From assembly GCA_964611895.1 (NCBI GenBank), contig CAZTDN010000008.1, positions 13,328 to 77,327 of the forward strand: a stretch of DNA of 64,000 nucleotides. The letters run 5' to 3'. The notes below the pieces were generated by a model. It made no database searches, had not been told where the DNA came from, and saw only the letters and a program-made list of their open reading frames with translations. This document shows positions 1 through 64,000 of this stretch, in pieces. This DNA is from an uncultured Pseudobdellovibrionaceae bacterium. Its GTDB lineage: Bacteria > Bdellovibrionota > FAC87 > UBA2466. The position numbers and the translations under genes are program-made. Positions within the stretch are counted from its first letter, which is position 1. Each line of letters begins with the position of its first letter.

Positions 1-1047
1 GATCGGCTTTTGACTCTCATTTTTTTCATACCCAGACTTTGATGGCGACGCTGTTTTTTCTAGCGCTGGGCCAGTCGGCAGTTTTCCAGATTCAAAGAGC
101 TGCTGAAAATACGCGTAAGTAGCCCGCAACCCTTTATCCAGTTCCACTTGCGGCCGCCACCCCAAGAGCTTTGTAGCGAGCGAGATATCGGGCTGCCGGG
201 TTTTGGGATCGTCTTCAGGTAGGGGCATTTCGACAATGCGCAAAGACTTGCCACTCAAAGCAAGAATCCGCTCGGCGAACTGCCGGATGGTCATTTCCGC
301 AGGATTCCCCAGATTGATGGGCAACCCATAGTCACAGCCAAAAGCTCGGACAATGCCTTCCACTAGATCATCGACATAACAAAAACTGCGCGTCTGCGAT
401 CCCGTTCCGTAAACCGTAAGGTTTTCTCCACGCAATGCTTGCATGCAGAAGTTGGGAACCACTCGCCCGTCATTTGGCCGCATTCGCGGGCCATAAGTAT
501 TAAATATGCGAATGATCCGCGTTTGCACCCCATGCACTTTGCGATACGCCATGGTCAGCGCTTCTCCATAGCGCTTGGCTTCGTCGTAACAACTGCGTGC
601 TCCAATGGGATTGGAATTGCCCCAATAAGATTCTGGTTGCGGGTGTACGAGCGGATCGCCATAAACCTCAGAAGTCGAAGCAATCAGAATAGGACATTTT
701 TTATCACGCGCTAGGCGCAGCATGTTCTCTGTGCCCAGCGAACCCACCTGCAATGTCTCTATTGGAAGCTGGGCATAGTCCACGGGACTCGCAGGACATG
801 CAAAATGAAACACACCCGCAAAGCCACCTTCCCACCGTCGACTTTGCACAATATCGTGCTCTATGAACTCAAACTCTTGGCGTCCGAGCAATGCTCGAAT
901 GTTTTCACGATTCCCCGTGATAAAATTGTCGACGGCAACGACACGGGCGCCGGCTGATAGTATTTTTTCGCACAGATGTGAGCCAATAAACCCTGCCCCA
1001 CCCGAAACAAGGTAACGGGCCCCAGGTTCAAGGCGCGCCAAACTCAT
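1..1047 (-). CDS. UDP-glucuronate decarboxylase (UXS) / NAD-dependent epimerase-dehydratase; start codon at 1047, C-terminus runs off the left edge (partial)
   Basis: Hand translation from ATG at 1047: MSLARLEPGARYLVSGGAGFIGSHLCEKILSAGARVVAVDNFITGNRENI (Rossmann GGAGFIGSH motif), catalytic YDEAKRYGEAL (YxxxK), no stop before position 1. Its ATG overlaps the ugd stop (ATGA). Absent from the ORF track because it has no in-window stop. Confidence 0.8.
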   Translation of the reverse strand, partial: MSLARLEPGARYLVSGGAGFIGSHLCEKILSAGARVVAVDNFITGNRENIRALLGRQEFEFIEHDIVQSRRWEGGFAGVFHFACPASPVDYAQLPIETLQVGSLGTENMLRLARDKKCPILIASTSEVYGDPLVHPQPESYWGNSNPIGARSCYDEAKRYGEALTMAYRKVHGVQTRIIRIFNTYGPRMRPNDGRVVPNFCMQALRGENLTVYGTGSQTRSFCYVDDLVEGIVRAFGCDYGLPINLGNPAEMTIRQFAERILALSGKSLRIVEMPLPEDDPKTRQPDISLATKLLGWRPQVELDKGLRATYAYFQQLFESGKLPTGPALEKTASPSKSGYEKNESQKPI

Positions 1048-2387
1048 GTGAGATCGGGCTTTCCAATGCAATAGTACTGGAAGCCCTGTCGCTTGAGACT
1101 GTGGGGATTGTAGAGATTTCTACCATCGAAAATAACGGGACTCTGAAGATCATTTCCTAAGGCATCAAAATCCGGGGAACGGAACTCGTTCCACTCCGTC
1201 AATATCGCCAATGCGTCCGCCCCTTTCGTAGCAGCGTAAGCATTTTCAAAAAACTGCACCCGATCGCCAAATATTTTTTTAGCTTGGTCGGTGGCCACGG
1301 GATCATAGGCCTGCACCCGCGCCTTGCTCTCAATTAGGTGTTCGATGAGCGTCAACGACGGAGCTTCACGCATATCGTCTGTCTCTGGCTTGAACGAAAG
1401 ACCCCAAATCGCAAACGTTTTTCCTGCAAGATCCGACTTGAAGTGGCGCTTGATCTTATCGAAAAGAATCCTCTTCTGGCGCTGATTGACCGAGTCGACT
1501 TCCTCGAAAAGCTGAAGCGGCATTCCCAATTCTTTGCCTAAGTGAATCAGGGCTTTGACGTCTTTGGGGAAACAACTCCCCCCATACCCGCAGCCGGGGT
1601 ACAGAAACTTGTTCCCAATACGGCTATCAGTCACGATACCGGCTCGCACATCATGAATATTGGCGCCGGCCCGCTCCGCCAAAACAGCGATCTCGTTAAT
1701 AAACGAGATTTTCATCGCCAAAAAACTATTAGCGGCATACTTCGTCAATTCAGCCGAGCGATTGCTCATAAACAGCAAGGGACTGCCATTGCGCACAAAA
1801 GGCGCATAGAGATCGCTCATCAAGTCCCGGGCAGCCTGAGACTCGGTACCGATGATCACGCGCTCCGGCCTAAGAAAATCTGCAACCGCCGCCCCCTCTT
1901 TCAAGAACTCTGGGTTGGACACAACCTCTACCGCATGGCGGGAGCCGGTCAAAATTTCACGAACTTTATCCGCCGTCCCAACAGGGACAGTGCTCTTCAT
2001 CACCAGCACAATGGGATGGGTCAGACTCTCACGCACCGCTTCTACGGCTTTGACGACATATTGCATGTCTGACGCGCCGTCCTCCCCTTGAGGGGTTCCC
2101 ACGGCCACAAAAGCCACGTCACAGCTCGCGATGGCGGCAGCGATATCCGTGCTAAAACATAAGCGCCCAGCGGCAACATTGCTGCGAACCATCTCGTCTA
2201 GGCCGGGCTCGTAAAAGGGGACTTCTCCTCGGGAAAGCCGGTCTACTTTTTCTGCATCGATGTCGATGCACGTGACGTGGTTTCCGGAGCCCGAAAAGCA
2301 GGTCCCGGTGACCAGTCCCACATACCCTGTGCCTAATACGGTGACTTTCATTTGATTACTCGACCCCACTTTTTGATTGTGAGACAA
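1044..2387 (-). CDS. ugd: UDP-glucose 6-dehydrogenase
   Basis: 447 aa. N-terminal MKVTVLGTGYVGLVTGTCF NAD-binding fold, catalytic Cys region GGSCFPKD. Length typical of Ugd. Confidence 0.9.
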   Translation of the reverse strand: MSHNQKVGSSNQMKVTVLGTGYVGLVTGTCFSGSGNHVTCIDIDAEKVDRLSRGEVPFYEPGLDEMVRSNVAAGRLCFSTDIAAAIASCDVAFVAVGTPQGEDGASDMQYVVKAVEAVRESLTHPIVLVMKSTVPVGTADKVREILTGSRHAVEVVSNPEFLKEGAAVADFLRPERVIIGTESQAARDLMSDLYAPFVRNGSPLLFMSNRSAELTKYAANSFLAMKISFINEIAVLAERAGANIHDVRAGIVTDSRIGNKFLYPGCGYGGSCFPKDVKALIHLGKELGMPLQLFEEVDSVNQRQKRILFDKIKRHFKSDLAGKTFAIWGLSFKPETDDMREAPSLTLIEHLIESKARVQAYDPVATDQAKKIFGDRVQFFENAYAATKGADALAILTEWNEFRSPDFDALGNDLQSPVIFDGRNLYNPHSLKRQGFQYYCIGKPDLT

Positions 2388-2414
2388 GATTCTTGAATTT
2401 AGACTGCGCTACCA

Positions 2415-3404
2415 GTGAAGTCAAACCAACCCATCCGACACAAATCTCCTCGAGATAGCCTGTCATTAGCTCTGAAACTGGGCCTAGGGGCCCTGCTAAT
2501 CTTCTACGTGCTTCGGTCTCGGATGATTGATTTTAGCACGCTGGGCGGGATGCTTTTTTCACCAAGCAACCTGCTCATTGGCTTCGGGTTTTTGAGTTTT
2601 ATCACCCTTTGTTCGACCTGCCGGTGGTTTCTCCTATCCCGCGCACAAGGCCTTTCGCTGGATTTTTTTTCGATGTTTCAACTGACCATGATCGGGGTGT
2701 TTTTCAACACCTTCATGCCGGGTTCTGTAGGTGGAGACGTCATCAAAGCCTGGTACGTCGCGGGCCGAGAGCCAGACCGTAAAACCAAGGCCGTTTTTAC
2801 CGTTTTTATCGATCGTGCTATTGGGCTTTCGGTCTTCTTTTTTTATGCCGCCGTGACCTTGGTTTTTTATCATGGGTGGCTCGCCCATCATCCCCAGATG
2901 AAGTACCTTGCCTACGGAATATGGGCGTTTACGATCACAAGCGCACTGCTCATGAGCCTTTTTTTTGTGTCGGTCTCGTTCAAGCTTCCAGGCAGCGCGT
3001 GGATCAAGGCGCGCTTGCGCCAAGCGGGCGTGCTTTACCGAGTGTTTGAAGCCACGATCCTTTATCGCCACCACAGCAAAACTCTGGCTGCAGCGCTGGC
3101 CCTTTCGGCCGTTTCGATCTTTGGAAATACTTTGTTATTTAAACTACTGGGAGACACCTTGGGGATTCCGCTGACCTTACCCCAGTATTTCATCGTCGTT
3201 CCGATTGGCCTCACGGTTTCTGCCGCTCCTATTCTCCCCGGCGGCATTGGCGTAGGCCAGGTGGCCTTTTTTACCCTTTTTAAATGGGTGGGCTTGGAAA
3301 ACCCTCAGCAAGGGGCCACCCTCTACACTCTCATTCAGGTGTATACGATTTTGTTCAACTGCATGGGAGCCTTCTTCTACGTCCGGTTCCGACGCAAATG
3401 CTGA
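2415..3404 (+). CDS. Lysylphosphatidylglycerol-synthase-TM-like / UPF0104 flippase-like integral membrane protein
   Basis: 329 aa, about 8 predicted TM helices. Motif MPGSVGGDVIKAWY is typical of the LPG_synthase_TM (UPF0104) family that often accompanies glycosyltransferases. Confidence 0.6.
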   Translation: MKSNQPIRHKSPRDSLSLALKLGLGALLIFYVLRSRMIDFSTLGGMLFSPSNLLIGFGFLSFITLCSTCRWFLLSRAQGLSLDFFSMFQLTMIGVFFNTFMPGSVGGDVIKAWYVAGREPDRKTKAVFTVFIDRAIGLSVFFFYAAVTLVFYHGWLAHHPQMKYLAYGIWAFTITSALLMSLFFVSVSFKLPGSAWIKARLRQAGVLYRVFEATILYRHHSKTLAAALALSAVSIFGNTLLFKLLGDTLGIPLTLPQYFIVVPIGLTVSAAPILPGGIGVGQVAFFTLFKWVGLENPQQGATLYTLIQVYTILFNCMGAFFYVRFRRKC

Positions 3405-4126
3405 AATCTCGCGCAATCGTTTTGTCCCGAGAAAACTTTGGAGAAGCAGATCGATACATCCAGCTGTTTTCTCGAGACTGGGGACTCATCTCTGTTTTGG
3501 CCAAGTCCGCTCGAAAAAGTAAGCGCCGCTACGTGGGGGGCATGGACCTTTTCTGCCACAACGAAATCGTATTGCGCGGCGACCCTCGTGGAAAACCCTA
3601 CCTGGTTGAACTCACTGTTTTGAACTCTTTTACAGGGCTTAGAGAGGACCTCGATCGCCTGGTTGTGGCTGGAAAAGCCGCTCAGTGGGTGCGTCGCCTT
3701 TCCAATACGGCCGTGGCAATGCCCGGAGTCTACAGTTTGTTAGGACAGACTCTAGCTTTAATCGAAAAAACCGAAACGGAACGCTTGCCACTATTGCAGC
3801 TCATATTTCAAATCAAGTTTCTCGATCAGATCGGCCTCAAACCACGAATGGATGCTTGTGCTAAATGTTCCGAAGCGCTCGACAACGCAGCGGGTGTTTT
3901 TGATATCGATGCAGGAGGCCTTCTCTGTCGCCCTTGTCTGGGCGAAAGGACCGTCGCCCACTCCATGCGACTGGGAGAAGCAGAACAAGCATTGCTTGCC
4001 CAAGGTGAACGCCTCAAACTCACGCTATGGGATCAGTTTCAATTTCCGACCGATTCCACACGGAACCTTCTCCGACTCACCACCCAGTTTGCATCCTTTC
4101 ACACGCAGACACAGCTGCCGCATTAG
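3398..4126 (+). CDS. recO: DNA repair protein RecO
   Basis: MLKSRAIVLSRENFGEADRYIQLFSRDWGLISVLAKSARKSKRRY (RecO N-terminal OB fold) and a C-terminal Cys cluster CAKCSE...CRPC (zinc motif). ATG at 3398 overlaps the upstream stop (ATGCTGA). Confidence 0.8.
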   Translation: MLKSRAIVLSRENFGEADRYIQLFSRDWGLISVLAKSARKSKRRYVGGMDLFCHNEIVLRGDPRGKPYLVELTVLNSFTGLREDLDRLVVAGKAAQWVRRLSNTAVAMPGVYSLLGQTLALIEKTETERLPLLQLIFQIKFLDQIGLKPRMDACAKCSEALDNAAGVFDIDAGGLLCRPCLGERTVAHSMRLGEAEQALLAQGERLKLTLWDQFQFPTDSTRNLLRLTTQFASFHTQTQLPH

Positions 4127-5808
4127 TGATTTGGAAAAATCGCCGCTCTGCGCGCCTTGGCACCTGAGCTCACGTAGCGATAGTACGCCACGCCGATAAA
4201 CGCGATCTGCGCCAGAGCGTAGATCGACACATAGCCAGTGCCACCAGCGCCAAACCCATAAGAATGCAACCCTGCACCCAACACAAAATTGACTCCGTAC
4301 CAGGCCATCAAAACACCCAGAAACGACAACACGGCGGTTGCAGCAAAGCCGAACCCGCGCAACCACCCAGCAAAGCGCCCGTGGAGCACGGCCAAATAAA
4401 GCAACAAAGCTATCAGCGCCCAGACTTCCTTGGGGTCCCATCCCCAGAACCTACCCCAAGAATAATCTGCCCAGACACCCCCGAGGATTGTACCCGCTGC
4501 CAAAAGCACCACCCCGATTTGAATAGATCGGTACATGTACAAAGTTGCAAACTGAATGGACTCCGTTTTCTTTGGACGAAAGACGAACGTGCCCAACACC
4601 ACATTCCCCAAGCACAGCGATAGGGCAAACGCCGCATAGCTCAATGTAATGGTCAGCACGTGGATTGTGAGCCAGAAGTTGCTTCTCAATACTGGCTCCA
4701 GCGGCTGTATGCTGGGATCCAAAACCGAAGGCAGCGTGTCAGCTAAAACTAGGGCAACAATGGAAAACACCGATGCAGCAGCCGGAATCAAAGCCCGCCT
4801 GTAGGAAGCTCCAATAAAGAATGAGAAAAGCACGCAGCCCCAGCTCACCCAAATGACAGACTCGTACATATTGGTCACAGGCGGGCGCCCTGATATCAAC
4901 ATCCGCAAAACAAAACCAAGCGTGTGAATCGAAAAACCCAGAGCTAAAATGGCGGTTCCTACCCACTGCCAAAGTTTTACCGAAGTCACCAGGAATGCCG
5001 CCAACATTACAAACGCAATCAAATACGCCACCCATGCCCAACGAAACGGACGGAAGTGATTGTACAAGTATTCCCGTTTTAGCTCTGTAGCAGTGGGGTA
5101 CCCTTGTTGTACCAACCCGGTAGCCAACGCCCCCGCCAATTCCACACTCGCTTTGTTCCATTGCTCACCACTCTGTTTGGAGAATGCCTCCACCATCTGA
5201 GAGATGGGGCGTCGGACTGTTTCCACTGTAGCAGCGTTGTAGGGCAAAGGTTCCGCGGGATCATTAAGAGAGGCCAAAGACAACCAAGGGTCCTGAGTTC
5301 CGGTGGGCGGCGGGAGGACATTAAAAACCTGACCCGTGACCATCGCTTCGACCAAACCTAGCTGATTGTGAACATCGAGAAACTTCTTATCTAATGGCGA
5401 CAATCGATCACCCGATCGTTGTTTCTGCAAAGTCTCACGAATAGCGCTCTGCAGTTGAACGTTGTCCTTGAGTTCCTTGGGAGAAAAAAACTGCCTCCCC
5501 GCGTCTAAACCAGCCTTTTCTTTGAGTGGTCCATAGGCAACCCTCACAAAACGCTCGCTGGACCATTCAGTTTCGTAAGCCAACAACCAACCGAAAACGA
5601 CTTCGACCGCGGACAAACCGTTCCACTGGGTTTTGCCTGTGATAAATTGCACGCTTTCGATCGCGAAGGTATCCAACGGCTTGAGCCTGCCTCGGTCCTG
5701 AATAGCGTAAAGAGAGACGGCCTCCCAATCAAACCCCTCACGTGCCTTCGGGCCTGCTTCAGCGACCGTTCCCCATAAGAGAACTAAACTCATCAGTGTC
5801 TTCATCAA
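4123..5808 (-). CDS. ccsA: Cytochrome c biogenesis protein CcsA/ResC (System II haem handling, WWD domain)
   Basis: 561 aa polytopic membrane protein. Trp-rich WWD signature WADYSWGRFWGWDPKEVWAL; conserved His residues in flanking TM segments. Confidence 0.85.
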   Translation of the reverse strand: MMKTLMSLVLLWGTVAEAGPKAREGFDWEAVSLYAIQDRGRLKPLDTFAIESVQFITGKTQWNGLSAVEVVFGWLLAYETEWSSERFVRVAYGPLKEKAGLDAGRQFFSPKELKDNVQLQSAIRETLQKQRSGDRLSPLDKKFLDVHNQLGLVEAMVTGQVFNVLPPPTGTQDPWLSLASLNDPAEPLPYNAATVETVRRPISQMVEAFSKQSGEQWNKASVELAGALATGLVQQGYPTATELKREYLYNHFRPFRWAWVAYLIAFVMLAAFLVTSVKLWQWVGTAILALGFSIHTLGFVLRMLISGRPPVTNMYESVIWVSWGCVLFSFFIGASYRRALIPAAASVFSIVALVLADTLPSVLDPSIQPLEPVLRSNFWLTIHVLTITLSYAAFALSLCLGNVVLGTFVFRPKKTESIQFATLYMYRSIQIGVVLLAAGTILGGVWADYSWGRFWGWDPKEVWALIALLLYLAVLHGRFAGWLRGFGFAATAVLSFLGVLMAWYGVNFVLGAGLHSYGFGAGGTGYVSIYALAQIAFIGVAYYRYVSSGAKARRAAIFPNH

Positions 5809-7610
5809 CGTTTTCCTCCCACCAAGATGCTCCAGTAATGCGGGTTCATTAGGAACATCACCACAATCCCTAGCACCATGAGGATACTCCCCGCGTACTT
5901 AACCCAGCGGCCAGGATCGTAATTTACGCTGAAGACCGAGAGCGGTGGTTCACCTTCACGCATCTGATAACTCGCTTGATAGAATGTGTAACCTCCGTAT
6001 TTCAGTGGTTCATTCATGCTAATGTGGGCCTCCGGCTCCTTCGTGTTGCCTGGGTCTTTTACAATGACATCACTCTCGTAGGACGCCGCTTTGGTCGTAC
6101 CGGGATCCGTTTGCATGGTGAACTTCTTCAGGTGAATCTGAAACGGTAATTTCAGGCGGTCTTTTTCAAACCGCAAATCTAAGATACGATCTCCCATAGA
6201 GACACCTACCGAAGCGCCTTCCGGAAGCCACCAATCTTCGGGGGAGAGCGCCCCATTGGCGAGCTCTCTTTTTATATGTAAGGCCGAGCCAAAATTTTCC
6301 GCACCGACAATCTGATCCACGTACACAGGCAGGTCCTTCTGAATTGCGGCCGGCAACCACTTCTGCACCCGAAACTGCAGATCCATCCAACCTGTTGCTA
6401 CTGCTTTGCCAAGTTCCACTTTCCCCTGACTCAGTAGTTTTCCACCCTTTCCCTCGATGCGGTACAAGAGTTGTTGATCATTTTCGGCTTGAGCAAAGTG
6501 CAGCTTTCCGCGAAAACCGCCCGTGTCGTTGGGGGCTGGGGCGAACATTTTTAGGTCTACTCCAAAGGGCCTCACCGTCTCTTGTCCGGCGGTATGCTGC
6601 TTTGAAAACTCCGGAAAGCGAGAAAAAAGTGTGTGCCGCTCCTCTTGACCTTCGGCGTTCTTGAGCCGCAGCTGCACACAGGGGTTGACCAGCTCGGCGC
6701 TGCGGTTCACCAGACGATTGTTTTCTACAACTGCGTAGGTAAAATATTTTTCGATATAAACTGAGTACCCAGTGGACGCCACGGGCACCCAAGCGTTAAG
6801 TGCAGTGCGTATGTCTACTCTATAGGTTTTGCCAGCGATTTGAACTTGAACGTACCCCTTGCTCAAAGCGGGCGGAGGAACAAGTGCTTTCCCCGACTGA
6901 AAACTCGCCAAATCCCGCGCATTCCAGACCTTGCGAAACGTCAGCAAGGCAGGGCCGAGATTAACCTCGTTGGGAACGTCGATATTTTTCGCCAAGAGCC
7001 ACTCGCTGGTATCGAAACGGGAATTGAATAATTCCACCTGCAATGCTGGCACCCCAATGCCGGTAGAGGAAGGTTCTACTCCGCCTAGAACACGAGCTCG
7101 TGGAAAATATTCGTCTACAACGAGCTTTTCTCCTGTCGGCAGATCGACTTGGAGCAATCTCCCCTTTCGGGAACGTGCGGAATCGATTATTGGGAACGAT
7201 TGGCTCTTTCCAGCCTCCGCGTCCCCAAGAGTAAGCTGGTAATTGTTTAATACGACTTCGGAGTCTGATTGCCCCTCAACAACCGGCAAGTTTCCATCAA
7301 CGCCAAAACGCAGCGTCAAAAACGAGCCAAACAGAATCACTAAAATTCCCGCGTGGGTAACGACAAAGCCTGTCTGGTGTGGCTTCCACGGAAACCGGGA
7401 GAGCGCCGCGCAAAATACATTTACCGCTAATACGACGAGCAGAGCATAGAACCAAAGCCGCCCATAGACGAGTGCGTGCGCACCACGCATCCCATAGAGC
7501 GACTCCGCCACTGTGGCGACCGCAAGGACAATGGCCAAAGTCAGGATGGTGATCACCGCCAATTGCAAGGAAGAGAAAAATCGGAACAGTGGGTAGGATT
7601 TCCATTTCAT
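5805..7610 (-). CDS. ccsB: Cytochrome c biogenesis protein CcsB/ResB (Ccs1)
   Basis: 601 aa. N-terminal TM segments with KPHQTGFVVTHAGILVILFG (ResB signature), a large periplasmic domain and a C-terminal TM. 4-nt overlap with ccsA. Confidence 0.8.
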   Translation of the reverse strand: MKWKSYPLFRFFSSLQLAVITILTLAIVLAVATVAESLYGMRGAHALVYGRLWFYALLVVLAVNVFCAALSRFPWKPHQTGFVVTHAGILVILFGSFLTLRFGVDGNLPVVEGQSDSEVVLNNYQLTLGDAEAGKSQSFPIIDSARSRKGRLLQVDLPTGEKLVVDEYFPRARVLGGVEPSSTGIGVPALQVELFNSRFDTSEWLLAKNIDVPNEVNLGPALLTFRKVWNARDLASFQSGKALVPPPALSKGYVQVQIAGKTYRVDIRTALNAWVPVASTGYSVYIEKYFTYAVVENNRLVNRSAELVNPCVQLRLKNAEGQEERHTLFSRFPEFSKQHTAGQETVRPFGVDLKMFAPAPNDTGGFRGKLHFAQAENDQQLLYRIEGKGGKLLSQGKVELGKAVATGWMDLQFRVQKWLPAAIQKDLPVYVDQIVGAENFGSALHIKRELANGALSPEDWWLPEGASVGVSMGDRILDLRFEKDRLKLPFQIHLKKFTMQTDPGTTKAASYESDVIVKDPGNTKEPEAHISMNEPLKYGGYTFYQASYQMREGEPPLSVFSVNYDPGRWVKYAGSILMVLGIVVMFLMNPHYWSILVGGKR

Positions 7611-8449
7611 AAAAGTTCAATCTCCACTCCACCAGCTTGGAACTTAGTGTGGCCATCCCAAAAGTTCCTATAAACAAAAGCCAACCCCCGAGCAAATCGA
7701 TCCTTTTCTGGACTGGGGACGATCGATTGAAGCACTGCAGCTTTCTTACCCTCATGCACAAATTCAAGAGGAAGAACGCCCTGCAGGTACTCTCCGCGCA
7801 CTTCGACCGGAAACAGTTTTCGATTCACTTGTCCATAGGTAAAAATCCGTTCAACCACCTCTTGCCCTGGGTAGCAGCCCTTATTGCGATCTACGGCTTT
7901 TTCCAAACCGGCTTCCAGAACCATTACCGTGGAATCAATTTCGACCCCCACCCGTGCAAATCCCACAGACACCAGGTAGTAGTTTAACCACTGCTCGGTA
8001 AAATGCCCCTCTGGCGCGGGCACCTCCTGCATTGGCACGTGACACCACGAAACCGCTCGAGAAAACGGGTCATTCCACTCCAAGCCGGGCACTGAAACAA
8101 CCCCACTCCGTGCAAAAAGCCTCCAATCTGTAGAGACATCTTTGAACTCTAAATTCTCAGCAAAATGGTATCGCTCCAAATGCTCCAAAGCCGCTGCCGC
8201 GTTGCCCTGCGGGACGCAAAAATAAAACCCGTCAGAATGGGCTCGAAAAAAACCCAAAGCCACCACACCCGATCGTGCAGTCAAGAACGCCCCGAGACGG
8301 ACGGCGCTTGGATCCCAGTTTTTAAAGCTTAGGGTTGTCAGCCGATTGAGAAAATCCGCTGCGTCCGGCCCTTGAATAGAAAGCGTGGCCCAATCCAATC
8401 CCAATCGTCCAGCAGGAAGACTCAGCGCGCTTTCTTGCATGAGGGGCAC
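7607..8449 (-). CDS. YgfZ/GcvT-like folate-binding protein (Fe-S cluster repair/assembly factor family)
   Basis: 280 aa. KGCYPGQE motif characteristic of the YgfZ/aminomethyltransferase folate-binding fold. Overlaps ccsB by 4 nt. Confidence 0.65.
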   Translation of the reverse strand: MPLMQESALSLPAGRLGLDWATLSIQGPDAADFLNRLTTLSFKNWDPSAVRLGAFLTARSGVVALGFFRAHSDGFYFCVPQGNAAAALEHLERYHFAENLEFKDVSTDWRLFARSGVVSVPGLEWNDPFSRAVSWCHVPMQEVPAPEGHFTEQWLNYYLVSVGFARVGVEIDSTVMVLEAGLEKAVDRNKGCYPGQEVVERIFTYGQVNRKLFPVEVRGEYLQGVLPLEFVHEGKKAAVLQSIVPSPEKDRFARGLAFVYRNFWDGHTKFQAGGVEIELL

Positions 8450-8751
8450 TCACAGGTCTTGCGGAGCGAGTCGAAAGTATAAAAACCCGTGTCATGCCCA
8501 TCCGACCAAACAAATCGCAGGGCATACCGCCCTACAGATTCAATGCGCTTAGGTCTAATGTCTGCTGGAACCTTCTCGTCGTCCAAAATTTTTTCGCGCG
8601 TCCATTCATCCACGCAATGAGCGCATCGGCAATTCAGGCGCAAGCTGCGCACCCGATAAAAAGAACAGTGCCCATCGCTCCACACTATACCGAGATTGGA
8701 CGGGCTAAGCTGCTTGAGTTCAACGGGAACGACGTCTGCCATTATTGCCAC
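8422..8751 (-). CDS. DUF971 family protein (gamma-butyrobetaine hydroxylase-like N-terminal domain)
   Basis: 109 aa. Duplicated W-SDGH-S-Y ... LR..C.CA.C motif (VWSDGHCSFYRVRSLRLNCRCAHC; FVWSDGHDTGFYTFDSLRKTCECPSC). A classic neighbour of Mrp/ApbC. Confidence 0.6.
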   Translation of the reverse strand: MAIMADVVPVELKQLSPSNLGIVWSDGHCSFYRVRSLRLNCRCAHCVDEWTREKILDDEKVPADIRPKRIESVGRYALRFVWSDGHDTGFYTFDSLRKTCECPSCKKAR

Positions 8752-9536
8752 TCCAAGTTGAGCGATTGAAAATGATTTCCCGCGCCGACTTGTAAGCTAT
8801 CCAAGCGCGATACCACCTGATCGGCAATTTGGGAAAACTCCACAGCGGCAGGGGAGGATGGCTCGACCTGAATAATAGGCCGCCCCTTATCCCCACTCAC
8901 AACGATAGAAGACTGCAAAGGCACGGAGCCCAAAAAGGGAACTTGAAACTGGTCCGCCAAGACCCTCCCTCCGCCAGCGCCAAATACCTCTCCCGACATA
9001 TTTTCGACGACGCCTAAAATCGGCACTTTGACGTTCTGGAACATCATCAAACCTTTGCGAGCGTCAGCCAAACTCACTGCTTGGGGAGTTGTAACGATAA
9101 TGGCACCGGATAACGGCGCATTTTGGCTGATAGTCAGCTGCGCATCACCGGTTCCTGGGGGCATATCAATAAATAAATAGTCCAACTCTCCCCAATCTAC
9201 CTGGGTCAGAAACTGAGTCAGCGCTCCGTGTACCATGGGGCCTCGCCAAACCACCGGTTGATCGTCTGGGATCAAAAAACCCATCGACATGACCTTCACA
9301 CCGTCTTTGACCAGAGGAGTAACATGTGTCTCGGTAGCATCCGGTTTTTGATCTAACCCGACCATCAAAGGAAGGCTTGGCCCATAAATATCGGCGTCGA
9401 GAAGCCCGACTTTATGCCCAAGCTTAGCCAACGCAAACGCGAGGTTGGTGGTAACTGTGCTCTTGCCCACCCCGCCTTTGCCGCTGGCGACAGCAATTAA
9501 GTTGCGAACGGAGGGCATGGCGATTCGTTGTGACAT
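8742..9536 (-). CDS. mrp: Mrp/ApbC/NBP35-family iron-sulfur cluster carrier ATPase
   Basis: 264 aa. Deviant Walker A AVASGKGGVGKST, CxxC-containing ParA/MinD fold. Start may be the internal M (MPSVRN). Confidence 0.9.
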   Translation of the reverse strand: MSQRIAMPSVRNLIAVASGKGGVGKSTVTTNLAFALAKLGHKVGLLDADIYGPSLPLMVGLDQKPDATETHVTPLVKDGVKVMSMGFLIPDDQPVVWRGPMVHGALTQFLTQVDWGELDYLFIDMPPGTGDAQLTISQNAPLSGAIIVTTPQAVSLADARKGLMMFQNVKVPILGVVENMSGEVFGAGGGRVLADQFQVPFLGSVPLQSSIVVSGDKGRPIIQVEPSSPAAVEFSQIADQVVSRLDSLQVGAGNHFQSLNLEWQ

Positions 9537-9647
9537 AAGTACCTCAGTTAGAAAGTCCTACATTTCTAGCCCTAATGTAACCAAAAGGCAAAAAAAGCGC
9601 CGGAGAGTTCCCTTGCAAAGTCGAGTCAGCGCACGCTAAAAACACGC

Positions 9648-10892
9648 ATGGGTCCATCGACGAGAATGTCTCGGCCGCGCACGCCGCCTTGGAGCGACTG
9701 GGGGTATTACCTGCTCTGCCTCGAGGCTTTGACGGCCCTGGTTTTCGTTACCTTTCGCCCCACTGCTTGGCACTACGTCATATTCTCCGAGCCCGGGCCT
9801 TTTCTATGGAATGGGGGCAACCCTTACGGACACACTTTTTCCTATGGAACTACGGGTTATTTTTATTCACCCGCCTGCGCCATGCTTTTCTTCTCCTGGT
9901 TTGCGTGGATGCCCGAGCGCATTGGCCAATTTGTGTACTTGCTCGTCTCACTCAGCATTCTCTTCCTGGGCACCCGTGCGTTCTTGCAAGCATTGCTCAC
10001 GTCGCTGGGGTGGGATTTTTGGAAAAGTCGGTACCGAAACTGGGTTTGTCTCTTAGTGAGCTCTGAGTTGATCGGATCCATCCTAACCACCAAGCTGGAG
10101 CTGCTGATGGTTGGAGTCACGCTGTACGCGTTTTCTCTTTTGCTCACCGGGCGACGCCCACTGCTCGCGGGGTTGTGCATGGGTCTACTGCTCAACTGGA
10201 AATTTCAGCCACTTCCTATTATTGGCCTCGTTACTCTCGGCCTGGGCTTTATAAACCGGAAAACAGCGATCCGGTTTGCGCTGGGCGTAGTGGCAGTGGT
10301 CATATTGTTAATGCCGCTTCCTTTCCCGTTTCAGTCTTGGGATGCGACGATCAAAATTCACTCCGCATGGAAAGAGTCGCTTAGCGCGTTCATCGAGCGT
10401 GACTGGCTCGCATTTCATCATCTTTTCACTTTCTTGAACCACGGACTCGGAATTGAGGTTCCCTACCGAATCGCACAAGGGATCAGCGCCGGGGCTGGCC
10501 TTGCTCTCGCCGCGGGACTTGCAGTGTGGCTCCAAGGAGTCCCCAGAGCAGACAAAGCGCGTCTGCAGAAAATACTCCTGATTGCGCTGACAATGGGCTG
10601 CGGCTTTATTGTCTGCCTTTCGCCGCTGAGCCAGTCCAATGCTTATATCTGGTACGCGCCCATGGTGCTGGTTTTTGCTTGGGCCGCAGAACGAACCGGC
10701 GCGAGACCTGGTTGGGTAGGGCTGGTGTTGGGGATGACTTTTATCTTGGTGTCGATCCTCTATTCAGACCTTTGCCCCAGACCCTTGTACAAACTCGTCT
10801 TCGCCAAAGGCATCAAACCCGTGGGAGCGTTGTTTCTGCTTCTGTCGACGCTATCCTTACTAAAGAGATTACGTTCTAGCGACGTCGGTTGA
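9648..10892 (+). CDS. Polytopic membrane protein, DUF2029/GT-C (GT87-like) glycosyltransferase-like
   Basis: 414 aa with about 10 TM helices. Conserved loop GNPYGHTFSYGTTGYFYSPACAMLFF resembles the DUF2029 mannosyltransferase-like family. Start uncertain (9648 or 9666). Confidence 0.4.
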   Translation: MGPSTRMSRPRTPPWSDWGYYLLCLEALTALVFVTFRPTAWHYVIFSEPGPFLWNGGNPYGHTFSYGTTGYFYSPACAMLFFSWFAWMPERIGQFVYLLVSLSILFLGTRAFLQALLTSLGWDFWKSRYRNWVCLLVSSELIGSILTTKLELLMVGVTLYAFSLLLTGRRPLLAGLCMGLLLNWKFQPLPIIGLVTLGLGFINRKTAIRFALGVVAVVILLMPLPFPFQSWDATIKIHSAWKESLSAFIERDWLAFHHLFTFLNHGLGIEVPYRIAQGISAGAGLALAAGLAVWLQGVPRADKARLQKILLIALTMGCGFIVCLSPLSQSNAYIWYAPMVLVFAWAAERTGARPGWVGLVLGMTFILVSILYSDLCPRPLYKLVFAKGIKPVGALFLLLSTLSLLKRLRSSDVG

Positions 10893-12003
10893 GGGAATTA
10901 GGAGTTCGGCCGGACTTTTTGTATAGAGCATCCACAGCGGCCTGCTGATCCCGCTGGTGCTGCTCCCCCACGGAGAATCCCAGAGTGTACATTCCCCAAA
11001 GAGACGCTCCAATGCCCACTGCGATGGCCCAGGGGATCCATTTGGCGGGAGCACGCAAAGGTTTGAGCTCCTGCAGTGCTATTTTAGACTCCAAAAGCAC
11101 TTCCTCGTCGAGAAAGCGCAGAATCAGTTCTTCTGGGCGGCTGCTGTAAGTAGGCCCCAGAAATTTTTCCAACTCAGCAATGAGCTCGCGAACCCCCTCG
11201 TAGCGAGCATCGGGATCTTGTTTGAGGCACCGAGTGACAATGCGATCCAGAACCACCGGTATTTTGGCGTTCATCTTCCGAGCCGGAACGTATTTTGCTT
11301 CTCGAATGCTTTGAAAAACCGTCCCTCCCCCTTCTGCTTTGAATGGGCGACTTCCCGTCAGCATTTCGTAAAAACTGATCCCCAGTAAAAAGAGATCCGA
11401 CTGGGGGGTGATTACATCGCCCAGGACTTGTTCGGGAGAGAGATAGCTTGGGGAACCCACCATCATCCCAGGCCGGGTCAGCGAAGTGTCTTCTACTTGG
11501 AGAGCAATTCCAAAATCCATCAGCTTGACGCCCCCTCGGGACGTTAGACGAATGTTGGATGGCTTGATGTCGCGATGAATAAGCCCATTGGCATGAATGT
11601 GGTAGAGCCCACGCGCGATACCCAACGCGATCGCAGCTGCTACCTCGGGGGGTAAAGCGCCCAGCTTTTCGATTGCGGTGGAAAGATCGATTCCTTCAAT
11701 GTGCTCCATTAGGATATAGGCTTCGCCGGGAGCCTCGATGAAATCGTACACATGGGCAATGTTCTGATGCAGAACACTCGCCAAGGCGCGCGCCTCTCTG
11801 CGAAAACGTTCGATGGCATCTTCGTTTCTCAGCAAATCCTCTTTGAGTCGTTTGATCACGACAAAGCGACCGAGCGCCGGTTGAAAAGCGCGGAACACGT
11901 AGGCCATTCCACCCGTAGCAATAAGCTGCACTTGCTCCAATTGGCTGCGTAGTGCACTCGAGTTTAAGTCGGGTGCCTGTGGAGGTGGTGAATTCTGGTT
12001 CAT
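10876..12003 (-). CDS. Hanks-type serine/threonine protein kinase with C-terminal TM anchor
   Basis: 375 aa. ATP-binding VIKRLK, catalytic loop HRDIKPSNIRL, DFGIA, SPE motif. One TM helix after the kinase domain (WIPWAIAVGIGASLWGMYTLGF). Confidence 0.85.
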   Translation of the reverse strand: MNQNSPPPQAPDLNSSALRSQLEQVQLIATGGMAYVFRAFQPALGRFVVIKRLKEDLLRNEDAIERFRREARALASVLHQNIAHVYDFIEAPGEAYILMEHIEGIDLSTAIEKLGALPPEVAAAIALGIARGLYHIHANGLIHRDIKPSNIRLTSRGGVKLMDFGIALQVEDTSLTRPGMMVGSPSYLSPEQVLGDVITPQSDLFLLGISFYEMLTGSRPFKAEGGGTVFQSIREAKYVPARKMNAKIPVVLDRIVTRCLKQDPDARYEGVRELIAELEKFLGPTYSSRPEELILRFLDEEVLLESKIALQELKPLRAPAKWIPWAIAVGIGASLWGMYTLGFSVGEQHQRDQQAAVDALYKKSGRTPNSLNRRR

Positions 12004-12048
12004 AGGGAAAAGCCGTTCTCTTCACTATCGGCAGAATAGACAAAAAAG

Positions 12049-12087
12049 AAAAACGGCTTAATGCCGCAAGGCATCAAGCCGTTTTTC
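12049..12087 (-). terminator. Rho-independent terminator-like hairpin (bidirectional) between the small ORF and the kinase gene
   Basis: AAAACGGCTT-aatgccgcaaggcatc-AAGCCGTTTTT: 8-10 bp stem enclosing an inner GCAA-tetraloop hairpin, U-tract on both strands. Confidence 0.45.
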
Positions 12088-12190
12088 AAAAACCTCGCCG
12101 CCTTCCGAAGAAAGCGACGGGTGAGAGAGGAGTAGTGTAACCGCACCAGCCACCCATGTAGCTGGTACGACTGCTGCCCTAAGCAGTTCT

Positions 12191-12394
12191 TTATCTCGGA
12201 AGCTTGCGCCCCAAGAAGCTCGAAGCGTCCTGCGCTACTCCTCGTGCGCCCGACGAAAGCTGTCCCCCTGGCCCCGACCGGCTCTTTTGGAGCGGTCCGA
12301 AGACAAACAATGCGCCTAGAGTGACCAACACAGCTGAGCGGTAGATCGAAGCGATCATTCGACGCATCTGGCGATCATCTAAGTTTCTAAACAT
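12191..12394 (-). CDS. Hypothetical small single-TM membrane protein (67 aa)
   Basis: GAGG 5 nt upstream of the ATG. One hydrophobic helix (SAVLVTLGALFVFGPL). Followed downstream by the terminator hairpin at 12049-12087. Sits in a 600-bp intergenic region. Confidence 0.3.
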   Translation of the reverse strand: MFRNLDDRQMRRMIASIYRSAVLVTLGALFVFGPLQKSRSGPGGQLSSGARGVAQDASSFLGRKLPR

Positions 12395-12600
12395 AAAACC
12401 TCAGTGCGGTGGGCTCTCACCACCGCAGGGGACACCTATTGCAACCTGTGCCAGTATTCATGTAGTACACGCCTACCCACCCACAAACCCATGATTTCAA
12501 ACAGGAAAATCTCCTGATTTTCGAGGTTTTTTGAAAAGTCTAAGTTTTAGACAACTGTCAAATTGTTAGACACAGCGACAATGCGCGGTACCATTATTGG

Positions 12601-13617
12601 ATGAACGTACTGTTCGTAGGAAATACCGATAGCACATCGACTTCTCAGTTCTATTGCTCCTCGATGCGCCAACTTGGTCATGAGGTCCGCGCCTGGGACC
12701 CCGGATTTCTCACCCCTCGCAGCATTCTCGAGCGCATCACACAGAAATTGCGCGGAGCCCCTGCCCCTTCAAAGGTTCGCGCATTGAACCAGCGTTTCAT
12801 TCAACTCTGCCGGGAAGGTAGGTTTGATCTGGTCTTCGTGATGGGGGAAACCTACCTTTCCCAAGAAGCTCTAGAAACCGCCAGGAAATCTACTTCGAAT
12901 CCACGGCTGGTTTTTCACTCCCACGACAATCTTTTCTTTCACGAGCTTTTTAAAGCTCCCGATTTTTTTGAGACGCTTGCTACTTACAGCGCAGTTTTTA
13001 CCACCAAGTCACAGAACGTAGTTCGCTACCAGCAGCTGGGCCAGGCAAATAGCTACTACATTCCCAGCGCGTTTGAACCTTCGCTCCACCGCCCCATTCC
13101 CCAGAACGAGAGTCAGATCGGCCGCGAATACGACGTCACTTTTATCGGAACCTATGATGACTCTCGAGTGCGCTGGCTGAACCAAGCTGGATGGGAACGC
13201 CTCCACGTGTGGGGAAATGACTGGAAGAGATTTCCACAGTTCAATCAATATCAGGATCGAATAGAACCCCGGGCAGTTTACTACACCCGACTCGCTGACT
13301 TGTTTAGTCGCAGCCGCTGTTCCTTGGGGCTGCTAAGAGAGGAGGCCGGAGATCTTCACACTCAGCGCACTTTCGAAATTCCCGCCTGCGGAAGCTTGCA
13401 ATTTGCTCCTCGAAACGCAGAAATCCAGACTTTTTTTGAGGAAGGCAAGGAAATCGTGCTTTTTGACTCTCCTGAAGAGCTCAAAGACAAGCTCGATTAC
13501 TACCTATCGAACGAGAGCGAGCGCCGCAGCATTGCGCGAGCAGGCCACCAGCGCTGCCTAATGGGAGGCCATACCTACTTGGACCGAGTTCAAACTATCT
13601 TACAATCTATCGACTGA
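12601..13617 (+). CDS. CgeB-like glycosyltransferase (DUF3880 plus Glyco_trans_1_2-like C-terminal domain)
   Basis: 338 aa. N-terminal MNVLFVGN...; C-terminal FEIPACGSLQF...EIVLFDSPEELKDKLDYYLSNESERRSIARAGHQR typical of the CgeB/spore-maturation GT family. Confidence 0.55.
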   Translation: MNVLFVGNTDSTSTSQFYCSSMRQLGHEVRAWDPGFLTPRSILERITQKLRGAPAPSKVRALNQRFIQLCREGRFDLVFVMGETYLSQEALETARKSTSNPRLVFHSHDNLFFHELFKAPDFFETLATYSAVFTTKSQNVVRYQQLGQANSYYIPSAFEPSLHRPIPQNESQIGREYDVTFIGTYDDSRVRWLNQAGWERLHVWGNDWKRFPQFNQYQDRIEPRAVYYTRLADLFSRSRCSLGLLREEAGDLHTQRTFEIPACGSLQFAPRNAEIQTFFEEGKEIVLFDSPEELKDKLDYYLSNESERRSIARAGHQRCLMGGHTYLDRVQTILQSID

Positions 13618-15004
13618 ATTTTTTGAATTGGAATCGATTTTCCCTCGGCAGAAAGGCAAGTTCAACTCGCACCTTCAGACGGCCTGAGTGGGCTTCTAGG
13701 TACCAACCTCCCTTCGAGTCTTTTTTCACTAACTCAGAGGCAAGTCTACCCGACACGATCTGCCCGAAACGCTCAAAAATCTGCGTACGCAGTGCCGCAA
13801 AGTCTTTGGGGTTTTCGTGCATCAGCTTCTCCATGAAATGGTGCAGAACTCCGCCGGGCTGTCGACTCTGAGCCGCAACTCCAGCCAAAAGCGCCAATTC
13901 TTCATCGTTAAGTTTCAACTCCGGCTTCGCTTCACCTAACTGACCGCGGAAAACAACGCGTTCCGTGGAAGGGACAATTTCTGGTTTTCTCAACAGCTGC
14001 TTGGTGAGCGCGGAAAACTTTCTTTCCACCGTAGCCAGCCCCAGTTTTTTGAGTTCTCGGGGAGAATGATGAAACTCGCGTTTGAGTCCTTTTCGAACAT
14101 GGAGCATAAAAAAGGCGTCTAAAAAGCTCCAGCACCCATGCGCGTCTAGCTCCTCCGCCTCCGCAACCCTGCGGAGCAGATGAGAGTGCTCTGCGAAAAA
14201 GTTATCAAAACGAAAGTCCTGGACCTGCGCAGTGAGCAGAGGATCACTCAGAACTCCTTCGCCAAAAGCATCGATTCTTCTCTGATGAAAATCGGCATAC
14301 CAAGCATAGAGTCGAGAGTAAGCACGCGAACCGGGTCCGTAGAGCAAGTCACCTGCTAAGAAGGCCTTTACCTCGTCCCGGCTCATGTCGTTGCGAAAAA
14401 ATAGAGTTTCCTGCTTCCAGAGCAAGAAGTTTTCCAAAGCGTTTTGCCAAGCCGGTTCCTTCGGAACCGCTGCCGTTATAAACAAATAAAACAAATCGAC
14501 ATTTTCATCGTCCTGCCGAGGAAAAGGGACGAGATCTTCGGCTTTTGGCGCCGGCAAACCGGCCAAGGCACGAGCGAACTCTAGCTGCGCTTCGAATTCA
14601 AGCTCAGTAGCAGGTGGTACATGGCGATTCAGCCACCCCAAAACCCCAAAACTTTCCCATTCCTTTCCTGTGTTGGGCATTTCAAAGGAGGCAGGTTGGT
14701 AGGCCCGCGGATTGTTCATCTCGCTGGCCAGCCCCTCCCAAAGTTCTGGAGTCAGTTTCTCAACAATGTTCCACAGAGCGAACGTCCGCCACGCGTCCTC
14801 GTAGGTATTTCTGTCGAGAAAGGTTTTTCGAACTTCATTGATAGAAAGGGGAGAATTAGAAAACGCTTCTTGAAAAGCAGGACTCTCTACCAGAATGAGG
14901 TAGTGGCAAAGGACGGGGGGGAGTTGAATATCTACGTTATCGTTCGACTTCGCCGCTGGGGAAACCATCCCCCAAAAAACCAATATGAAAATCGCCGCCC
15001 GCAT
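13607..15004 (-). CDS. Secreted hypothetical protein (about 465 aa mature), no recognisable domain
   Basis: ORF 13607..15091. Most plausible start is MRAAIFILVFWGMVSPAAKS (signal-peptide-like) at 15004, with AGGAG 6 nt upstream. Last gene of the minus-strand operon 20286->13607. Confidence 0.5.
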   Translation of the reverse strand: MRAAIFILVFWGMVSPAAKSNDNVDIQLPPVLCHYLILVESPAFQEAFSNSPLSINEVRKTFLDRNTYEDAWRTFALWNIVEKLTPELWEGLASEMNNPRAYQPASFEMPNTGKEWESFGVLGWLNRHVPPATELEFEAQLEFARALAGLPAPKAEDLVPFPRQDDENVDLFYLFITAAVPKEPAWQNALENFLLWKQETLFFRNDMSRDEVKAFLAGDLLYGPGSRAYSRLYAWYADFHQRRIDAFGEGVLSDPLLTAQVQDFRFDNFFAEHSHLLRRVAEAEELDAHGCWSFLDAFFMLHVRKGLKREFHHSPRELKKLGLATVERKFSALTKQLLRKPEIVPSTERVVFRGQLGEAKPELKLNDEELALLAGVAAQSRQPGGVLHHFMEKLMHENPKDFAALRTQIFERFGQIVSGRLASELVKKDSKGGWYLEAHSGRLKVRVELAFLPRENRFQFKKFSR

Positions 15005-15096
15005 GAGATCTCCTGCAAAAAAGTAAGGCGGGAACATAGCGGAGCTGCCTGGCAATCTCAACGGCAAAATATACGCTGTAACTCTGGGCACTTAAC

Positions 15097-15510
15097 TCAG
15101 GGCAGGAACCTCTCATCGGCCCCCGAGGCCATGAAACACTGCTGCCTGCCAAAAACAGCCCAGCGATGACGGGCGATCCAGTTATATAGAGTATCCGCCC
15201 ACCCTCGCGGAATCCCTCCCAACACCCAGCCCAGACCCGCCGGCATTCCACCGCAAGCGCGCAAAAGACGCACCACCGCTTCGGATCTAAAGTAACGCTC
15301 TCCTCGCTCCCAATACACGAGGGTCGCAGCCTCTCCCTGGGGAAAGTCGAACATCAAAGCTCTGGCGGTGACTCCTTGCAATGGCGCAAAGGCTAGCCTG
15401 TGGCGTCTATCCAACCAGATCAACACTCCAACGGTGCGATTGCAAAAAACACACTCCCCATCAAAGAAAACGATTCTGCGATTGAGATTTGGTATTACGT
15501 CTGAAGCCAC
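15097..15510 (-). CDS. DCC1-like thiol-disulfide oxidoreductase (DUF393)
   Basis: 137 aa. N-terminal FFDGECVFCN (CxxC) motif characteristic of the DUF393/DCC family. Confidence 0.6.
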   Translation of the reverse strand: MASDVIPNLNRRIVFFDGECVFCNRTVGVLIWLDRRHRLAFAPLQGVTARALMFDFPQGEAATLVYWERGERYFRSEAVVRLLRACGGMPAGLGWVLGGIPRGWADTLYNWIARHRWAVFGRQQCFMASGADERFLP

Positions 15511-16598
15511 TGCGCCACGCTCGCTAGATGGAATCCTGGATTCATCTTGCTCGAAAATTCTTCGTACAACTGGGACAGGGTTTGGGGGGGCATTTCCAAA
15601 GCGGACTCCATTCCATGCCGGAGGCTTTCAAAATCTGCCCCAACCGGAAAGTACGGCGCTAGGTCGATGGTTTTGGTCACTTGAGTTGCTAGCACGGGCA
15701 CACCGTAACGAAGCGCTTCGACGGTTTTGACTGGGAACGCGCCGTCTTGGGTGCGGTTGGCTCGGTAAAAAAGCACTGCCAACCGGAGTTTTTTCCAAAC
15801 AGACGCGACCTGGTTCCTAGGAACCCAAGGAAAATAATGAAAGTTAGTATACTTTTTCCAGCTTTCGAGGACTTCCATCCCCTTGGCGTCCGTTCGCCCC
15901 ATCAGCACAAAGCCCCATTGGGGATACTCTTGGATGAACTTTTCAAAGAGTTCAAAATCAAATCCTTCATAGAAGAACGAACCGACATATCCCATGACTT
16001 CCGGAGGGAATCCGTCGGGGAAAAACACCTCCGCTTTGGCTTCTGTTTCATTTGCGGTGAACTCCATAGGCGGCAGCAGCGTGTGGACTTTAGATGCATG
16101 TTCCGCCAAGAATTTACTGGCCGTGGTGTTCTGGCACACGATCACCCGAGCCTTACGACAAAGCGCACCGGCTGCTGTGTGGCGATAAGGATCATCAAAA
16201 ACCGAAAACACGTCGACGTAGGGAAGCCGTTCAGCGAGAGACTCGTCCAGCCCTCCCTGCACCCAAATAACCGGGTTGCCTCCAAGCTTGGCGATTTGCT
16301 TTTCGATCAGCAGCTTTTGCCGCTTGAGATCAAACTGGCGAATCCACGGCACGCGTTGCATCGGCAAAATCGGCAACTGTGCGACGTGGAGTTTGGGGTG
16401 GGTTTCAACAACAGGCACGTACGACCGCCACCCTGCCCCGTCCAGCCAAACCACATCCACACCGTTTCTAACCAAAGTGTAAGCAAGGGACTGCTGAACA
16501 AACCCGTGCTTTTCCCAAAAACGGCAATAACTCAAAAATAAAACGCCGCGCCGGTGGCGGTAGTAGCGAAGAACTGTATCTAGGTTAGCTCTGGACAT
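15495..16598 (-). CDS. Glycosyltransferase (GT-B fold, GT1/GT4-like)
   Basis: 367 aa. C-terminal [13 protein letters not shown] nucleotide-sugar-binding-like motif. Overlaps neighbours by 16 and 14 nt. Confidence 0.6.
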
Positions 16599-17937
16599 CC
16601 GTATCCATCACGAACTCGTCTTCCTCGTGTTCTTCTTCAGGAAGAGTGAGCACGTCTAGTTTCGCGTTATAGGACAAAACTTCCGCATAGCGGCCAAACG
16701 CCACTAGCGTATCAAAAAGCGAATCTAGTTTCTCGTTCGGGAAATAGGTCTGTAAACGAGAAATAACGGCTTCACGCTCGATTTCATGATTGGGGCTTTG
16801 CTCCAGCCAGGCTAATAGGGTCTGAATGATACGTAGGCTTTTGACCTGGTTTGAAAACAATACTTTTCTGTCGGCAGAGTCAGAACGGACGAACTTTTTA
16901 CCAAAATCGGTGAACACGACTAATTGTTTAGGGGTTTCGACAAAGTCTAGAATTTCCGCCGTTTTGGTCACTGCAAGAGAATGGCCGAACTCGCTCTCTG
17001 TTTCGTTGGCGAGTTTAAAAATATCCATTTTGCCGCCAGCATCATCCAGCACTTCTAGCAAACCGATGACTTCGGAGGGAGAAACTGGGGGGAGGTTTTC
17101 CAAACCTTGGTACCAAGACGGCTGAGAAAGCGCTGGGCGTTCTGTCTCCTCGGGAATCAAGGCTTCGGTTAAAACGGAGTGGATGACGTTGATCAACTCC
17201 TGAATTTTTGGATCTTTTGGATCCCGCGGGTGCGCCAAGGGATTGGTCAATACGGTACGGATATGGCCGGGATCGGCTCCAAACACAAAAATTCTCTGGG
17301 CCATCATCACTGCCTCAAAGATATCATGCGTTACCATCACCACGCTCTTTACGGCTTTACTACGCTCTTGCCAGATATCAATGACTTCGGACCGCATCGT
17401 CTCCGCCGTCAAAACATCGACAGCGCTAAAGGGTTCATCCAAAACCAAGACCTCGGGCCGTACCGCCAACGCTCGCGCGATACCCACCCTCTGTCGCATC
17501 CCGCCCGAAAGTTCTCTGGGATACGCTTCTTCGAACCCCCCCAGGCCTACCATTTCAATGCTTTCTTCAACGCGCGTATCGATCTGGCGGTAGTTCAGGC
17601 CCAGGTGGTGCAATCCCAGACTTACGTTTTGCTCGACGGTAAACCAGGGCAGGAGCGCAAAATTTTGGAAAACCATCGCTAATCGCTCATTGATCCCGGT
17701 CAGTGGCTTGCCATGGCAGAGAACACGCCCTTCACTGGGGCGGATGAGTCCAGCCATAATCTTTATCGTAGTGGTCTTGCCGCACCCTGACGGCCCCAGA
17801 AAGGCGACAATCTCACCCTCTTGAACAGAAATATTGATGTTCTTTAAAACCTGGATCTCTCGCCCTCGCTCCAGCTGAAAGCTGTGCGAGATCCGTTCTA
17901 GAGCCAAAAGGGGTTCATGTGTTTTGGTTGTCGACAT
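16585..17937 (-). CDS. ABC transporter ATP-binding protein (NitT/TauT-type) with about 190-aa C-terminal accessory domain
   Basis: Walker [13 protein letters not shown] signature LSGGMRQR, Walker B VLVLDEP, H-loop VTHD. The residues after about 260 have no transporter motif (AAA-associated-C-like). Confidence 0.85.
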
Positions 17938-17943
17938 ATTCCA

Positions 17944-19692
17944 CTAACTATCAAACCGAAACTTGGTCTCGGCCAAACGATACAAACTTCCCCAAAAAAA
18001 CCGGTTCAGCAAAACTACCGTGGTTACCATCACCAAGATCGCCCCAGCCAAAACAGGAAAATTACCCTGTTGCGCCGCTATAGTGATCGCAGAGCCAATG
18101 CCGGTCGCTACCACGGTCTTATCACCGAGTTGGATGATCTCAGACACAATGCACGCATTCCAAGCCCCGCCTGCTGCGGTAATCCAACCATTCAGCAAGG
18201 ACGGAAAAATAGCCGGCACAACAATCGAGCGCCAATAATGCCAACCTCTGAGCTGAAACACTTCGGCAACATCGAGAATCTGACGCGGAATTTGAGTCGC
18301 GCCACTGATAACGTTGAATAGGATATACCATTGTGACGCGAACAGCATCAGTACAACCGCCCCTATTTCCACGCTCAGTCCGGCCGCCAAAAACAGCGAA
18401 GCCAAAATGGGAAAGAGCATCGGCGCCGGAAAGGAGGCTACTATCTGCACCAAGGGTTGCATCCGCGTGGTCCATTTCGGATTAGTGCCGATGAAAACCC
18501 CCACTGGAATAGTCCAAAGACTCCCGATGACTACCGCTGCTATCACCCTGAGAAACGTAAAAAAAGTATCGCGGAAATACTGCAGCCACACCGCGCCCGG
18601 TGTGGCAACCATCAGGTCTCCCATGATCCGAATCCCGTAAACAAACGCAAGAATGCCCAAGCCGATTAAACTCAAGCGAATCAATAGCGGAAAACTCGAA
18701 CGTAGCCTTCGATCCACCGCGGGATTCCAAGAGTGCTCGGTCACCGTATTCACGCTCTTTTGAATTTCCCGTTTCCACTCCTGCGCTTTGCTCTCAAAGA
18801 ATGCCAGCACTCGAGATTTTTTGAGCCAATCCAAAACAAACGAACGTCCCCGCGCACTGGGGTCGGCATCCATCTTGAACCGCTCAGACCACACGACCAG
18901 CGGAGCCCAAATGCACCGGTCCATCACGATGATGAGCGCGAACATGATAGCGATACCCGCGAAAATAGCTTGGGTATCCTGTCGTTCATAAGCCACCGCC
19001 ATATAGGAGCCGATACCGGGCAGACGGAAGTCGTTATCCCCTAGAGAAAAGGACTCTATTACCATCAGAAAAAACCAACCACCCGCCATGGACAGCATGC
19101 TGTTCCAAAGTAGTCCATTGGCGGCGAAGGGGATTTCTACTTTTTTGAGAGTATCCAGCCGATTGAGGTGGAAGACTTTGCTCATATCGCGCAGCTCGCC
19201 GGGAACCGTTTTGAGCGAAGAGTAGAAACTAAAGACCATATTCCATCCCTGACCGGTAAAGATCATCAGGATCGCAGCCAGCTCCAGACCCAAATTCGAG
19301 TTGGGAAACAGCCCAACCAAAGCAAGAACCAATCCTGGCATAAAACCCAGGACGGGAACGCTCTGCAAAATATCCAAAAGCGGAATGAGTATGGGCTCGG
19401 CCAAACGAGACTTTGCCGCCATGTAGCCGTAGAACAGGGTAAAGAGGAGGGAAAAAAGGTAACCCAGAGAGACTCGAACGAGTGAAAAAAATGCGTAACG
19501 AACCAGCGAACCTAAACCCAGATCGATTTCAGTACGGGGTCGAAAGGGCCCTGCCCATTCTTGGGCAACAGCCACCAGAAAATAGATAACTACAGCCAGA
19601 CCAATAAGCAAAAACACGTCGACAAGAGAAAACGCCCTCCCAACCCTGACTCGAGCGTGGATCAAACTCACAGCGCGCTCCTCGACATGCAA
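17944..19692 (-). CDS. ABC transporter permease, fused tandem transmembrane domains (NitT/TauT-type)
   Basis: 582 aa, about 12 TM helices. Two BPD-transporter-like halves, each with an EAA-like loop. Confidence 0.8.
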   Translation of the reverse strand: MHVEERAVSLIHARVRVGRAFSLVDVFLLIGLAVVIYFLVAVAQEWAGPFRPRTEIDLGLGSLVRYAFFSLVRVSLGYLFSLLFTLFYGYMAAKSRLAEPILIPLLDILQSVPVLGFMPGLVLALVGLFPNSNLGLELAAILMIFTGQGWNMVFSFYSSLKTVPGELRDMSKVFHLNRLDTLKKVEIPFAANGLLWNSMLSMAGGWFFLMVIESFSLGDNDFRLPGIGSYMAVAYERQDTQAIFAGIAIMFALIIVMDRCIWAPLVVWSERFKMDADPSARGRSFVLDWLKKSRVLAFFESKAQEWKREIQKSVNTVTEHSWNPAVDRRLRSSFPLLIRLSLIGLGILAFVYGIRIMGDLMVATPGAVWLQYFRDTFFTFLRVIAAVVIGSLWTIPVGVFIGTNPKWTTRMQPLVQIVASFPAPMLFPILASLFLAAGLSVEIGAVVLMLFASQWYILFNVISGATQIPRQILDVAEVFQLRGWHYWRSIVVPAIFPSLLNGWITAAGGAWNACIVSEIIQLGDKTVVATGIGSAITIAAQQGNFPVLAGAILVMVTTVVLLNRFFWGSLYRLAETKFRFDS

Positions 19693-19794
19693 AACCCATA
19701 GTCCGAAACCAATTCCCGGAAAATAATTAGAGTCTGTAATATCAAACGATTACGGGTTTTTGTCGAGGGAAAGTTGCCTTTGGCGCTTTGCGCC

Positions 19795-20286
19795 TTAGCG
19801 AAAATACTTCGACCAGCCTTGCACATCGGTTCCTGGCATTATTCGTTGCGCCTGATCCAAAGTAGGGAGCACAAACTCCGCCTCCGCGGAAACTAACACC
19901 CCTCGGCCAGGGTACGAGATCTTGCCGGTCGCCGTGAACCCATTCTCTGTTTGCGTGACTAACTCGGCCTCGCACAGGTAGGTTTTCCCCGGTTCAACCC
20001 CCCGACGGTAGGACAGATTCAGTTTGCGAGTCATCGGCATTTTTTCCCAGTGGAATACGGCGATATACCCCATGGTTTCGTCCAAAACAGAGGAGACAAT
20101 CCCCCCATGCAAAAATCCTGGGTAAGACTGGTACGCTGTTGGCAGGGTGAAAAGGGTTTTGGCGCCATTGGCGGTCTGTTCAAACTCCAAGTGCAAACCT
20201 TGGGGGTTGTTTTCTGGGGGGGCGCACACAAAACATTTCACCCCTTGCAAACCAATCCGCCGTGAATGTTTAAAACTCTCCGACAT
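19795..20286 (-). CDS. PaaI/4HBT-family hotdog-fold thioesterase
   Basis: 163 aa. HGGIVSSVLDETMG motif typical of PaaI-type thioesterases. Confidence 0.7.
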   Translation of the reverse strand: MSESFKHSRRIGLQGVKCFVCAPPENNPQGLHLEFEQTANGAKTLFTLPTAYQSYPGFLHGGIVSSVLDETMGYIAVFHWEKMPMTRKLNLSYRRGVEPGKTYLCEAELVTQTENGFTATGKISYPGRGVLVSAEAEFVLPTLDQAQRIMPGTDVQGWSKYFR

Positions 20287-20360
20287 AGCGGGGTTTTAGC
20301 TCGCCTTCCGCTGAATTTCGATCTAATTTCCAAGGAGTTTTTTACTTTGAGGTGAATCCA

Positions 20361-20504
20361 ATGGCTCGAAAAACCGCGCGCAAGAAAGCAAAACGCAAAG
20401 CAAAAATACGTAGTGGCCGGCAGCAACAACGGCAAAACCCCCGAATCGCTGCTCGCCGCAAGGCAAAAAAACGCATGCGCAACCGCAAACATTCGGACAG
20501 TTAA
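20361..20504 (+). CDS. Candidate small hyper-basic protein (47 aa; MARKTARKKAKRKAKIRSGRQQQRQNPRIAARRKAKKRMRNRKHSDS)
   Basis: Below the ORF-track cutoff. Strong SD GAGGTGA 5 nt upstream of ATG 20361. About 55% Arg+Lys. Co-directional with lon and 30-40 nt upstream of it. Confidence 0.4.
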   Translation: MARKTARKKAKRKAKIRSGRQQQRQNPRIAARRKAKKRMRNRKHSDS

Positions 20505-20546
20505 GTTTGACCTTTCTCGGCTCCGGCACATACTTTGTATAAAGGT

Positions 20547-22937
20547 ATGGATACGCCTAGCAAAACCCTCTCTTTCGGTGAGTCGATCCCGGTTCTTCCG
20601 GTCCGGAACACGGTCCTTTTTCCTAATACAGCGTCCCCGCTTGTCGTAGGCCGCACTCGGAGTCTTGAAGCCGTTCGTCAGGCCCAGCGCTCCGGGGATC
20701 TCCTATTGGTGGTATCGCAGCGCGAGGGGGACAAGAACGAGCCTCAACCGGAGGACCTGTATACGGTAGGGGTGGTCTGCCAGATAAATAAAATAGTCCA
20801 AGCCCAACCTGGAAATTTCCAGCTGGTGGCCAATGGATTATTTCGTTTTCATATCCAAGAATTCACCCAGACAGACGGGTATCTGCGCGCTCGAGGTGAA
20901 CAATGGCCTGACTTGGCCCCACTCAATCCAGGCCGAGTCGATACCCTTGCCCTTGAAGTCAAAAAACTGGGCCTGAAAGTCGTTGGGATGATTGGCGCCC
21001 CTGGAACCGAAGCACTTAGCAAACTATTGAGTGAAGTGGATTCTTCAGAACGGGTGGCCGATATTTGTTGCTCGCTTCTCTCCCGATCTGTCGAGCACAA
21101 GCAGCTTTGGCTCGAAAATCGAGACCTGGAAAGCCGACTGAGCTCCTTGCTCGATGAGTTCGTCGCCGAAAAAGAACGCATCAGCCTTCAGAATGAAATC
21201 CAGGCCCGTGTCATGGCCCGCGCCACCAAAGATCAGCGCGACCATTACTTGCGAGAGCAGTTGCGCACTATCCATGAAGAACTTGGCGATAGTTCGAGCA
21301 AGGAAGACCTCCTTCAAAAAATTGAGGCCGCCGGAATGTCCGCCGAGGCCGCAAAAGTAGCCCGGGCCGAAGCGGATCGGCTGGCACAGGTTCCTCGATC
21401 GTCGCCTGAATACAATGTCATCCGAACCTATTTGGATTGGCTGCTGGCGTTGCCTTGGAAACCCCGGGCAACCCAGGACTTTAGCTTGAATCAGGCGAAG
21501 GCGACTTTGAATGCGGACCATTTTGGTTTGGACAAAGTTAAAAGCCGGATTGGCCAGTTTCTTGCGGTGCGTAAACTTCGCGCCGATCTGCGTGGCCCCA
21601 TTCTCTGCCTCGTCGGCCCCCCCGGAGTGGGCAAAACCAGTTTGGGGAAATCGATTGCAAAAGCCCTCGGGCGTGACTTTATCCGCACCAGTTTGGGCGG
21701 AGTGCGAGACGAGGCGGAAATTCGCGGTCACCGGCGCACCTATATTGGCGCCCTCCCCGGCCGAATTCTCCAGAGCCTAAAGCGCTGTGGTTCCAATGAT
21801 CCCGTCATGCTCCTGGATGAAATCGACAAGGTTGGGAGTGATTTTCGAGGAGATCCTGCATCGGCCCTGCTCGAAGTCCTAGACCCCGAGCAAAACAGCA
21901 CATTTATCGATCATTATTTGGATGTTCCCTTTGATCTGTCGCGGGTATTTTTTATCACCACAGCCAATACACTCGATACCATCCCCAGTGCTCTGCGCGA
22001 TCGCCTAGAGGTGATTGAAATCCACGGCTATTCCCAACTGGAAAAAATGGAAATCGCGGTCAAGCACCTCATCCCCAAACTGTTAGAAGACCACGGCATG
22101 ACCACCGAAAAAGTGGTGATTCCCCGCGCCACGATCGACCGGGTGATCCAGGATTACACGCGGGAATCCGGAGTGAGAAATCTCTCCCGCCAGCTGGCCC
22201 AAGTGCTACGCTACGCAGCCGAAGAGTTGGCGTCAGATACTCCGCCCGTACAAGTCCAGTGTCTTCCGTCCATGTTAGAAACGATGCTTGGTCCCAAGAA
22301 GTTTCATGCGGACGAGCTGGACGAGGTTGCCCGCCCTGGCGTCGTTACCGGTCTTGCTTGGACACCCGTTGGTGGAGAGATTTTGCACGTCGAAGTCGGC
22401 CAGATGGAAGGCAAGGGAAGCCTGATCCTCACCGGCCAGCTTGGCGATGTGATGAAAGAGTCTGCGCAAATTGCGTTGAGCCTCTTGCGATCGCATTGGA
22501 GTGATCAACCCTGGCGGTGGGAAAAGACCGACTTGCATATCCACTTTCCTGCGGGCGCGATCCCCAAAGATGGCCCTTCCGCGGGGGCAGCGTTGTATCT
22601 AGCGCTCGCTTCACTGATGCAATCGCGCGCGGTGGATTCGCGCATTGCGGTCACCGGCGAAATCACTCTCCGGGGCCAGGTCTTGCCGGTGGGGGGTATC
22701 AAGGAAAAAGTTCTCGCGGCGCATCGTGCTGGAGTCAAAACGATCATACTCCCCCGCCACAATCAGGGAGACTTAAAGGAGATACCGACCGAAGTCCGCA
22801 CTCAGATCCGATTTTACTTTGTAAGAGAAGTCCGAGAAGTGTTGGCGATAGCCGGGCTGGCAAAAAGCGAAATCCAAGCTTTGCCTTCGCCAGAATATCA
22901 CCCTGGGGTTCAGACGGAATTTACCCTGACGAATTAA
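20547..22937 (+). CDS. lon: ATP-dependent Lon protease
   Basis: Lon N-terminal substrate domain, AAA+ Walker A GPPGVGKTS, Walker B, protease domain with catalytic DGPSAG...K dyad. ORF opens at a TTG (20535); first ATG at 20547. Confidence 0.95.
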   Translation: MDTPSKTLSFGESIPVLPVRNTVLFPNTASPLVVGRTRSLEAVRQAQRSGDLLLVVSQREGDKNEPQPEDLYTVGVVCQINKIVQAQPGNFQLVANGLFRFHIQEFTQTDGYLRARGEQWPDLAPLNPGRVDTLALEVKKLGLKVVGMIGAPGTEALSKLLSEVDSSERVADICCSLLSRSVEHKQLWLENRDLESRLSSLLDEFVAEKERISLQNEIQARVMARATKDQRDHYLREQLRTIHEELGDSSSKEDLLQKIEAAGMSAEAAKVARAEADRLAQVPRSSPEYNVIRTYLDWLLALPWKPRATQDFSLNQAKATLNADHFGLDKVKSRIGQFLAVRKLRADLRGPILCLVGPPGVGKTSLGKSIAKALGRDFIRTSLGGVRDEAEIRGHRRTYIGALPGRILQSLKRCGSNDPVMLLDEIDKVGSDFRGDPASALLEVLDPEQNSTFIDHYLDVPFDLSRVFFITTANTLDTIPSALRDRLEVIEIHGYSQLEKMEIAVKHLIPKLLEDHGMTTEKVVIPRATIDRVIQDYTRESGVRNLSRQLAQVLRYAAEELASDTPPVQVQCLPSMLETMLGPKKFHADELDEVARPGVVTGLAWTPVGGEILHVEVGQMEGKGSLILTGQLGDVMKESAQIALSLLRSHWSDQPWRWEKTDLHIHFPAGAIPKDGPSAGAALYLALASLMQSRAVDSRIAVTGEITLRGQVLPVGGIKEKVLAAHRAGVKTIILPRHNQGDLKEIPTEVRTQIRFYFVREVREVLAIAGLAKSEIQALPSPEYHPGVQTEFTLTN

Positions 22938-24058
22938 CTTCGCAATCGAGCAATCCGACGCCAAGGCGCGGGGTGGGAAAAAAATAGAAACTCTCTAATA
23001 GCGCTCGGAATAAAGTAAGACCGGTTCTGAAAAGTCAGCGCTTCCAATGCATCCGCGAGGGGTAACCCCATCTTGAGCTCTTCAGCGGCAAATCTATCGG
23101 CGAGTTTTTCTCGCCAACGCGAATAAGCTTTTTCGATAATCCCAATGGGAACCCCCACCAATGTAACAGTGACGAAATAGAGGAACAACCCGAACGGGGT
23201 CGCTCCCCAAGTAAACCAGCTCGGCCAAATCCACGACTGGCAAATCCAATGGGCCACCCCAAAACTCAAAAACAAAGAGCACGAGGAAAAAAACAGGCCT
23301 TTCCAGATGTCCTGATGCACCATATGCCCCAGTTCATGGGCAAATACAGCGAGCACTTGATCCGCCGGGTACTTGCCGTAGATAGTGTCCCCGAGTGCAA
23401 TGCGTTTTGTCTTTCCTAGTCCCATAAAAGCGGCATTACCCTTTTCGGTTTTATCGCCCAATCCTAGTAAAAAGATTTCTTTGACCGACACCCCAAACTG
23501 CGCGCTGATGGCCAACAAGCGTGTTCTTAGCTCCCCTTCGGGGAGTGGCTTCATTTTAAAAAACAGAGGCAACAAAAGCACCGGTGCCAGCTGAGCCAAA
23601 ACGACCGAAAAGAGGATAAAAAAAACGCTGAGTGCGACCCACCAATACCCTCCCAGCTGAGCCAAAGCCCACCAGATGAAAAGCAGCACTATCAGCCCCA
23701 AAGCCGCTCCGACGATTGCTGCTTTGGCATAGTCTCCCAGCCAGCTCGCAATCGACTGGCGCGAAACACCAAAATAGCGCTCTATTGCGTAGTGAGTGGC
23801 CAAAAACGGAAAGCTAACAACGGCCCATAGGACTGCCAAAGTTCCAAAATACCAACAGTAGAGGGAAAAACCCGCAGCGCCCCGAGCGGCTAGCGCTGCT
23901 TCGAGTCCCATGAGCTGGTGCGACTGGATAAGACGCCAGACCAGGACCACTCCAAGCAAAGTTTTGAGCGACCCGACAAGTCGTAGAGTTTGAACGTAGG
24001 GACGGACCTTGCGGTCGTGGTTCGTCCACTCAGCAGGAATCACTACTTTAGAACGCAC
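22934..24058 (-). CDS. M48-family zinc metallopeptidase (Ste24/HtpX-like), polytopic membrane
   Basis: 374 aa. HEXXH motif HELGHMVHQD plus downstream Glu; multiple TM helices. Confidence 0.75.
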   Translation of the reverse strand: MRSKVVIPAEWTNHDRKVRPYVQTLRLVGSLKTLLGVVLVWRLIQSHQLMGLEAALAARGAAGFSLYCWYFGTLAVLWAVVSFPFLATHYAIERYFGVSRQSIASWLGDYAKAAIVGAALGLIVLLFIWWALAQLGGYWWVALSVFFILFSVVLAQLAPVLLLPLFFKMKPLPEGELRTRLLAISAQFGVSVKEIFLLGLGDKTEKGNAAFMGLGKTKRIALGDTIYGKYPADQVLAVFAHELGHMVHQDIWKGLFFSSCSLFLSFGVAHWICQSWIWPSWFTWGATPFGLFLYFVTVTLVGVPIGIIEKAYSRWREKLADRFAAEELKMGLPLADALEALTFQNRSYFIPSAIREFLFFSHPAPWRRIARLRS

Positions 24059-24061
24059 GGC

Positions 24062-26332
24062 TCAGGTTTTGGACAAAAGGTTGAGAGCCGAGCCCGCCTT
24101 GAACCAGCCAATTTGATCCGCAGTCATCGAATGATTGAGCTTTACCCTGTCTTCTTTGCCATCCGTGTGCGTAAAGACCGCTTCGACTGGCGTCTTGGGG
24201 GCGAGCTTCGATAATCCCAACAGAGAAATTTTATCCCCATCTTTGACTTTTTCGTAATCTGCCGCCGACTGAAAAGTCAGTGGAATCACGCCTTGTTTTT
24301 TCAAATTGGTCTCGTGGATCCGTGCAAAACTTTTGGCAATCACGGCAGCCGCTCCCAAATAACGAGGAGACATTGCGGCATGTTCTCGGCTACTGCCTTC
24401 GCCGTAGTTTTCATCACCCACGACTACCCAGCGCATGCCCTTGGCTTTGTAATCCCGAGCTACAGCTGGGATAGAAACACCTTTTTCCCCAGTGATTTGA
24501 TTGGTGGTTTTTCCGGCTTCTCCAGAAAAGGCGTTGATCGCCCCAGTGAACATATTGTCGCTGATGTTGTTCAAGTGCCCACGAAACTTCAACCATGGGC
24601 CTGCAGGGGAAATATGATCAGTAGTGCATTTTCCCTTGGCTTTGAAGAGAAGTGGCACTTGCACAAAGTCTTTGCCATCCCAAGCATCAAAAGCTGCGAG
24701 AAGCTGCAATCGTTTGCTATCGGGAGAAACACGCACTTGAACCTTGGACCCATCCGTAGGCGGAGCTACATACCCACCTTTGGCGACCACAAACCCACGT
24801 GGCGGTAGATCCGCGGCTTTCTTGGGGGCTTGGAGTTTGAATTTCTTCCCGTCTTTGCCGGTAAGCTCGTCCCGGAGAGGATTGAAACTGAGTTTTCCTC
24901 CCAGTGCCACGCCAATCACGGTCTCGGGGCTTCCGATAAACGAAAGTGTTTCCGGATTACCATCATTTCGAGCAGGAAAATTCCGGTTAAAAGAACTTAA
25001 GATGGAATTGGTCTGTCCGGATTTAATGTCACTGCGTTTCCACTGCCCAATGCAAGGCCCGCATGCATTAGCCAGAACACTTGCACCGATTTTTTCAAGT
25101 GAAGCGAGCTGACCATCCCTTTGGATAGTCTGAAAAATTTGATCCGATCCCGGAGTTACCAGGAAAGGGACTGGAATTTTCACTCCGTGAGCCGCTGCTT
25201 GTTCAGCAAGATCGGCTGCTCGCGAAATATCTTCGTAGGACGAATTTGTGCAACTGCCGATCAATGCGGCCGAAAGCGTGTCGGGCCAATTATTCTTGGC
25301 AACATCGGCAGCTAGTTGCGACACATTCCGAAAGACATCGGGCGAATGGGGGCCAACTACTTGCGGCTCCAAAGTGGACAAGTCGATTTCAATCACTTGA
25401 TCGAAAAACTTCTCTGGGTTTTTTTCGACTTCTTCATCTGCAACCAGGAGATCGCCAAACTTTTTTGCTAGGTCCGCTATCCCTGAACGGTCGGTCGCTC
25501 TGAGATACGATTCCATTGCCGCATCGTAAGGAAATACCGAAGTCGTCGCGCCAAGCTCCGCCCCCATATTGGTGATCGTGGCTTTGCCAGTGCAACTAAT
25601 AGAACGCACTCCCGGACCAAAGTACTCGATAATACGATTCGTGCCACCCTTCACAGTCAGGATTCCGCACAGCTTGCAAATGACGTCTTTCGGTGAAGTC
25701 CAACCGCTCATAGTCCCAGTGAGCTTCACCCCTATGAGTTTGGGATACTTTACTTCCCAAGGCAGGCCTGCCATGACATCCACCGCATCGGCTCCACCCA
25801 CGCCGATGGCAAGCATTCCAAGCCCCCCACCATTAGGAGTGTGGGAATCTGTACCGATAATCATCCCGCCTGGAAAAGCATAATTTTCCAAAACGACTTG
25901 GTGAATAATTCCAGCACCTGCCTGCCAAAAACCAATCCCTGCTTTGGCGCAAGCATCGCGCAAGAAATCATAAACTTCGCGGTTCTCGTCTAACGCCGTT
26001 TTCATGTCAGGTGAGGCACCCGATTGGGCGCGGATCAAGTGATCGCAGTGCACTGTGGTGGGAACCGCGGTTTGTTTTCGGCCCGCGCTTAAGTACTGAA
26101 GCAAGGCCATTTGCGCCGTGGCATCTTGCATTGCAACACGATCAGGATGTAATGCCAGAATGCTCTCGCCAGGATTGAGTTCCTGATTTTCGGGACTATC
26201 TAAGTGCGAAAAGAGGATTTTTTCTGCAAGTGTAAATTTTCGATTGAGACGTTTCGAAGCCCGACTCAAGCGATCGCGCATCTTGGTGTAAACAGTGGAG
26301 ACCCATTCAGTGGTAGTTTCGATATTTTGCAT
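24062..26332 (-). CDS. acn: Aconitate hydratase (aconitase)
   Basis: 756 aa. Fe-S ligand motifs ([16 protein letters not shown]), aconitase swivel domain. Confidence 0.9.
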
Positions 26333-26348
26333 CTCAACATTATAGCGC

Positions 26349-27965
26349 TTAATCTGAGGAATTGTCAGCTAGTGGGGAAAAAACTCCTCGCCACCTTTGG
26401 CTCAGTTCCAAAAGCGACTGGAGACAGGAGCGCTGCTGCAGGAACGTCGCCTGTACCAGCGCATGGGAGCGATCCCTAAAAGTCGGGTCCCCGAGTTTTT
26501 CCCGAACGAGACGAAATAGATTTTGCGTCGCTTGACCCGAAGGGCGTTCGGATAAGACACGGGAGGCAATTTCCGTAATCAGTTGGTGCGCGGCTGTCCC
26601 CGCATCAAACCGGGCGAAACGCGAAACGATAGTACCCGAAGGATCTAGGCGCATGATTTCTTGCAGCGCCTGCTCCAGTTCCTTTTCCTCACCTTGAATC
26701 CGTGTTCGCAAAGTCTGGGCTTTTGCAGGTTTCCAAAACACCGGAAACAGACGTCGAATTCCGATTGCCCCAAGTACCGCCATAGGCACCGCTCGCCATT
26801 GAACAACGCTTTGCGGCACAAAGACTTTAGCGGCCTCGTTAAACCCCCAGATGCCCAGGGCAAGAATCCCCAACCGTAAGCCCGCACGCATAGCCTGACG
26901 AGAATAGGACTTCCATTCCATTTGTCGGCGAGTGTCAAACGCCACTTGCACCACTTCGGCCAAACGAGCTCGGTCTGTACTCCCCTTGCGTTTTGAAAGG
27001 CCCTGAACGATCCGGTTCGCCCTTGCCCCGTTTCCCGATTCCAAGGCTTGAAGGAAGAGTTCAAACAGCTGGTCATCGACCTCAGACGCCTCATTGACTA
27101 GGAGCGCGTTGAGCGCGGCATCAGAGACGACATCGGCGTAGCGGACATGGGTAGGTGGCCTATCACTCGCAGCCGACGCGACAACCCGTGCGGAAATTTG
27201 AGGGAGGTACTTTTGGAACTCCTCCCAGGACGCAGTCAATTCTTGATACGCTGTGCGGGCCGCAAGTTTTCGGTACGGGTCTATCCACCTAAAATACTCC
27301 CACAACAACCAATAACTGCCCGCATTTAGTCCCCAAAGCCCGCCCAAATAAGCAATGAACTCCCGGGGGGTCATTGATTCAATCGCTAGGAGATCGTAAA
27401 AGGCCAACGTAAAACCAACACTCGCCGAGAGAACAATCGTCGAGTGGAGACCATACAGCCAGGCCTCCGCTCTCCCCGCATGGCGGAGTAATTTTTGCTG
27501 CGCCTCCAGGGTTTCATCGGTGGCCTGTTCTAATGAAGCAAAGAGCTCTCTTCCCGCGGCATAATGACGTTCGGATGCCGAAGCCAACTCGAGAACGAAA
27601 CGATCAAACCCCAATCGCGTTAGACAGACCTGCAATGGGCTGGGCTGCTCCTCTTGAGTCAGCCGGTCAAAAAGGCCTCCGAGATCCTGACGAAAAGTAT
27701 CCAAACGCAGAAGGCCGGCACCATAGGCGTAGTGGCCGAACTCATTTAAGATAGTGGGCTGCGAAATTTCCTCCACCGCGAGTTTCATTTCATGCCATTG
27801 CACCGAAGCCTCATCGGGTGGGACTGCGCAAAAATCGCATACGGAATGCACGACCTCCGTAACACGAAGTGCAGCGGCAGACTCAATAGTTCCCCAAGCC
27901 GGCAGACCGCAAAGCACGCCCACCAGGGAAAAAACCAAATTTAGCTTTAAAAACATCGCACTCAA
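26349..27965 (-). CDS. Hypothetical secreted/membrane-associated protein (538 aa)
   Basis: N-terminal signal-peptide-like segment; two to three hydrophobic helices in the C-terminal third; no known motif recognised. Confidence 0.5.
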
Positions 27966-28030
27966 CTACTTTTCAGTTGGATGCAGGTCAAGCTCCGACT
28001 ATTCTTGTGCAAACACCAAGGGGCAGCACC

Positions 28031-28699
28031 ATGGAGAAATTCAAAGCTTGGATCTGTTCTTCTATCGGGAAGAAGCAAATTGTCGGTTTAACGGGCTTGG
28101 GGATCGGACTTTTTACGATTTCCCATATGGCCTCAAACCTGCTCATTCCGTTCAGTGCGCGCGCGTATAACTTTTACAGCTACAACCTGATCTCCAACCC
28201 ACTTTTGCCCTTGATTGAATTGATTCTGTTGACGGCTTTCCTCGTCCACATCTTTTTTGCGTCTCAGCTTTGGCTGAGCAACCGCGCCGCCCGGCCCCAA
28301 GCAAATGCCAGCCACGGAAGCGGTGCAAAGCGGGCGACCTTTGCCTCTCGCTCCATGATCCTTTCGGGATTGCTCCTGCTGACTTTCCTAGTTCTGCACT
28401 TAATCACCTTTAAGTATGGGGCGCATTACACGATCGTGTACGACGGCATTGAGATGCGGGATCTCCACACTCTTGTGATCGAAAAGTTTCAGGACCCTCT
28501 TTATACCGCATGGTACCTCTTTAGCTTAGCCGTACTAGGGCTTCACCTGAGCCACGGAGTTTCTTCTCTTTTTCAATCGCTGGGAATCTTCAGTGCCCGT
28601 GAGCCGTGGCTCCGACAAATGAGCTGGGCCGTGGCTATAGTAGTCGCGGGAGGATTTTCTGTGACTCCTTTTTGGGTCCTTTGCTGTGGGGGTAAATAG
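28031..28699 (+). CDS. sdhC: Succinate dehydrogenase / fumarate reductase cytochrome b558 subunit (B. subtilis-type, 5 TM)
   Basis: AAGGGG SD 7 nt upstream of ATG 28031. Five TM helices with conserved His residues. Immediately followed by sdhA and sdhB. Confidence 0.75.
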
Positions 28700-28701
28700 A
28701 C

Positions 28702-30636
28702 ATGGCTAATGAAACGCCGTCCGGTAAATTGAATTCCCGCCTTCCTACAGGCGATCTCGCCACGGCTTGGACTCGTACCAAGTTTGAAAACAAGCTAGTC
28801 GCCCCTGCTAATAGAAAGAAAAACACGGTCATCGTCGTAGGCACTGGCTTAGCCGGGGCTTCTGCCGCGGCTACACTTGCCGAGCAGGGCTACAAAGTAA
28901 AAGTCTTCACTTACCATGACAGCCCCCGCCGCGCGCACTCGATCGCGGCACAGGGTGGGATCAACTCGGCTAAGAATTATCAAAACGACGGCGATTCCGT
29001 TTACCGACTCTTTTACGACACGATCAAAGGCGGAGATTTCCGAGCCCGAGAGGCCAACGTGTACCGACTGGCCGAAGTTTCTCGGGATATCATCGATCAA
29101 TGCGCCGCCCAGGGCGTCCCTTTTGCTCGCGAGTACGGTGGAACCTTAGCCAACCGTTCCTTTGGTGGAGCCCAAGTTTCCCGGACTTTTTATGCTCGAG
29201 GACAGACAGGGCAACAGCTTTTATTAGGCGCTTATCAAGCTTTGATGCGCCAATATGGGCTTAAACGCTTACAGCTTTTCGCCCGTGAGGAGATGGTCGA
29301 CCTCGTTGTTGTCGATGGAAAAGCGCGGGGAATTGTTTCACGCTGCCTAAAAACCGGGAAAATCACTACTCACTCCGCCGAAGCGGTGGTTTTGGCGACG
29401 GGTGGCTACGGCAATATTTTCTACTTGTCGACAAACGCCAAAAAGTCCAACGCTACGGCTGCTTGGCGCGCCTACAAGCGTGGGGCTTACATGGCTAACC
29501 CCTGCTTCACACAGATCCATCCGACCTGCATTCCGGTGTCGGGAGATCATCAGTCGAAGCTTACTCTCATGTCGGAATCTTTGCGCAACGATGGTCGGGT
29601 CTGGGTCCCCAAAGCCAAGGGCGATAAACGCCCACCTGGAGACATCCCCGTCGCCGAACGTGATTACTACTTAGAGCGCATGTATCCCAGCTTTGGAAAC
29701 CTGGCCCCTCGAGACATCGCTTCTCGTGCAGCCAAACGCGTTTGCGACGAAGGGCGCGGCGTCGGTCCAAGTGGCCTGTCTGTCTACTTGGACTTCGCCG
29801 ATGCTATTGCAGCTCAGGGACGAGAAACCATCGAGACCAAGTACGGCAATTTGTTTGCCATGTACCACAAGATTACTGATGAGGATCCTTATAAAGTCCC
29901 TATGCGCATTTACCCGGCTGTGCATTACGTTATGGGCGGTCTTTGGGTGGATTACCAACTGATGAGCACCATCCCGGGGCTTTTTGTGCTGGGGGAAGCC
30001 AACTTCTCAGATCATGGTGCAAATCGATTGGGCGCCTCAGCTCTGATGCAAGGGCTGGCTGATGGGTATTTCGTTGCTCCTTACACAATTGGGAACTACC
30101 TCGCTTCCAACAAGCTACCTCCCGTTCAAACCTCGCACGAAGCTTTTGCCGCCGCAGTTAACGAAGTCACAGAACGAGTACGTAAACTCACCCAAAACAA
30201 GAGCGGCACCTCCGCACTGGAGCTGCACCGAGAATTGGGCAAGATACTGTGGGATTATTGCGGAATGGCTCGTAACGATGCCGGGTTAAAGCAGGCCATC
30301 GTCAAGATCCAAGCCCTGAGAGAAAAATTTTGGAAAGAAGTTTTTGTTCCCGGCGACAGCACGAACATGAATTCCGAGCTTGAGACAGCTGGCCGCGTAG
30401 CAGATTTCATGGAACTCGCGGAACTAATGTGTCGGGATGCACTAGAGCGCCAAGAGTCTTGTGGAGGCCACTTCCGCGAAGAATACCAAACGGATGAAGG
30501 TGAAGCCAAACGAGACGACACGAACTTCTGTTACGTCGCCGCTTGGGAGTATCAGGGCGAAGGGAAACCAGCCGTCAAGCACAAGGAGCCGTTGAAGTTC
30601 GACAACGTGCACCTGGCGGAACGAAACTACAAATAA
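28702..30636 (+). CDS. sdhA: Succinate dehydrogenase flavoprotein subunit
   Basis: 644 aa. FAD-binding [12 protein letters not shown], covalent-FAD His in [11 protein letters not shown], catalytic HPT and R residues. Confidence 0.95.
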
Positions 30637-30646
30637 GGAGCTGCCC

Positions 30647-31396
30647 TTGAAATTCCAACTCAAGATCTGGCGACAAAACGATCCCAAGAGCCCAGGAAAA
30701 TTCGTCGACTATTCTATTGATGGTATTTCTCCGGACATGTCTTTTTTAGAAATGATGGACATGCTCAATGTGGGCCTCGTCCGAAAGGGAGAGCCCGCAG
30801 TAGAGTTCGAGCATGACTGCCGCGAAGGCATTTGTGGTTCATGTTCCATGACCATCAACGGCAATCCTCACGGCCCAGACACTGGCACCGCGACGTGCCA
30901 ACTGCACATGCGTCGATTTCGAGATGGGCAAAGTTTGGTAATTGAGCCTTGGAGAGCACGTGCGTTTCCGGTGGTGCGCGACCTGGTAACCGATCGCAGC
31001 GGCCTGGATCGCATTATTTCTGCTGGGGGCTTTGTCTCGGTTAACACCGGCAATGCGGTAGATGCCAATTGCCACTTGATCGGGGAGGAAACCGCCGAAG
31101 CTTCCATGGATGCTGCGGCCTGCATTGGTTGCGGAGCCTGTGTCGCAGCCTGCAAAAACTCCTCGGCCATGCTCTTTACCTCAGCCAAAATCAACCAGCT
31201 AGGGCTCTTGCCTCAGGGAGCACCAGAACGATCCCGCCGGACCAAGGCTATGGTAGCGCAAATGGACAAAGAGGGTTTTGGTTCCTGCTCTAATACGGGT
31301 GCTTGCGAGGCTGCTTGCCCTAAAGAGATCAAAATCACCAATATTGCAAAACTAAGCCGCGAATTGCTTCGAGCGTATTTCTGCTCAACACCGTAA
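30647..31396 (+). CDS. sdhB: Succinate dehydrogenase iron-sulfur subunit
   Basis: 249 aa. 2Fe-2[10 protein letters not shown], 4Fe-4[12 protein letters not shown], 3Fe-4[13 protein letters not shown] motifs. Confidence 0.9.
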
Positions 31397-31399
31397 CGG

Positions 31400-31648
31400 C
31401 TATTCAATAATTTCTAGGACAGAGCGTTTGCGATGCTTGGTGGAGCATGCAGTGAGGATGGTCCGAAGCGCCATTGCGGTCTTGCCTTGCTTGCCGATGA
31501 CTTTACCCAAGTCTTCTTTTGCAACCACCAATTCGAAAACAGTGGTTTGCTCGCCGACGATCTCAGAGACTTGAACTTCATCGGGAACATCCACCAGGGC
31601 GCGGACCATGCATTCGAGGAGTTCTTTTAGCGTAGGTTCTTTAGCCAT
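31400..31648 (-). CDS. KH-domain RNA-binding protein (KhpA/YlqC, UPF0109-like)
   Basis: [29 protein letters not shown]...[16 protein letters not shown] contains the GxxG KH signature (GKQGKT). About 82 aa from the internal Met. Confidence 0.65.
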
Positions 31649-31748
31649 CGGACGCCCCCAAAAAGCAGATTTTCCCTTTTGATATCTATAGGTTGCCATA
31701 GCGCCTAACGGGGTTCAATAGAATTCTCTAAATGACCGAAAAGGGGCT

Positions 31749-32717
31749 TTGGAGGGCTCGGTGGGCAATAAACCGCTAAAAAACGTCTTGGATGAAACCA
31801 TCCTCTTTACGAACGAAAAGACGGAAAAGAGCGCAGTCGCCGATCTCAAACCCAAAGCCGAGCCTTATCTCGTGCAACTCTCCGGCAAGGAGACCGGCCA
31901 AAACTTTGCGCTCAAGGGCCGAGTGATACGGATCGGGCGGGACGCCAGTTGTGAGATCTGTTTGGACGACCCCCATGTTTCCCGATTTCATGCTGAAGTG
32001 ATCTTGGACGGAGGCGCTCCTGTGCTTCGCGACATGGGCAGCACGAACGGCATTTTTATCAATGGCAATCGGATCCAGGAACACCGCCTCAATGACGGCG
32101 ACAAAGTGCTAGTGGGAACACGCCTGTATTTTCGATTTACTTATCAGGACGCGCACGACCAGAGCTACCAACAGAATCTATTCAAAGCAGCCAACATGGA
32201 TGCGCTCACCCAGCTATACAATAAAAAGTACTTCTTGGACGCTCTCCCCAAGGAAATGAGTTTCAGTCGACGAACAAACGAAAACCTCAGCCTGATGATG
32301 TTGGATATCGATCATTTCAAGAAAATCAACGACACCTATGGGCACTTGGCCGGAGATCGCGTGTTGAAAGCGGCCGGCCAGCAAATCTCCAAAGCAGTTC
32401 GTCTGGAAAACATTTCCTGTCGCTACGGGGGTGAAGAGTTTGCCGTCATTCTGCGCAACTGTAGCCCGGAACTAGCGCATACCGTGGCTGAACGACTAAG
32501 AATGTCCATCGAGCAAGAAACGATTGTATTTCGAGATCACAAAATTCGTATCACTGTGAGCATTGGAATTGCCACCTACGTGAACGAAAATTTTGCGACT
32601 ATAGAAGACTTTATCCACGCGGCCGACGAACTACTCTATGAAGCAAAACGCGGTGGGCGGAATCGAACGGTGACTACCTTTCACCGCGCAAAACCCGTTG
32701 CTGATAATCAGGAATAG
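31749..32717 (+). CDS. FHA-domain-containing diguanylate cyclase (GGDEF)
   Basis: 322 aa. FHA core GRDASCEICLDDPHVSRFHAEV...STNGIFING; GGDEF active site RYGGEEFAVIL. Confidence 0.85.
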   Translation: MEGSVGNKPLKNVLDETILFTNEKTEKSAVADLKPKAEPYLVQLSGKETGQNFALKGRVIRIGRDASCEICLDDPHVSRFHAEVILDGGAPVLRDMGSTNGIFINGNRIQEHRLNDGDKVLVGTRLYFRFTYQDAHDQSYQQNLFKAANMDALTQLYNKKYFLDALPKEMSFSRRTNENLSLMMLDIDHFKKINDTYGHLAGDRVLKAAGQQISKAVRLENISCRYGGEEFAVILRNCSPELAHTVAERLRMSIEQETIVFRDHKIRITVSIGIATYVNENFATIEDFIHAADELLYEAKRGGRNRTVTTFHRAKPVADNQE

Positions 32718-33201
32718 GGTTTGGGTAAACAGACGGTGGCATCCCCTCGCCTTCAAACTCTTCTTTCAACGTAGCGCGAAGTAGATCTTCCTCGAGAACA
32801 AACCCGAGTGTGCCCTGATCGCAAACCTGCACTGGGATAATTCTGGTTACTTTGAGGCGTGCCCCTGTGTCCAAATCCACCAATCTCAAACGAGGCTCGA
32901 CGAGTTCATACAAACGTGCGATGGCACCAAAGTTCTTGAACTCTGTAACTGGGCCCACCCGTGCTAGACGTACTGGCCCTTTAAACGAATTATGCAGGGG
33001 ACTTTCTTTGAGAAGCTTTTCCCATCCCAGCTTAGGGTCTTGTTGAATCTCTTGAACGTTTGGGAGAAAGAGCGTTGGGTCCTTAAAAACCCGGAGTTCG
33101 CGCAGCGCCTGGAAGGTCTCGCACTGACCTCCGCTGCCCACCAAATTCACAGCAAAAGTGGAAGTAGCAGAAAGCAATAGAGCCATTCCTAATGGAATCA
33201 T
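32674..33201 (-). CDS. Hypothetical secreted protein (175 aa)
   Basis: Signal-peptide-like N-terminus MIPLGMALLLSATSTFA. Convergent 44-nt overlap with the FHA-GGDEF gene. No motif recognised. Confidence 0.4.
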   Translation of the reverse strand: MIPLGMALLLSATSTFAVNLVGSGGQCETFQALRELRVFKDPTLFLPNVQEIQQDPKLGWEKLLKESPLHNSFKGPVRLARVGPVTEFKNFGAIARLYELVEPRLRLVDLDTGARLKVTRIIPVQVCDQGTLGFVLEEDLLRATLKEEFEGEGMPPSVYPNPIPDYQQRVLRGER

Positions 33202-33203
33202 GG

Positions 33204-33566
33204 TCAGGTTACCTTGCGTGAAATGGACTTAATTTCATTCCTCTCATCAACATAAACCAGGGTCGGTCGAAAACTCAGCGCCTCTTCCTTGTCGAGCTGG
33301 CAATAGGCCGCGATGATGATCGTGTCCCCTTTGCGAGCCTTCCAAGCCGCAGCGCCGTTAATACAAATCGTCCCTACTGGGCCTTCCATGACGTAAGTCG
33401 CAAACCGCTCCCCGTTTGTGACATTGTAAATTTCTACCCGTTCAAACGGCTGAAACCCAGACGCGTCCAAGAGATTGCGCCCAATCGTGATACTGCCCTC
33501 ATACTCCAAATTGGCGTCAGTCACGCACGCACGGTGAATTTTTGCTTTGAGATACGTTAAAAGCAT
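33204..33566 (-). CDS. panD: Aspartate 1-decarboxylase (pyruvoyl-dependent)
   Basis: MLLTYLKAKIHRACVTDANLEYEGSITIG: canonical PanD N-terminus with the self-processing Gly24-Ser25 site. Confidence 0.9.
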   Translation of the reverse strand: MLLTYLKAKIHRACVTDANLEYEGSITIGRNLLDASGFQPFERVEIYNVTNGERFATYVMEGPVGTICINGAAAWKARKGDTIIIAAYCQLDKEEALSFRPTLVYVDERNEIKSISRKVT

Positions 33567-34599
33567 CGTTGTACAGCCCTGTCTCTCGAATCCGAGCTTC
33601 CAGAGCTTTTAAAACCTGGGGAATGACGTCATCCACTGGTTGCTGAAACATTCCACCCGCTGCTTTTTTATGCCCGCCGCCCTGAACCGTCAATGATCGA
33701 GCAAATTTCGCGACGTCGATGCCCCCGTGGGAGCGCAGCGAAATCTTGGTGCTGGCAGGACCTAGCTCAAAGAAGATGAGAGCAACATCAATCCCCACCG
33801 TGAGAAAAAGATGATCGATAATGCCTTCTTTGTCGTCCGACTCTGCACCATATTTTCGCATCGTTTCTTGGGTGACCTTGGACCAAATGATGCGCCCTCC
33901 CATTTCTAACTTGGCCAATGACAGAATTTCCGAAAGCAGCTGAAGGCTGGAGTAGCTGCGTTCCAGAAGGCCGCGTTCTCCCACGCGGGTAAAATCAAAA
34001 CCAGTTCTAAGCAGCATCGCGGCGAGTTCCATGGACTCAGGCGTTGTATTGGAATGGCGAAAAAAACCCGTATCAAAAATCAACCCCAAGTAAATATGCT
34101 GGCAAAAGTCGGCGTCCAGAGGGGTTTCAAAATAAGGTGACTGGGAAAGGTAATACAAAAGCTCCGTATTGCTCGACGCGCAAGGATCCACCATTTTAAT
34201 GGTGTAGGGGTAGTCCACACTCACGACATGGTGGTCGATAAATACCTGCACTTTGGCATTTTCAAAATACGGTCGGACGCGACCCGCCCGATCAATGCCT
34301 CCATCGACGATAAAGGCCACGTCGAAATTTCCCAGCTGACCGGAGGGATCATAGCTGTCCAACGTATGGACCGAATCCACGTCGGGAAGAAAGTGGTAGC
34401 GCGAAGGCAACGGCTCGTCATTAACGATAGCGACTTCGGCGAGGGGGTACCGGTGATGCAACATCTTGCGCAGCGCGAGTTGGGAACCGATAGAATCTCC
34501 GTCGGCATTGCCCGGCGCAGTCACCAAAATGCGCTTTGCTTTCTCCAGAGCTGGCGTGAGCTGCTGAAGCTGCGGGACAAATTTATCCGTGTTCAACAT
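33517..34599 (-). CDS. DHH-family phosphoesterase (NrnA-like oligoribonuclease / pAp phosphatase)
   Basis: 360 aa. DHH motif FIDHHV; DHHA1-like C-terminus with GGGHKKAAG. 3' end overlaps the panD start by 50 nt. Confidence 0.75.
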   Translation of the reverse strand: MLNTDKFVPQLQQLTPALEKAKRILVTAPGNADGDSIGSQLALRKMLHHRYPLAEVAIVNDEPLPSRYHFLPDVDSVHTLDSYDPSGQLGNFDVAFIVDGGIDRAGRVRPYFENAKVQVFIDHHVVSVDYPYTIKMVDPCASSNTELLYYLSQSPYFETPLDADFCQHIYLGLIFDTGFFRHSNTTPESMELAAMLLRTGFDFTRVGERGLLERSYSSLQLLSEILSLAKLEMGGRIIWSKVTQETMRKYGAESDDKEGIIDHLFLTVGIDVALIFFELGPASTKISLRSHGGIDVAKFARSLTVQGGGHKKAAGGMFQQPVDDVIPQVLKALEARIRETGLYNDAFNVSQSKNSPCVRD

Positions 34600-34690
34600 C
34601 CGGCTTCCTTGACTAACAGAAAATCCAATACCATGAAACCTGATAAAGACGAAAGAAATCGAACCAAGCCCATCGATAAAGCAAATTATA

Positions 34691-35719
34691 TCAAGGATTT
34701 AGAATAATCTTGCCGAACTGCTTGCGGCCATCCATCCGGTCAAATGCTTCCCCGGCTTGCGATAACGGAAAGGCTTTGTCCACGACAGAGCGCAGTTTGC
34801 CCTGAGCGAAGAGTTCTAAAATCTGGGGAAAGTCCCGCTTGTCTCCCATTGTGGAACCCAGGATCTGGATCTGGCGAAAAAAGACATGTGCAAGGTTGGT
34901 GGTTGCCTCAGCGCCGGTGGTGGCTCCACAAACCGGGATGCGCCCACCATTGCGGATGAGCTTGATATTGGATTCCCAAAACTTTGCGCCCAAGTGATCG
35001 AAGATCACATCGCAGCCTTTTGGAGCCAAGCGGCGGACCACACTCACCCAATCGGCATCAGAGTAACAGACCCCATGATCCGCACCCAAACGCCGGGCCA
35101 AGTCCAACTTATCCTGGCTCCCGGCGGTAGCGATCACCTGCGCGCCAAGATGCTTTGCAATCTGAATCGCTGCCGATCCCACACCGCTGCCGGCGGCATG
35201 TACCAGAACAATCTCTCCGCGCTGAACCTGGGCCCGTTTGACCAGCATCTGCCACGCTGTTGTGGACACCAACGGCATTGCAGCAGCGTCATCAAAACTC
35301 AGCTGAACGGGTTTGGAAAAAACATTGCCCTGGGGAATGCAAACCAGCTCGGCATGGGTACCCGACACTTGCTCGCCTAAGATCCGGTAATCGGGACAAA
35401 GACTCTCCCAACCGCTCTCACAACGATCGCAAATTCCGCAAGCAAGGCCGGGGTGCACGATGACCTCATCGCCTTTTTTCCAGCGAGTGACGCCTGACCC
35501 CACTTGATCCACCACACCGGAGGCGTCCCCCCCCAATACGTGAGGAAAGGTGAGCTTTAAACCAGGCAAGCCACCCGTCACCCAAATATCCAGGTGGTTC
35601 AACGCCGCTGAGCGGACGCGGACACGAACTTCGCCGGGACCGGGAGTGGGATCGGGCAATTCGCCCACTTGAAGGACCTCTCTGTGGGAACCATGTCGGG
35701 AAATGTAAGCAGCCTTCAT
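34691..35719 (-). CDS. Zinc-binding alcohol dehydrogenase / quinone oxidoreductase (MDR superfamily)
   Basis: 342 aa. Structural-zinc Cys cluster CGICDRCESGWESLC; Rossmann GAGSGVGSAAIQIAK. Confidence 0.85.
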   Translation of the reverse strand: MKAAYISRHGSHREVLQVGELPDPTPGPGEVRVRVRSAALNHLDIWVTGGLPGLKLTFPHVLGGDASGVVDQVGSGVTRWKKGDEVIVHPGLACGICDRCESGWESLCPDYRILGEQVSGTHAELVCIPQGNVFSKPVQLSFDDAAAMPLVSTTAWQMLVKRAQVQRGEIVLVHAAGSGVGSAAIQIAKHLGAQVIATAGSQDKLDLARRLGADHGVCYSDADWVSVVRRLAPKGCDVIFDHLGAKFWESNIKLIRNGGRIPVCGATTGAEATTNLAHVFFRQIQILGSTMGDKRDFPQILELFAQGKLRSVVDKAFPLSQAGEAFDRMDGRKQFGKIILNP

Positions 35720-36900
35720 CGAGATTTTCCCCAGCCGGCTTGTTCACTCAAATAAACCAATGCACGCGGACCGCGTCGCAGAGTGAGAAATCGCAGGATG
35801 TAATAGATGACTGAAACCGCAAACCAAACCGTGTAGACAATCAGCACTTCCTTGCGCAAAGGAGCATGGATAAACTGTGCCAGCCAAAGCACAAAAATCG
35901 CTGTTGCCTCCATTAGTGTAAACCGTAAATCCAACAAGAACAGACCTGCCAACGCCGACTGCGCGATCGTCAACGCCAATTCCATTTCGTGGAGTTCGTC
36001 GAAATGTACGGCCTCCCAGCGGCCCAGAGAAAGATTGAAAACGATAGGAATCATTGCGGCCAACATCGTCCATTGATTGATATTGCTGTTAACCATGTTC
36101 ATCACAGCCATGGGGGCTTTGCCTTTTTGCCGTGCCCAGTTGAAAGCGGAAACTTTTTCAGGAAACTCCGATAGAAACGGCGCCACCCACTGCACAAACA
36201 CAAAAGTACTAATTCCCCACGCCAGTGCCCACCGTTGGAGAGTTTCCACAAACGGGTGCGCGCTGAAGTAGAGGGCAACTCCTCCTCCCACAAAGAGCAC
36301 GGTCACCGCCGCCACTCTAAGATTGGGGCCTAGCCGCAGAATCTTTTTGCCAATCCAGGGAAGATCGTCTGGGTCCTCGACCTCATGAACCGGTTGGCGC
36401 GCGATGATGACGAGATAAACAATGTAAATCACACTCAAGACGATCGAGTCGTAACAGTCCAAACTGCTTTTCCAAAGAATGACGACAAAATAGAGTACCG
36501 AAATAAAAAGAAACAAGACACCCCAGGAATCGCTGTCTTCAAGGTCGATCTGGCGAACCCATTTGCGTTTACGCAAGCCTTCCGAAATAAAAAACACAAA
36601 CATGATCATGGGCCAGCCCAACCCCACCAGGAGGCGCAACGACCCCGTCAGGTTGGCGATCATCAGATCTCTTTGTTGATTCCAGGCGATGGTCGCTTCG
36701 ACTGCAAACTCCGGAAGCGTTTGCAACCAAGCCAAAAGGGTCAAAGCTAGGGCTTTGGGCATAAATGTCTGCGCCGTTTCCGCAGCCCAGCCGATGATAA
36801 ATGCCGAAAGGAGAATGACCACCAAACTCCAGGAGTCTAAAACGTATTCCACCTTGAATCCCTCTTCAAAACCGCACTCAAAGGTGCCCAAAATGGGCAC
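35716..36900 (-). CDS. Polytopic membrane protein, sodium/calcium-exchanger (CaCA) family-like
   Basis: 394 aa, about 10 TM helices. Two alpha-repeat-like segments (LQTLPEFAVEATIAW; WVAPFLSEFPEKVSAFNWA). Confidence 0.5.
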   Translation of the reverse strand: MPILGTFECGFEEGFKVEYVLDSWSLVVILLSAFIIGWAAETAQTFMPKALALTLLAWLQTLPEFAVEATIAWNQQRDLMIANLTGSLRLLVGLGWPMIMFVFFISEGLRKRKWVRQIDLEDSDSWGVLFLFISVLYFVVILWKSSLDCYDSIVLSVIYIVYLVIIARQPVHEVEDPDDLPWIGKKILRLGPNLRVAAVTVLFVGGGVALYFSAHPFVETLQRWALAWGISTFVFVQWVAPFLSEFPEKVSAFNWARQKGKAPMAVMNMVNSNINQWTMLAAMIPIVFNLSLGRWEAVHFDELHEMELALTIAQSALAGLFLLDLRFTLMEATAIFVLWLAQFIHAPLRKEVLIVYTVWFAVSVIYYILRFLTLRRGPRALVYLSEQAGWGKSR

Positions 36901-37081
36901 CTGGCTACCCGAAAAATGGCTGTAGGTTACCGCCTATCCCGTGAATTGAATAGGTTTTTTGCCTGTATGCCGACTGAAGTCAGCGGCACTCATCTTGCAC
37001 AATGCCCAGACCTGGTGGGCGCCGTGTTCCGCCCGTGTGCGCGGCAATGGACCCAGTAGACCGTTTTAGGAGAGAGTAGCA

Positions 37082-39085
37082 ATGAAGCGTGCCTGGCTTG
37101 CTTCTGACGAAGCCGACAGCTCCCCATCGATGGACCGAGTAGCCCGGGAGATCCAGGGCTCTTTGTTCGGCCTCATTGCGATTTTTCTATTGGTTGCTCT
37201 AACCAGCTATATTCAACTCGATTCCATTAGTATTTTCCAAGGACGCCTGGACCAGATCCATAACTTTGCCGGCATCGTAGGCGCTTTACTGGCCGAAGGG
37301 ATCCTCGGCTCTGTCGGGGCTCCGGGGTATGCTTCCATTCTTTTGGTAGCCCTGTTTTCACTGGGGACTTTCTTGGAAATCCGCATTCGAGACCACTTTT
37401 TTAAGATCGCCGGGGTGCTCCTGGGTGTCGTACTCACAGCCATCACCATCAATCTCATGTTCGTGGCAAGCTTTCCCGAAGCCAGTCTTTGGCAGGGCGG
37501 CCTGGTGGGCCGTTTCGTGGGCCACTTCCTGCGGCAGTATTTCAATACAGGAGGCGCGATTTTATTGGTAACGGGTGGGTACACGCTCACGTTCTTGCTC
37601 ACCACGGGCATTTCCCTGGGAGCAATTGCGCGTACAGTTTTTGACAACCGCACGGCGAGTGAAGAGGAAGAAGAATTCGAAGACGAGCAAGAAGAATCCA
37701 CATCGGAGCAGTCCTCGGTAGCGGCAGACGCAGGCCAGCCCACGGCAAGTCCAGTGGTAGTGAAAATGCGCAAAAAACCCGTAAAGAAAACCGCCACGGT
37801 CAGCGACGATTCCGAAACAGAGAGCGAAGAAGAGTCAACGCAAGTAGCAGCCACGCCAGGCGTATATGAATACCGCGAGATGATCCCCTTCACAGCGTCG
37901 TATCAGGTGCCTTCTCTGCGACTGCTCAAGAATGCCGAAAACAAAGTAAAACGCCTCAGCAAAGCGGAGTTGCGCGCTAACGGCGAAATGATTGTGCAGC
38001 ACTTGGAGTCATTCCAGATTACCGGAGAGATCACTGCCATTACCGAAGGGCCGGTAGTCACGACTTACGAATACAAGCCCGCGGCAGGGGTGAAACTTTC
38101 CAAAATTGCTAACCTGCAAGACGATCTCGGAGTGGTCTTAGGAACGAATCAGCTGCGTGTGATTGCGCCAATTCCCGGCAAGACCGTAGTGGGTATCGAA
38201 GTGCCTCGCCCGCAGAGCGAAACGATTTCACTCAAAGAAGTGCTGAGTCAAAAGGGCTTTGAAGACAAAAAACTCTTGCTCCCCATTGCACTGGGAAAAA
38301 GCACCGATGGACGACCGCTATTTGGCGACCTCGCTGCCATGCCGCATCTACTGGTCGCTGGAGCGACGGGTAGCGGTAAATCCGTGTTCATGAACAGTCT
38401 GATCATGAGTCTTTTGTTCCGGCTCTCTCCCCAGGAACTGCGCTTGATTTTGATTGACCCCAAAATGCTGGAGTTCGCGGCCTTTGCGGGATTGCCTCAC
38501 CTCGTTACTGATGTCATCACGGACAATAAAATCGCCATCAACGCCATGAACTGGGCCGTGACCGAAATGGACCGCCGTTATGCACTGATGGCAAAGACCG
38601 GCTCTAAGAATATTGATTCCTACAACTCCAAGATGAAGAGCCCCAAGGACCGCATTCCGCTTTTGGTGGTCGTGGTAGACGAGCTTGCAGATTTGATGAT
38701 GTCCGGGGGCGAAGAAGTCGAAGTCGCCATCACTCGGTTGGCCCAAAAAGCGCGCGCTTCGGGAATTCACCTGGTCATTGCTACCCAGCGCCCTTCTGCT
38801 GAAGTCGTCACAGGCTTGATCAAAGCCAACATCCCCTCTCGAATCAGTTTCAAAGTGCCTTCAGGAATTGATTCAAGAACGATTTTGGACACTTCAGGTG
38901 CCGAGGAACTTATTGGTAAAGGGGATTCCTTGATGGTTCAGCCGGGCATCCCTCTGCGCCGCATTCACGGTACTTTTGTCACTGAAGAAGAACTCGCTCG
39001 CACCGTAAAATTTGCTAAGGATGGGAAAAACCATAGCAAATTCTACATTAGCTTTGCCGGCTCCAAACCCGGTTCTGAAAAGTAA
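37082..39085 (+). CDS. ftsK: DNA translocase FtsK/SpoIIIE
   Basis: 667 aa. N-terminal 4 TM helices, acidic low-complexity linker (EEEEEFEDEQEE), motor domain with Walker A GATGSGKS. No recognisable C-terminal gamma (KOPS-binding) domain. Confidence 0.9.
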   Translation: MKRAWLASDEADSSPSMDRVAREIQGSLFGLIAIFLLVALTSYIQLDSISIFQGRLDQIHNFAGIVGALLAEGILGSVGAPGYASILLVALFSLGTFLEIRIRDHFFKIAGVLLGVVLTAITINLMFVASFPEASLWQGGLVGRFVGHFLRQYFNTGGAILLVTGGYTLTFLLTTGISLGAIARTVFDNRTASEEEEEFEDEQEESTSEQSSVAADAGQPTASPVVVKMRKKPVKKTATVSDDSETESEEESTQVAATPGVYEYREMIPFTASYQVPSLRLLKNAENKVKRLSKAELRANGEMIVQHLESFQITGEITAITEGPVVTTYEYKPAAGVKLSKIANLQDDLGVVLGTNQLRVIAPIPGKTVVGIEVPRPQSETISLKEVLSQKGFEDKKLLLPIALGKSTDGRPLFGDLAAMPHLLVAGATGSGKSVFMNSLIMSLLFRLSPQELRLILIDPKMLEFAAFAGLPHLVTDVITDNKIAINAMNWAVTEMDRRYALMAKTGSKNIDSYNSKMKSPKDRIPLLVVVVDELADLMMSGGEEVEVAITRLAQKARASGIHLVIATQRPSAEVVTGLIKANIPSRISFKVPSGIDSRTILDTSGAEELIGKGDSLMVQPGIPLRRIHGTFVTEEELARTVKFAKDGKNHSKFYISFAGSKPGSEK

Positions 39086-39147
39086 GCCCCCAAACCCAGT
39101 CTAGCTTCTGGTATAAGGTCGCCTTTGGTTGAGCCAAGGGGACTGTT

Positions 39148-40830
39148 TTGAAGCTTATTTGGATTTTCTACCTGCTGCTGGGAGCTAGTCTACCGCTTCA
39201 TGCGGAAGAGGGCTTTGAAAGAGGCCGCAGTCTCGTCCAGCAAAGTTTTGATGCCCGAAACCTTAAATCAATCCAAGAACTGCTCGCCGCAAATTCTCGC
39301 GTTCTGGAATGGGAGCACGGCCTAGAAGTATCCCGGCTCTCCTCTGAAGAGCACCTGCGAATCAAATACCTGATTTCGCACTGGAGGCACTACTCAGCAA
39401 ATCTGTTGGTTTTGCAGGCTATGCAGCAACCTTTTTACCTAAGAGATATTTTGCAGGGTTTGAAAGATCTGCGCGCGCCACTATCTGACTCTAGTTTAGA
39501 ACTCCTTAATCGCGTGACATCGAATAGCTCCACAACCGGTCGAACACGAGTTGCTTTTTTGGAACTGGCCGCTGCGTTTGGAAACCGCCGCTCCCTGCAA
39601 AAATTGCTCGAGAATAAGCGGGGACTATCACGCCTTGCGGGCCCGGTCCCTTTGAGTAACCTTGCGCCGATGGTTGCCGGGCCATGGAAGAACCAAGGTT
39701 GGCTGAACGATGGGGAGTTTCGGAAACTAGACTTTGAATTACGACATTACCTAGGCGACGCGTCTCACGTTGTGCTTCGTGGTACGCAAATTCGCCCGGG
39801 CGACATCTTGCTCATAGACCACCACCAATCCTACGATGGTCTGAACACGAGCTTTAGCTCTCCTCGAAGCAGTTTTACTCACTGCGGAGTGGTGGTTTTT
39901 CTGGAATACGATAGTCCTCGTGGGGAAATCCAAACCTATCCCGCTGTATTAGAAATCCACGAGGCTGGCGTACGCGTAGTCCCGCTTGCAAACTACATCA
40001 GCGCCTCTTTTTCGGATTATTTGGAGGTCTATCGCTTGCGCGACGAGAGCCGCAAGGGAGAAGCGTTCAGCCGTCGCCTGAACGTTCTCGCCCGCACCTT
40101 ACTCGATGTTCAACTGGGGTACGACTTTAACGCCCGTCCGATTCCGCAAGGGGGACTTTACCCCATGTTGAACGACGGCCATTTTGGCGTCACTTGTTCC
40201 AGCTTGGCGGATTTGATTTACAAGTCGCTTGGAATTGACTTGAAACTTAGCCCCAGCCAGCTCCCCCTTGGAGCCAGGATGAATATCGCTTTGATGGGCC
40301 TAAGCGAATTAGCAGAGCGCGGAAACTATATTGCGCCTTCGGATTTTAAACAGAGCCCCGCATTAGAGCGAGTCGGTGTGATTGACAATGCCTTCGGCTC
40401 CAATGTGCAGCGCGAAGTTTTGATCGGGAGTCCAGAGCTCCTGGGATCGGTGGGACAATTGCTGACTCAACACATTCTCGACGCAAAGCGATTGAGAAAC
40501 CTGAGCTGGCGCTATCGCCTCGTAGAATTCCTCGCAAAACGAGTGGAGAAGAAATCTTGGCTGGGAAGAACGTTTCTTGCTTTTACCGAAAAGAAAAAAG
40601 GATTGAATGTGGATACTTTTCCCATGGCTCCCTCCGGAACTTTGGCCGCAGTTTCGGCATTGAACCAGCTAATTGAAGAAGCATCGAACAGTTTTAAATG
40701 TAGTTCCCTACTAGAAGCGGCTGCGGATGCGCAGCCATTTGATCTTTTGGAGATCGAAAACTCTCTACAAGTAAGGTCTTCGGTGATTGAGAGCCTACAA
40801 AAATCTGGATTTTCGAGAGCGTTTCGTTAG
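39148..40830 (+). CDS. Secreted protein with permuted papain-like (YiiX/C92-type) amidase-like motifs
   Basis: Signal peptide MKLIWIFYLLLGASLPLHA. PGDILLIDHH...SFTHCGVVVF (His-containing strand) followed by CSSLADLIY (Cys), as in the permuted NlpC/P60 YiiX family. Confidence 0.45.
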   Translation: MKLIWIFYLLLGASLPLHAEEGFERGRSLVQQSFDARNLKSIQELLAANSRVLEWEHGLEVSRLSSEEHLRIKYLISHWRHYSANLLVLQAMQQPFYLRDILQGLKDLRAPLSDSSLELLNRVTSNSSTTGRTRVAFLELAAAFGNRRSLQKLLENKRGLSRLAGPVPLSNLAPMVAGPWKNQGWLNDGEFRKLDFELRHYLGDASHVVLRGTQIRPGDILLIDHHQSYDGLNTSFSSPRSSFTHCGVVVFLEYDSPRGEIQTYPAVLEIHEAGVRVVPLANYISASFSDYLEVYRLRDESRKGEAFSRRLNVLARTLLDVQLGYDFNARPIPQGGLYPMLNDGHFGVTCSSLADLIYKSLGIDLKLSPSQLPLGARMNIALMGLSELAERGNYIAPSDFKQSPALERVGVIDNAFGSNVQREVLIGSPELLGSVGQLLTQHILDAKRLRNLSWRYRLVEFLAKRVEKKSWLGRTFLAFTEKKKGLNVDTFPMAPSGTLAAVSALNQLIEEASNSFKCSSLLEAAADAQPFDLLEIENSLQVRSSVIESLQKSGFSRAFR

Positions 40831-41843
40831 TAGCGCAATATCGCAGACGCCCATGTGTAGCCGCTTCCGAAGGCAGCCATTCCCACTCGCATTCCTTTTT
40901 TAAGCGCTCCTGCCTTGATGGCTTCATGCATACCCAATGGAATAGTTGCAGCAGTCGTATTGCCGAATTTTTGGATGGTATTGAAAACTTTTTCCCGCGG
41001 AATTTTGAGCTGCTCGGCTACGGCCTCATTAATGCGCAGGTTCGCTTGGTGAAACAGAAAAAGATCGATGTCGTTGATAGAGAGATTGTTGGCCTTTAGC
41101 CCTTCTTGCAGAACCTCGCCCATACGAACAACCGCTTCCATGAATACTTTTCGGCCGTCCATTTTGGGATAGTGCAAGCCTTCGTCGATCATGGCGTGGG
41201 TCAGACGATCTTCTTTGTCATTCGCCGGACCAGGAGCAGCAATCCAGAGGTTGCGCGCTCCACGCCCATCGGAATGCAGGTGAGTGGAATAGATAAACGG
41301 GTCTTTGGCTGGATCTTTGATCTCTTTTGCGCTCACCACGACCGCACCGGCTCCATCTCCAAATAGAACAGTGACGTCCCGACCACGGGTGGTTTTGTCC
41401 AGTCCGCGTGAGTGAATTTCAGATCCTACAACTAAGATGTGTTTAGTAAATCCAGAGCGGATGTATTGGTCTGCTACCGAAAGAGCGTATACAAACCCGG
41501 AGCATTGTTGGCGGATATCCAACGCGGGCACAAATGGCAGCCCCATTTTCTCTTGGAGGAAAACCCCGTTTCCCGGAAAGAAGTAATCCGGGTTCAAAGT
41601 AGCAAAAATAATCATGCCTAGATCTTCTTTGGCTATCCCCGCGTCTTTGAGCGCAAGCTGAGTGGCTTCCCAGGCAAGGTCGTAGTTGTTTTGCTCCGGA
41701 AGTGCCCACCGCCGCTCCCGAATTCCGGAGCGCTGTGTAATCCACTCATCCGAAGTTTCCATAAACTTTGAAAGATCGTTGTTAGTAACCACTCGGGGAG
41801 GCACATAGCTCCCCACTCCAGTAATGACAGCCCGTCGTTCCAT
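40827..41843 (-). CDS. fabH: 3-oxoacyl-ACP synthase III
   Basis: 338 aa. Catalytic triad contexts QQCSGF (Cys), HQAN (His), GNTTAA (Asn). Confidence 0.9.
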   Translation of the reverse strand: MERRAVITGVGSYVPPRVVTNNDLSKFMETSDEWITQRSGIRERRWALPEQNNYDLAWEATQLALKDAGIAKEDLGMIIFATLNPDYFFPGNGVFLQEKMGLPFVPALDIRQQCSGFVYALSVADQYIRSGFTKHILVVGSEIHSRGLDKTTRGRDVTVLFGDGAGAVVVSAKEIKDPAKDPFIYSTHLHSDGRGARNLWIAAPGPANDKEDRLTHAMIDEGLHYPKMDGRKVFMEAVVRMGEVLQEGLKANNLSINDIDLFLFHQANLRINEAVAEQLKIPREKVFNTIQKFGNTTAATIPLGMHEAIKAGALKKGMRVGMAAFGSGYTWASAILRY

Positions 41844-41971
41844 AGTGGGAATAGCTTAAGCGGTTTTTGAGAAGTTGTAAAAAGGTACGCGGTGCCTGAC
41901 AGGAAACCGCTTTACCAATATCCCCCCTGTGGGACTTGTGAAGACTGGGAAAGAGCGTTAAATCTATCCTA

Positions 41972-42328
41972 ATGCCTTTGATTTTGAAAAAAGACATAGA
42001 CACTTCTTTACCGGAATGGAAAGCACGGCTTGGCGCCATTGTGCAGAAATGTGTCATGGCGGGTGCTGTTAATAGGATTTTCGTTTTCGGTTCTTTTGCA
42101 AGAGGTAAGATGACAGATGCATCAGACTTAGATGTCGCCGTCATACTGCCCGATTCTGAAAATGTCAGTGCCTTTCGAGACCGGCTGGCTCGTCCTCTTT
42201 CGGATTGGCCCTTGGATTTGCTTGTCGTCCATGAATCGCGTTATGAAGCACGAAAAGATTTTGGCGGTGTCCTATTCGAGGTAAAATCAGACGGCATTGA
42301 GATCTACCCAAACTGGTGCCTCAAATGA
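41972..42328 (+). CDS. Minimal nucleotidyltransferase (MNT) antitoxin-like protein
   Basis: 118 aa. GSFARGKMTDASDLDVAVIL = GS...D.D pol-beta NTase motif. 13-nt overlap with the downstream HEPN gene. Confidence 0.75.
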   Translation: MPLILKKDIDTSLPEWKARLGAIVQKCVMAGAVNRIFVFGSFARGKMTDASDLDVAVILPDSENVSAFRDRLARPLSDWPLDLLVVHESRYEARKDFGGVLFEVKSDGIEIYPNWCLK

Positions 42329-42738
42329 CCCCAAAAAAGCGAAAATTTGACAAAGAATACGCCGTTGAACTCTTGAAAATAGCTCAAGGCGATTTCGGAT
42401 CGGCCGTTGTGCTCAGTAAAAGCGAGGAAGGTAGAAAAGAAAATGTTCTTTTTTTGGGACAGCAATGTATTGAAAAATGCTTAAAAGCTGTGCTTTGCAG
42501 TTTGAATGAGCCAATCATTCACACGCATGATATCGAAGCGCTGCTTGCCTTGTTGCCAGACGATGTTGAACCACCATCTCCCTCTTCCCTAAAAACATTC
42601 ACTGAGTACGCAACGATCCGACGGTACGAAGAAGGGTACGAGGAACTAAACAAAAAAGATCTAAGAGACTCTTTAAAACTTGTCGAGTCCGTGCTTTCTT
42701 GGGCAAACACTGTTTGCAAGAAAAATCTGAAAAAGTAG
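42316..42738 (+). CDS. HEPN-domain toxin-like protein
   Basis: 140 aa, all-helical. Position and overlap with the MNT gene fit the HEPN/MNT operon architecture. An Rx4-6H-like motif is not obvious by eye. Confidence 0.6.
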   Translation: MPQMTPKKRKFDKEYAVELLKIAQGDFGSAVVLSKSEEGRKENVLFLGQQCIEKCLKAVLCSLNEPIIHTHDIEALLALLPDDVEPPSPSSLKTFTEYATIRRYEEGYEELNKKDLRDSLKLVESVLSWANTVCKKNLKK

Positions 42739-42765
42739 CCCCTCGTCTAACACTTTTTATTTTTA

Positions 42766-43383
42766 CTAAATCTTGCGTTGCAAGCCGACGACCTTTCCCT
42801 GGATCTGGAAGGCTTTATCGGTGACCGCAATGGGTTTCATTTTCTTGTTTTCCGGAACGAGGAAAACTCCCTGCGCCGTTTCCCGGTATCGTTTCACAGT
42901 GGTTTCGCCCCCTACCAAGGCAACAACAATGTCTCCGTTTCGCACGCGGGACCCAGTTTCCACTATCAAGTGGTCGCCCTCTAGGATCCCTGCTTCGATC
43001 ATGCTGTCTCCGACAACACGCAGGGCAAAACTAGGTTTTGCAGAAGTATCCTCTGAAACTAAAACAGACCCCAACTCAACTTGGGGCGTGTCCCTCAAGG
43101 GCCCTGCAGCGATTTCTCCGTAAATAGGAATCCGTTGAGTCCCCTGCGGTCGAAATCCCGCTGGAAAAAGCCCCCGCGCCTTGCGTCCGTTTTTGGCAGT
43201 TTTAGGATCGTCTAAGTAGCCCTTGCGGATCAGCGCTTTGACATACCCTTGAACTGTTCCCACGGCCTTAAAACCAAAGTGGTCTTGGATTTCACGGTAA
43301 GAGGGCGGCGCGCCATGAGTGGCACACGTGTCTTTAATAAAGTTCAAGACATCTTGTTGCGAACTCGTCAGCGGGCTTTTCAT
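42766..43383 (-). CDS. lexA: LexA repressor (S24 peptidase)
   Basis: Winged-helix N-terminus; Ala-Gly cleavage region; GDSM motif VVGDSMIEAGI; Lys in TTVKRY. Start taken at MKSPLTS (43383). Confidence 0.9.
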   Translation of the reverse strand: MKSPLTSSQQDVLNFIKDTCATHGAPPSYREIQDHFGFKAVGTVQGYVKALIRKGYLDDPKTAKNGRKARGLFPAGFRPQGTQRIPIYGEIAAGPLRDTPQVELGSVLVSEDTSAKPSFALRVVGDSMIEAGILEGDHLIVETGSRVRNGDIVVALVGGETTVKRYRETAQGVFLVPENKKMKPIAVTDKAFQIQGKVVGLQRKI

Positions 43384-43409
43384 TTTTTTCTTTTTCCCCC
43401 TACCAAAAA

Positions 43410-43425
43410 CATACAAATGTATGTA
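43410..43425. promoter_or_regulatory. Candidate LexA operator: 16-bp palindrome ACATACAAATGTATGT in the lexA / imuA divergent intergenic region
   Basis: Perfect 7-bp inverted arms (ACATACA / TGTATGT) with a 2-bp centre, sitting in the 52-bp gap between divergent lexA and the imuA-like gene. Confidence 0.45.
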
Positions 43426-43435
43426 TGTCATAAAA

Positions 43436-43894
43436 ATGGGCCTTTTGTCTAGTTCTACTTCTTCTTTAAACGCTCGGGGAGGGTTAACCCAGGTCCTCGC
43501 CCAACAAACCCTCGCTCCTGTTCAGGCCACCTTAAACAAAGCTTTAGAATCCTCTCACACTGACGAAGATTATTTTTTCTGGGCCTCAGACGAGGGCATC
43601 CTCTATCCCGAGGCCCTTTTATACCGCTGGAAAATCCCTCTCTCACGGTTCTTATTAGTACAAGCACGGGATGCCTCTGAAGTTTGGCGCCTGGGGTTAG
43701 AAGCCTCTCAAACAGGGCTATTTCGCCTTCTTTTCCTCAGAGCTTCTCGGCTCTGCCATCTCCCCCTATTGAGAAAACTCCAACTCTGCGCCGAGAAAAA
43801 CCAGTGTGATGTTTTTATCCTCACCCACACCCCCCTTCCCCATTGGACACTCAAAAAATGCGGACCCTTTATATCCAAAGCCCACACTCTTTAA
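43436..43894 (+). CDS. imuA: ImuA-like protein (short ImuA' type) of the imuA-imuB-dnaE2 mutagenesis cassette
   Basis: About 152 aa from ATG 43436. Call based mainly on synteny (divergent from lexA, followed by imuB and dnaE2). No Walker motifs, consistent with ImuA' variants. Confidence 0.5.
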   Translation: MGLLSSSTSSLNARGGLTQVLAQQTLAPVQATLNKALESSHTDEDYFFWASDEGILYPEALLYRWKIPLSRFLLVQARDASEVWRLGLEASQTGLFRLLFLRASRLCHLPLLRKLQLCAEKNQCDVFILTHTPLPHWTLKKCGPFISKAHTL

Positions 43895-45081
43895 GCGTTC
43901 TGGCGGAGAGCTGTTTTGCGCTCACCCCCAAAGTTACCTTGTGCGGTCTGCACCACCTGTACCTGGATATCCAGCCCACTTTGCGTGCTCTCGGAGGCGA
44001 AAACACAATCTGGTCTCACGCTGAGCATCTCACTGAGACTTTTGCCTCCTCGTATCAAATGATTCTTGTCGACAGGCCCGAGTGGGCACGCGCGCTGGTG
44101 CAAAAAACTCCAGAGCGTATTCCAACCGGAAAAAGCGCGGCCAGGCTCAAGCTCCTGCCTATTGAAAAACTTTTTTTCATCGGAGATCCACTCACTGAGA
44201 ACGCCGCAGAAAAAAAACGGCTCATCGTTTTTTTAAAAAAAGTCGGCATGCGGACCATTGGGGATTTTATCGCCATTCCAACAGCCTCGATCTTGCGGCG
44301 TTTTGGAAAAGAAGGGGAATCTCTCCACCTCTATGCCAAAGGGAACACCTCTCTTTGTTTGCCTTTATATGCCCCTCAAGATCTTATTGAGACATTTATA
44401 GATGCTGATGAGTTTTTCTCTTTAGATGCACTTTTGTTTAGTTTGCGACAAGCTCTTATCCGAATAGAAGCTCGCTTGCGAGGACGCGCCCTATCCGCGC
44501 GTTCTATTCAGCTCACTTTTCATCTAGAATCTCACCCGCCTATCGCCAAAACCCTACCACTCAACGAACCACTCCAAGAAGCTCAGGCGATATTGCGCAT
44601 CCTCAAGGAATTTCTGCAGAACCTTCACTGGGAGTCGCCCCTAGTGCGACTCCATCTCAAAATTATCGAAACAGCACCCCACACCCCTGGCCAGCTCTCC
44701 CTTTTGGATGATTTTGAAAACAAGTCTCACTCACTTGCGCATTATGTCGCAAGGCTCCGGGCCCGCTTAGGAGAAGATAGAGCGGGTTTTGCCCTTCTCC
44801 ACTCCAGCCACTTGCCCGAACAGTCTTTTTCTCTATCGTGGCCAGCACGCTCTGCCTGTGACCATCGAGACCCTTTCCCCGAACGCCCGCTTTTTCTGTT
44901 CTCTCCCCCACGGCCTTTTTCTCTTTCGCCACTGTGGAAACTAGAGCCCACTGAGTCTCTTTTTACTCAGTGGTGGGAATCAGGAGGGACCAGAGAATAT
45001 TTCACTGCCCGAAAGGAAAGTGAATGCCTGTGGGTTTACCGTACCCCAAGTGGAGAATGGTTTGCTCATGGCGTTTTCTAG
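43858..45081 (+). CDS. imuB: ImuB: Y-family DNA-polymerase-like protein (catalytically inactive paralogue)
   Basis: About 407 aa, between the imuA-like gene and dnaE2. Y-family palm/fingers-like N-terminal region; overlaps both neighbours. Confidence 0.7.
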   Translation: MRTLYIQSPHSLSVLAESCFALTPKVTLCGLHHLYLDIQPTLRALGGENTIWSHAEHLTETFASSYQMILVDRPEWARALVQKTPERIPTGKSAARLKLLPIEKLFFIGDPLTENAAEKKRLIVFLKKVGMRTIGDFIAIPTASILRRFGKEGESLHLYAKGNTSLCLPLYAPQDLIETFIDADEFFSLDALLFSLRQALIRIEARLRGRALSARSIQLTFHLESHPPIAKTLPLNEPLQEAQAILRILKEFLQNLHWESPLVRLHLKIIETAPHTPGQLSLLDDFENKSHSLAHYVARLRARLGEDRAGFALLHSSHLPEQSFSLSWPARSACDHRDPFPERPLFLFSPPRPFSLSPLWKLEPTESLFTQWWESGGTREYFTARKESECLWVYRTPSGEWFAHGVF

Positions 45082-48000
45082 ACCCTTTGCTGAACTTGCC
45101 GCCAAGAGTAATTACTCTTTCCTAGAAGGTGCCTCTCACCCAGAAGAACTCGTCACTCAGGCCAAAGCACTGGGCTACAGAGCGCTTGCTGTGGTGGACC
45201 GCTTGGGTGTGTATGGAAGCCCTCGATGCCATATCGCCGCAAAAGCGCAAAGGCTCCATTTCATCGTCGGAGCAGAAGTCCCTGTCGAGGGAATGCGGGC
45301 GCTGCTGCTCGCCAAAAACCGCAACGGCTACGGCAACCTATGTGAACTGCTTACCACTGCGCACTCTGACCGAGACAACCCCACTGCCCCGCTCGAAACC
45401 CTATTGTCTTTTTCAAAGGACTTGTACCTGTTGCTTCCCGCATGGAAACTCCCCACCGAAAAAGTCCCTCTGCTTCAAGAGGCTTTTGGGAAGAATCTAT
45501 CTCTTCTTGTTAGTCTAGCTCTGGATGGTTGCGACAAAGCCCGCCTTTCGGCCGCCAAGCAAGCCTCAAAGCAATTCCAACTCTCCTGCACCGCGAGCAA
45601 CGAGCCGCTTTTTCACGAACCACAACGTAAACCCTTGCAAGATGTTCTCACCTGCATCCGCCATGGTTGCACTTTAACTCAGGGAGGAACTCGACTACTG
45701 CCCAATGCGCACCGTTGTTTAAAGTCACCCGAGCAAATGTATGCGCTCTTTTCTCAACACCCGGAGTGGGTACAGCACTCAGTGGAAATCGCCTCTCAAT
45801 GCGCTTTTTCTCTCGACGAGATCCGGTACCGATACCCAACAGAATGGATCCCGAGCAACCACACCGGGGACTCGTACTTGGCAGAACTCGCGTGGGAGGG
45901 AGTCAAGAAACAGTATGGCCACAATCCTTCAAAAAAAGTACAAGAACTCCTAAAGCAAGAGCTCTCGCTGATCCAAGAGCTGGAGTACAGCGATTATTTT
46001 CTCACGATTTGGGACATAGTCTGTTTTGCGCGATCTCAGGGGATCTTGTGTCAAGGGCGCGGCTCGGCGGCCAATTCTTTGGTTTGTTATGTATTAGGAA
46101 TCACGTCGATTGACCCGGCTCACTTGGATCTTTTGTTTGAACGTTTTATTTCTCGTGAAAGGCGAGAACCTCCTGATATTGACATCGACTTTGAACACGA
46201 ACGCCGCGAAGAAATCATTCAGTACATTTATCAACGGTATGGCAGACACCGCGCTGCGATCACCGCAGAAGTGATTTGCTTTAGAAAACGATCTGCGTTG
46301 CGAGAGGTCGCCAAGGTTTTTGAAATATCGATTGCCACAGTGGAATCTCTCCAGACGTTAACGCACCGTCGATCTTTGGATGAAATCGATTTGAAGGCTC
46401 TGCAATCAACGGCCACGTCTGTTCCCTCTGAAAAAATGGCTTTGTACTTTTCGATGGTCCGAGCCATCCGGTCTTTTCCCAGACATTTGGGCACCCATGT
46501 GGGTGGGTTTGTTCTGTGCCAAGATGCTCTGTCACGCAATGTCCCCATTGAAAAAGCCGCGATGGAAAACCGGACTATTGTCCAATGGGATAAGAACGAC
46601 CTCGATGCGTTGGGCTTTGTGCGGGTGGATATCTTAGGTTTGGGAATTCTTACTGCTATTCGAAAAGCGTTTGATCTTATCCAACAGAGCCGTGGTGTTT
46701 CTTGGACACTTGCGTCTTTGCCCAGGGAGGATCCTGCTGTTTATGACTCTGTTTGTGCGGCTGATACTGTGGGTGTTTTTCAGATTGAGTCGCGTGCGCA
46801 GATGAACATGCTCCCACGGCTTCGCCCTCGTTGTTTTTATGATTTGGTGATTGAGATTTCTCTGGTTCGACCAGGACCGATACAGGGCGACATGGTGCAC
46901 CCGTACTTAAAGCGACGCAATGGAGAGGAGCGTATTGAGTACGCACACCCGGAGCTAGAGGCCATCTTAAAAAAAACCTGTGGGGTTCCTTTGTTTCAGG
47001 AACAGATCATGAAAATAGCCATGACAGTCGCAGGTTTTACCGGGGGCCAGGCTGACGAGCTGCGACGCGCGATGGGATCGTGGCGACGCGACGGGCACAA
47101 TCGACTGAGCAGCTTGGGAGATAGGTTTCGTCAGGGGCTTATCGATCGGGGAATCTCTGTCGACTATGCGCAACGTGTTTTTCAACAGATTGAGGGGTTT
47201 GCCGAGTATGGGTTTCCGGAGTCTCATGCGGCTTCGTTTGCAGTACTCGTCTATGCCACGGCTTACCTGAAGCACTATTATCCCGATGCGTTTCTTGCGG
47301 CTTTGCTCAACTCTCAGCCCATGGGGTTTTACAGTCCACACAGTCTTTTGCACGATGGAATGCGGCACGGGGTTAAAGTGGATGGCATTTCAATTCAAGA
47401 ATCTTTTTGGGACAACACGATTCCAAGCCCCATGCATTTGCGTTTGGGGTTTCGACAAATCCGTGGCTTCCGCAAGCAAGTCGCATTTGCCATTGAGTCT
47501 GCACGCGCGAGTGGGTTTGGCTCTTTTGAAGACTGTATTGAGAAAACAGCCCAGGCTTTGCGCCCCACTGCCCTCACAAAGCGAGATCTATTTGGCCTCG
47601 CAGGGGCCGGAGCTTTTGAGTGCCTGGGAATTTCTCGCAGGCAAAGCCTGTGGGAGATCCAGAAAATGGCTTTGGCGGATAGCTTTGCTTTTCAAGCCAC
47701 CGAAGTACCTTTTGAGCTCCCAGTCGAAGAGGATTGGGAGCGGATTTCCTCGGACTATGAAGCACAGGGGGTGTGCTTGCATACGCACCCGGTTTCTTAT
47801 TTTAGAGAGGAGCTGAGTGGTCAGGGGGTAGTGTCTTCGGACAGGTTGAAGAACTGCGTAGAAAACCAGCGCATTCAAGTGGCTGGGTTAGTGATTTGCC
47901 GGCAGCAACCGCCAACAGCATCGGGAGTGCTTTTTATCACGCTCGAAGATGAGGGAGGCTTTATCAATCTGGTGATTTGGAAAAAGGTCTTTGAGCAGTA

Positions 48001-48160
48001 CCGCGAGGCGCTTCTGACTCAGTCTTTTTTGGTTTGTGGGGGGCGCATTCAGCGTGCTCAGGGGACGCAGGTGACGCATGTTTTGGTAGATAAAGTAGCC
48101 CCTCTTCTGGCTGTATACAACGAGCCTTGGGCCGGGCCGATTTCTTATGATTTTCATTAA
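45068..48160 (+). CDS. dnaE2: Error-prone DNA polymerase DnaE2 (ImuC)
   Basis: N-terminal PHP domain FAELAAKSNYSFLEGASHPEEL; Pol III alpha core with catalytic GVFQIESRAQMNM... region; OB fold at the C-terminus. About 1030 aa. Confidence 0.9.
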   Translation: MAFSRPFAELAAKSNYSFLEGASHPEELVTQAKALGYRALAVVDRLGVYGSPRCHIAAKAQRLHFIVGAEVPVEGMRALLLAKNRNGYGNLCELLTTAHSDRDNPTAPLETLLSFSKDLYLLLPAWKLPTEKVPLLQEAFGKNLSLLVSLALDGCDKARLSAAKQASKQFQLSCTASNEPLFHEPQRKPLQDVLTCIRHGCTLTQGGTRLLPNAHRCLKSPEQMYALFSQHPEWVQHSVEIASQCAFSLDEIRYRYPTEWIPSNHTGDSYLAELAWEGVKKQYGHNPSKKVQELLKQELSLIQELEYSDYFLTIWDIVCFARSQGILCQGRGSAANSLVCYVLGITSIDPAHLDLLFERFISRERREPPDIDIDFEHERREEIIQYIYQRYGRHRAAITAEVICFRKRSALREVAKVFEISIATVESLQTLTHRRSLDEIDLKALQSTATSVPSEKMALYFSMVRAIRSFPRHLGTHVGGFVLCQDALSRNVPIEKAAMENRTIVQWDKNDLDALGFVRVDILGLGILTAIRKAFDLIQQSRGVSWTLASLPREDPAVYDSVCAADTVGVFQIESRAQMNMLPRLRPRCFYDLVIEISLVRPGPIQGDMVHPYLKRRNGEERIEYAHPELEAILKKTCGVPLFQEQIMKIAMTVAGFTGGQADELRRAMGSWRRDGHNRLSSLGDRFRQGLIDRGISVDYAQRVFQQIEGFAEYGFPESHAASFAVLVYATAYLKHYYPDAFLAALLNSQPMGFYSPHSLLHDGMRHGVKVDGISIQESFWDNTIPSPMHLRLGFRQIRGFRKQVAFAIESARASGFGSFEDCIEKTAQALRPTALTKRDLFGLAGAGAFECLGISRRQSLWEIQKMALADSFAFQATEVPFELPVEEDWERISSDYEAQGVCLHTHPVSYFREELSGQGVVSSDRLKNCVENQRIQVAGLVICRQQPPTASGVLFITLEDEGGFINLVIWKKVFEQYREALLTQSFLVCGGRIQRAQGTQVTHVLVDKVAPLLAVYNEPWAGPISYDFH

Positions 48161-48256
48161 CTTAGGGTGTATTCTCTGGGTGAATACCACGAACAAAAAG
48201 CATTCGTTTCATAAATAAAAAGAAACTCCCTAAAATAGAATCATTGGGAGAAAGCG

Positions 48257-48730
48257 ATGATACGAATTGTTTTGATTCTGCTCGCGTTGATCCAGGCCAT
48301 TGAGACGTTTGCTTCGAACGGGCTGTGCAGCTCGATGGGCTCACCAAACATCCCAGGGTATGACTACCGAAACTGTGGGTCGTACTGGACGCCTACCGAA
48401 GGGGCGGTGTTGTCGATTTACAAGTCGGAACAGTACACGGGTTCGACGCATGTGTACCATGTAACGGTGGAGTTCTACCAAAGCACGATAGACATTACGA
48501 ACTACGTTTCATGTCGTGTGGTTGAAGTGGTAAAGCGCAGTGGATCGACCAAAAGCAGAAAGACTTTGGGATCGTTCGCCCCGCAAACTAACGGCCCGAA
48601 CCAGCGGTATTCTTATACGAGCACGTTTGTAGAGAAAAAGAATTACGAAGTGTACTACTCGCTGCAGTGCCGGGAAGCGTGGAGCATGAGCTACCAGACA
48701 GTAGCCGAAGCGGAAGATTCCGACCCCTAA
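48257..48730 (+). CDS. Small secreted hypothetical protein (157 aa, 4 Cys)
   Basis: Signal peptide MIRIVLILLALIQAIETFA. AT-rich upstream region (48161-48256). Sits in a lower-GC stretch after dnaE2. Confidence 0.45.
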   Translation: MIRIVLILLALIQAIETFASNGLCSSMGSPNIPGYDYRNCGSYWTPTEGAVLSIYKSEQYTGSTHVYHVTVEFYQSTIDITNYVSCRVVEVVKRSGSTKSRKTLGSFAPQTNGPNQRYSYTSTFVEKKNYEVYYSLQCREAWSMSYQTVAEAEDSDP

Positions 48731-48884
48731 CAGAAATACTAACCGTTGCCGTGGAAGAGGTGGTTTGGTACAGGATAGGTCTTCTTTTTAGGGGGCCCGT
48801 AGCTCATCTGCCCAAAGGGAGCAAAGCGACCGTTTCAATGGTTGTGCTCTCCCAGATGAGCGACGCGATCTCCGAAAATTATGG

Positions 48885-48960
48885 GGGCCCGTAGCTCATC
48901 TGGGAGAGCGCCACAATGGCATTGTGGAGGTAGCGCGTTCGATCCGCGTCGGGTCCACCA
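48885..48960 (+). tRNA. tRNA-Ala (anticodon GGC)
   Basis: Folded by hand: acceptor GGGCCCG/CGGGTCC with the G3:U70 Ala identity pair, D-arm GCTC-ATCTGGGA-GAGC, anticodon stem CCACA/TGTGG with loop ATGGCAT (U33, GGC, A37), 5-nt variable loop, T-arm GCGCG-TTCGATC-CGCGT, discriminator A, encoded CCA. Confidence 0.9.
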
Positions 48961-49074
48961 ATCCCCTTTCAATAAAAAGGGCTCTACTCCATCCGAGGAG
49001 CCACCCCCGTCCCTTCTCCCTCTACGGACCAGTCCATAGACGCCCAAAAAATCGCCGATCGGTGTTTTGAGCAG

Positions 49075-49440
49075 ATGTCAGACCAATCTCGCGCCCTAGC
49101 TGCCAATTTTGCCGATACCAGCGTTTCGGGCACCCACGTAGTAGATTACTCTAAGGCCACGTGGACCTATGTGGGAGAGGTACTGACCACAGGTCGGCGA
49201 ACTCTCAAACGGTGGCATGTCTCGGCCGATATTCGAGTCCATTGTCCGCTAACCAACCAAAGCGTGAGCACTTCAGCATCGGCTTGGTGGAGCGTAGGAA
49301 TGGAACGTTGCGATTCTCTCAGCGCATCGGTATATCGCATTGGAACTCTCACACCCCAGTGAGTACAACGTTCAGAAACTACTTTACCTACCACCCCCTC
49401 AACAACCTCCACACCGCTACTCCACACTTAATTCGGTAAA
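49075..49440 (+). pseudogene. Possible degraded rve-family (DDE) transposase/integrase C-terminal remnant
   Basis: Across two frames: ...IRVHCPLTNQ / ...LVERRNGTLRFSQ...YFTYHPLNNLHTATP. This resembles the rve C-terminus PxTNGKVERFNRTLK...YNxxRPHxxLxxxTP. No intact ORF. Adjacent to the tRNA. Confidence 0.25.
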
Positions 49441-49508
49441 TTTGTTTTAGTTGATTATTGGGAGCACAGCTTGTTTTGCAAAGGTTCGCTGCAGTACAAT
49501 TATCTCAA

Positions 49509-50252
49509 ATGATTCTACGCGCCATCCTTTTCGGCCTATTGCTGGGTTTCGGCGCGTCCATTGGAGCGGCCGAAGAACACGCGAACAGTGCTGTGGAGTC
49601 ATCGGAGGAACCGCACTCCCCTGTCCTGGCAAAGCTGGAACAACCACCCAAAGACTCCTCGACTGATTTGGAAAAGCAGGCATCGAAGGTGCGTGAACGA
49701 TTGAGGTCACTGGACAAGGATATCATCACCTCGAAAGCAAAAGTCGATACCCTTGAACCTTCGGCCAATTCGATACTCAAACGACGTGAGCAACTCCAAG
49801 TTGAAGCCTTTAAACTCAGCCGCACTGACCAAAATCGAAATCGCCTACTGCAAGAAATGAAGCAGTTATCCGCTGAGCTAAAACCCTATGAAGAGGCCAA
49901 AACAGAATTGGAGAATTTAAAGTTCGAACGGCGAAAGTTTATTGATGATTCAACGGAAGTTGCCATGAAGTACAATAACTACCTCCGACGCCAGCTTCTT
50001 GAGACCACGAACAACACGAACACCTCGGATGCCATCCCGGATACGGTTTATGAAAAACTAAAATCGCTCACATTGGAAACGGGATACACACTGAACCTAC
50101 CAATGATAGGCCTGGGTGGGGGAATTCGTGTTCCAGAACGTTTTGGTGAAGATCACTTTATTGATCGGTCCCTCTCTGAAGACATTCGGAATATCGATCT
50201 TGTAAATCACATGCGCTGGATCAACGAGAACTACCGTCGTAGCCTAAAATAA
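49509..50252 (+). CDS. Secreted coiled-coil protein, hypothetical
   Basis: Start at MILRAILFGLLLGFGASIGAAEE (signal peptide). Central heptad-rich region (KVRERLRSLDKDIITSKAKVDTLE...EEAKTELENLKFERRKF). Lower GC than flanking genes. Confidence 0.5.
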   Translation: MILRAILFGLLLGFGASIGAAEEHANSAVESSEEPHSPVLAKLEQPPKDSSTDLEKQASKVRERLRSLDKDIITSKAKVDTLEPSANSILKRREQLQVEAFKLSRTDQNRNRLLQEMKQLSAELKPYEEAKTELENLKFERRKFIDDSTEVAMKYNNYLRRQLLETTNNTNTSDAIPDTVYEKLKSLTLETGYTLNLPMIGLGGGIRVPERFGEDHFIDRSLSEDIRNIDLVNHMRWINENYRRSLK

Positions 50253-50347
50253 TGAATCTTAAAAACAGACTGTTATTTAGAATTGAATCCAATTCCACTA
50301 TGTCCCTTTGCAGGTAGGATCAAATGCGGATTGAAACAAAAAAAAAC

Positions 50348-51505
50348 ATGCGATCACCTAAATCGATCCAATGTCTTTCCATGGCTGCGCGGCTTTGTTT
50401 AGCTGTTTTCCTGTTGCCGGTGCTCTTACTCGCTGAGCATCGCACTGGTGACCCCACCCCATCAAAGTCACGCACCACAAATAAATACCGAAGGTGTTTC
50501 TGCGTTTTTCATGCGAACCCTGCAAACAAATCCTATCTATGCTCGCTGGCTGGAAGGGATTCCTTCAATGACCGTTCCGGAGAGTGGGAGAAGGCGCCTA
50601 AGGGGATTTTTGCACAGACCGAGGTGAAAACCATGGGAGCTTGCCGCTCTTGGTGCGACCATGAGTTTGAGAACAAGAAAGATCTCTATTGCAGCTACTC
50701 CCAGCTATCTCTCACAAGCACAGGTGTCCCGGTGGAAGAGCGAACCCAGCTGCAAATGGAGGCGTGCCGTCAACAAGGAATCGAACTCCCGCCCCGTCCT
50801 TTCAGCAAGGGATGGATCCAGTTAAAGGACGATGCTGGAAACACGGTGATTCCCGAATCCGACTTGTGGGTTAAAACAGGAGATGCCGCACTGTGGAAGT
50901 GGGTTTCTGCTTCTGCGAGCACGACTTGTGTCGGGATGAGACGCTTCGATCCAAAAGATCTCCCCTCTAACAATGCAACTGGAATTATTTGTTGGGCCAA
51001 GAACGGTGCGGGAGAATGTCCTACCTGTTTTTTTGATACCCCTCAATCCGCGCCCTCCCCAGATGGAAAAACCCTCGGAGATGAATTGCATGCCTATCGC
51101 CACCATCAGACCATCGACTCGAGCCCTGGGGAGGTTTGCACCGCCTGCCATGCTAATAAATCCAATCCACTCCTCTTTTCTCCTAGAATGAAGTCTTTCC
51201 TCCCAAAGTCCCCCGACTGCAAAAGTTTTGCTGCTGTGGGTTTTGAAATGCATCGACCTCCCGTGATCGAAAGGCGCCTTACTAACAACAAGGCCCTGGA
51301 GTCTTGCGCTGCATGCCACCCTGGCTGGGAAAAGGAATTCAATATCTCCTCGCCCTACGCGATGACTGTGCTCCGGCAAGCATTGAAGAAAGATAAGCAC
51401 GGAACTCCTTACATGCCTATGGGAGGGACTGACAAGGAGGATGAGGCCGTGCGCCTTCTGAATGAGATGGTCGATGAAATCCGGTCGAATGTCTTAGGTC
51501 GCTAG
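50348..51505 (+). CDS. Secreted Cys-rich protein with two CXXCH haem-c binding motifs (putative dihaem c-type cytochrome domain)
   Basis: Signal peptide MRSPKSIQCLSMAARLCLAVFLLPVLLLA. CTACH and CAACH about 47 residues apart in the C-terminal third, plus 12 or more other Cys. Confidence 0.55.
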   Translation: MRSPKSIQCLSMAARLCLAVFLLPVLLLAEHRTGDPTPSKSRTTNKYRRCFCVFHANPANKSYLCSLAGRDSFNDRSGEWEKAPKGIFAQTEVKTMGACRSWCDHEFENKKDLYCSYSQLSLTSTGVPVEERTQLQMEACRQQGIELPPRPFSKGWIQLKDDAGNTVIPESDLWVKTGDAALWKWVSASASTTCVGMRRFDPKDLPSNNATGIICWAKNGAGECPTCFFDTPQSAPSPDGKTLGDELHAYRHHQTIDSSPGEVCTACHANKSNPLLFSPRMKSFLPKSPDCKSFAAVGFEMHRPPVIERRLTNNKALESCAACHPGWEKEFNISSPYAMTVLRQALKKDKHGTPYMPMGGTDKEDEAVRLLNEMVDEIRSNVLGR

Positions 51506-51535
51506 TGACCTACATGAATCTGCTAAAATATCAGC

Positions 51536-53368
51536 ATGTACCAACCCCGGCTAGATGGAATCCGCGGATTATCGATCCTTGCGGTACTGGCCTACCATTT
51601 CGAAGTACCTGGTTTTAGCGGTGGGTATATCGGCGTCGACGTATTCTTTGTCCTGTCGGGTTACCTAATCACTTCACTTATTCTGCAGGAACTTCGCGCT
51701 GGCACCTTCAGCGTTTTTCAGTTTTGGGGGAAGAGAATCCGACGTCTACTGCCCGCCTATTTGGCGATGGCTTTGGCATGCTTGATAGCAGGATTCTTTT
51801 TACTCGCCGTTTCTGATTTTTCTAGACTGGCAATGTCGTTGCTTTGGCAGTCGCTCTCCGCCTCGAATCTGTACCTTAAAAAATACGTCGGCTATTTCGA
51901 TCCCCCCAGCGATCTCAATCCATTCACCCACACTTGGTCGCTCGCTGTCGAAGAACAGTTCTACCTAGTTTTTCCACTGGTCCTATTCGGTTTGAGAAAT
52001 CGCTCCAAAGCCATCCCCATCACCATGGGAGTGGTTTGTCTCGCTTCTTTTGCGTGCTGCGCCTTTGTTCAATCCACGGCACCCGTGGAAGCGTTCTTTC
52101 TCACCCCGCATCGGGCCTGGGAAATCTTAGCCGGAGGGGGACTTGCCTTTATTCAATGGCTGCCCACGCCGCACTCGACCCTAGCCACTCTGAGCCTGGG
52201 CATGGTGAGCTTGCCCCCATTTACTTTCAACGCTTCAACGGCTCACCCCTCTTGGATCACTCTGCTCCCTACCCTCGGGACCTGTGGCCTCATCGCCTTT
52301 GCCACCCCCACCACTCCTGCCGGGAGAATTCTCAGCCACCCCCGTCTGGTTCAGCTAGGGCAACTCTCCTACTCCCTCTACCTTTGGCACTGGCCCCTCC
52401 TTGCCTTTTATCGATACCGGTGGGGCTACCAGTTTTCCCTCCAAACTCTGTGGCTACTTCCCCTCGTTCTGATTTGCTCCACGCTGTCCTATAGGTACCT
52501 CGAGCGGCCTGCACGCACTCTTTGGCCAGCACGCAACGTTGTTCTGGGTTCCGTGCTGGCATCGACGATAATCTCCGCTTTGGCATGTGGGGTGCTCTGG
52601 AAAGAAGGCTTTCCGGAGCGTTTCAGTCACTCATCCCTTCGCTTCGAGAGGGCCTCCCTCGACAGAGAAAACTGGAAACTCCAAGGCGAGGCGCGCCTAA
52701 AGAAACTCATCCCCACACAACGTCAAAAAACAACACGTGTGCTTTTTTGGGGCAATAGCCACCGCGGACACTTACACCCCGTGGTTCGCATTCTGGCAGC
52801 GAAATACGGGGTTGATATCGAGTACCCCACTCAAAACTGTCCTTGGTTTATATTGGAACCACCATCTCATCCGTGTGCAAAGGCGACACGACTAGCTTTA
52901 GAACGACTAAACAATGGCCAATACACGCACCTGCTCTGGGCGGCAGGCTGGGAAAGGCTCAGTACGGAAAGAGATTTCGAAACTAAACTCCAAACCACCG
53001 GGAAGCTCATCCAACAAACAGGGGTCAACACCACGGTGGTGCTGCCCATCCCCATTTACACCATCCCCATTCCCGCCCGACTTTCCATGGCCACCCATTG
53101 GAACGAAGATCTGAACTCACTCCATGGCAACTGGTCCCAGTTCAAACGCCAAATCGCCGCGGTCGAAAAAACCCTGGCGTCTACGCTCCCGCCAAGTTTT
53201 CACCAGATAGATCCCGCGCCAGCTCTTTGCCCCAATCAAAACATCTGTTTGACACACAAAGACGGACAATCTCTCTACTCCGACACGAACCACCTCACCA
53301 TTGCCGGTGCGCTGGAACTGCTACCCGCACTAGAGCCTTATTTTAAGCGCATTAGCCAGGTACAATAA
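51536..53368 (+). CDS. Acyltransferase-3 family O-acyltransferase with C-terminal SGNH domain (OafA/YrhL-like)
   Basis: 610 aa. N-terminal RLDGIRGLSILAVLAYH...VDVFFVLSGYLIT (AT3 motifs), about 10 TM helices, then an SGNH-like C-terminal domain. Confidence 0.85.
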   Translation: MYQPRLDGIRGLSILAVLAYHFEVPGFSGGYIGVDVFFVLSGYLITSLILQELRAGTFSVFQFWGKRIRRLLPAYLAMALACLIAGFFLLAVSDFSRLAMSLLWQSLSASNLYLKKYVGYFDPPSDLNPFTHTWSLAVEEQFYLVFPLVLFGLRNRSKAIPITMGVVCLASFACCAFVQSTAPVEAFFLTPHRAWEILAGGGLAFIQWLPTPHSTLATLSLGMVSLPPFTFNASTAHPSWITLLPTLGTCGLIAFATPTTPAGRILSHPRLVQLGQLSYSLYLWHWPLLAFYRYRWGYQFSLQTLWLLPLVLICSTLSYRYLERPARTLWPARNVVLGSVLASTIISALACGVLWKEGFPERFSHSSLRFERASLDRENWKLQGEARLKKLIPTQRQKTTRVLFWGNSHRGHLHPVVRILAAKYGVDIEYPTQNCPWFILEPPSHPCAKATRLALERLNNGQYTHLLWAAGWERLSTERDFETKLQTTGKLIQQTGVNTTVVLPIPIYTIPIPARLSMATHWNEDLNSLHGNWSQFKRQIAAVEKTLASTLPPSFHQIDPAPALCPNQNICLTHKDGQSLYSDTNHLTIAGALELLPALEPYFKRISQVQ

Positions 53369-53372
53369 CCCG

Positions 53373-54959
53373 ATGGACGCTGTTCGCAGCCAGTACGAAA
53401 AATGGCCCTACCCTAACGTCCCTCTATTGGCGCGTGTTCCTGCAAGTCGGCTATGGCAGATCAACGCGGCGTGGATCGCTGCTCGCGCACACCAACCCGT
53501 AGTCGAAAACCCTTCTATCTGGATAGCAGGTTGCGGAACATTTCAGCCCTATGTTTTTGCGCAGGCAAATCCGAGCAGCCCCATTCTTGCGACGGATATT
53601 TCACAAACTTCGTTGGATATCGCCCGCCGACGCTGTCGCAATCATGGATTGCGTAACCTCACATTCGAAACTCTAGACTTGAGCGATCCATCCGCTTTTC
53701 CAAGCGAACAGTTTGATCTCATCGAATGTTACGGCGTGTTAATGTGCCTGCCCGACCCGGCCCTCACGCTGCGCGAGCTGGCCCAGCGCCTCAAACCCGG
53801 AGGCGTGCTGCGCCTGATGGTCTACCCCCATTATGGCAGGCAACGCATTTTTCAGATTCAACGCCTCGCCAAGATCTTGGGGCTCCATTACCAAGATGAC
53901 AAAGCCCCCTCTACATTGCGCAAGATCCTTCGAGCGCTTCCTGAACAGCACCCACTGGCCTACGCATTTGCGTCCTATGCCGATTCCGCGAACTCCCAAG
54001 GTATTGTCGATGCTTTCTTGCACGCTTCCGATCGCGGTTTTACTGGCATCGAGATCTGCGATCTAATCGATCGCGCCGGACTGGATCTGGCGTTTGCGTT
54101 GCACCGCCCCTGGGGCCAACCCCGCGCCATGGCCGAAAAACTTGGATTGCTGCCGCACGACCCCGCTCAATGGCTCCACTACTTGGATCTGTGGCAAAAT
54201 CTCCGAACTAATTTTATCTTGTGCGCGATTCCGAAGATTCGACCACAAACGGAGGCACCGGCCCGCTTTACTCACCCGCTATTTTCGCTACAAAACCGCA
54301 GCCTTCCGTGGAGGGAACGCGCGCGCTTGCTCACCATGGCAGCGCTCGGAGCAGAAGTCGATTCGCGCACCCATGCCGACGGCTGCTTGCGTCTGAAGGG
54401 TTCTCAGGTGCGCAGACTCCTCGCCAACCAAATTGATTCTCAAACGCAGGACATCGCCCATCCCCAGAAAGAAGCTGTCTTGGGGCCCGCTTTCCTGGGT
54501 ACGAGTCGCCAGATATCGCCCAACACCCACTGGGCGCTGCGTCCCGGTCCACTCGCCCCCAATCCGCTATACGCTCACTTGTTCGATGCCTACTGTTATC
54601 AAGAACAGTGGACTTCTCACTTTGCACACCCGTTCCCCAACCTCGAAGCTCAACTACGCCGCTGGAAGCCCCTTTGCGAACCACTAGAGGACTCTACCCA
54701 TCCTTTTGGACTCACCCCTTTTGGAACCCTGAATCACTCGCCACCAGCCGTCAGTCAGGCAGCGAGGGATTTTGCCAAGCTCCCCACGCTGGAGTTTGAG
54801 GGCTGGCGCCCGCGAGATCGTTCGGCACACCAACAAACGGTGCGGAAGTTTCTCAAAGAATTGGAAGTACGAAAAACAGACTTTACAGAATCCGAACTCG
54901 AAGAGCTATGGGTGCTTTTGTTTAGCTATGATCGGCTCTTTCTACCCTACGAGAACTAA
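53373..54959 (+). CDS. Class I SAM-dependent methyltransferase domain protein with about 300-aa C-terminal extension of unknown function
   Basis: Motif I-like WIAGCGTFQ; motif post-I DLSD; LKPGGVLRL (motif III). No recognised motif in the C-terminal half. Confidence 0.6.
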   Translation: MDAVRSQYEKWPYPNVPLLARVPASRLWQINAAWIAARAHQPVVENPSIWIAGCGTFQPYVFAQANPSSPILATDISQTSLDIARRRCRNHGLRNLTFETLDLSDPSAFPSEQFDLIECYGVLMCLPDPALTLRELAQRLKPGGVLRLMVYPHYGRQRIFQIQRLAKILGLHYQDDKAPSTLRKILRALPEQHPLAYAFASYADSANSQGIVDAFLHASDRGFTGIEICDLIDRAGLDLAFALHRPWGQPRAMAEKLGLLPHDPAQWLHYLDLWQNLRTNFILCAIPKIRPQTEAPARFTHPLFSLQNRSLPWRERARLLTMAALGAEVDSRTHADGCLRLKGSQVRRLLANQIDSQTQDIAHPQKEAVLGPAFLGTSRQISPNTHWALRPGPLAPNPLYAHLFDAYCYQEQWTSHFAHPFPNLEAQLRRWKPLCEPLEDSTHPFGLTPFGTLNHSPPAVSQAARDFAKLPTLEFEGWRPRDRSAHQQTVRKFLKELEVRKTDFTESELEELWVLLFSYDRLFLPYEN

Positions 54960-54962
54960 AGC

Positions 54963-56306
54963 ATGCACAAGACAAATGCCCCACGGTTGCGGTGCCTGAC
55001 GGTTTGTTTCCTAGTGGCGTTTCACTCCCTGATTTCAGTGTTGAAAGCGCAGACCCCGGATGAAGCTCAGATCAGCGAGCTCCTCTACCGAGCTGAAAAT
55101 AGAAATATCATCCGCATGGCAAGAATGTCCCCTGAGGAACTGGCCGAGCTCACCTCCAAAGTTCAAGATCGATTCAAGTCGCCACTTCCCTTTGGACCCA
55201 ATGCTACTCCCGAGTCCTATTTCAAATACGCCCAGACATTGCACCACCTACAAAACGCCTACCACGCCGAGTTTGATGCCGCTCAACGGCCAGAGACAGC
55301 TCGGCTCTGGCAAGAGATCAACAAGTCTCTTGCCCAGGCAGTCTACGTTGGAATGGCGAAGACCAACACGGGCGATAGCCCCATCGAACTTCGCAGAGCT
55401 GTCCGCATGGGACTCGACGCCATTCGTTTTGAGTCTGCCAATGACAAAAAAGATTTTCTAAAGGCCTATCTCACGATCGCCGATCGTATCCGCGTTCGAA
55501 ACGGCGCGGATCACCTGGCTGAGTTGCTGAGTTTTCAGCCTCAGGAAAAGGGAGTCAATGTCTTGAACCGCGCAGAAAATGCAGAGTTTATATTTGATTT
55601 TGTCGCCACTCAAATTTCGGCTCCCGACCAGAAGAGGGCGCTCCTTGAAGCTCTCGCGCTCGACATGGAGCACGTGCTCAAATCCAAAGAGCAGGAGTGG
55701 TGGGGGGCACAGCAGTGGAGCGAAAAAATTCGAGAGGCCAACGAACCCGGGTTTAACTCCAATCGATCGGATTTTCTCGCGAAGTTTCACGCCCTGAGTA
55801 AGGCGCTGTTTACCCAAGCCGAGAAGGACAGTCCCTTGAAGTACCGCAGCTTTGCGTTGGCACTGCAATCGATCGATCAAAACTGGCCCGACAAAGCCCG
55901 CGAGCAGTTCCACGATCTTTTTGCAAACTATGCCCCGGCTGATCGATCCGGACGGGCAGCCTTCGTCGAATCTCTCGCAAACCGAATGAGCCTCGCAGCG
56001 GTGCCAAACGAACCCACCCTCCGACGCCTGATCGATCTCTTTGTTTTGCACAATGACAATCCAAACCTCGCAGAATGGAAAGCAGCCTCCGCGCTCACCG
56101 CATTGATTCCAGGATTCAAGGCTAACCAAATCGGTCTTGGACGCAAAGCAGACACCTTTGTCGAGTTGGACGCAAAGGCTGCGCAGTTCGAAGATTGGCT
56201 ACAACGCAAAGATCCCCGCCTCTCGGCTCGTGCATGGCGCTTTCTCAAAGGGTCTGCCGGGGCCGTGGTCTGTGGCATGGCGTACAGCCACCTGATCCAT
56301 CAGTAA
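54963..56306 (+). CDS. Hypothetical secreted protein (447 aa), helical/repeat-like
   Basis: Signal peptide MHKTNAPRLRCLTVCFLVAFHSLISVLKA. 4 nt after the preceding gene. No motif recognised. Confidence 0.5.
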   Translation: MHKTNAPRLRCLTVCFLVAFHSLISVLKAQTPDEAQISELLYRAENRNIIRMARMSPEELAELTSKVQDRFKSPLPFGPNATPESYFKYAQTLHHLQNAYHAEFDAAQRPETARLWQEINKSLAQAVYVGMAKTNTGDSPIELRRAVRMGLDAIRFESANDKKDFLKAYLTIADRIRVRNGADHLAELLSFQPQEKGVNVLNRAENAEFIFDFVATQISAPDQKRALLEALALDMEHVLKSKEQEWWGAQQWSEKIREANEPGFNSNRSDFLAKFHALSKALFTQAEKDSPLKYRSFALALQSIDQNWPDKAREQFHDLFANYAPADRSGRAAFVESLANRMSLAAVPNEPTLRRLIDLFVLHNDNPNLAEWKAASALTALIPGFKANQIGLGRKADTFVELDAKAAQFEDWLQRKDPRLSARAWRFLKGSAGAVVCGMAYSHLIHQ

Positions 56307-56318
56307 CCCATTGGAATC

Positions 56319-56837
56319 ATGTTGCTTTTTTTGAGTATTGCTCCACCTCAAAAACCCAGCTATAGATCCGGAACTTTGAAGCAAACTTTGCGTTTCTCAC
56401 TCGCCTTCTCCCTGATCCTTGCCCCTGCTCTCGAGGCGACTTCTCCTGCGGAGAATGTGCTCTCGATCGCCGAATTGGACGCCCGTTTTCTTCAACACTG
56501 CCCCGAGCTGGTCACACGCTACCTGAGTTACCTCGGGCGGGCTCAACTCACGGACACCGATCGCCTTGCACGCACGTTAACGGCCTATCTCCATGACGAA
56601 CGCGCATTGAGCCGAATTGCCTTTGGGCTGACGAACTGCCCCAAAACAGACCTGGGTCTAGCAGCAGTGCACGCACGATTAAACTCACCCATTGGACTTA
56701 GCGAAGACTTGCGCGAAGAATTCTACAGAGTGCTGAAAAACTGGGGGGAAGACCCGGAATCTACCCCGCCAACGCTGCGTCTTTTTCTCGGGTCACCTGA
56801 CGCAGCAATAACCCCCATAGAATCAGAAGCGCAATAA
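56319..56837 (+). CDS. Hypothetical protein (172 aa)
   Basis: Hydrophobic N-terminus (LRFSLAFSLILAPALEA). 12 nt after the preceding gene. No motif recognised. Confidence 0.4.
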   Translation: MLLFLSIAPPQKPSYRSGTLKQTLRFSLAFSLILAPALEATSPAENVLSIAELDARFLQHCPELVTRYLSYLGRAQLTDTDRLARTLTAYLHDERALSRIAFGLTNCPKTDLGLAAVHARLNSPIGLSEDLREEFYRVLKNWGEDPESTPPTLRLFLGSPDAAITPIESEAQ

Positions 56838-57882
56838 ACACACTTTGATTTGTTTCCAAAAAAGTACAGATTCGAACTCCAATGATATCCCGGTTGCTTG
56901 CCCCGAGAAAAATGCAAAGGCTCGCAATCCAAATGCGTTCTCCCTTGCTTGCAAAGCACCACATAACTGGGAGAACTGCCCACAGGAGTGAGTATGTCTG
57001 CTGCCAGGGTAGCGGACTGCTCATCAAAGCCAACCAAACCCAAGCGCTAGCAGTCCTAAAAAAAAGACTGGGATATCTTCCAGCTTCATCAATCGAAAAT
57101 CGCGGAAGCACTTTTGCCGCTACAATGGCAAATGGCGCCGCCAACAAAAAGCATTTTTCCGAATGCCCATCCCAACCGAAAAACTGCATTGCAAAAGGAA
57201 AAAAACCCTGCAGATTCAAATTACCCGGAGTCAGGGGCATCACCCCCTGGGTATTTCGCATCTGCGCCGCCCACGCGAACCAATAGTGTGGCGAAGGGAT
57301 AAGTATCAAAAAACTCAAAACTCCCCCCATCACCCAAGCGGTCCGCCTGTCTCTAAGGCGATATGCAAAAAATGCAACCAAGGAGTGAATCTTGATCACC
57401 GCACCGAGAGCGAGGACGAACGGTCCCCAGTATCGACGCGGGGCAGTCTGCACCAGCGCAGCCGTCAAGAGAGCCAGGTTGAGAAACATTCCAATGTTAC
57501 TCGCCCGGAATTCGCCATCGACAAAACGAAACGCTCCCAGCACAGCGCAAACCAACCCAGCCAGAAAAGCCGGAGACTTTGCAACCAAGCGCCACGCCAA
57601 CACCGGAACCAAGATCGCTGCCGAGAGGTGCACCAGTGCATACGCCCAGCGAGCCCACTCAAACGGAAGCCAAGCAAAAGGGATAAAATAAAACACCGTC
57701 AGCGGAGCGTATTTAAAAGCGTACCCGCCCTCAAAAACGTAAAAAGCCTCACCAGACAAAAGGCGGTTGGCCGCCTTGTAATAGGCGGTGAAATCCCTTC
57801 CATCTCCACGCAGTTGCTGGATAAAACAACTCGCCGCAAGCAAGGCTACGATCAGTACGAAAGCAAGACGGCGCTTAGTCAT
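56761..57882 (-). CDS. DUF2029 / GT-C (GT87-like) polytopic membrane glycosyltransferase-like protein
   Basis: RDFTAYYKAANRLLSGEAFYVFEGGYAFKYAPLTVFYFIPFAWLP resembles the DUF2029 signature. About 10 TM helices. Start at MTKRR (57882) or the upstream M (57936). Confidence 0.5.
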   Translation of the reverse strand: MTKRRLAFVLIVALLAASCFIQQLRGDGRDFTAYYKAANRLLSGEAFYVFEGGYAFKYAPLTVFYFIPFAWLPFEWARWAYALVHLSAAILVPVLAWRLVAKSPAFLAGLVCAVLGAFRFVDGEFRASNIGMFLNLALLTAALVQTAPRRYWGPFVLALGAVIKIHSLVAFFAYRLRDRRTAWVMGGVLSFLILIPSPHYWFAWAAQMRNTQGVMPLTPGNLNLQGFFPFAMQFFGWDGHSEKCFLLAAPFAIVAAKVLPRFSIDEAGRYPSLFFRTASAWVWLALMSSPLPWQQTYSLLWAVLPVMWCFASKGERIWIASLCIFLGASNRDIIGVRICTFLETNQSVFIALLILWGLLLRQVTREKDAALAG

Positions 57883-58249
57883 ACTCAAAGCCAAGAGAAA
57901 AACTAAGAAACAGACCCGCCAACACGAGCAATGCAATCACACCCAGACGAAACTCCCGCTGTTTGAAGAACAAGTAGGCACTCAATAGCACCCGGAGCGA
58001 CGGCAAACAGATCAAGGCAACCAACCCCACATAAGAACTCAACAGCCCCCAATTGCGCTGCGACCAGGCACGCGTCCAGGATTCGTAGAATGAAATCGCA
58101 TTGTAGGTTTGAAACTTTTCAAACGGAGACTCCGGGCTTCCGATTTGCAATGCCCAACCGATCAACAAAAAGCTACTTGCTGCCAGAACACCATAGCGTA
58201 GCAAGAGCGCTATTTTCAGCTCAAGCTGTTCCAAATTGTGATTGCTCAT
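57875..58249 (-). CDS. DUF1634-like small membrane protein
   Basis: About 124 aa from MSNHNLEQLELKIALLLRYGVLAASSFLLIGWAL. ATGA-coupled to the upstream TauE gene. The TauE/DUF1634 pairing is a known conserved neighbourhood. Confidence 0.4.
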   Translation of the reverse strand: MSNHNLEQLELKIALLLRYGVLAASSFLLIGWALQIGSPESPFEKFQTYNAISFYESWTRAWSQRNWGLLSSYVGLVALICLPSLRVLLSAYLFFKQREFRLGVIALLVLAGLFLSFSLGFEYD

Positions 58250-59061
58250 TGAAGCCCTCGGTAAATCATTTGCAAAGAAACGATACCCATCACCAGAACG
58301 AATACGCGCCGAACAGTGCGGGCCGGAAGCTTGACCATATAGGCCGCTCCAATCCAAGCACCGATGACAATTCCCACCGCCACCGGACCTGCAATTTCGG
58401 GGCGCACATCACCGCGTATCAAATAGGCACCGGCACTGGCGGTGGCCGTAACTCCAATCATGAAGTTTGAGGTCGCCGACGAAACTTTAATGGGCAGCTT
58501 CATCGCTCCATCCATGGCCATGACCTTAAAAATTCCACTGCCGATCCCCAAAAGGGCTGACAATGCCCCAGCAAGTACCATAGTAGCTAAGCCTAACGGA
58601 ACATGGTCTACGGAGTAGGCGATCTGCTTTCCTCCTTCGGGGTAAACACCCGCCAACCCCAGCGACTCCGACCAAGGGTGATTGCGCCCCGGCCCATTTT
58701 GGCCGTCCTTCTTGCGGCCCATCATCAGCGCCGAAAAAAATAGAAACACCCCAAAAAGCAAAAACAAAAACGAAGTCCCCACCTTTGAAGAAATCAAAAA
58801 ACCCAACATTGCCCCAGCAACTGTTCCAACTTCAAGCAACACTGCTAAACGCAGATTCGTCAGCCGATCCCGCAAATAACTCGCGGCGGCTCCGGAAGAA
58901 GAAGCCACAATCGAAATCAAACTCGCCGCAATCGCGTATCGAATATCGACATCAAAGAGCAGCGTGAGCACGGGAACAATGATGATTCCGCCGCCCAAAC
59001 CCAAGAGCGCGCCGAGAAAGCCCGCTCCGATAGAGAAAGAAAACAAAACGATTTCGTCCAT
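58246..59061 (-). CDS. TauE/SafE (TSUP) family anion exporter
   Basis: 271 aa. Two repeats with GLGGGIIIVPVL / GIGSGIFKV motifs, 7-8 TM helices. Confidence 0.85.
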   Translation of the reverse strand: MDEIVLFSFSIGAGFLGALLGLGGGIIIVPVLTLLFDVDIRYAIAASLISIVASSSGAAASYLRDRLTNLRLAVLLEVGTVAGAMLGFLISSKVGTSFLFLLFGVFLFFSALMMGRKKDGQNGPGRNHPWSESLGLAGVYPEGGKQIAYSVDHVPLGLATMVLAGALSALLGIGSGIFKVMAMDGAMKLPIKVSSATSNFMIGVTATASAGAYLIRGDVRPEIAGPVAVGIVIGAWIGAAYMVKLPARTVRRVFVLVMGIVSLQMIYRGLQ

Positions 59062-59145
59062 AACGTGGCTTCATGCTTAAACAATCGAAGATCAAGGTCA
59101 AGGCAAGTCCATAGTCTTGGACAGGAAATAAAGGTAACATGAGGT

Positions 59146-59643
59146 ATGTTTTTCCTCGGACACCTGGGCATCGGCAAAACCATGGCAAAACCATGGAGTG
59201 CGAGTCTCCCACTGTTTTGGATCCTGGTTGGGTGTGTGCTTCCCGACCTTATCGACAAACCCTTGTATTATGGCCTCTCTTGGTACACGGGCCTAAGAGG
59301 GCAGGACCTCGGCCTCATCAGCGGAACCCGTACCTTTGGACACACTGGCATTCTTTGGGCCTTGCTTGTGGCTTCGGGTTTTATTTCTAAAAAAGCTCGA
59401 AGTGTCGCGCTGGGACTGAGCACGCATTTGATCTTAGACTTTACGACAGACGCTTTAGACGGGCACTTGTGGGATAGCAGTTGCGCCCTGGCATTTGTTT
59501 TTCCAGCGCTGGGCGTTCGCTTTCCGGTCTCACCATTCGATAATCTCGAAAACCACCTGTCCGTCTTGATGCACCGAGCGTCGATTATCGGGGGAGAAAT
59601 TGCGGGGGCTTACCTCCTCTGGAGGCGCCCCCGTTCTCGTTAG
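59146..59643 (+). CDS. Membrane-bound metal-dependent hydrolase (YdjM/DUF457-like)
   Basis: 165 aa. N-terminal MFFLGHLGIG and conserved His residues in TM helices (GHTGILWAL, STHLILD), typical of the YdjM family. Confidence 0.6.
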   Translation: MFFLGHLGIGKTMAKPWSASLPLFWILVGCVLPDLIDKPLYYGLSWYTGLRGQDLGLISGTRTFGHTGILWALLVASGFISKKARSVALGLSTHLILDFTTDALDGHLWDSSCALAFVFPALGVRFPVSPFDNLENHLSVLMHRASIIGGEIAGAYLLWRRPRSR

Positions 59644-60398
59644 TCTTTTTTGGGCAAATTCTCTCCAAACCCAGCAAAAACACGTGCCAAAACCTTACCG
59701 GTATCCGGAGCGTTGGGATAGGGATACTGGGTATCCTGAGAATTCTGCCCATCGCTGCCTTTGATGGCTTTGATGACGGTAACAAGCCCCATCTCTCTTT
59801 CCTTGGCGTACGACCGCGAATCCGAAAGGGATTTTGTCACCGTTCCGGTGAACGCAAGCTCGCCCGTCTGCAGATCGTAAACATGCATTGAAGCTGAAAC
59901 GGTGCGGGTTGTAGACGAAGTGACCTTTTCGGTTCCTGGAACGATGTTTCCGTTCTTGTCGGTCGAAGAGGATTCGGAGCGATCCGTATGCACCTCGTCG
60001 TTTTCGATTCTAGAAAACGCGGCGTAACGTATCCCCGCAAGCTTGGCTTTTAGGTTCGACACCGAACGATCGCTCAACATGCCGGTCGACTGCATTTCGC
60101 TGATCAAGCCTTGGTATTGGGTGCGCCCCAGGCGGTTCATCAGAGTCCCCACAGGAGCAATCTCGTAATCCTTACGCTCTTCTAAGAGTGCGTTGCGCAT
60201 CACATTCGCGTACGAAGTGCGGCGACCCTCGTCTAGCGTATCAAACGCGGCCGCTACCCCACCAATAGCCAGTTTGCCCCCATGAACGGCAGCGTAGGTA
60301 AAACTAGGGCTCTGTTTAAGCCCTGTTATTTTGGTGGCACAGCCCGCGAGGAGCAGTCCTAGAGCCATGCTTGCGAATACCCGATGGAACGATTTCAT
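59640..60398 (-). CDS. Lipoprotein, hypothetical
   Basis: Signal peptide plus lipobox LLAGC. Ser/Thr-rich. No domain recognised. Confidence 0.55.
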   Translation of the reverse strand: MKSFHRVFASMALGLLLAGCATKITGLKQSPSFTYAAVHGGKLAIGGVAAAFDTLDEGRRTSYANVMRNALLEERKDYEIAPVGTLMNRLGRTQYQGLISEMQSTGMLSDRSVSNLKAKLAGIRYAAFSRIENDEVHTDRSESSSTDKNGNIVPGTEKVTSSTTRTVSASMHVYDLQTGELAFTGTVTKSLSDSRSYAKEREMGLVTVIKAIKGSDGQNSQDTQYPYPNAPDTGKVLARVFAGFGENLPKKD

Positions 60399-60587
60399 TT
60401 GTGATTTCCCCTGTTATTTTAAAACCCTAGGATAGCTGAAAGCCGTAGAATGAACAGGCCCAATAAATTCTTATTGCCAATTTTTTCGGGATTTGATTAC
60501 CGTGAATCATGGGGTGGACGGTAATGGAACGCGGTTTCGAGTTTTAAGCTTCCTGTTTAGGGGGATGGTTCGGGGGATTCACATCGA

Positions 60588-60630
60588 TAAATAAAGCCGG
60601 GGGCTTTGTTGCCCCCGGCTTTATTTGTTT
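60588..60630 (-). terminator. Rho-independent terminator (bidirectional hairpin) after the sigma54-activator gene
   Basis: AAAGCCGGGGGC-tttgtt-GCCCCCGGCTTT perfect 12-bp GC-rich stem with T-rich flanks, 4 nt beyond the stop at 60634. Confidence 0.6.
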
Positions 60631-60633
60631 ACC

Positions 60634-62217
60634 CTAATGCAGAGACTCTTCTCTGACCCCACCAGAAATTCGATGACGCTTTAAGCGGCGATAGAGAGTC
60701 GGACGAGACACTTTGAGATGCTTTGCCATCTCGTCGAGAGTCCCTTGATACTGATCCAGACATTGTTGAAGAATCTGTTTTTCGTAGGCATCCAAATACG
60801 ACTCTAACCCCAAATCTAAGACCCGACGGAAATCATCCACAGAGGCCTGTACTTCGACCACCGATTCCATCGTTTCGTTAGGGCTGCGGTACATTGGAGG
60901 AACATGCTCAATCTCAATGGTGTCAGAACCACGAGAGCGTAACACCAGAAACTCCACAGCATCCTGGAACTCCCGTACATTGCCCTCTTCCCAACGCTGT
61001 TCACGCAAGAGCGTAAGCACTTCCGGGTTATAGGGCTTATCAAAACCCGCAAACTTTTGAATAAAATGCTCTAGCAAAAGCGGGATATCGCCCTGACGAT
61101 CCCGTAGTGGGGGAATATTGACCACAACTTGAGAAATGCGCGAGTAGAGGTCTTTTCGGAATTTTCCTTCCTCTACCATCTTGCGCAAATTTCGATTGGT
61201 TGCTGCAATGATTCGCACATCTGCCTTGCGCTTAACATCGTCTCCCAGGCGATAATATTCCATTGAATCCAAAAACGTGAGGAACATTGCCTGCGTCTCC
61301 AAAGGCATTTCCCCAATTTCGTCTAGGAAAAGGTCTCCTCCCCTAGCCAATTCAACCAGACCTCGTTTATCCGAAATCGCCCCCGTAAAAGCGCCTTTCT
61401 TGTGTCCAAAAAGCTGATCTTGGAACTGTTCGGTATTCAAACAAGCACAGTTCAACTGCTCAAAAGGCCGCATCTGCCCAGTGAGCTCAGCGACGACTTC
61501 GCTCGAGTAGCGGGCGAACGGGGTTTTACCCACCCCGGTTTCCCCAACCAAAAGAACGCGCAGCGAAGCAGCTTCGGCAATCATTTGCTTTGCTCGCAAT
61601 ACCCCACTGTCTTTTCCGACGATCTTAGACTCGGCTGCCGATTTTTCAAAAGCGCGCTGGTATACGCGTGTCCGCATGCTACCCGTAAGCACTTTGTCCA
61701 ACTTCATTTCCAAAGTCTCTCGGTCGAACGGTTTTTCCAAATAGTCATCCGCCCCGAGCTTGATGCACTTAACGACTGTAGGGACTTCCCGGTACCCGGA
61801 AACGACAATTGCGGGTTTTTCCGGAAAACGTTTCTTGAAGATAGTCAAAAACTCGATCCCGTCATGATCGGATTCCTGAAGATTGATGTCCACCATCGCA
61901 CCATCGACATCTTCATTCTCCAAAATAGACACCGCTTTTTGGAAGGAGCTCGCCAAAAAGAGCTTGTACTTCCCGCCCATGGCAATTTGCAGCGCTTCCA
62001 ATGCCAACACTTCATCATCCAGAATCAACAACGACTTTGTACTCACAGTGCCTCTTTCTACCTGCAGATTGAAAAACGGCGGCACCGTATCAAAAATGAG
62101 ACCCGAAGGAAAGAGGGATTCCACCGCCCCCTCTGAAAAATCATTAAATTCAAAAGCTTGTCTCATACCACTCCAATCATCTTTCAATTCCACTGAACCG
62201 ATCTGCAGGTGGTGCAA
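60634..62217 (-). CDS. Sigma54-dependent response regulator (REC + AAA+ sigma54-activator + Fis-type HTH) with about 60-aa N-terminal extension
   Basis: REC: LLILDDEV...VDINLQ...KPF. Activator: Walker A GETGVGKT, GAFTGA sigma54-contact motif, Walker B DLFLDEIGE. C-terminal HTH LDEMAKHLKVSRPTLYRRLKR. Start may be 62166 (MRQAFEF). Confidence 0.9.
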   Translation of the reverse strand: MHHLQIGSVELKDDWSGMRQAFEFNDFSEGAVESLFPSGLIFDTVPPFFNLQVERGTVSTKSLLILDDEVLALEALQIAMGGKYKLFLASSFQKAVSILENEDVDGAMVDINLQESDHDGIEFLTIFKKRFPEKPAIVVSGYREVPTVVKCIKLGADDYLEKPFDRETLEMKLDKVLTGSMRTRVYQRAFEKSAAESKIVGKDSGVLRAKQMIAEAASLRVLLVGETGVGKTPFARYSSEVVAELTGQMRPFEQLNCACLNTEQFQDQLFGHKKGAFTGAISDKRGLVELARGGDLFLDEIGEMPLETQAMFLTFLDSMEYYRLGDDVKRKADVRIIAATNRNLRKMVEEGKFRKDLYSRISQVVVNIPPLRDRQGDIPLLLEHFIQKFAGFDKPYNPEVLTLLREQRWEEGNVREFQDAVEFLVLRSRGSDTIEIEHVPPMYRSPNETMESVVEVQASVDDFRRVLDLGLESYLDAYEKQILQQCLDQYQGTLDEMAKHLKVSRPTLYRRLKRHRISGGVREESLH

Positions 62218-62659
62218 GCGGTTCCGAGGGCGCGGGGCACTGGGGCACTCCGGAACTCACCGCTTGCTCGGGCTCAGCTCGGGTGGCCTCGTAACAGTCC
62301 AAGCGCCGTATTCCCGAAGCTACTTCTGGATCGGACGCAAACTCGCACCCATCAAAAACGCAGTGGTCAAAAACTGCTTGGCGGAAAGTGCTTTTTCTAA
62401 AATCCACTTCGCGAAAGTAAACGTGTGTAAATTCTACACAGCTAAAATCGACCTCCTGGAGTTCAAGACCGATCCAATACCCACCCTCAAAAGTACAATG
62501 CAGTATGGACCAGCGCTCCCACGCTCCTCCCTGAACCACCAGCGACCTTGCTCGCTCCTCAAACCAATACCCATTCGAAAATCGCGCACCTTCCCAGAGC
62601 TGCGGCTCGAGTGAAAGCACCCCGCGCTGACGTCGGTCTGTTCCTTCAATAGCGTTCAT
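62177..62659 (-). CDS. Pentapeptide-repeat protein
   Basis: 160 aa. Tandem A(D/N)LxF-like pentads (CTFEGGYWIGLELQEVDFSCVEFTHVYFREVDFRKSTFRQAVFDHCVFDGCEFASD). Pro/Ala-rich C-terminal tail. Confidence 0.55.
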   Translation of the reverse strand: MNAIEGTDRRQRGVLSLEPQLWEGARFSNGYWFEERARSLVVQGGAWERWSILHCTFEGGYWIGLELQEVDFSCVEFTHVYFREVDFRKSTFRQAVFDHCVFDGCEFASDPEVASGIRRLDCYEATRAEPEQAVSSGVPQCPAPSEPLAPPADRFSGIER

Positions 62660-62668
62660 GCAGCCCTC

Positions 62669-63661
62669 CTAGGCGCGAATCAATGTCAATTCATGCAACG
62701 GCATGCTCGAACGTACTGAGGTGCGACACCCAGCGATCAGGTACTTGCCATGCAAAGATTTTTCGGGAGCCGATTTCAGCTCCAAGCAATCCCCGGGCAA
62801 ACCGGGTAAATGAGCTGTGAAAAACCGAAAGATTTCAGAACCGGCCGCCCGCTTTGACAATCGGTTAGCAAGGATCTGCTCCATCTGTTCCGGAGAAGTA
62901 GCCCCAGGACATACAGTTTCCATTCGCCCGCCGGCGAGCATTCGGTTTTTCTTGGCCTCAAAACTAGATGCATTTTTCAAAAAACCCAGAGGTGAATAAA
63001 GCGCACTACGGGAGAGTTCAGTCTTGCGAGCCCTTCCCTCGTTGGAATCGATGGAAAACACTTCGGCTGAGTCGTACATAAACCCACTCGTACGCGCGCT
63101 TGAAATGGAGCCAAGATAAGCCCCCTCAAAAGGCCCCGATTCCCGATGGGATCCTAAACGAATGAAATGCATTTCTTTCGATACAGAATGAACCAAGAAA
63201 TAAAAACCAAAGTCTTCAGAGATACTTTGCAAGTGCTCTAGATAGGATTTCCCCCCTAAGTCCATTCCAGGCATTTTTAGACCGAACTTCCCAAAAAATC
63301 GTGGACGCAGCCCAACCAAAGACGCAATCTTCTTTAAAAAATCTTCGAGGTGTTGATCTTTTAAAAACTCACTCTCAAAAACTCGGCTCAGAATCTCCAG
63401 GGAATCGCGGTATTCCAGCTCTACTTCATGAAGGTCGTTGCATCGAACAGCAAACAAATCTGCTTGGAACAGCTGTTTCCCATTGCACTTCAACCCCGCC
63501 ACCTTGGAAATCGAGCTCAAACTAAATTCAGCACGCTGTTTCACCGTGAGTGTTTTTTTTATCGTAAGCGTCGTGGGACGATCCAAAAAGCAACTCAACT
63601 CCGCGGACTTCAGAGTTCCCGGTCCGTCCGCCAATATTTCAAATGGCTTTTGTTTACTCAT
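62669..63661 (-). CDS. Hypothetical protein (330 aa), translationally coupled to the upstream radical-SAM-like gene
   Basis: Start MSKQKPFEIL at 63661 forms an ATGA overlap with the upstream stop. No motif confidently recognised. Confidence 0.5.
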   Translation of the reverse strand: MSKQKPFEILADGPGTLKSAELSCFLDRPTTLTIKKTLTVKQRAEFSLSSISKVAGLKCNGKQLFQADLFAVRCNDLHEVELEYRDSLEILSRVFESEFLKDQHLEDFLKKIASLVGLRPRFFGKFGLKMPGMDLGGKSYLEHLQSISEDFGFYFLVHSVSKEMHFIRLGSHRESGPFEGAYLGSISSARTSGFMYDSAEVFSIDSNEGRARKTELSRSALYSPLGFLKNASSFEAKKNRMLAGGRMETVCPGATSPEQMEQILANRLSKRAAGSEIFRFFTAHLPGLPGDCLELKSAPEKSLHGKYLIAGCRTSVRSSMPLHELTLIRA

Positions 63662-64000
63662 CCTTTGCCCCCGACCAGAACTCGCATACCGGCCTTTTTT
63701 GCCAACACGACGAGTTCTTCGACCTGCTCCACAGGCGCCTGTACCAAACCCTTTTCTGGAGAAATGAAACACGTCATTAGGTTTAGGTACCCTTGGAATC
63801 CCACATCTCGGAGCGCATCGATTACTCGAACGCTGTCTTGTTGAAAGCCGGGCATGAGCAGGTGGCGAATAATCATTCCATGGGTCAGTCGACCATGCTC
63901 CATCACTGGCGAACCGTGCGTTGCCATGAAGGAGGAGACGGCTTTTTGAGTAATGGATCCGTAACGAGATGGAAGTGCCACTGCAGTCGCCGCTTCCGAA
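63658..64000 (-). CDS. Radical SAM activating-enzyme-like protein (PflA/AmmeMemoRadiSam-type), C-terminal part only; N-terminus lies beyond the window
   Basis: C-terminal sequence ...GRLTHGMIIRHLLMPGFQQDSVRVIDALRDV...MTCFISPEKG...EELVVLAKKAGMRVL. The (I/V)RHL(V/L)(M/L)PG motif is characteristic of PFL-activase-like radical SAM enzymes. The CxxxCxxC motif would lie off-window. Confidence 0.45.
   Translation of the reverse strand, partial: SEAATAVALPSRYGSITQKAVSSFMATHGSPVMEHGRLTHGMIIRHLLMPGFQQDSVRVIDALRDVGFQGYLNLMTCFISPEKGLVQAPVEQVEELVVLAKKAGMRVLVGGKG

Follow-up and report, generated by a model that had tools for sequence, protein, structure and literature searches.

Within the 64,000-nucleotide stretch of DNA analysed here (the window; 64 kb), a lexA gene on the minus strand and a cassette of three genes on the plus strand, imuA'-imuB-dnaE2 (43436 to 48160), are oriented divergently, and 52 bp lie between the lexA ATG (43383) and the imuA' ATG (43436). 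This arrangement raises the question of whether the palindrome found in this short region is bound by LexA, and whether a single site of this kind could control both units. The initial annotation had suggested that it may define the SOS box of the lineage and that one operator would serve both sides.

The window lexA encodes a canonical LexA, with both domains (Pfam LexA_DNA_bind PF01726, E = 4.1e-15; Peptidase_S24 PF00717, E = 1e-26), an Ala-Gly cleavage site and a Ser/Lys dyad. It matches TIGR00498 with 162.6 bits (cut-off 110.95), and an NCBI record exists for the exact product. The cleavage site is Ala93-Gly94 and the catalytic pair consists of Ser127 and Lys164; these residues are invariant across 33 homologues, and correspond in the alignment to A84-G85, S119 and K156 of E. 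coli LexA.

The first gene of the cassette is the least typical. Its product matches no Pfam family, the Walker A pattern G-x4-G-K-[ST] was not found in it, and its match to the ImuA equivalog NF033429 is weak (21.6 bits, E = 1.6e-4, below the cut-off of 150), so that, unlike known ImuA proteins, it falls far under the NCBIfam ImuA cut-off. An AlphaFold2 model (mean pLDDT 73.7, pTM 0.70) has as its top Foldseek matches the SulA protein of Pseudomonas aeruginosa (1oft, E = 2.4e-5) and RecA cores, and the predicted fold thus resembles those of SulA and RecA. This agrees with the earlier description of a short, Walker-less, ImuA-like first gene. NCBI gives an alternative imuA' start at 43421, within the right arm of the palindrome; in four relatives (L002 to L005), an ATG recurs 9 to 10 nt past a conserved TATG(T/G) hexamer.

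In the imuB product, the little-finger domain (PF11799 IMS_C) is the sole Pfam match, the IMS catalytic domain was not detected by Pfam, and matches to the Pol IV models are weak. A beta-clamp-type motif, QLSLL, lies at residue 279, and its Q-L-x-L pattern is invariant in 11 orthologues; the assessment that the catalytic Asp and Glu residues are lost was purely visual. Taken together, these features identify the protein, as far as its sequence tells, as a Y-family-like ImuB with a clamp-binding-type motif and no detected catalytic core. The dnaE2 product scores 1249.7 bits against NF004225, 'error-prone DNA polymerase' (cut-off 939), versus 643 bits against the replicative DnaE model NF004226, which is below the cut-off of 1002, and has the PHP, DNA_pol3_alpha, finger, HHH_6 and OB domains. 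On these matches, it is assigned to the error-prone polymerase III alpha-type polymerases DnaE2/ImuC. The gene order of the cassette is kept in at least 20 loci. The three identities bear out the initial annotation, which had recognized a LexA-linked translesion cassette with a divergent lexA. Coordinates are collected in Table 1.

Table 1. Genes, candidate promoter elements and inferred operator of the lexA-imuA' region
Feature	Position	Strand	Description
lexA	42766-43383	-	205 aa; N-terminal winged-helix DNA-binding domain and C-terminal S24 self-cleaving domain
Inferred LexA operator	43409-43424	.	16-bp dyad ACATACA-AA-TGTATGT, ACATACAAATGTATGT
Candidate imuA' -10 (TATGTA)	43420-43425	+	provided by the right box arm
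Candidate lexA -10 (ACATAC)	43423-43428	-	overlaps the box at its right end
imuA'-like gene	43436-43894	+	152 aa; first cassette gene; small RecA/SulA-type fold (predicted), without Walker A
Candidate lexA -35 (TAGACA)	43446-43451	-	inside the first imuA' codons; pattern of the relatives
imuB	43858-45081	+	407 aa; start overlaps the imuA' end by 37 nt; NCBI also 407 aa
dnaE2 (imuC)	45068-48160	+	1030 aa; start overlaps the imuB end by 14 nt; NCBI also 1030 aa

Among SOS regulons, lexA itself and imuA-imuB-dnaE2 recur as a core set under LexA control (PMC4951493). The gene order found here is that of the imuA-imuB-dnaE2 cassettes of Proteobacteria and Verrucomicrobia and of the imuA'-imuB/dnaE2 genes of Mycobacterium tuberculosis, and the known LexA-regulated cassettes are, like this one, linked to lexA and have a LexA-type box at their promoter (PMC4951493, PMC3901139). 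[quoted passage not shown]

The palindrome has perfect 7-bp arms, ACATACA and TGTATGT, around a 2-bp centre, AA. It had been placed one base too far to the right, at 43410-43425, but rightly singled out as the sole strong palindrome of the divergent promoter region: between 43350 and 43470, no other palindrome has perfect arms of 7 bp or more. By itself it is weak evidence and not statistically remarkable, as the window contains 31 palindromes with 7-bp arms and spacers of 0 to 4 bp, against 19.7 in shuffled sequences. It is conservation at the same promoter in relatives that sets it far apart from chance. It scores 25.5 bits on the motif matrix of the family, a circular value given that the matrix was built from the window site and 13 homologous sites; no other position in the 64-kb window reaches 9 bits on this matrix, which leaves a single site.

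A dyad is present at the lexA-imuA' promoter in 25 related Bdellovibrionota loci (within L002-L014 and L082-L097), and spans 16 bp, or 17 bp in one subfamily. The 6+6 form, xxxTAC-N4-GTAxxx, is found in the window and in 22 of these loci, at 26 sites in all, and is perfect except for one or two arm mismatches at the sites of L003 and L005; the three further loci, the L012 subfamily, have an N5 version. Positions 4 to 7 and 10 to 13 are invariant or nearly so, and the flanks have diverged. In about 370 kb scanned, no perfect dyad was found away from the lexA and imuA' promoters. The palindrome is, as had been anticipated, the best candidate for the SOS box of this lineage.

Two relatives in which the units are separated are informative as to the sharing of the site. 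An insertion of 3.3 kb parts lexA from imuA' in L004, and a gap of 1.1 kb does so in L083; each locus has two boxes, one for each unit. In L010, where lexA stands without the cassette, the box is retained. These arrangements support the view that the single window operator would serve both lexA and the cassette, in line with the earlier proposal. Changes in the arms are symmetric, the pairs observed being ACAT/ATGT, CCAT/ATGG, CTAT/ATAG, CCGT/ACGG and CTGT/ACAG, as expected of the site of a dimeric protein. As for recA, uvrA, ssb and other canonical SOS genes, none occurs in the window or in the related loci examined. Failure of the motif to recur upstream of recA, uvrA or ssb, proposed earlier as a refutation, would not be decisive, since the canonical SOS genes of Bdellovibrio bacteriovorus are not under LexA repression, according to the title of Campoy 2005 as it appears in PMC4951493.

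Across loci, variation in the four outermost bases of each half of the dyad is matched by variation in the recognition helix of LexA. In the window protein this helix reads K-A-V-G42-T-V-Q-G46-Y47, and the alignment to E. coli LexA is free of gaps across the region, where Asn41, Glu45 and His46 of E. coli are replaced by Gly42, Gly46 and Tyr47. In the series of Bdellovibrionota LexAs associated with these boxes, which are 49 to 83% identical to the window LexA, box ACAT goes with helix GTVQGY, CCAT with GTVQDH, CTAT with KAVQDH, CCGT with ATVYEH, and CTGT with N(S/A)VQ, which has the same Asn as E. coli LexA. The variable helix positions align with S39, N41, A42, E45 and H46 of E. coli; S39, N41, A42 and E45 have been reported to read CTGT (PMC11442139). 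CTGT boxes are confined to the sister loci L090-L092 and the L012 subfamily, where the box has 1 bp of extra spacing. The boxes of L090, L091 and L092 are true CTGT-N8-ACAG sites, and the corresponding LexAs, 53 to 59% identical to that of the window, have Asn at the N41 position. A prediction was set before the DNA was fetched, namely that the Asn-type LexAs P0094 and P0107 would be found with CTGT boxes, and both loci have CTGTAC-N4-GTACAG. Both the type of box and that of the helix follow the clades of an approximate neighbour-joining tree, built without support values, so that common descent could account for some of the co-variation. A tentative reading is that the outer four bases may have changed several times (CTGT, CCGT, CTAT, CCAT, ACAT) along with matching helix substitutions.

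Candidate promoters can be placed by comparison with the relatives. On the lexA side, most of the 26 sites have T(A/G)GACA at a distance from the box that is constant to one or two bases; it is kept in L010 and at the lexA box of L004, neither of which faces an imuA' gene. On the imuA' side, relatives have TTGAYY, then a 17-bp spacer that contains the core of the box, then TATG(G/T)(T/A). The corresponding -35 position in the window is a poor CCCCTA, and a consensus sigma-70 scan of 43250-43600 found no promoter. The imuA' ATG is 10 nt downstream of its candidate -10, which suggests that the mRNA may be leaderless or nearly so. On the pattern of the relatives, the box would overlap the -10 regions of both promoters.

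[quoted passage not shown] Three other explanations are considered: promoter architecture or the site of another regulator, a nucleic acid hairpin, and chance.

The palindrome could simply reflect overlapping divergent -10 or extended -10 elements (TATAC/GTATA), or belong to another regulator, for example one of the XRE type, like DdiA of Myxococcus xanthus. Its arms do coincide with the candidate -10 hexamers of both promoters, and LexA-independent damage-response regulators exist in related groups (PMC12288472). However, symmetric changes in the two arms are not expected of promoter hexamers, nor is the tracking of substitutions at base-contacting positions of the LexA recognition helix. CTGT pairs with Asn at the N41 position here just as it does for the LexA of E. 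coli, which also counts against this explanation; no other regulator gene is conserved beside the site, the non-cassette neighbours varying among loci. We consider this explanation improbable.

Alternatively, the dyad may function by forming a hairpin, either in RNA or in single-stranded DNA, for instance as a 5' leader structure affecting translation or stability of the lexA or imuA' mRNA. A conserved stem would also give compensatory changes in both arms, and RNA of the minus strand in the box region has a folding energy of -8.1 kcal/mol (z = -2.9). However, this stem is short and consists mostly of A and U, and the plus-strand RNA reaches just -6.1 kcal/mol (z = -1.5), with 19 of 200 shuffled sequences folding as well. 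The TAC...GTA core is invariant, which exceeds what mere pairing demands, and no G-U intermediates were seen among the sites. The candidate promoters would put the starts inside or beyond the box, so that the complete stem would be present in neither mRNA, and a stem leaves the co-variation with the LexA helix unexplained. This explanation is very unlikely, more so than the preceding one. That the palindrome arose by chance in AT-rich intergenic DNA has next to no probability: 7-bp-arm palindromes are common (31 for about 20 expected), but the recurrence of the dyad at this position in 25 related loci with diverged flanks, and nowhere else in the 370 kb or so scanned, effectively refutes a chance origin.

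How does the proposed LexA operator compare with known LexA boxes? The consensus SOS box of E. coli is CTGTATATATATACAG. The window box agrees with it at positions 4-5 (TA), 7 (A), 10 (T) and 12-13 (TA), and differs at positions 6 and 11, C and G in the window (TAC...GTA) for T and A in E. coli. The E. coli-type box, CTGT-N8-ACAG, of Beta- and Gammaproteobacteria and the window box are both 16-bp dyads in the frame xxxT-N8-Axxx, in which the centres of the outer four-base blocks are 12 bp from each other and the middle is AT-rich. The initial annotation, which had called the window palindrome unlike CTGT-N8-ACAG, was thus right as regards the specificity bases (ACAT/ATGT versus CTGT/ACAG), but not as regards the architecture. 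On the motif matrix of the window family, the E. coli consensus scores -5.8 bits. The E. coli box is bound, and the window box would be bound, by a LexA with the same domain layout and self-cleavage residues.

The Cheo box of Gram-positive bacteria is GAAC-N4-GTTC, and the LexA motif of cyanobacteria is RGTAC-N3-DGTWCB. A Cheo-like core, ACA-N4-TGT, had been attributed to the palindrome; this exact core is absent, and what is present is ACA-N2-TGT or TAC-N4-GTA. The N4 spacing of the inner half-sites and the inner AC...GT are indeed common to the Cheo box, while the half-sites GAAC/GTTC are absent, the window having ATAC/GTAT. Unlike the Cheo box, the boxes of this family are conserved three bases further out on each side, with outer bases that vary with the helix. 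The cyanobacterial GTAC-N4-GT(A/T)C and the window ATAC-N4-GTAT are one base per half apart, and the boxes of L090-L093 contain an exact GTAC-N4-GTAC.

Closer at hand is Bdellovibrio, which the NCBI taxonomy places in Pseudobdellovibrionaceae, the family of the window organism. The LexA of B. bacteriovorus is said, from the 2005 work of Campoy and colleagues, to control lexA and a mutagenesis operon. Its motif, TTAC-N3-GTAA, is the only experimentally defined one in the family (PMC8565304), and this box and its small regulon are credited to Campoy et al. 2005 where that study is cited in PMC8565304, PMC3323433 and PMC4951493. Compared by published motif only, the B. bacteriovorus and window boxes have a common xTAC...GTAx half-site. 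The window and the 22 loci have ATAC-N4-GTAT, and hence differ in the outer base (A versus T), in the spacing (N4 versus N3) and in the conserved span (16 versus 11 bp). The difference in spacing counts against the LexA reading of the window palindrome.

In the mechanism that we infer, LexA binding, promoter positions, RecA dependence and regulon size included, each half of the ACAT-N8-ATGT dyad would be occupied by one winged-helix domain of a LexA dimer. Two back-to-back promoters would lie within about 50 bp with both -10 regions under the dyad, and bound LexA would exclude RNA polymerase from both. Upon DNA damage, RecA on single-stranded DNA would stimulate self-cleavage of LexA at Ala93-Gly94 through Ser127 and Lys164. 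The emptied operator would then allow the mutasome and fresh LexA to be made together, and the new LexA would shut the system again.

Such a system, in which a repressor turns off both its own gene and a set of genes for error-prone polymerization, is ordinary, and it leaves the understanding of the SOS response unchanged. What is new is the motif variant, as the operator of an uncultured Bdellovibrionota clade, and the series of recognition helices. If the link between helix and box is causal, it would amount to a recognition code of the LexA helix, testable by single-residue swaps; a change of Gly42 to Asn is predicted to shift specificity from ACAT toward CTGT. If our reading is true, CTGT-N8-ACAG boxes with a GTAC-N4-GTAC core would exist outside Beta- and Gammaproteobacteria, and would represent a stage, still extant, between the motif of Gram-positive bacteria and cyanobacteria and that of E. 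coli in the evolution of LexA sites, a subject of long discussion. The box matrix may also be used for predicting the damage regulon in relatives of predatory bacteria.

The gene set proposed in the initial annotation, lexA facing genes for an ImuA-like protein, ImuB and DnaE2, is borne out by the six-frame ORF list and the domain scans. The window LexA lies above the cut-off of the curated equivalog TIGR00498 (162.6 versus 110.95 bits), and its cleavage site A93-G94 and its Ser127/Lys164 pair, which align to the E. coli residues, are invariant among 33 homologues. The three plus-strand genes of the imuA'-imuB-dnaE2 translesion cassette overlap one another and point away from lexA. The first of them is indeed short and Walker-less, as had been claimed; its product falls far under the NCBIfam ImuA cut-off, and the name ImuA'-like therefore refers to its fold and to the place of its gene rather than to sequence membership. 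The AlphaFold2 model of this protein is usable (mean pLDDT 73.7, pTM 0.70), and its best structural matches are the P. aeruginosa SulA and RecA cores, a likeness stated in the literature for ImuA and ImuA' (PMC3901139). A profile search against solved-structure sequences gave no match for this protein, and a word-indexed search retrieved only 7 homologues.

Coordinates of the features in the window, in related Bdellovibrionota loci (L004 to L096) and beyond the left (L098) and right (L099) window ends
Feature	Location	Strand	Remarks
lexA	window 42766-43383	minus	205 aa; LexA DNA-binding domain and S24 peptidase domain
Candidate operator (box)	window 43409-43424		ACATACAAATGTATGT
imuA'-like gene	window 43436-43894	plus	152 aa; no Pfam family, no Walker A motif
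imuB-like gene	window 43858-45081	plus	407 aa; sole detectable domain is the Y-family little-finger; clamp-binding-type motif QLSLL
dnaE2	window 45068-48160	plus	1030 aa
In-box ATG and following stop	window 43384-43424	minus	stop within A-rich run GGGGGAAAAAGAAAAAAATG
RecO gene	window 3284-4126	plus	precomputed Pfam hits; no box upstream
Nucleotidyltransferase (NTP_transf_2 / Polbeta) and HEPN-domain genes	window 41972-42738	plus	overlapping; adjoin the lexA 3' end
Tandem boxes	L082 2077-2115		CTATACTTTTGTATAG and CTATACTGATGTATAG; start-to-start distance 23 bp
Paired 17-bp sites	L012 5910-5965		CTGTAC-N5-GTACAG
Paired 17-bp sites	L094 2910-2965		CTGTAC-N5-GTACAG
Paired 17-bp sites	L096 1763-1815		CTGTAC-N5-GTACAG
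Insertion between units	L004 6657-9986		
Insertion between units	L083 3496-4181		
Weak box-like site	L098 14325-14340		CCATACAATTGTAGCA; 11 bits
Contractile-injection-system gene cluster	L099 2000-9300		just past the right window end

The palindrome reported between the divergent genes is present, with perfect 7-bp arms flanking a 2-bp centre, one base to the left of the position first given for it. Its description as containing ACA-N4-TGT does not hold literally, and ACA-N2-TGT, TAC-N4-GTA or ACAT-N8-ATGT are accurate. Palindromes of equal strength number 31 across the window, versus about 20 in shuffled sequences. With a motif matrix derived from 14 lexA-promoter sites, the window's own site among them, the box reaches 25.5 bits, and every other window position stays below 9 bits. 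By itself the box is unremarkable, and the case must rest on comparison with relatives.

A LexA-alignment scan, taking one genome per species, yielded 13 close loci, labelled Bdellovibrionota, Pseudobdellovibrionaceae or Bdellovibrionales, or by older names, whose LexAs are 49 to 81% identical to that of the window. A metagenome scan with an ImuB alignment added only 9 further loci. All members found are metagenome-assembled, with no cultured strain. NCBI taxonomy places the genus Bdellovibrio within Pseudobdellovibrionaceae, and no named Bdellovibrio LexA was present among the hits to the LexAs of the window and of L012, one of the close loci. The divergent gene order is retained in 11 of the 13 close loci and in 8 of the 9 from the ImuB scan. 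The dyad core ATACA-NN-TGTAT lies upstream of lexA in 12 of the 13, L012 having a 17-bp spacing variant instead, and no occurrence of this core was found elsewhere in these loci or in the window. The relatives nearest to the window have ACATACA..TGTATGT, or something close to it, and those further away have CCATACA..TGTATGG; once the loci are anchored on the box, positions 4-7 and 10-13 vary little or not at all, and the flanks have diverged. A protein identical to the window LexA is recorded in NCBI assembly GCA_013565695.1. Contig numbers there exceed 1.4 million, with overlapping contigs of the same bacterium (JACCDT011107710.1, JACCDT011457357.1), and the assembly may be that of a host or community, very large in size, with the Bdellovibrionota genome as passenger.

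Three relatives show the box with lexA or the cassette on its own. At L004, where a 3.3-kb insertion lies between the units, there are two boxes, one directly upstream of lexA and the other at the imuA' start. At L083, lexA and the cassette are about 1.1 kb apart, each with its own box, and at L010 the box is kept at lexA, with no cassette within 10 kb. These loci give the strongest evidence at hand that both lexA and the cassette would need the candidate operator, and therefore that one shared box would serve both in the window; the proposal of a single operator for the two units is thus backed by L004 and L083, where the split units each keep a box. At both insertions, that of L083 measuring about 0.7 to 1.1 kb, the operator has been duplicated together with flanking promoter sequence; within the L004 insert are some six ORFs lacking annotation, among them a small gene pair resembling a toxin-antitoxin pair.

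In some relatives the 16-bp frame is kept and the outer tetranucleotide differs, the change always being symmetric in both arms. We tabulated the recognition helices of the LexAs versus their boxes, numbering the helix by gap-free alignment to E. coli LexA (E. coli index equal to the window LexA index minus 1).

LexA recognition helices and outer bases of the corresponding boxes
LexA	Helix (E. coli 38-46)	Outer bases
E. coli	R-S-P-N-A-A-E-E-H	CTGT
L090, L091, L092	K-S-(V/I)-N-S-V-Q-T-H	CTGT
L093	R-T-V-A-T-V-Y-E-H	CCGT
L082	K-S-I-K-A-V-Q-D-H	CTAT, two tandem boxes
Majority of loci	K-A-V-G-T-V-Q-D-H	CCAT
Window clade	K-A-V-G-T-V-Q-G-Y	ACAT

The helix positions that vary in the family include the equivalents of E. 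coli S39, N41, A42 and E45, which reportedly read CTGT in the complex of E. coli LexA (PMC11442139). As a test, L091, L092 and L093 were chosen from the protein list because their residue at the N41 position is unusual, and CTGT was predicted beforehand for the two Asn types; both Asn-type loci (2/2) carry CTGTAC-N4-GTACAG, matching the prediction. L082, whose tandem boxes lie between lexA and imuA', has Lys at this position. A further subfamily (L012, L094 and L096), with the helix K-S-V-N-A-(A/V)-Q-(E/D)-T, has two sites between lexA and imuA' of the form CTGT-N9-ACAG, one base wider than in the remaining family, and an additional TGTAC half-site between them. In a rough neighbour-joining tree of the LexAs, the ACAT type forms a single derived clade nested among the CCAT-type LexAs, and the CTGT(N9) and CCGT types are basal; because the tree lacks support values, part of the correlation between box and helix could be due to shared ancestry.

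How the box would act can be proposed from established LexA biology: a LexA dimer would bind the dyad, and RecA-stimulated self-cleavage of LexA would free it. From the relatives, the lexA promoter would consist of T(A/G)GACA, a 17-bp spacer and TATAC(C/A), its -10 element extending into the left box arm, and the imuA' promoter of TTGAYY, a 17-bp spacer holding the box core, and TATG(G/T)(T/A); a bound LexA dimer would therefore cover both -10 regions. The promoter positions in the window come from relatives alone, because scanning 43250-43600 for consensus sigma-70 promoters and terminators gave no hit, and the imuA' -35 position in the window is poor. Many relatives start lexA at the ATG contained in the TGTATGG arm of the box, the proteins beginning M-V-N or M-Q, and in the window's close relatives imuA' starts 9 to 10 nt past its inferred -10 element; these start codons hint at leaderless or nearly leaderless mRNAs for both genes. 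The in-box ATG at 43421 was rejected as the imuA' start, as it lies inside the inferred -10 element and the close relatives share an ATG 9 to 10 nt downstream. On the minus strand, the in-box ATG was likewise rejected as the window lexA start, being out of frame and reaching a stop codon; lexA starts at 43383 instead, and this shift could reflect a change of frame, the stretch being rich in homopolymers, or no more than another choice of start.

Could the box be something other than a LexA operator? It may be a pure promoter element, or the site of another regulator, but we consider this improbable, since it would not account for arms that change symmetrically along with residues of the LexA helix. 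An RNA hairpin is less probable still: the predicted structures are weak (-6.1 and -8.1 kcal/mol), transcription from the inferred start sites would not cover the whole hairpin, and the core is invariant in sequence, beyond the mere pairing expected of a hairpin. A chance palindrome is excluded, for practical purposes, by conservation in relatives.

As a very probable LexA operator, the box can be set beside known motifs. It was initially described as unlike CTGT-N8-ACAG, which is correct for the specificity bases (on the Bdellovibrionota family matrix the E. coli consensus obtains -5.8 bits), and because these differ it is not an E. coli box; however, the 16-bp dyad frame is common to both, and sister LexAs with 53 to 59% identity to the window LexA use literal, E. 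coli-like CTGT-N8-ACAG. Its N4 spacing and inner AC/GT bases are also those of the Cheo box, and with the cyanobacterial LexA motif it has in common three of four bases per half-site. TTAC-N3-GTAA of B. bacteriovorus is the sole experimentally defined LexA motif known in Pseudobdellovibrionaceae (PMC8565304, PMC3323433); it differs from the window box in spacing and outer base. One-base spacing shifts occur in this Bdellovibrionota group, because L012, L094 and L096 use N5, and by analogy the published N3 motif could be another.

As to the extent of the regulon, recA, uvrA, uvrB, ruvB, recN, ssb and dinB were found neither in the window (Pfam scans, 30 further ORFs) nor in the fetched loci (signature-motif scan). 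About 14 kb beyond the window ends (about 4 kb left and 10 kb right, reached by exact-protein look-up) contain no box and no canonical SOS gene. The site CCATACAATTGTAGCA, with one good and one degenerate half-site, lies about 3.6 kb past the left end, 28 bp upstream of a glycerophosphodiester phosphodiesterase (GDPD) gene; it scores at the level of the best shuffled sequence and is probably due to chance. Going by the title of Campoy 2005, Pseudobdellovibrionaceae reportedly offer a precedent for a regulon made up of lexA and the cassette alone. Absence of the box at recA, uvrA or ssb, the refutation put forward in the initial annotation, would therefore not settle the matter.

Apart from the cassette, the sole gene for recombination or repair noted in the window is the one that the Pfam hits, precomputed for the source contig, call RecO. 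The gene pair next to lexA has the usual MNT-HEPN toxin-antitoxin layout and is not conserved beside lexA in the relatives inspected. The cluster past the right end encodes a phage-type sheath, two T4 gp19-like tube proteins, CIS_tube, a gp25-like baseplate protein and a neighbouring AAA ATPase.

At the level of sequence, the comparison demonstrates a LexA of the canonical self-cleaving kind, a single conserved dyad between divergent units, tracking of the units by the dyad, and its co-variation with the recognition helix. As a regulatory design, a mutasome under LexA control and linked to lexA is ordinary and well known. A search of the literature for LexA motifs of Bdellovibrionota or Bdellovibrionales, or for GTAC-N4-GTAC, found nothing relevant, and the putative operator variant appears undescribed as far as the searchable literature goes. 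The most interesting by-product is the series of boxes and recognition helices across sister lineages.

Follow-up and report, generated by a model that had tools for sequence, protein, structure and literature searches.

The window considered here, a stretch of 64,000 nucleotides of bacterial DNA in which positions are counted from the first letter, carries on its plus strand a gene for tRNA-Ala(GGC) at 48885–48960, downstream of a cassette for SOS mutagenesis. This cassette (42766–48160) comprises lexA on the minus strand (42766–43431), a divergent ORF of 191 amino acids, an imuB-like gene (IMS_C, 43843–45081) and dnaE2 (45020–48160), as assigned with Pfam; a FabH-like gene lies upstream. The 191-aa ORF, which has no Pfam match, is imuA-like by its position. 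Synteny of the block, FabH included, extends to most of the relatives described below. Between dnaE2 and the tRNA gene is found an ORF of 157 amino acids (48257–48730), the product of which is alone in its 90%-identity cluster and starts with what looks like a signal peptide. On the other side, a search of 5.8 billion proteins with a protein of 258 amino acids (49476–50252) retrieved nothing but the query. For neither product does Pfam give a match that passes the curated cut-off, and the two ORFs on either side of the tRNA seem to be orphans. Further downstream, a protein of 393 amino acids (50324–51505) contains two CxxCH motifs and shows a weak, sub-threshold match to the cytochrome domains of MtrC/MtrF; it may be multihaem. 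From about 62669 to the end of the window at 64000, and beyond it (1032–9991 of the overlapping contig L090), a cluster of genes for a sheath, a T4 gp19-type tube, CIS_tube, a gp25-like baseplate and an AAA ATPase resembles a contractile injection system or a phage tail. No tRNA gene was detected in the approximately 10 kb that follow the right end of the window.

The identification of the tRNA, proposed initially from the letters of the sequence, was confirmed by ARAGORN and by the Rfam tRNA model, which scored 52.9 bits in a focused scan against a gathering score of 29. The whole-window run at the Rfam gathering score listed no tRNA, a blank that is taken to be a filter miss. The gene is intact. 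It displays the features of a functional bacterial tRNA-Ala gene: a cloverleaf recognized by the tRNA models, the G3:U70 identity pair and conservation in relatives, the G3:T70 pair and the encoded CCA end being visible directly in the window.

What makes this locus unusual lies just upstream. The sequence GGGGGCCCGTAGCTCATCTG is an exact direct repeat of 20 nt, present at 48791–48810 and at 48883–48902 (20 matches out of 20, established by reading the sequence and with a repeat finder). It consists of two flanking G residues followed by nucleotides 1–18 of the tRNA (tRNA positions −2 to +18). The two copies start 92 nt apart and are separated by 72 bp. These are the only matches in the whole window, even when as many as three mismatches are permitted, while the number expected by chance is 0; the search for further copies that could stand as distal att repeats, suggested in the initial annotation, thus yielded no third copy in the window. 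In the interval between the repeats, GCTCTCCCAGATGAGC at 48846–48861 is the exact reverse complement of 16 nt of the D arm (48894–48909). This inverted copy, too, had been pointed out initially, and it proved to be the core of a longer match of 28 nt, 48838–48865 against 48890–48917, with 86% complementarity according to the repeat finder, so that nucleotides 6–33 of the tRNA are represented in inverted form 24 nt away from their source. In local alignment the inverted copy scores 36, whereas 300 shuffled sequences averaged 15.7 and reached 24 at most. Among the 79 tRNA genes of the DNA that we fetched, this gene alone, as found here and in a second assembly described next, is preceded within 150 nt by an inverted copy of at least 13 nt.

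The same arrangement, identical, is present in a second NCBI assembly (L001, GCA_013565695.1, contig JACCDT011107710.1). This contig differs from the window by two SNPs, both located outside the arrangement. An assembly artefact, which had been raised as a possible explanation of the repeats, is unlikely, because two assemblies with two SNPs between them are identical over this stretch. L001 and L090 bear a contig number so high as to suggest that they belong to a huge eukaryotic or metagenomic WGS project containing the bacterium.

As a result of its composition the region preceding the tRNA makes up a quasi-palindrome of about 94 nt (48785–48878), predicted to fold into an interrupted hairpin of 36 bp, six of them G-U pairs, with a free energy of −40.4 kcal/mol (z = −4.1). 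The stem of 9 bp noticed at first, pairing 48802–48810 with 48853–48861, is real and constitutes the core of this larger hairpin. RNA made from the minus strand would reach −31.9 kcal/mol, which leaves the leader hairpin 8.5 kcal/mol more stable than its complement. This difference is not significant (p of about 0.14 by simulation), and strand asymmetry was accordingly dropped as a sign of selection at the RNA level. On the transcribed strand the hairpin counts six G-U pairs against a single C-A mismatch (binomial probability of about 0.06), an excess that is a weak hint of RNA-level constraint. A role as a terminator was ruled out, the hairpin having neither a T-run nor a terminator call on either strand. 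ARAGORN detected no tRNA on the minus strand inside the insert, and an Rfam scan of the region by E-value gave, besides the tRNA itself, just weak sub-threshold matches to miRNA hairpins.

Related lineages and the ancestral leader

Relatives were recovered by searching a large protein collection with DnaE2 (65–72% identity), and their contigs were then fetched. The nearest available relative has a DnaE2 only 72% identical to that of the window. The closest GTDB species representatives by the same protein, at 54–58% identity, are MAGs labelled Pseudobdellovibrionaceae or 'Proteobacteria', and in none of them is a tRNA found beside dnaE2. The source organism belongs to a poorly sampled lineage.

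Seven lineages (L092/L093, L094, L095, L096, L097/L098, L106 and L107) keep lexA, imuB and dnaE2 with tRNA-Ala(GGC) downstream, and the alignment with orthologous tRNA-Ala loci recommended at the outset was made with them. The tRNA of L107 is truncated by the end of its contig, so that six complete copies could be compared. Five of these (L092, L095, L096, L097 and L106) are identical to the tRNA of the window at 76 positions out of 76, although the corresponding DnaE2 proteins are only 65–72% identical; the copy of L094 is identical over 74 nt and its CCA end is not encoded. The tRNA is thus conserved, while no tRNA-derived sequence, direct or inverted, was found upstream of it in any of the seven lineages. 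A wider search in JGI metagenome contigs retrieved no exact match to the 3′ part of the tRNA, and its 25-nt 5′ end in seven contigs, which correspond to five distinct loci of unrelated organisms, none having upstream copies.

What the relatives do share upstream of the tRNA is a bipartite motif, TTGCCG-N12-TTTGRTA, which has nine matches in the 2.49 Mb of fetched DNA, each located just upstream of this tRNA-Ala(GGC). In the window it reads TTGCCG-N12-TTTGGTA (48746–48770, plus strand). It was located at 9879–9903 in L092, 10601–10625 in L094, 9776–9800 in L095, 9120–9144 in L096 and 9874–9898 in L097. In addition to the nine matches, it is present in L106 (14315–14339) and in L107. A scan for the sigma-70 consensus did not call it at 48746–48770. 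The motif can nevertheless be read as a −35 box (TTGCCG) and a spacer of 17 nt containing TG, followed by a weak −10 box (TAnnnn), and it is probably the clade's tRNA promoter, a putative one with a non-consensus −10.

The spacing of this motif is instructive. It precedes the real tRNA by 21 nt in L092 and by 24 nt in L094; in the window it sits 22 nt before the upstream partial copy. Furthermore, the bases that separate the motif from the partial copy, CAGGATAGGTCTTCTTTTTA (48771–48790, plus strand), resemble the short leaders of L094 and L092 (GTCTTC...AGG, then GGGCCCG), with GTCTTC and the terminal AGG common to the window and L094. Both the spacing and this likeness indicate that an ancestral short 5′ leader, together with the ancestral promoter, now abuts the partial copy, and that 92 bp were added before the rest of the tRNA. 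As judged from these comparisons, the lineage of the window has acquired, as an autapomorphy, a derived insertion of 92 bp that separates the promoter-like motif from the tRNA, since the arrangement is absent in the seven relatives and the motif lies 22 nt before the upstream copy. In the relatives, the leaders that extend from the motif to the tRNA vary between 21 and 56 nt and have unrelated sequences, showing that this spacer tolerates change. Because the conserved promoter-like motif is located upstream of the partial copy, the insert is probably transcribed together with the tRNA, as a leader of about 105 nt.

Origin of the insertion

The best reading of the insertion is that of a scar, left by a templated insertion or by a template switch. 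We regard it as fairly likely that this lineage-specific insertion of 92 bp arose by a process of the template-switch or repair type, that it is now carried in a leader of about 105 nt and that it is probably devoid of a selected function. It looks like a recent copying accident rather than a conserved control element, since seven related lineages lack it. Its components would be a duplicated stretch of 20 bp, made up of the tRNA 5′ end and two flanking bases, plus 72 bp that include the reverse-complement copy of nucleotides 6–33. The presence of two bases foreign to the tRNA in the duplicated segment argues that the duplication took place at the DNA level. An error of replication or of repair synthesis, with a template switch or a snap-back at a tRNA gene prone to form hairpins, would account for the direct–inverted–direct pattern. 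The insert would now make most of the 5′ leader transcribed with the tRNA. In the RNA the inverted segment would pair either with the upstream copy, forming the leader hairpin, or, more stably, with the 5′ half of the real tRNA. A selected function of the insert is improbable, and it may lower or alter the maturation of the tRNA.

A reverse-complement copy of a nearby sequence that creates a perfect stem is a signature of template switching during replication (PMC8794818, PMC5453318). The quasi-palindromic events described under the Ripley model, the four-point model of Loytynoja and Goldman (PMC5453318) and the work of Monttinen and Loytynoja (PMC8794818) share with the present case a reverse-complement copy restricted to one lineage, a perfect stem (16 bp exact here) and a location in the region of a transcribed RNA gene; here, moreover, the source is itself hairpin-forming, the tRNA having D and anticodon hairpins. 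In keeping with these descriptions, a nearby sequence has been copied as its reverse complement in the window, and this state is derived with respect to the outgroups. The difference lies in what remains: the described events are usually explained wholly by one switch and return, unlike the window insert, which amounts to 92 bp with a 20-bp direct duplication and with 44 nt that have no local template. These 44 nt fall into two segments (48811–48837 and 48866–48882) that match no local template beyond chance, so that a single simple template switch, in the four-point sense, is insufficient.

The first segment, X, of 27 nt (48811–48837, plus strand), forms the apical part of the leader hairpin. 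The second, Y, of 17 nt (48866–48882, plus strand), is immediately followed by the second copy of the repeat and the tRNA. No source was found for either of them. X has no significant match in the local sequence on either strand, in the rest of the window, in the 106 fetched loci, in the leaders of the relatives or in viral contigs. Y has no match above chance in the local region on either strand, in the rest of the window, in the 106 loci or in the relatives' leaders. The junction between the inverted copy and Y gave seven viral 18-mer matches, which are due to chance since their flanks are unrelated. Within the 72 non-duplicated bases, only the inverted segment of 28 nt is therefore traceable to local sequence. 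Two simpler derivations were considered. Decay of a tRNA, or of the ancestral leader of L106 and L107, looked plausible by eye as the origin of X and Y and did no better than shuffled sequences; a tandem duplication of a 92-nt unit with the whole tRNA was rejected, the 72 nt not aligning to tRNA nucleotides 19–90. Counted from the sequence in the register of the exact core, Y pairs imperfectly with 48785–48801 (10 Watson-Crick and 3 G-U pairs out of 17), and for this reason the inverted copy may once have reached into the flank.

Exact cores of 20 and 16 nt in an otherwise imperfect palindrome could reflect several events, gene conversion or selection; they fit recency and constraint alike. 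Larger rearrangements of the same layout are on record: Kugelberg et al. reportedly described, in 2010, direct–inverted–direct 'tandem inversion duplications' in Salmonella, on a scale greater than that of the window insert. Mixtures of direct and inverted templated insertions have been described for synthesis-dependent end joining (PMC2943611), and the microhomology-mediated form of that process produces the same direct–inverted–direct copies of flanking sequence and leaves at the junctions short segments whose source is unclear. Both those end-joining products and the Salmonella duplications were characterized in experiments, either at breaks that had been induced or under selection, whereas the present event is read from its sequence. 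That the insertion lies next to an imuB–dnaE2 mutagenesis cassette is probably fortuitous, since this gene order was already ancestral.

As a mutational event it belongs to a type already known, of which it adds one more example. It offers a clean natural case of templated insertion at a tRNA gene, with an ancestral state that can be recovered from seven relatives, and it illustrates how a single mutational episode can create, from nothing, a long and nearly perfect RNA hairpin together with a leader that is antisense to its own gene.

Predicted folding and possible function of the leader

When the stretch 48780–48965 is folded, as the initial annotation had advised, a very strong structure is predicted (z = −5.8). 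For the full precursor the minimum free energy is −89.4 kcal/mol, against −74.8 kcal/mol for the best fold that keeps the cloverleaf. In the minimum-energy fold the anti-tRNA segment and the 5′ half of the real tRNA are predicted to form a hairpin of 26 bp, and the acceptor stem is built with the upstream copy. Over the ensemble, this copy is paired to the 3′ acceptor strand of the tRNA (P = 0.92–1.0), and the anticodon and T arms are preserved. For the genuine acceptor and D stems the probability is 0.00 in this precursor, as compared with 0.56–0.99 in the precursors of all seven relatives. Folded alone, the leader is predicted to form its hairpin, with the upstream copy paired to the anti-tRNA segment. 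Pairing of the inverted copy with the upstream copy, as first proposed, is thus feasible; the partner that the prediction prefers, the real tRNA, had been missed. The upstream copy and the real 5′ end being identical over 20 nt, one can be exchanged for the other on the anti-tRNA segment without energy cost over that stretch.

In bacteria, cleavage by RNase P is known to depend on how the leader is structured, as exemplified by a synthetic RNase P riboswitch (PMC7897497) and by pairing between the leader and the RCCA sequence (PMC9433436). Considering the predicted misfold together with this influence of leaders on RNase P, the insertion plausibly lowers maturation, or diverts cleavage to 48792/48793, which would release a tRNA-like RNA of 168 nt. 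Protection of the tRNA by a leader hairpin that would form co-transcriptionally is not assumed here. The cited systems resemble the window in that the structure of the leader decides on processing, the window leader being predicted to sequester the 5′ half of the tRNA; they differ in that they are designed or biochemical systems, whereas this leader is a natural one, known from its sequence and from predicted folds.

From there it is a short step to imagine a selected cis-acting leader: a folding switch of three segments (upstream copy, anti-tRNA segment and real 5′ half) that would throttle maturation by RNase P or yield the 168-nt tRNA-like RNA. The very strong predicted structure (both over 48780–48965 and in the leader alone), the high probability with which the upstream copy takes over the 3′ acceptor strand while the anticodon and T arms are kept, the exactness of both cores, the six-to-one ratio of G-U pairs to C-A mismatches on the transcribed strand and the precedents for control of RNase P cleavage by leader structure would all be in line with it. 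Against this stands the fact that the seven related lineages all lack the arrangement although their tRNA and promoter-like motif are the same, which argues against a conserved function. None of these lineages shows the structure, no described family of riboswitch, T-box or attenuator was matched, the Rfam matches were limited to the weak miRNA-hairpin ones and no terminator-like site was seen; the strand asymmetry is not significant. Above all, any direct–inverted–direct duplication generates the same competing pairings without selection. We therefore find a selected leader unlikely. Less credence still is given to a working RNA folding switch, where RNase P would release either the normal tRNA-Ala(GGC) or the 168-nt product; the latter would keep the G3:U70 acceptor stem, a D-like arm, the anticodon arm, the T arm and the CCA end, and would carry an extra domain of about 85 nt at position 26. 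Were it true, it would be a natural, newborn case of a leader that controls the maturation of its tRNA, or else of a large domain inserted into a tRNA.

Of the functional roles put forward in the initial annotation, a structured leader that affects processing is hence plausible as a consequence of the insertion, given the motif upstream and the predicted competition between folds, and is not retained as a conserved, selected role, being absent from all the relatives; as for a decoy for tRNA-binding factors, nothing was found in its support. Under the preferred reading of an accidental templated insertion, two outcomes can be contemplated. If the misfold is real, tRNA-Ala(GGC) is impaired in this lineage or processed in an unusual way, which would amount to a small natural experiment on how tRNAs mature. 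If the precursor folds normally, the insertion is an ordinary scar, of no wider consequence.

Recombination and mobile elements as unlikely alternatives

The initial annotation had also considered a scar of site-specific recombination. A scar it is in the broad sense, namely a derived 92-bp insertion absent from seven lineages; the site-specific part of the proposal is not supported, because the repeat belongs to the 5′ end of the tRNA, its copies are 92 bp apart with an inverted copy between them, and no integrase-like Pfam family was assigned to the neighbouring genes that were called. In such a scenario, the 20-mer would be the core of an att site, duplicated when an element integrated into the 5′ part of the tRNA gene (the D loop), and the element would later have been mostly deleted. 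In favour of this possibility, the repeat ends within the symmetric D stem-loop, and the same tRNA is a hotspot of integration in the relatives. Indeed, L096 has a partial copy of the 3′ half of the tRNA, from nucleotide 31, about 2.1 kb downstream (11352–11460). L106 has a copy of nucleotides 52–72 about 2.2 kb downstream (near 16713) and a further, degenerate copy of the 3′ end about 200 nt downstream (near 14670). The genes found downstream of the tRNA also differ between lineages, with a terminase in L095 and toxin–antitoxin and HTH genes in L096. These 3′ copies look like classical integrase att scars, which would make the tRNA an integration hotspot in the clade.

The window does not follow the same pattern. 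Att duplications at tRNA genes are said, after Williams in 2002, to cover the 3′ part of the gene. Such repeats start at the anticodon loop or the T loop and run to the 3′ end, and they flank an integrated element, in most cases one with an integrase gene. The partial copies of the relatives are of this kind, while the repeat of the window is the 5′ end. Genomic islands and prophages likewise leave a partial direct copy of a tRNA beside an intact gene; the window copy differs from these in being a 5′ end, placed upstream at a distance of 92 bp, with an inverted copy and without an element. Just 72 bp separate the two copies, leaving neither element nor integrase between them; att sites would not be expected to contain an inverted fragment of the tRNA; the genes called in the neighbourhood include none with an integrase-like Pfam family; and the window has no further copy of the 20-mer. 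Finally, the sole viral contig that contains the first 18 nt of the tRNA has them inside its own tRNA-Ala(CGC) gene. A remnant of integrase-mediated recombination is, all considered, very unlikely.

As improbable as the folding switch is a small palindromic mobile element of the MITE or REP type having one arm that resembles the tRNA 5′ end, for although in shape the quasi-palindrome of 94 nt is typical of them and X and Y are without local source, no other copy of the insert was found in the 64-kb window, in the approximately 10 kb beyond it (L090) or in about 1.2 Mb of related loci, and an exact match of 20 nt including two flanking bases is not expected from an unrelated element; an assembly artefact is less likely again, in view of the two assemblies mentioned above. 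On the 3′ side of the tRNA (48961–49000), two short sequences are shared with relatives: ATCCCCTTTCAA is common to the window and L095 (9928–9939), and GGCTCTACTCCATCC to the window and L096 (9321–9335), at a different distance from the tRNA.

What the first reader, a model, noticed from the sequence alone, without database searches (positions are those of the whole stretch)
62177..64000. Translationally coupled operon (radical-SAM-like enzyme, 330-aa unknown, pentapeptide-repeat protein) abutting a sigma54 enhancer-binding response regulator
The three minus-strand genes are coupled (ATGA overlap at 63658-63661; 9-nt gap at 62660-62668) and end at the start of a REC-AAA+-HTH sigma54 activator. 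This suggests a two-component, sigma54-controlled module whose enzymatic core (a PFL-activase-like radical SAM) extends off-window. The 330-aa protein has no recognisable family. Pentapeptide-repeat proteins often act as DNA or protein mimics. The combination is not a described system that I recognise.
Basis: partly seen in the sequence, partly recalled or inferred. Interest (0 to 1): 0.5.

Follow-up and report, generated by a model that had tools for sequence, protein, structure and literature searches.

The report
Tail end of a sigma54-driven contractile injection operon
The three coupled genes are the last part of a phage-tail-like "molecular syringe" operon found in predatory Bdellovibrionota bacteria; the "unknown" 330-aa protein is the syringe's central baseplate hub, and the operon is unusual in having a radical-SAM enzyme built into it.

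Summary
On the minus strand there is a radical-SAM gene (3' end in the window), a 330-aa gene, a pentapeptide-repeat gene and an NtrC-type sigma54 activator. They are separated by a 4-nt overlap, 9 nt and 10 nt.

An identical public contig extends the sequence 9.7 kb beyond the window. There these genes close a roughly 11-kb, 17-gene operon encoding a contractile injection system (CIS): two sheath proteins, three tube proteins, gp25 and putative wedge proteins. Next come DUF1257, DUF2997, a 55-aa protein and the radical-SAM enzyme, then the hub, the pentapeptide protein and the activator.

The 330-aa protein models confidently (pLDDT 94.6) as a gp27/gpD-type hub without a spike domain. The radical-SAM protein has CX3CX2C, and its closest solved fold is pyruvate formate-lyase activase.

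A perfect TGGCAC-N5-TTGC promoter precedes the first operon gene, and a second box faces the divergent AAA ATPase gene. Such boxes are about 700-fold enriched in this control region across 11 related Bdellovibrionota locus records.

Gene order is conserved in more than 10 genomes. What the radical-SAM/DUF1257/DUF2997 block does inside a CIS is unknown, and I found no description of it in the literature I could search.

The parts
63658..64000 (-). 3' part (last 113 codons plus stop) of a 246-aa PFL-activase-like radical SAM gene. The N-terminal part with CX3CX2C lies beyond the window end.
   Evidence: ORF. Full protein from the identical contig at L001:9264-10004, with CHLACSFC at residues 32-39. 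41 of 42 family members hit Pfam Radical_SAM. The model has pLDDT 96.3 and its best PDB fold match is PFL-AE 3c8f/8fo0, TM 0.74-0.76, E 8e-12.
62669..63661 (-). 330-aa central baseplate hub (gp27 / P2 gpD / Mu gp44 type; equivalent to the N-terminal half of Cis8/Pvc8/Afp8/VgrG). It has no gp5-like spike domain.
   Evidence: The window protein itself has no Pfam, NCBIfam, PHROG or PADLOC hit. Of 43 family members, 18 hit PF24032 YQBQ and 15 hit PF05954 Phage_GPD, best E 2.4e-11. AlphaFold model: pLDDT 94.6, pTM 0.91. Foldseek top hits are the Algoriphagus CIS chain 7aef_q (E 3e-21, TMq 0.78), PVC spike 9qgm_8A, Anabaena CIS 7b5h_AJ, VgrG1 4mtk, Mu gp44 1wru/9ki1_G and T4 gp27 1k28_D.
62177..62659 (-). 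160-aa pentapeptide-repeat protein with a variable N-terminus, about 8-10 repeats, a Pro/Ala-rich linker and a conserved C-terminal motif [DGT]RFxx[IL][ED] (here DRFSGIER) at or near the C-terminus.
   Evidence: Pfam PF00805 29.5 bits against a 20.2 cutoff. Alignment of 12 orthologues shows invariant R154 and F155 and nearly invariant E159. It always follows the hub gene in related loci.
60634..62166 (-). 510-aa NtrC-type sigma54 enhancer-binding response regulator (REC, AAA+ with GAFTGA, Fis-type HTH). It is the last gene of the unit.
   Evidence: Pfam Sigma54_activat E 8e-51, Response_reg E 7e-18, HTH_8 E 3e-9. GAFTGA and Walker A GETGVGKT are present, as is a DD pair near the start of the REC domain; the rest of the phospho-acceptor set was read by eye from the printed sequence. 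Orthologues at 77-85% identity sit in the same position in L010, L013 and L014.
60589..60626 (-). Intrinsic-terminator-like hairpin (16-bp stem) 8 nt after the activator's stop codon, followed by UUUAUUUA. It is the likely end of the operon.
   Evidence: RNA fold -30.2 kcal/mol, z -6.8, 0 of 200 shuffles as stable. The simple terminator scan did not list it.
62660..62668 (-). 9-nt intergenic spacer with a GAGG ribosome-binding site before the pentapeptide gene. A 10-nt spacer with GGAG lies at 62167-62176 before the activator gene.
   Evidence: Read directly from the sequence.

Best explanation
**What it is.** The segment is the distal end of a roughly 11-kb, 17-gene sigma54-dependent operon. 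The operon encodes a compact phage-tail-like contractile injection system (CIS) that is conserved in uncultured Bdellovibrionota; the closest relatives of this window are Pseudobdellovibrionaceae.

**Gene order** (L001 coordinates; window coordinate = 73662 minus L001 coordinate):
- a divergent AAA ATPase gene, followed by a ~500-aa gene;
- a control region with two divergent sigma54 promoters;
- g196, sheath1, tube1, sheath2, tube2, CIS_tube, gp25, g438 and g200, the last two being putative gp6/gp7-like wedge proteins;
- DUF1257, DUF2997, a 55-aa protein and the radical SAM enzyme;
- the hub, the pentapeptide protein and the activator (EBP), then a terminator.

**Shown here:**
- the CIS identity of the sheath, tube, gp25 and hub proteins;
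- the radical-SAM motif and the PFL-AE-like fold;
- the conserved gene order;
- the conserved -24/-12 promoter boxes.

**Inferred:**
1. The response regulator, once phosphorylated by an unlinked kinase, binds the conserved central element of the control region. It then opens sigma54-RNA polymerase at both promoters. Because it is the last gene of the operon, it reinforces its own synthesis.
2. A hub trimer nucleates the baseplate. Because the hub lacks a spike domain, the neighbouring pentapeptide beta-helix protein acts at the hub tip. It could be a tip adaptor, an assembly factor or cargo, as proposed for the pentapeptide protein TagAB that follows vgrG-5 in Burkholderia T6SS-5. Its conserved C-terminal RFxxLE tail on a flexible linker would be a docking or packaging peptide.
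3. The PFL-activase-like radical SAM enzyme modifies a protein or peptide encoded in the operon. The translationally coupled 55-aa protein is the prime candidate. DUF1257 and DUF2997 would be its partner proteins.
For: **Extension beyond the window.** L001 is identical to the window over 11,332 bases. Its called genes carry Phage_sheath_1, Phage_T4_gp19 (twice), CIS_tube, GPW_gp25, DUF1257, DUF2997 and AAA domains. A second sheath paralogue is detected by PHROGs.

**Sheath lineage.** The closest solved relatives of sheath1 are the Streptomyces CIS sheath 8bky/9gtp (E 5e-107), then Pvc2 and Afp3. Pyocin and T4 sheaths are far weaker matches.

**Hub.**

**Radical SAM.**

**Gene order.** The full order is conserved in L004/L012, L006, L008, L010, L013, L014, L017, L018, L020 and L022, and in fragments L011, L015, L019 and L021. 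Almost all of these are labelled Bdellovibrionota or one of its families. The association holds down to 36% radical-SAM identity (L008). At 31% identity or below it is lost.

**Sigma54 promoters.**
- There is a perfect box at L001:1994-2008, 26 nt before g196, and TGGTAT-N5-TTGC faces the AAA gene.
- TGGYAY-N5-TTGC occurs 18 times in 2.8 kb of control regions, against 2 times in the other 217 kb of 11 locus records. That is roughly 700-fold enrichment.
- Footprinting in four loci leaves only the two boxes, a central GTTTCAG..TGAGA element and the ribosome-binding site conserved.

**Packing and termination.** Every junction of the 17-gene operon either overlaps or has a gap of at most 13 nt. 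A terminator follows the EBP gene.

**Pentapeptide precedent.** In Burkholderia T6SS-5, vgrG-5 is followed by tagA/B-5 and tagB-5. TagAB is required for Hcp secretion and sheath assembly (PMC6335564, PMC13584744).
Against: - No spike (gp5, gpV or PAAR), tape measure, tail fibre, effector or membrane anchor was recognised. The g196, g438, g200 and ~500-aa proteins have no Pfam or PDB sequence match, so their roles rest on gene position only.
- The EBP gene is directly downstream in only four loci: this one, L010, L013 and L014. In L004 it is on the opposite strand and lacks REC. In L003, L006, L008, L018 and L020 it is absent within about 10 kb. The regulator-target link is therefore by adjacency plus promoter type and is untested.
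- The AAA ATPase belongs to a very large family that elsewhere travels with DUF1257 and DUF2997 but without any CIS genes. These three proteins may therefore be a separate module recruited to the locus rather than CIS parts.
- No substrate of the radical SAM enzyme is identified. No glycyl-radical motif is present in the 21 genes checked.
- All evidence is computational and comes from metagenome assemblies.
Confidence: 0.8

Rival explanations
1. This is a self-contained, sigma54/two-component-controlled enzymatic module whose core is a radical SAM enzyme (a glycyl-radical activase or peptide maturase). The 330-aa and pentapeptide proteins would be its novel partners or substrates.
For: The radical SAM enzyme is real and PFL-AE-like. 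A conserved 55-aa ORF is translationally coupled just upstream. A sigma54 promoter and an EBP are present.
Against: The sigma54 promoter sits 7.3 kb upstream of the radical SAM gene, in front of the sheath and tube genes. The 330-aa protein is a baseplate hub. Every radical SAM homologue at 36% identity or above whose context was recovered lies inside the same CIS cluster. No glycyl-radical motif or GRE gene is present, and the 55-aa protein has no cysteines.
Confidence: 0.04
2. The cluster is a domesticated defective prophage tail, an R-type tailocin (bacteriocin) released by lysis. It would not be an effector-delivering or cell-associated contractile injection system.
For: The hub is a stand-alone gp27/gpD type as in Mu, P2 and R-pyocin (6u5h, 1wru, 3cdd). 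No effector, PAAR or packaging-type DUF4157 gene is recognised in the operon.
Against: The sheath is far closer to CIS sheaths (Streptomyces CIS E 5e-107, Pvc2 and Afp3 E ~1e-41) than to pyocin (1e-18) or T4 (1e-7) sheaths. An AAA ATPase is linked, which I know as typical of eCIS rather than tailocins (own knowledge). No lysis, integrase, capsid, tape-measure or fibre genes lie within +/-10 kb. None of the radical SAM relatives is on IMG/VR viral contigs. Control is by sigma54 rather than SOS or a repressor.
Confidence: 0.1
3. The response regulator is only a neighbour. It regulates other genes, and the CIS operon is activated by a different EBP.
For: In most related loci no EBP gene is adjacent although the sigma54 boxes are kept. 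In L004 the adjacent EBP lacks REC and is convergent.
Against: In this genome and its three closest relatives the EBP gene is 10 nt (here) or closely downstream on the same strand. It has a ribosome-binding site and no intervening terminator. It is 77-85% conserved, while the flanking downstream genes differ in distance. It is the only EBP within the 21 kb examined around sigma54 promoters that need one.
Confidence: 0.2

Closest known systems
Extracellular/cytoplasmic contractile injection systems (Afp, PVC, Algoriphagus AlgoCIS, Anabaena tCIS, Streptomyces CIS-Sc)
   Same: Phage_sheath_1-type sheath paralogues, gp19-type tube paralogues plus a CIS_tube protein, gp25, and a gp27-like hub whose fold best matches Cis8, Pvc8 and Afp8. 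A linked AAA ATPase is present and there are no capsid genes.
   Different: The hub is only the N-terminal half of Cis8/VgrG and has no gp5-like spike. No PAAR, tape measure, LysM tube initiator, fibre or DUF4157 gene was recognised. Instead, DUF1257, DUF2997, a 55-aa protein and a radical SAM enzyme are conserved between the wedge and hub genes. The operon is driven by sigma54 promoters with the EBP encoded in it.
Stand-alone baseplate hubs: phage Mu gp44, P2 gpD, MuSo2 43-kDa tail protein, R2 pyocin hub, PBSX XkdQ/YqbQ
   Same: Same size (about 325-330 aa) and fold, with TM about 0.67-0.73 in both directions. Family members hit Pfam Phage_GPD and YQBQ.
   Different: Sequence identity is only 10-15%. 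The window protein itself does not reach any Pfam model. In Mu and P2 a separate trimeric spike (gp45, gpV) accompanies the hub, and none is recognisable here.
Pyruvate formate-lyase activating enzyme (PflA) and other glycyl-radical-enzyme activases
   Same: Small (about 245 aa) partial TIM-barrel radical SAM enzyme with an N-terminal CX3CX2C. It is the best sequence-profile and fold match in the PDB. PFL-AE acts on a protein loop.
   Different: 14% identity. NCBIfam activase models score 13-17 bits against cutoffs of 126-430. No glycyl-radical enzyme or RVxG[FWY] motif lies in the cluster. Relatives are tied to a CIS rather than to anaerobic metabolism.
Burkholderia T6SS-5 TagA/B-5 and TagB-5 (pentapeptide-repeat accessory proteins encoded directly after vgrG-5)
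   Same: A pentapeptide-repeat gene lies immediately downstream of the hub or spike gene of a contractile machine. TagAB is needed for tube secretion and sheath assembly and is proposed to act at the spike tip.
   Different: There is no DUF2169 domain here. This protein is much smaller (160-204 aa) and has its own conserved C-terminal RFxxLE motif. Homology beyond the repeats was not tested.
Sigma54/EBP control of contractile secretion (VasH of the Vibrio cholerae T6SS cluster; own knowledge)
   Same: An EBP is encoded inside the gene cluster of a contractile machine and acts on sigma54 promoters of structural genes.
   Different: This EBP has a REC input domain, so it is a two-component output. 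It is the last gene of the structural operon, and two divergent sigma54 promoters share one control region.

Membership tests
Contractile injection system / phage-tail-like particle | Contractile sheath protein | tested here: met
   L001:2621-3769 carries Phage_sheath_1 and Phage_sheath_1C. Closest solved relative is the Streptomyces CIS sheath 8bky, E 5e-107. A second paralogue is detected by PHROG tail sheath, 2.4e-6.
Contractile injection system / phage-tail-like particle | Inner tube proteins (gp19/Hcp fold) | tested here: met
   Two Phage_T4_gp19 proteins and one PF19266 CIS_tube protein.
Contractile injection system / phage-tail-like particle | gp25-like wedge protein | tested here: met
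   PF04965 GPW_gp25, 56.5 bits against a 27.2 cutoff.
Contractile injection system / phage-tail-like particle | Central hub of gp27 fold | tested here: met
   The model of the window's 330-aa protein has pLDDT 94.6. Foldseek probability is 1.00 to the Cis8, Pvc8, Afp8, VgrG, Mu gp44 and T4 gp27 hubs.
Contractile injection system / phage-tail-like particle | gp6/gp7-like wedge proteins (TssF/TssG, Afp11/12) | tested here: inconclusive
   g438 (438-630 aa) and g200 follow gp25, as expected. They have no Pfam or PDB sequence match, and the structure tools could not be applied to off-window proteins.
Contractile injection system / phage-tail-like particle | Spike (gp5/gpV beta-helix) and PAAR tip; tape measure | tested here: not met
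   No such domain appears in any of the 17 genes by Pfam, PHROG or NCBIfam. The hub ends at residue 330, before where the spike domain of Cis8/VgrG would start. Divergent versions cannot be excluded.
VgrG / Cis8 / Afp8 spike-hub fusion | C-terminal gp5-like OB fold and beta-helical needle fused to the gp27-like hub | tested here: not met
   The query covers only about half of the 527-645-aa targets (TMq 0.70-0.78, TMt 0.38-0.50).
Phage_GPD / YQBQ hub family (Pfam PF05954 / PF24032) | Significant match to the family model | tested here: inconclusive
   The window protein itself has no hit even at E 1. Of 43 homologues, 15 hit Phage_GPD (best 2.4e-11) and 18 hit YQBQ (best 1.3e-9). The fold agrees.
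Radical SAM superfamily | CX3CX2C [4Fe-4S]/SAM-binding motif and partial TIM-barrel fold | tested here: met
   CHLACSFC at residues 32-39, with C32, C36 and C39 invariant in 42 homologues. For this protein, Pfam Radical_SAM scores 22.6 bits, below the 29.5 cutoff, but 41 of 42 relatives match. The fold matches PFL-AE, RlmN, LipA, QueE and viperin.
Glycyl-radical-enzyme activase (PflA/NrdG/CutD type) | Score above the family cutoffs and a cognate glycyl-radical enzyme with an RVxG[FWY] loop | tested here: not met
   NCBIfam activase models score 13-17 bits against cutoffs of 126-430. The motif occurs in none of the 21 genes checked in and around the cluster. Only the fold is PFL-AE-like.
Pentapeptide-repeat proteins | Tandem A(D/N)LXX-type repeats matching PF00805 | tested here: met
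   29.5 bits against a 20.2 cutoff, residues about 53-120.
Qnr/MfpA DNA-mimic pentapeptide proteins; HalA (Hailong) | Equivalog-level match | tested here: not met
   MfpA scores 16.8 against 360, QnrAS 13.3 against 490 and HalA 26.6 against 250. No PADLOC hit.
NtrC-class sigma54 enhancer-binding response regulator | REC with a phospho-acceptor Asp, AAA+ with GAFTGA, and a C-terminal Fis-type HTH | tested here: met
   All three Pfam domains are well above their cutoffs. GAFTGA is at residue 258 and Walker A is GETGVGKT. It is not an equivalog of any named regulator (best is AtoC, 257 against 714).
Sigma54-dependent promoter | -24 GG / -12 GC boxes (TGGCAC-N5-TTGC) upstream of the operon, conserved in relatives | tested here: met
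   Perfect match at L001:1994-2008. Conserved in 10 of the 12 loci with a control region on the operon side and in 10 of the 11 that include the AAA side. About 700-fold enrichment in the control regions. Actual sigma54 dependence is not testable with these tools.

The most novel reading that the evidence does not exclude
DUF1257, DUF2997, the 55-aa protein and the PFL-activase-like radical SAM enzyme form a dedicated radical-chemistry maturation module that is an obligatory part of this CIS lineage. The enzyme would post-translationally modify a structural or cargo protein of the machine. Candidates are the coupled 55-aa protein or the C-terminal RFxxLE tail of the pentapeptide protein. DUF1257 and DUF2997 would be its partners, as they are of the ferredoxin Fed7 in cyanobacteria. 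This would be the first contractile injection system whose assembly or payload depends on radical SAM chemistry. It would also give a first functional handle on the very widespread AAA-DUF1257-DUF2997 triad, which includes plastid Ycf35.
Probability: 0.3. Interest if true: 0.8.

Novelty: new variant of a known kind. Interest (0 to 1): 0.58.

Why it matters
Contractile injection systems are intensely studied, both as bacterial weapons and as programmable protein-delivery devices. Their part lists are considered well known.

This lineage is found almost only in genomes labelled as Bdellovibrionota, a phylum known for predatory bacteria. It departs from the known part list in four ways:
- It keeps the sheath, tube, gp25 and hub core but has no recognisable spike, PAAR or tape measure.
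- It carries a conserved radical SAM enzyme plus two widespread domains of unknown function (DUF1257/Ycf35 and DUF2997) inside the baseplate gene block.
- It places a pentapeptide beta-helix protein next to the hub.
- It is wired to sigma54 through two divergent promoters, with a response regulator encoded in the operon.

If the radical SAM block is functionally part of the machine, it adds a new kind of maturation step to CIS biology. It also suggests a role for DUF1257 and DUF2997. If the machine is used in predation, it would be a new predatory organelle.

For the scan itself, the practical lesson is that the "undescribed system" is the edge of a larger, recognisable one.

Tried and rejected
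**Direct annotation of the 330-aa protein.** Pfam, NCBIfam, PHROGs and PADLOC gave nothing. The word-indexed homologue search found only 2 proteins. With a 43-sequence profile it found only 3. A PDB sequence-profile search found nothing. The identity emerged only from three steps: the exhaustive HMMER search (49 representatives), Pfam hits of distant family members and structure prediction with Foldseek.

**Glycyl-radical idea.** No R[VIL]xG[FWY] motif occurs in any of the 21 proteins in and around the cluster. Glycine is not conserved in the pentapeptide C-terminal motif.

**DNA-mimic (Qnr/MfpA) or Hailong HalA identity for the pentapeptide protein.** Scores are far below the cutoffs.

**Defence-system identity.** The AAA ATPase gives only generic IetA-type hits, and the other proteins give nothing.

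**Prophage origin.** There are no radical SAM relatives on IMG/VR contigs, and no phage genes other than tail genes.

**Roles of g196, g438, g200, the second sheath-like protein and the ~500-aa protein.** They give no Pfam or PDB sequence match, even at family level.

**DUF1257 and DUF2997.** They have no solved relatives.

**Histidine kinase partner.** None was seen among the genes checked in the 24 kb of window downstream of the EBP gene or among the called genes of L001.

**Literature.** I found no paper linking CIS with radical SAM, DUF1257 or DUF2997. I found none describing a Bdellovibrionota CIS of this type.

The ~500-aa gene downstream of the AAA ATPase is cut off at the locus edge in every locus except L008, so it could not be compared across genomes. 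Off-window proteins could not be submitted for structure prediction.

Full report
**1. Observation**

On the minus strand the window ends with four tightly packed genes.
- A right-edge ORF (63658..>64000) has a TGA stop that overlaps the ATG of the next gene. The plus strand reads 'tcat' at 63658-63661.
- A 330-aa gene lies at 62669..63661.
- After a 9-nt spacer containing GAGG comes a 160-aa gene (62177..62659).
- After a 10-nt spacer containing GGAG comes a 510-aa gene (60634..62166).

Pfam confirms pentapeptide repeats in the 160-aa protein (29.5 bits against a 20.2 cutoff). It also confirms a REC / Sigma54_activat / HTH_8 architecture in the 510-aa protein. GAFTGA and Walker A motifs are present. 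A 16-bp hairpin at 60589-60626 follows the activator's stop codon (-30.2 kcal/mol, z -6.8). One correction: the activator lies downstream in the same orientation, so it is the next gene of the same unit.

**2. Extension beyond the window**

The 330-aa protein has no hit in Pfam, NCBIfam, PHROGs or PADLOC. Only two relatives turned up in the word-indexed protein search. One is identical and lies on public contigs of up to 208 kb. One of these, the 43.7-kb contig JACCDT011107710.1, was retrieved with 10-kb flanks as locus L001. L001 is identical to the window over all 11,332 shared bases and extends 9.7 kb past window position 64000. The conversion is window coordinate = 73662 minus L001 coordinate.

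Upstream of the finding, on the same strand, every junction overlaps or has a gap of at most 13 nt. The genes, in order, are:
- a 196-aa protein;
- a tail sheath (Phage_sheath_1 and Phage_sheath_1C);
- a gp19-type tube protein;
- a second sheath-like protein (PHROG tail sheath, 2e-6);
- a second gp19 tube protein;
- a CIS_tube protein (PF19266);
- gp25 (PF04965);
- a 438-aa protein and a 200-aa protein;
- DUF1257 and DUF2997;
- a 55-aa protein;
- the right-edge ORF, which is 246 aa in full.

An AAA ATPase gene followed by a ~500-aa gene is transcribed divergently.

**3. The three proteins named in the finding**

*(a) The right-edge ORF.* The full protein reads ...FSGCHLACSFCYTPETS..., a CX3CX2C motif. 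The three cysteines are invariant in 42 homologues.
- Pfam Radical_SAM scores 22.6 bits for this protein, below the 29.5 cutoff. However, 41 of 42 relatives match the model, with a best E of 3e-14.
- The best PDB sequence-profile hit is PFL-activating enzyme (E 0.003).
- The AlphaFold model has pLDDT 96.3. It superposes best on PFL-AE 3c8f/8fo0/3cb8, with TM 0.74-0.76 in both directions and E 8e-12. The next match, RlmN, has E 7e-8.

It is not a demonstrable glycyl-radical activase. The NCBIfam activase models score 13-17 bits against cutoffs of 126-430. None of the 21 genes checked in and around the cluster carries an RVxG[FWY]-type loop.

*(b) The 330-aa protein.* An exhaustive HMMER search found 49 cluster representatives. 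Of 43 family members, 18 hit Pfam YQBQ and 15 hit Phage_GPD, with a best E of 2.4e-11. A model built from 40 sequences has pLDDT 94.6 and pTM 0.91.

Foldseek against the PDB gave probability 1.00 to two groups of proteins:
- the hub portions of the Algoriphagus CIS chain 7aef_q (E 3e-21, TMq 0.78), the PVC spike protein, the Anabaena CIS baseplate protein, VgrG1 and Afp8;
- the stand-alone hubs Mu gp44, MuSo2 and the R2 pyocin hub, and T4 gp27.

Against the 527-645-aa spike-hub fusions the query is covered well but the target only about half (TMt 0.38-0.50). The protein is therefore a gp27/gpD-type hub without a gp5-like spike.

*(c) The pentapeptide protein.* Twelve orthologues share the following features:
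- a variable N-terminus;
- about 8-10 repeats;
- a Pro/Ala-rich linker;
- a conserved motif [DGT]RFxx[IL][ED] at or near the C-terminus.

Matches to Qnr, MfpA and HalA are far below the cutoffs. A pentapeptide gene immediately after the hub or spike gene has a precedent in Burkholderia T6SS-5. There tagA/B-5 and tagB-5 follow vgrG-5. TagAB is needed for Hcp secretion and sheath assembly and is proposed to act at the spike tip (PMC6335564, PMC13584744).

**4. Conservation**

The radical SAM family has about 65 members, and those that carry a name are labelled Bdellovibrionota. Context look-ups and a scan of one genome per GTDB species gave more than 10 independent loci.

A tblastn table shows one gene order in L004/L012, L006, L008, L010, L013, L014, L017, L018, L020 and L022, and in the fragments L011, L015, L019 and L021. 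That order is: AAA (divergent), then g196, sheath1, tube1, sheath2, tube2, CIS_tube, gp25, g438, g200, DUF1257, DUF2997, g55, rSAM, hub, pentapeptide.

Further points:
- The association persists down to 36% radical SAM identity (L008). It is lost at 31% identity or below.
- Sheath1 is 64-92% identical across loci, whereas the hub is only 25-51% identical.
- The closest solved sheath is the Streptomyces CIS sheath (E 5e-107), then Pvc2 and Afp3 (about 1e-41). Pyocin (1e-18) and T4 (1e-7) follow. This places the machine among CIS rather than tailocins or phages.
- No radical SAM relative is on IMG/VR viral contigs.

**5. Regulation**

A perfect TGGCACGGGGGTTGC lies at L001:1994-2008, 26 nt upstream of the first operon gene. 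It is the only perfect match in 21 kb. TGGTATCGAAATTGC faces the divergent AAA gene.

In the 12 related loci with a control region, a box with at least 8 of 10 matches lies 18-56 nt before the operon's first gene in 10. One faces the AAA gene in 10 of the 11 that include that side. TGGYAY-N5-TTGC occurs 18 times in 2.8 kb of these control regions, against 2 times in the remaining 217 kb. That is roughly 700-fold enrichment.

Aligning the control regions of the four closest loci leaves only four conserved elements:
- the two promoter boxes;
- a central element, GTTTCAG..TGAGA, which is part of a 16-nt inverted repeat at L001:1906-1952;
- the ribosome-binding site.

The EBP gene is directly downstream on the same strand only here and in L010, L013 and L014 (77-85% identity). 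It is convergent and lacks REC in L004. It is absent nearby in the other loci, although they keep the boxes. No histidine kinase was found among the genes checked in the 24 kb of window downstream or in L001.

**6. The unusual block**

The AAA ATPase belongs to a very large family. At least 555 metagenome stretches encode relatives, and the best 80 are 42-52% identical. In those 80 best loci, DUF1257 (33 loci) and DUF2997 (20 loci) lie next to it. No sheath, tube, gp25 or hub gene was detected with my family HMMs.

In three loci an eCIS_core (PF13699) protein and an ordinary pentapeptide protein appear to follow. This was confirmed by Pfam in L027; two eCIS_core matches appear in the pooled scan, and pentapeptide hits occur in L027, L038 and L057. 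In cyanobacteria DUF2997 and DUF1257 (ycf35) are clustered with the ferredoxin gene fed7 (PMC4284462).

AAA-DUF1257-DUF2997 is thus a widespread, uncharacterised triad. In Bdellovibrionota it is combined with a CIS and a radical SAM enzyme. The 55-aa protein is conserved, with the motif TRIxIxxDGxLxVTDLW and no cysteines. It overlaps both neighbouring genes.

**7. Most likely mechanism**

Shown here:
- This is a sigma54-promoter-bearing CIS operon.
- The window holds its hub gene, a pentapeptide gene, the 3' end of a radical SAM gene and an in-operon EBP gene.

Inferred:
- The phosphorylated EBP activates both divergent promoters and, being last in the operon, feeds back positively on its own synthesis.
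- The spike-less hub nucleates the baseplate, with g438 and g200 acting as gp6/gp7-like wedges by position only.
- The pentapeptide beta-helix acts at or with the hub tip, or is loaded as cargo through its C-terminal tail.
- The PFL-AE-like enzyme modifies an operon-encoded protein, with g55 the prime candidate and DUF1257 and DUF2997 as partners.

Rivals (a radical-SAM-centred module, a tailocin, or an EBP that is only a neighbour) are scored in their own section.

**8. Comparison and novelty**

The machine belongs to the CIS/phage-tail-like superfamily: the sheath, tube, gp25 and hub tests are met. It fails the tests for spike, PAAR and tape measure, and the wedge assignment is inconclusive.

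The library searches found no paper that links CIS with radical SAM, DUF1257 or DUF2997. They also found none describing this Bdellovibrionota cluster.

I classify it as a new variant of a known kind. It is ordinary in its core. It is unusual in its conserved radical SAM/DUF1257/DUF2997 block, its hub-plus-pentapeptide tip region and its sigma54 wiring.

**9. Limits**

- All of this is in silico and rests on metagenome assemblies.
- Off-window proteins could not be submitted for structure prediction.
- The ~500-aa gene beyond the AAA ATPase is complete only in L008, so it could not be compared across genomes.
- The word-indexed homologue search is insensitive for these families.

Noticed in passing
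window 42766-48160: An SOS mutagenesis cassette. LexA (42766..43431, minus strand; Peptidase_S24 and LexA_DNA_bind) is divergent from a 191-aa ORF (43319..43894). This is followed by an ImuB-like protein (43843..45081, IMS_C) and a DnaE2-type Pol III alpha subunit (45020..48160).
   Followed up: partly
L001:254-1813 (AAA) and L023-L102: The cluster's AAA ATPase belongs to a very large family; at least 555 metagenome stretches encode relatives, and the best 80 are 42-52% identical. In those 80 loci it is often flanked by DUF1257 (33 loci) and DUF2997 (20 loci), with no sheath, tube or hub genes detected. This is a widespread uncharacterised triad. Its cyanobacterial version is DUF2997-ycf35-fed7.
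   Followed up: partly
L027:9965-13573, with similar arrangements suggested in L038 and L057: In these metagenome loci the AAA-DUF1257-DUF2997 triad appears to be followed by an eCIS_core (PF13699/DUF4157) protein and a canonical pentapeptide-repeat protein. This hints at a wider link between the triad, pentapeptide proteins and CIS-associated domains. Pfam confirmed the arrangement only in L027.
   Followed up: partly
L001:2621-3769 compared with window 62669-63661: Conservation is very uneven within the cluster. Sheath1 is 64-92% identical among loci in which the hub is only 25-51% identical and the pentapeptide protein 21-43%.
   Followed up: no
L003/L016 (GCA_041391485.1), 2967-9300: In this MAG the sheath1, g438 and g200 genes are broken by frameshifts or stop codons. 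This reflects either assembly errors or a decaying copy of the cluster.
   Followed up: no
L006:12665-12679: An extra TGGCATCCGTCTTGC sigma54-type box lies downstream of the pentapeptide gene and in front of a small ORF of about 90 aa, in a locus that has no adjacent EBP gene. L001 also has a one-mismatch box inside g438 at 7475-7489.
   Followed up: no
window 59640-60398 (minus strand): A 252-aa predicted lipoprotein lies directly downstream of the terminator. The N-terminus reads ...LLLAGC, and the lipoprotein call was made by eye. It has no Pfam hit. It recurs at 55-62% identity a few kb downstream of the cluster in L010 and L014. A possible association with the cluster was not examined.
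   Followed up: no
record JACCDT011107710.1 (L001): The source accession belongs to a WGS project with more than 11 million contigs. Sister projects JACCDU and JACCEC appear in the metagenome collection. The window therefore comes from a metagenome assembly rather than an isolate. Its nearest relatives are labelled uncultured Pseudobdellovibrionaceae.
   Followed up: partly
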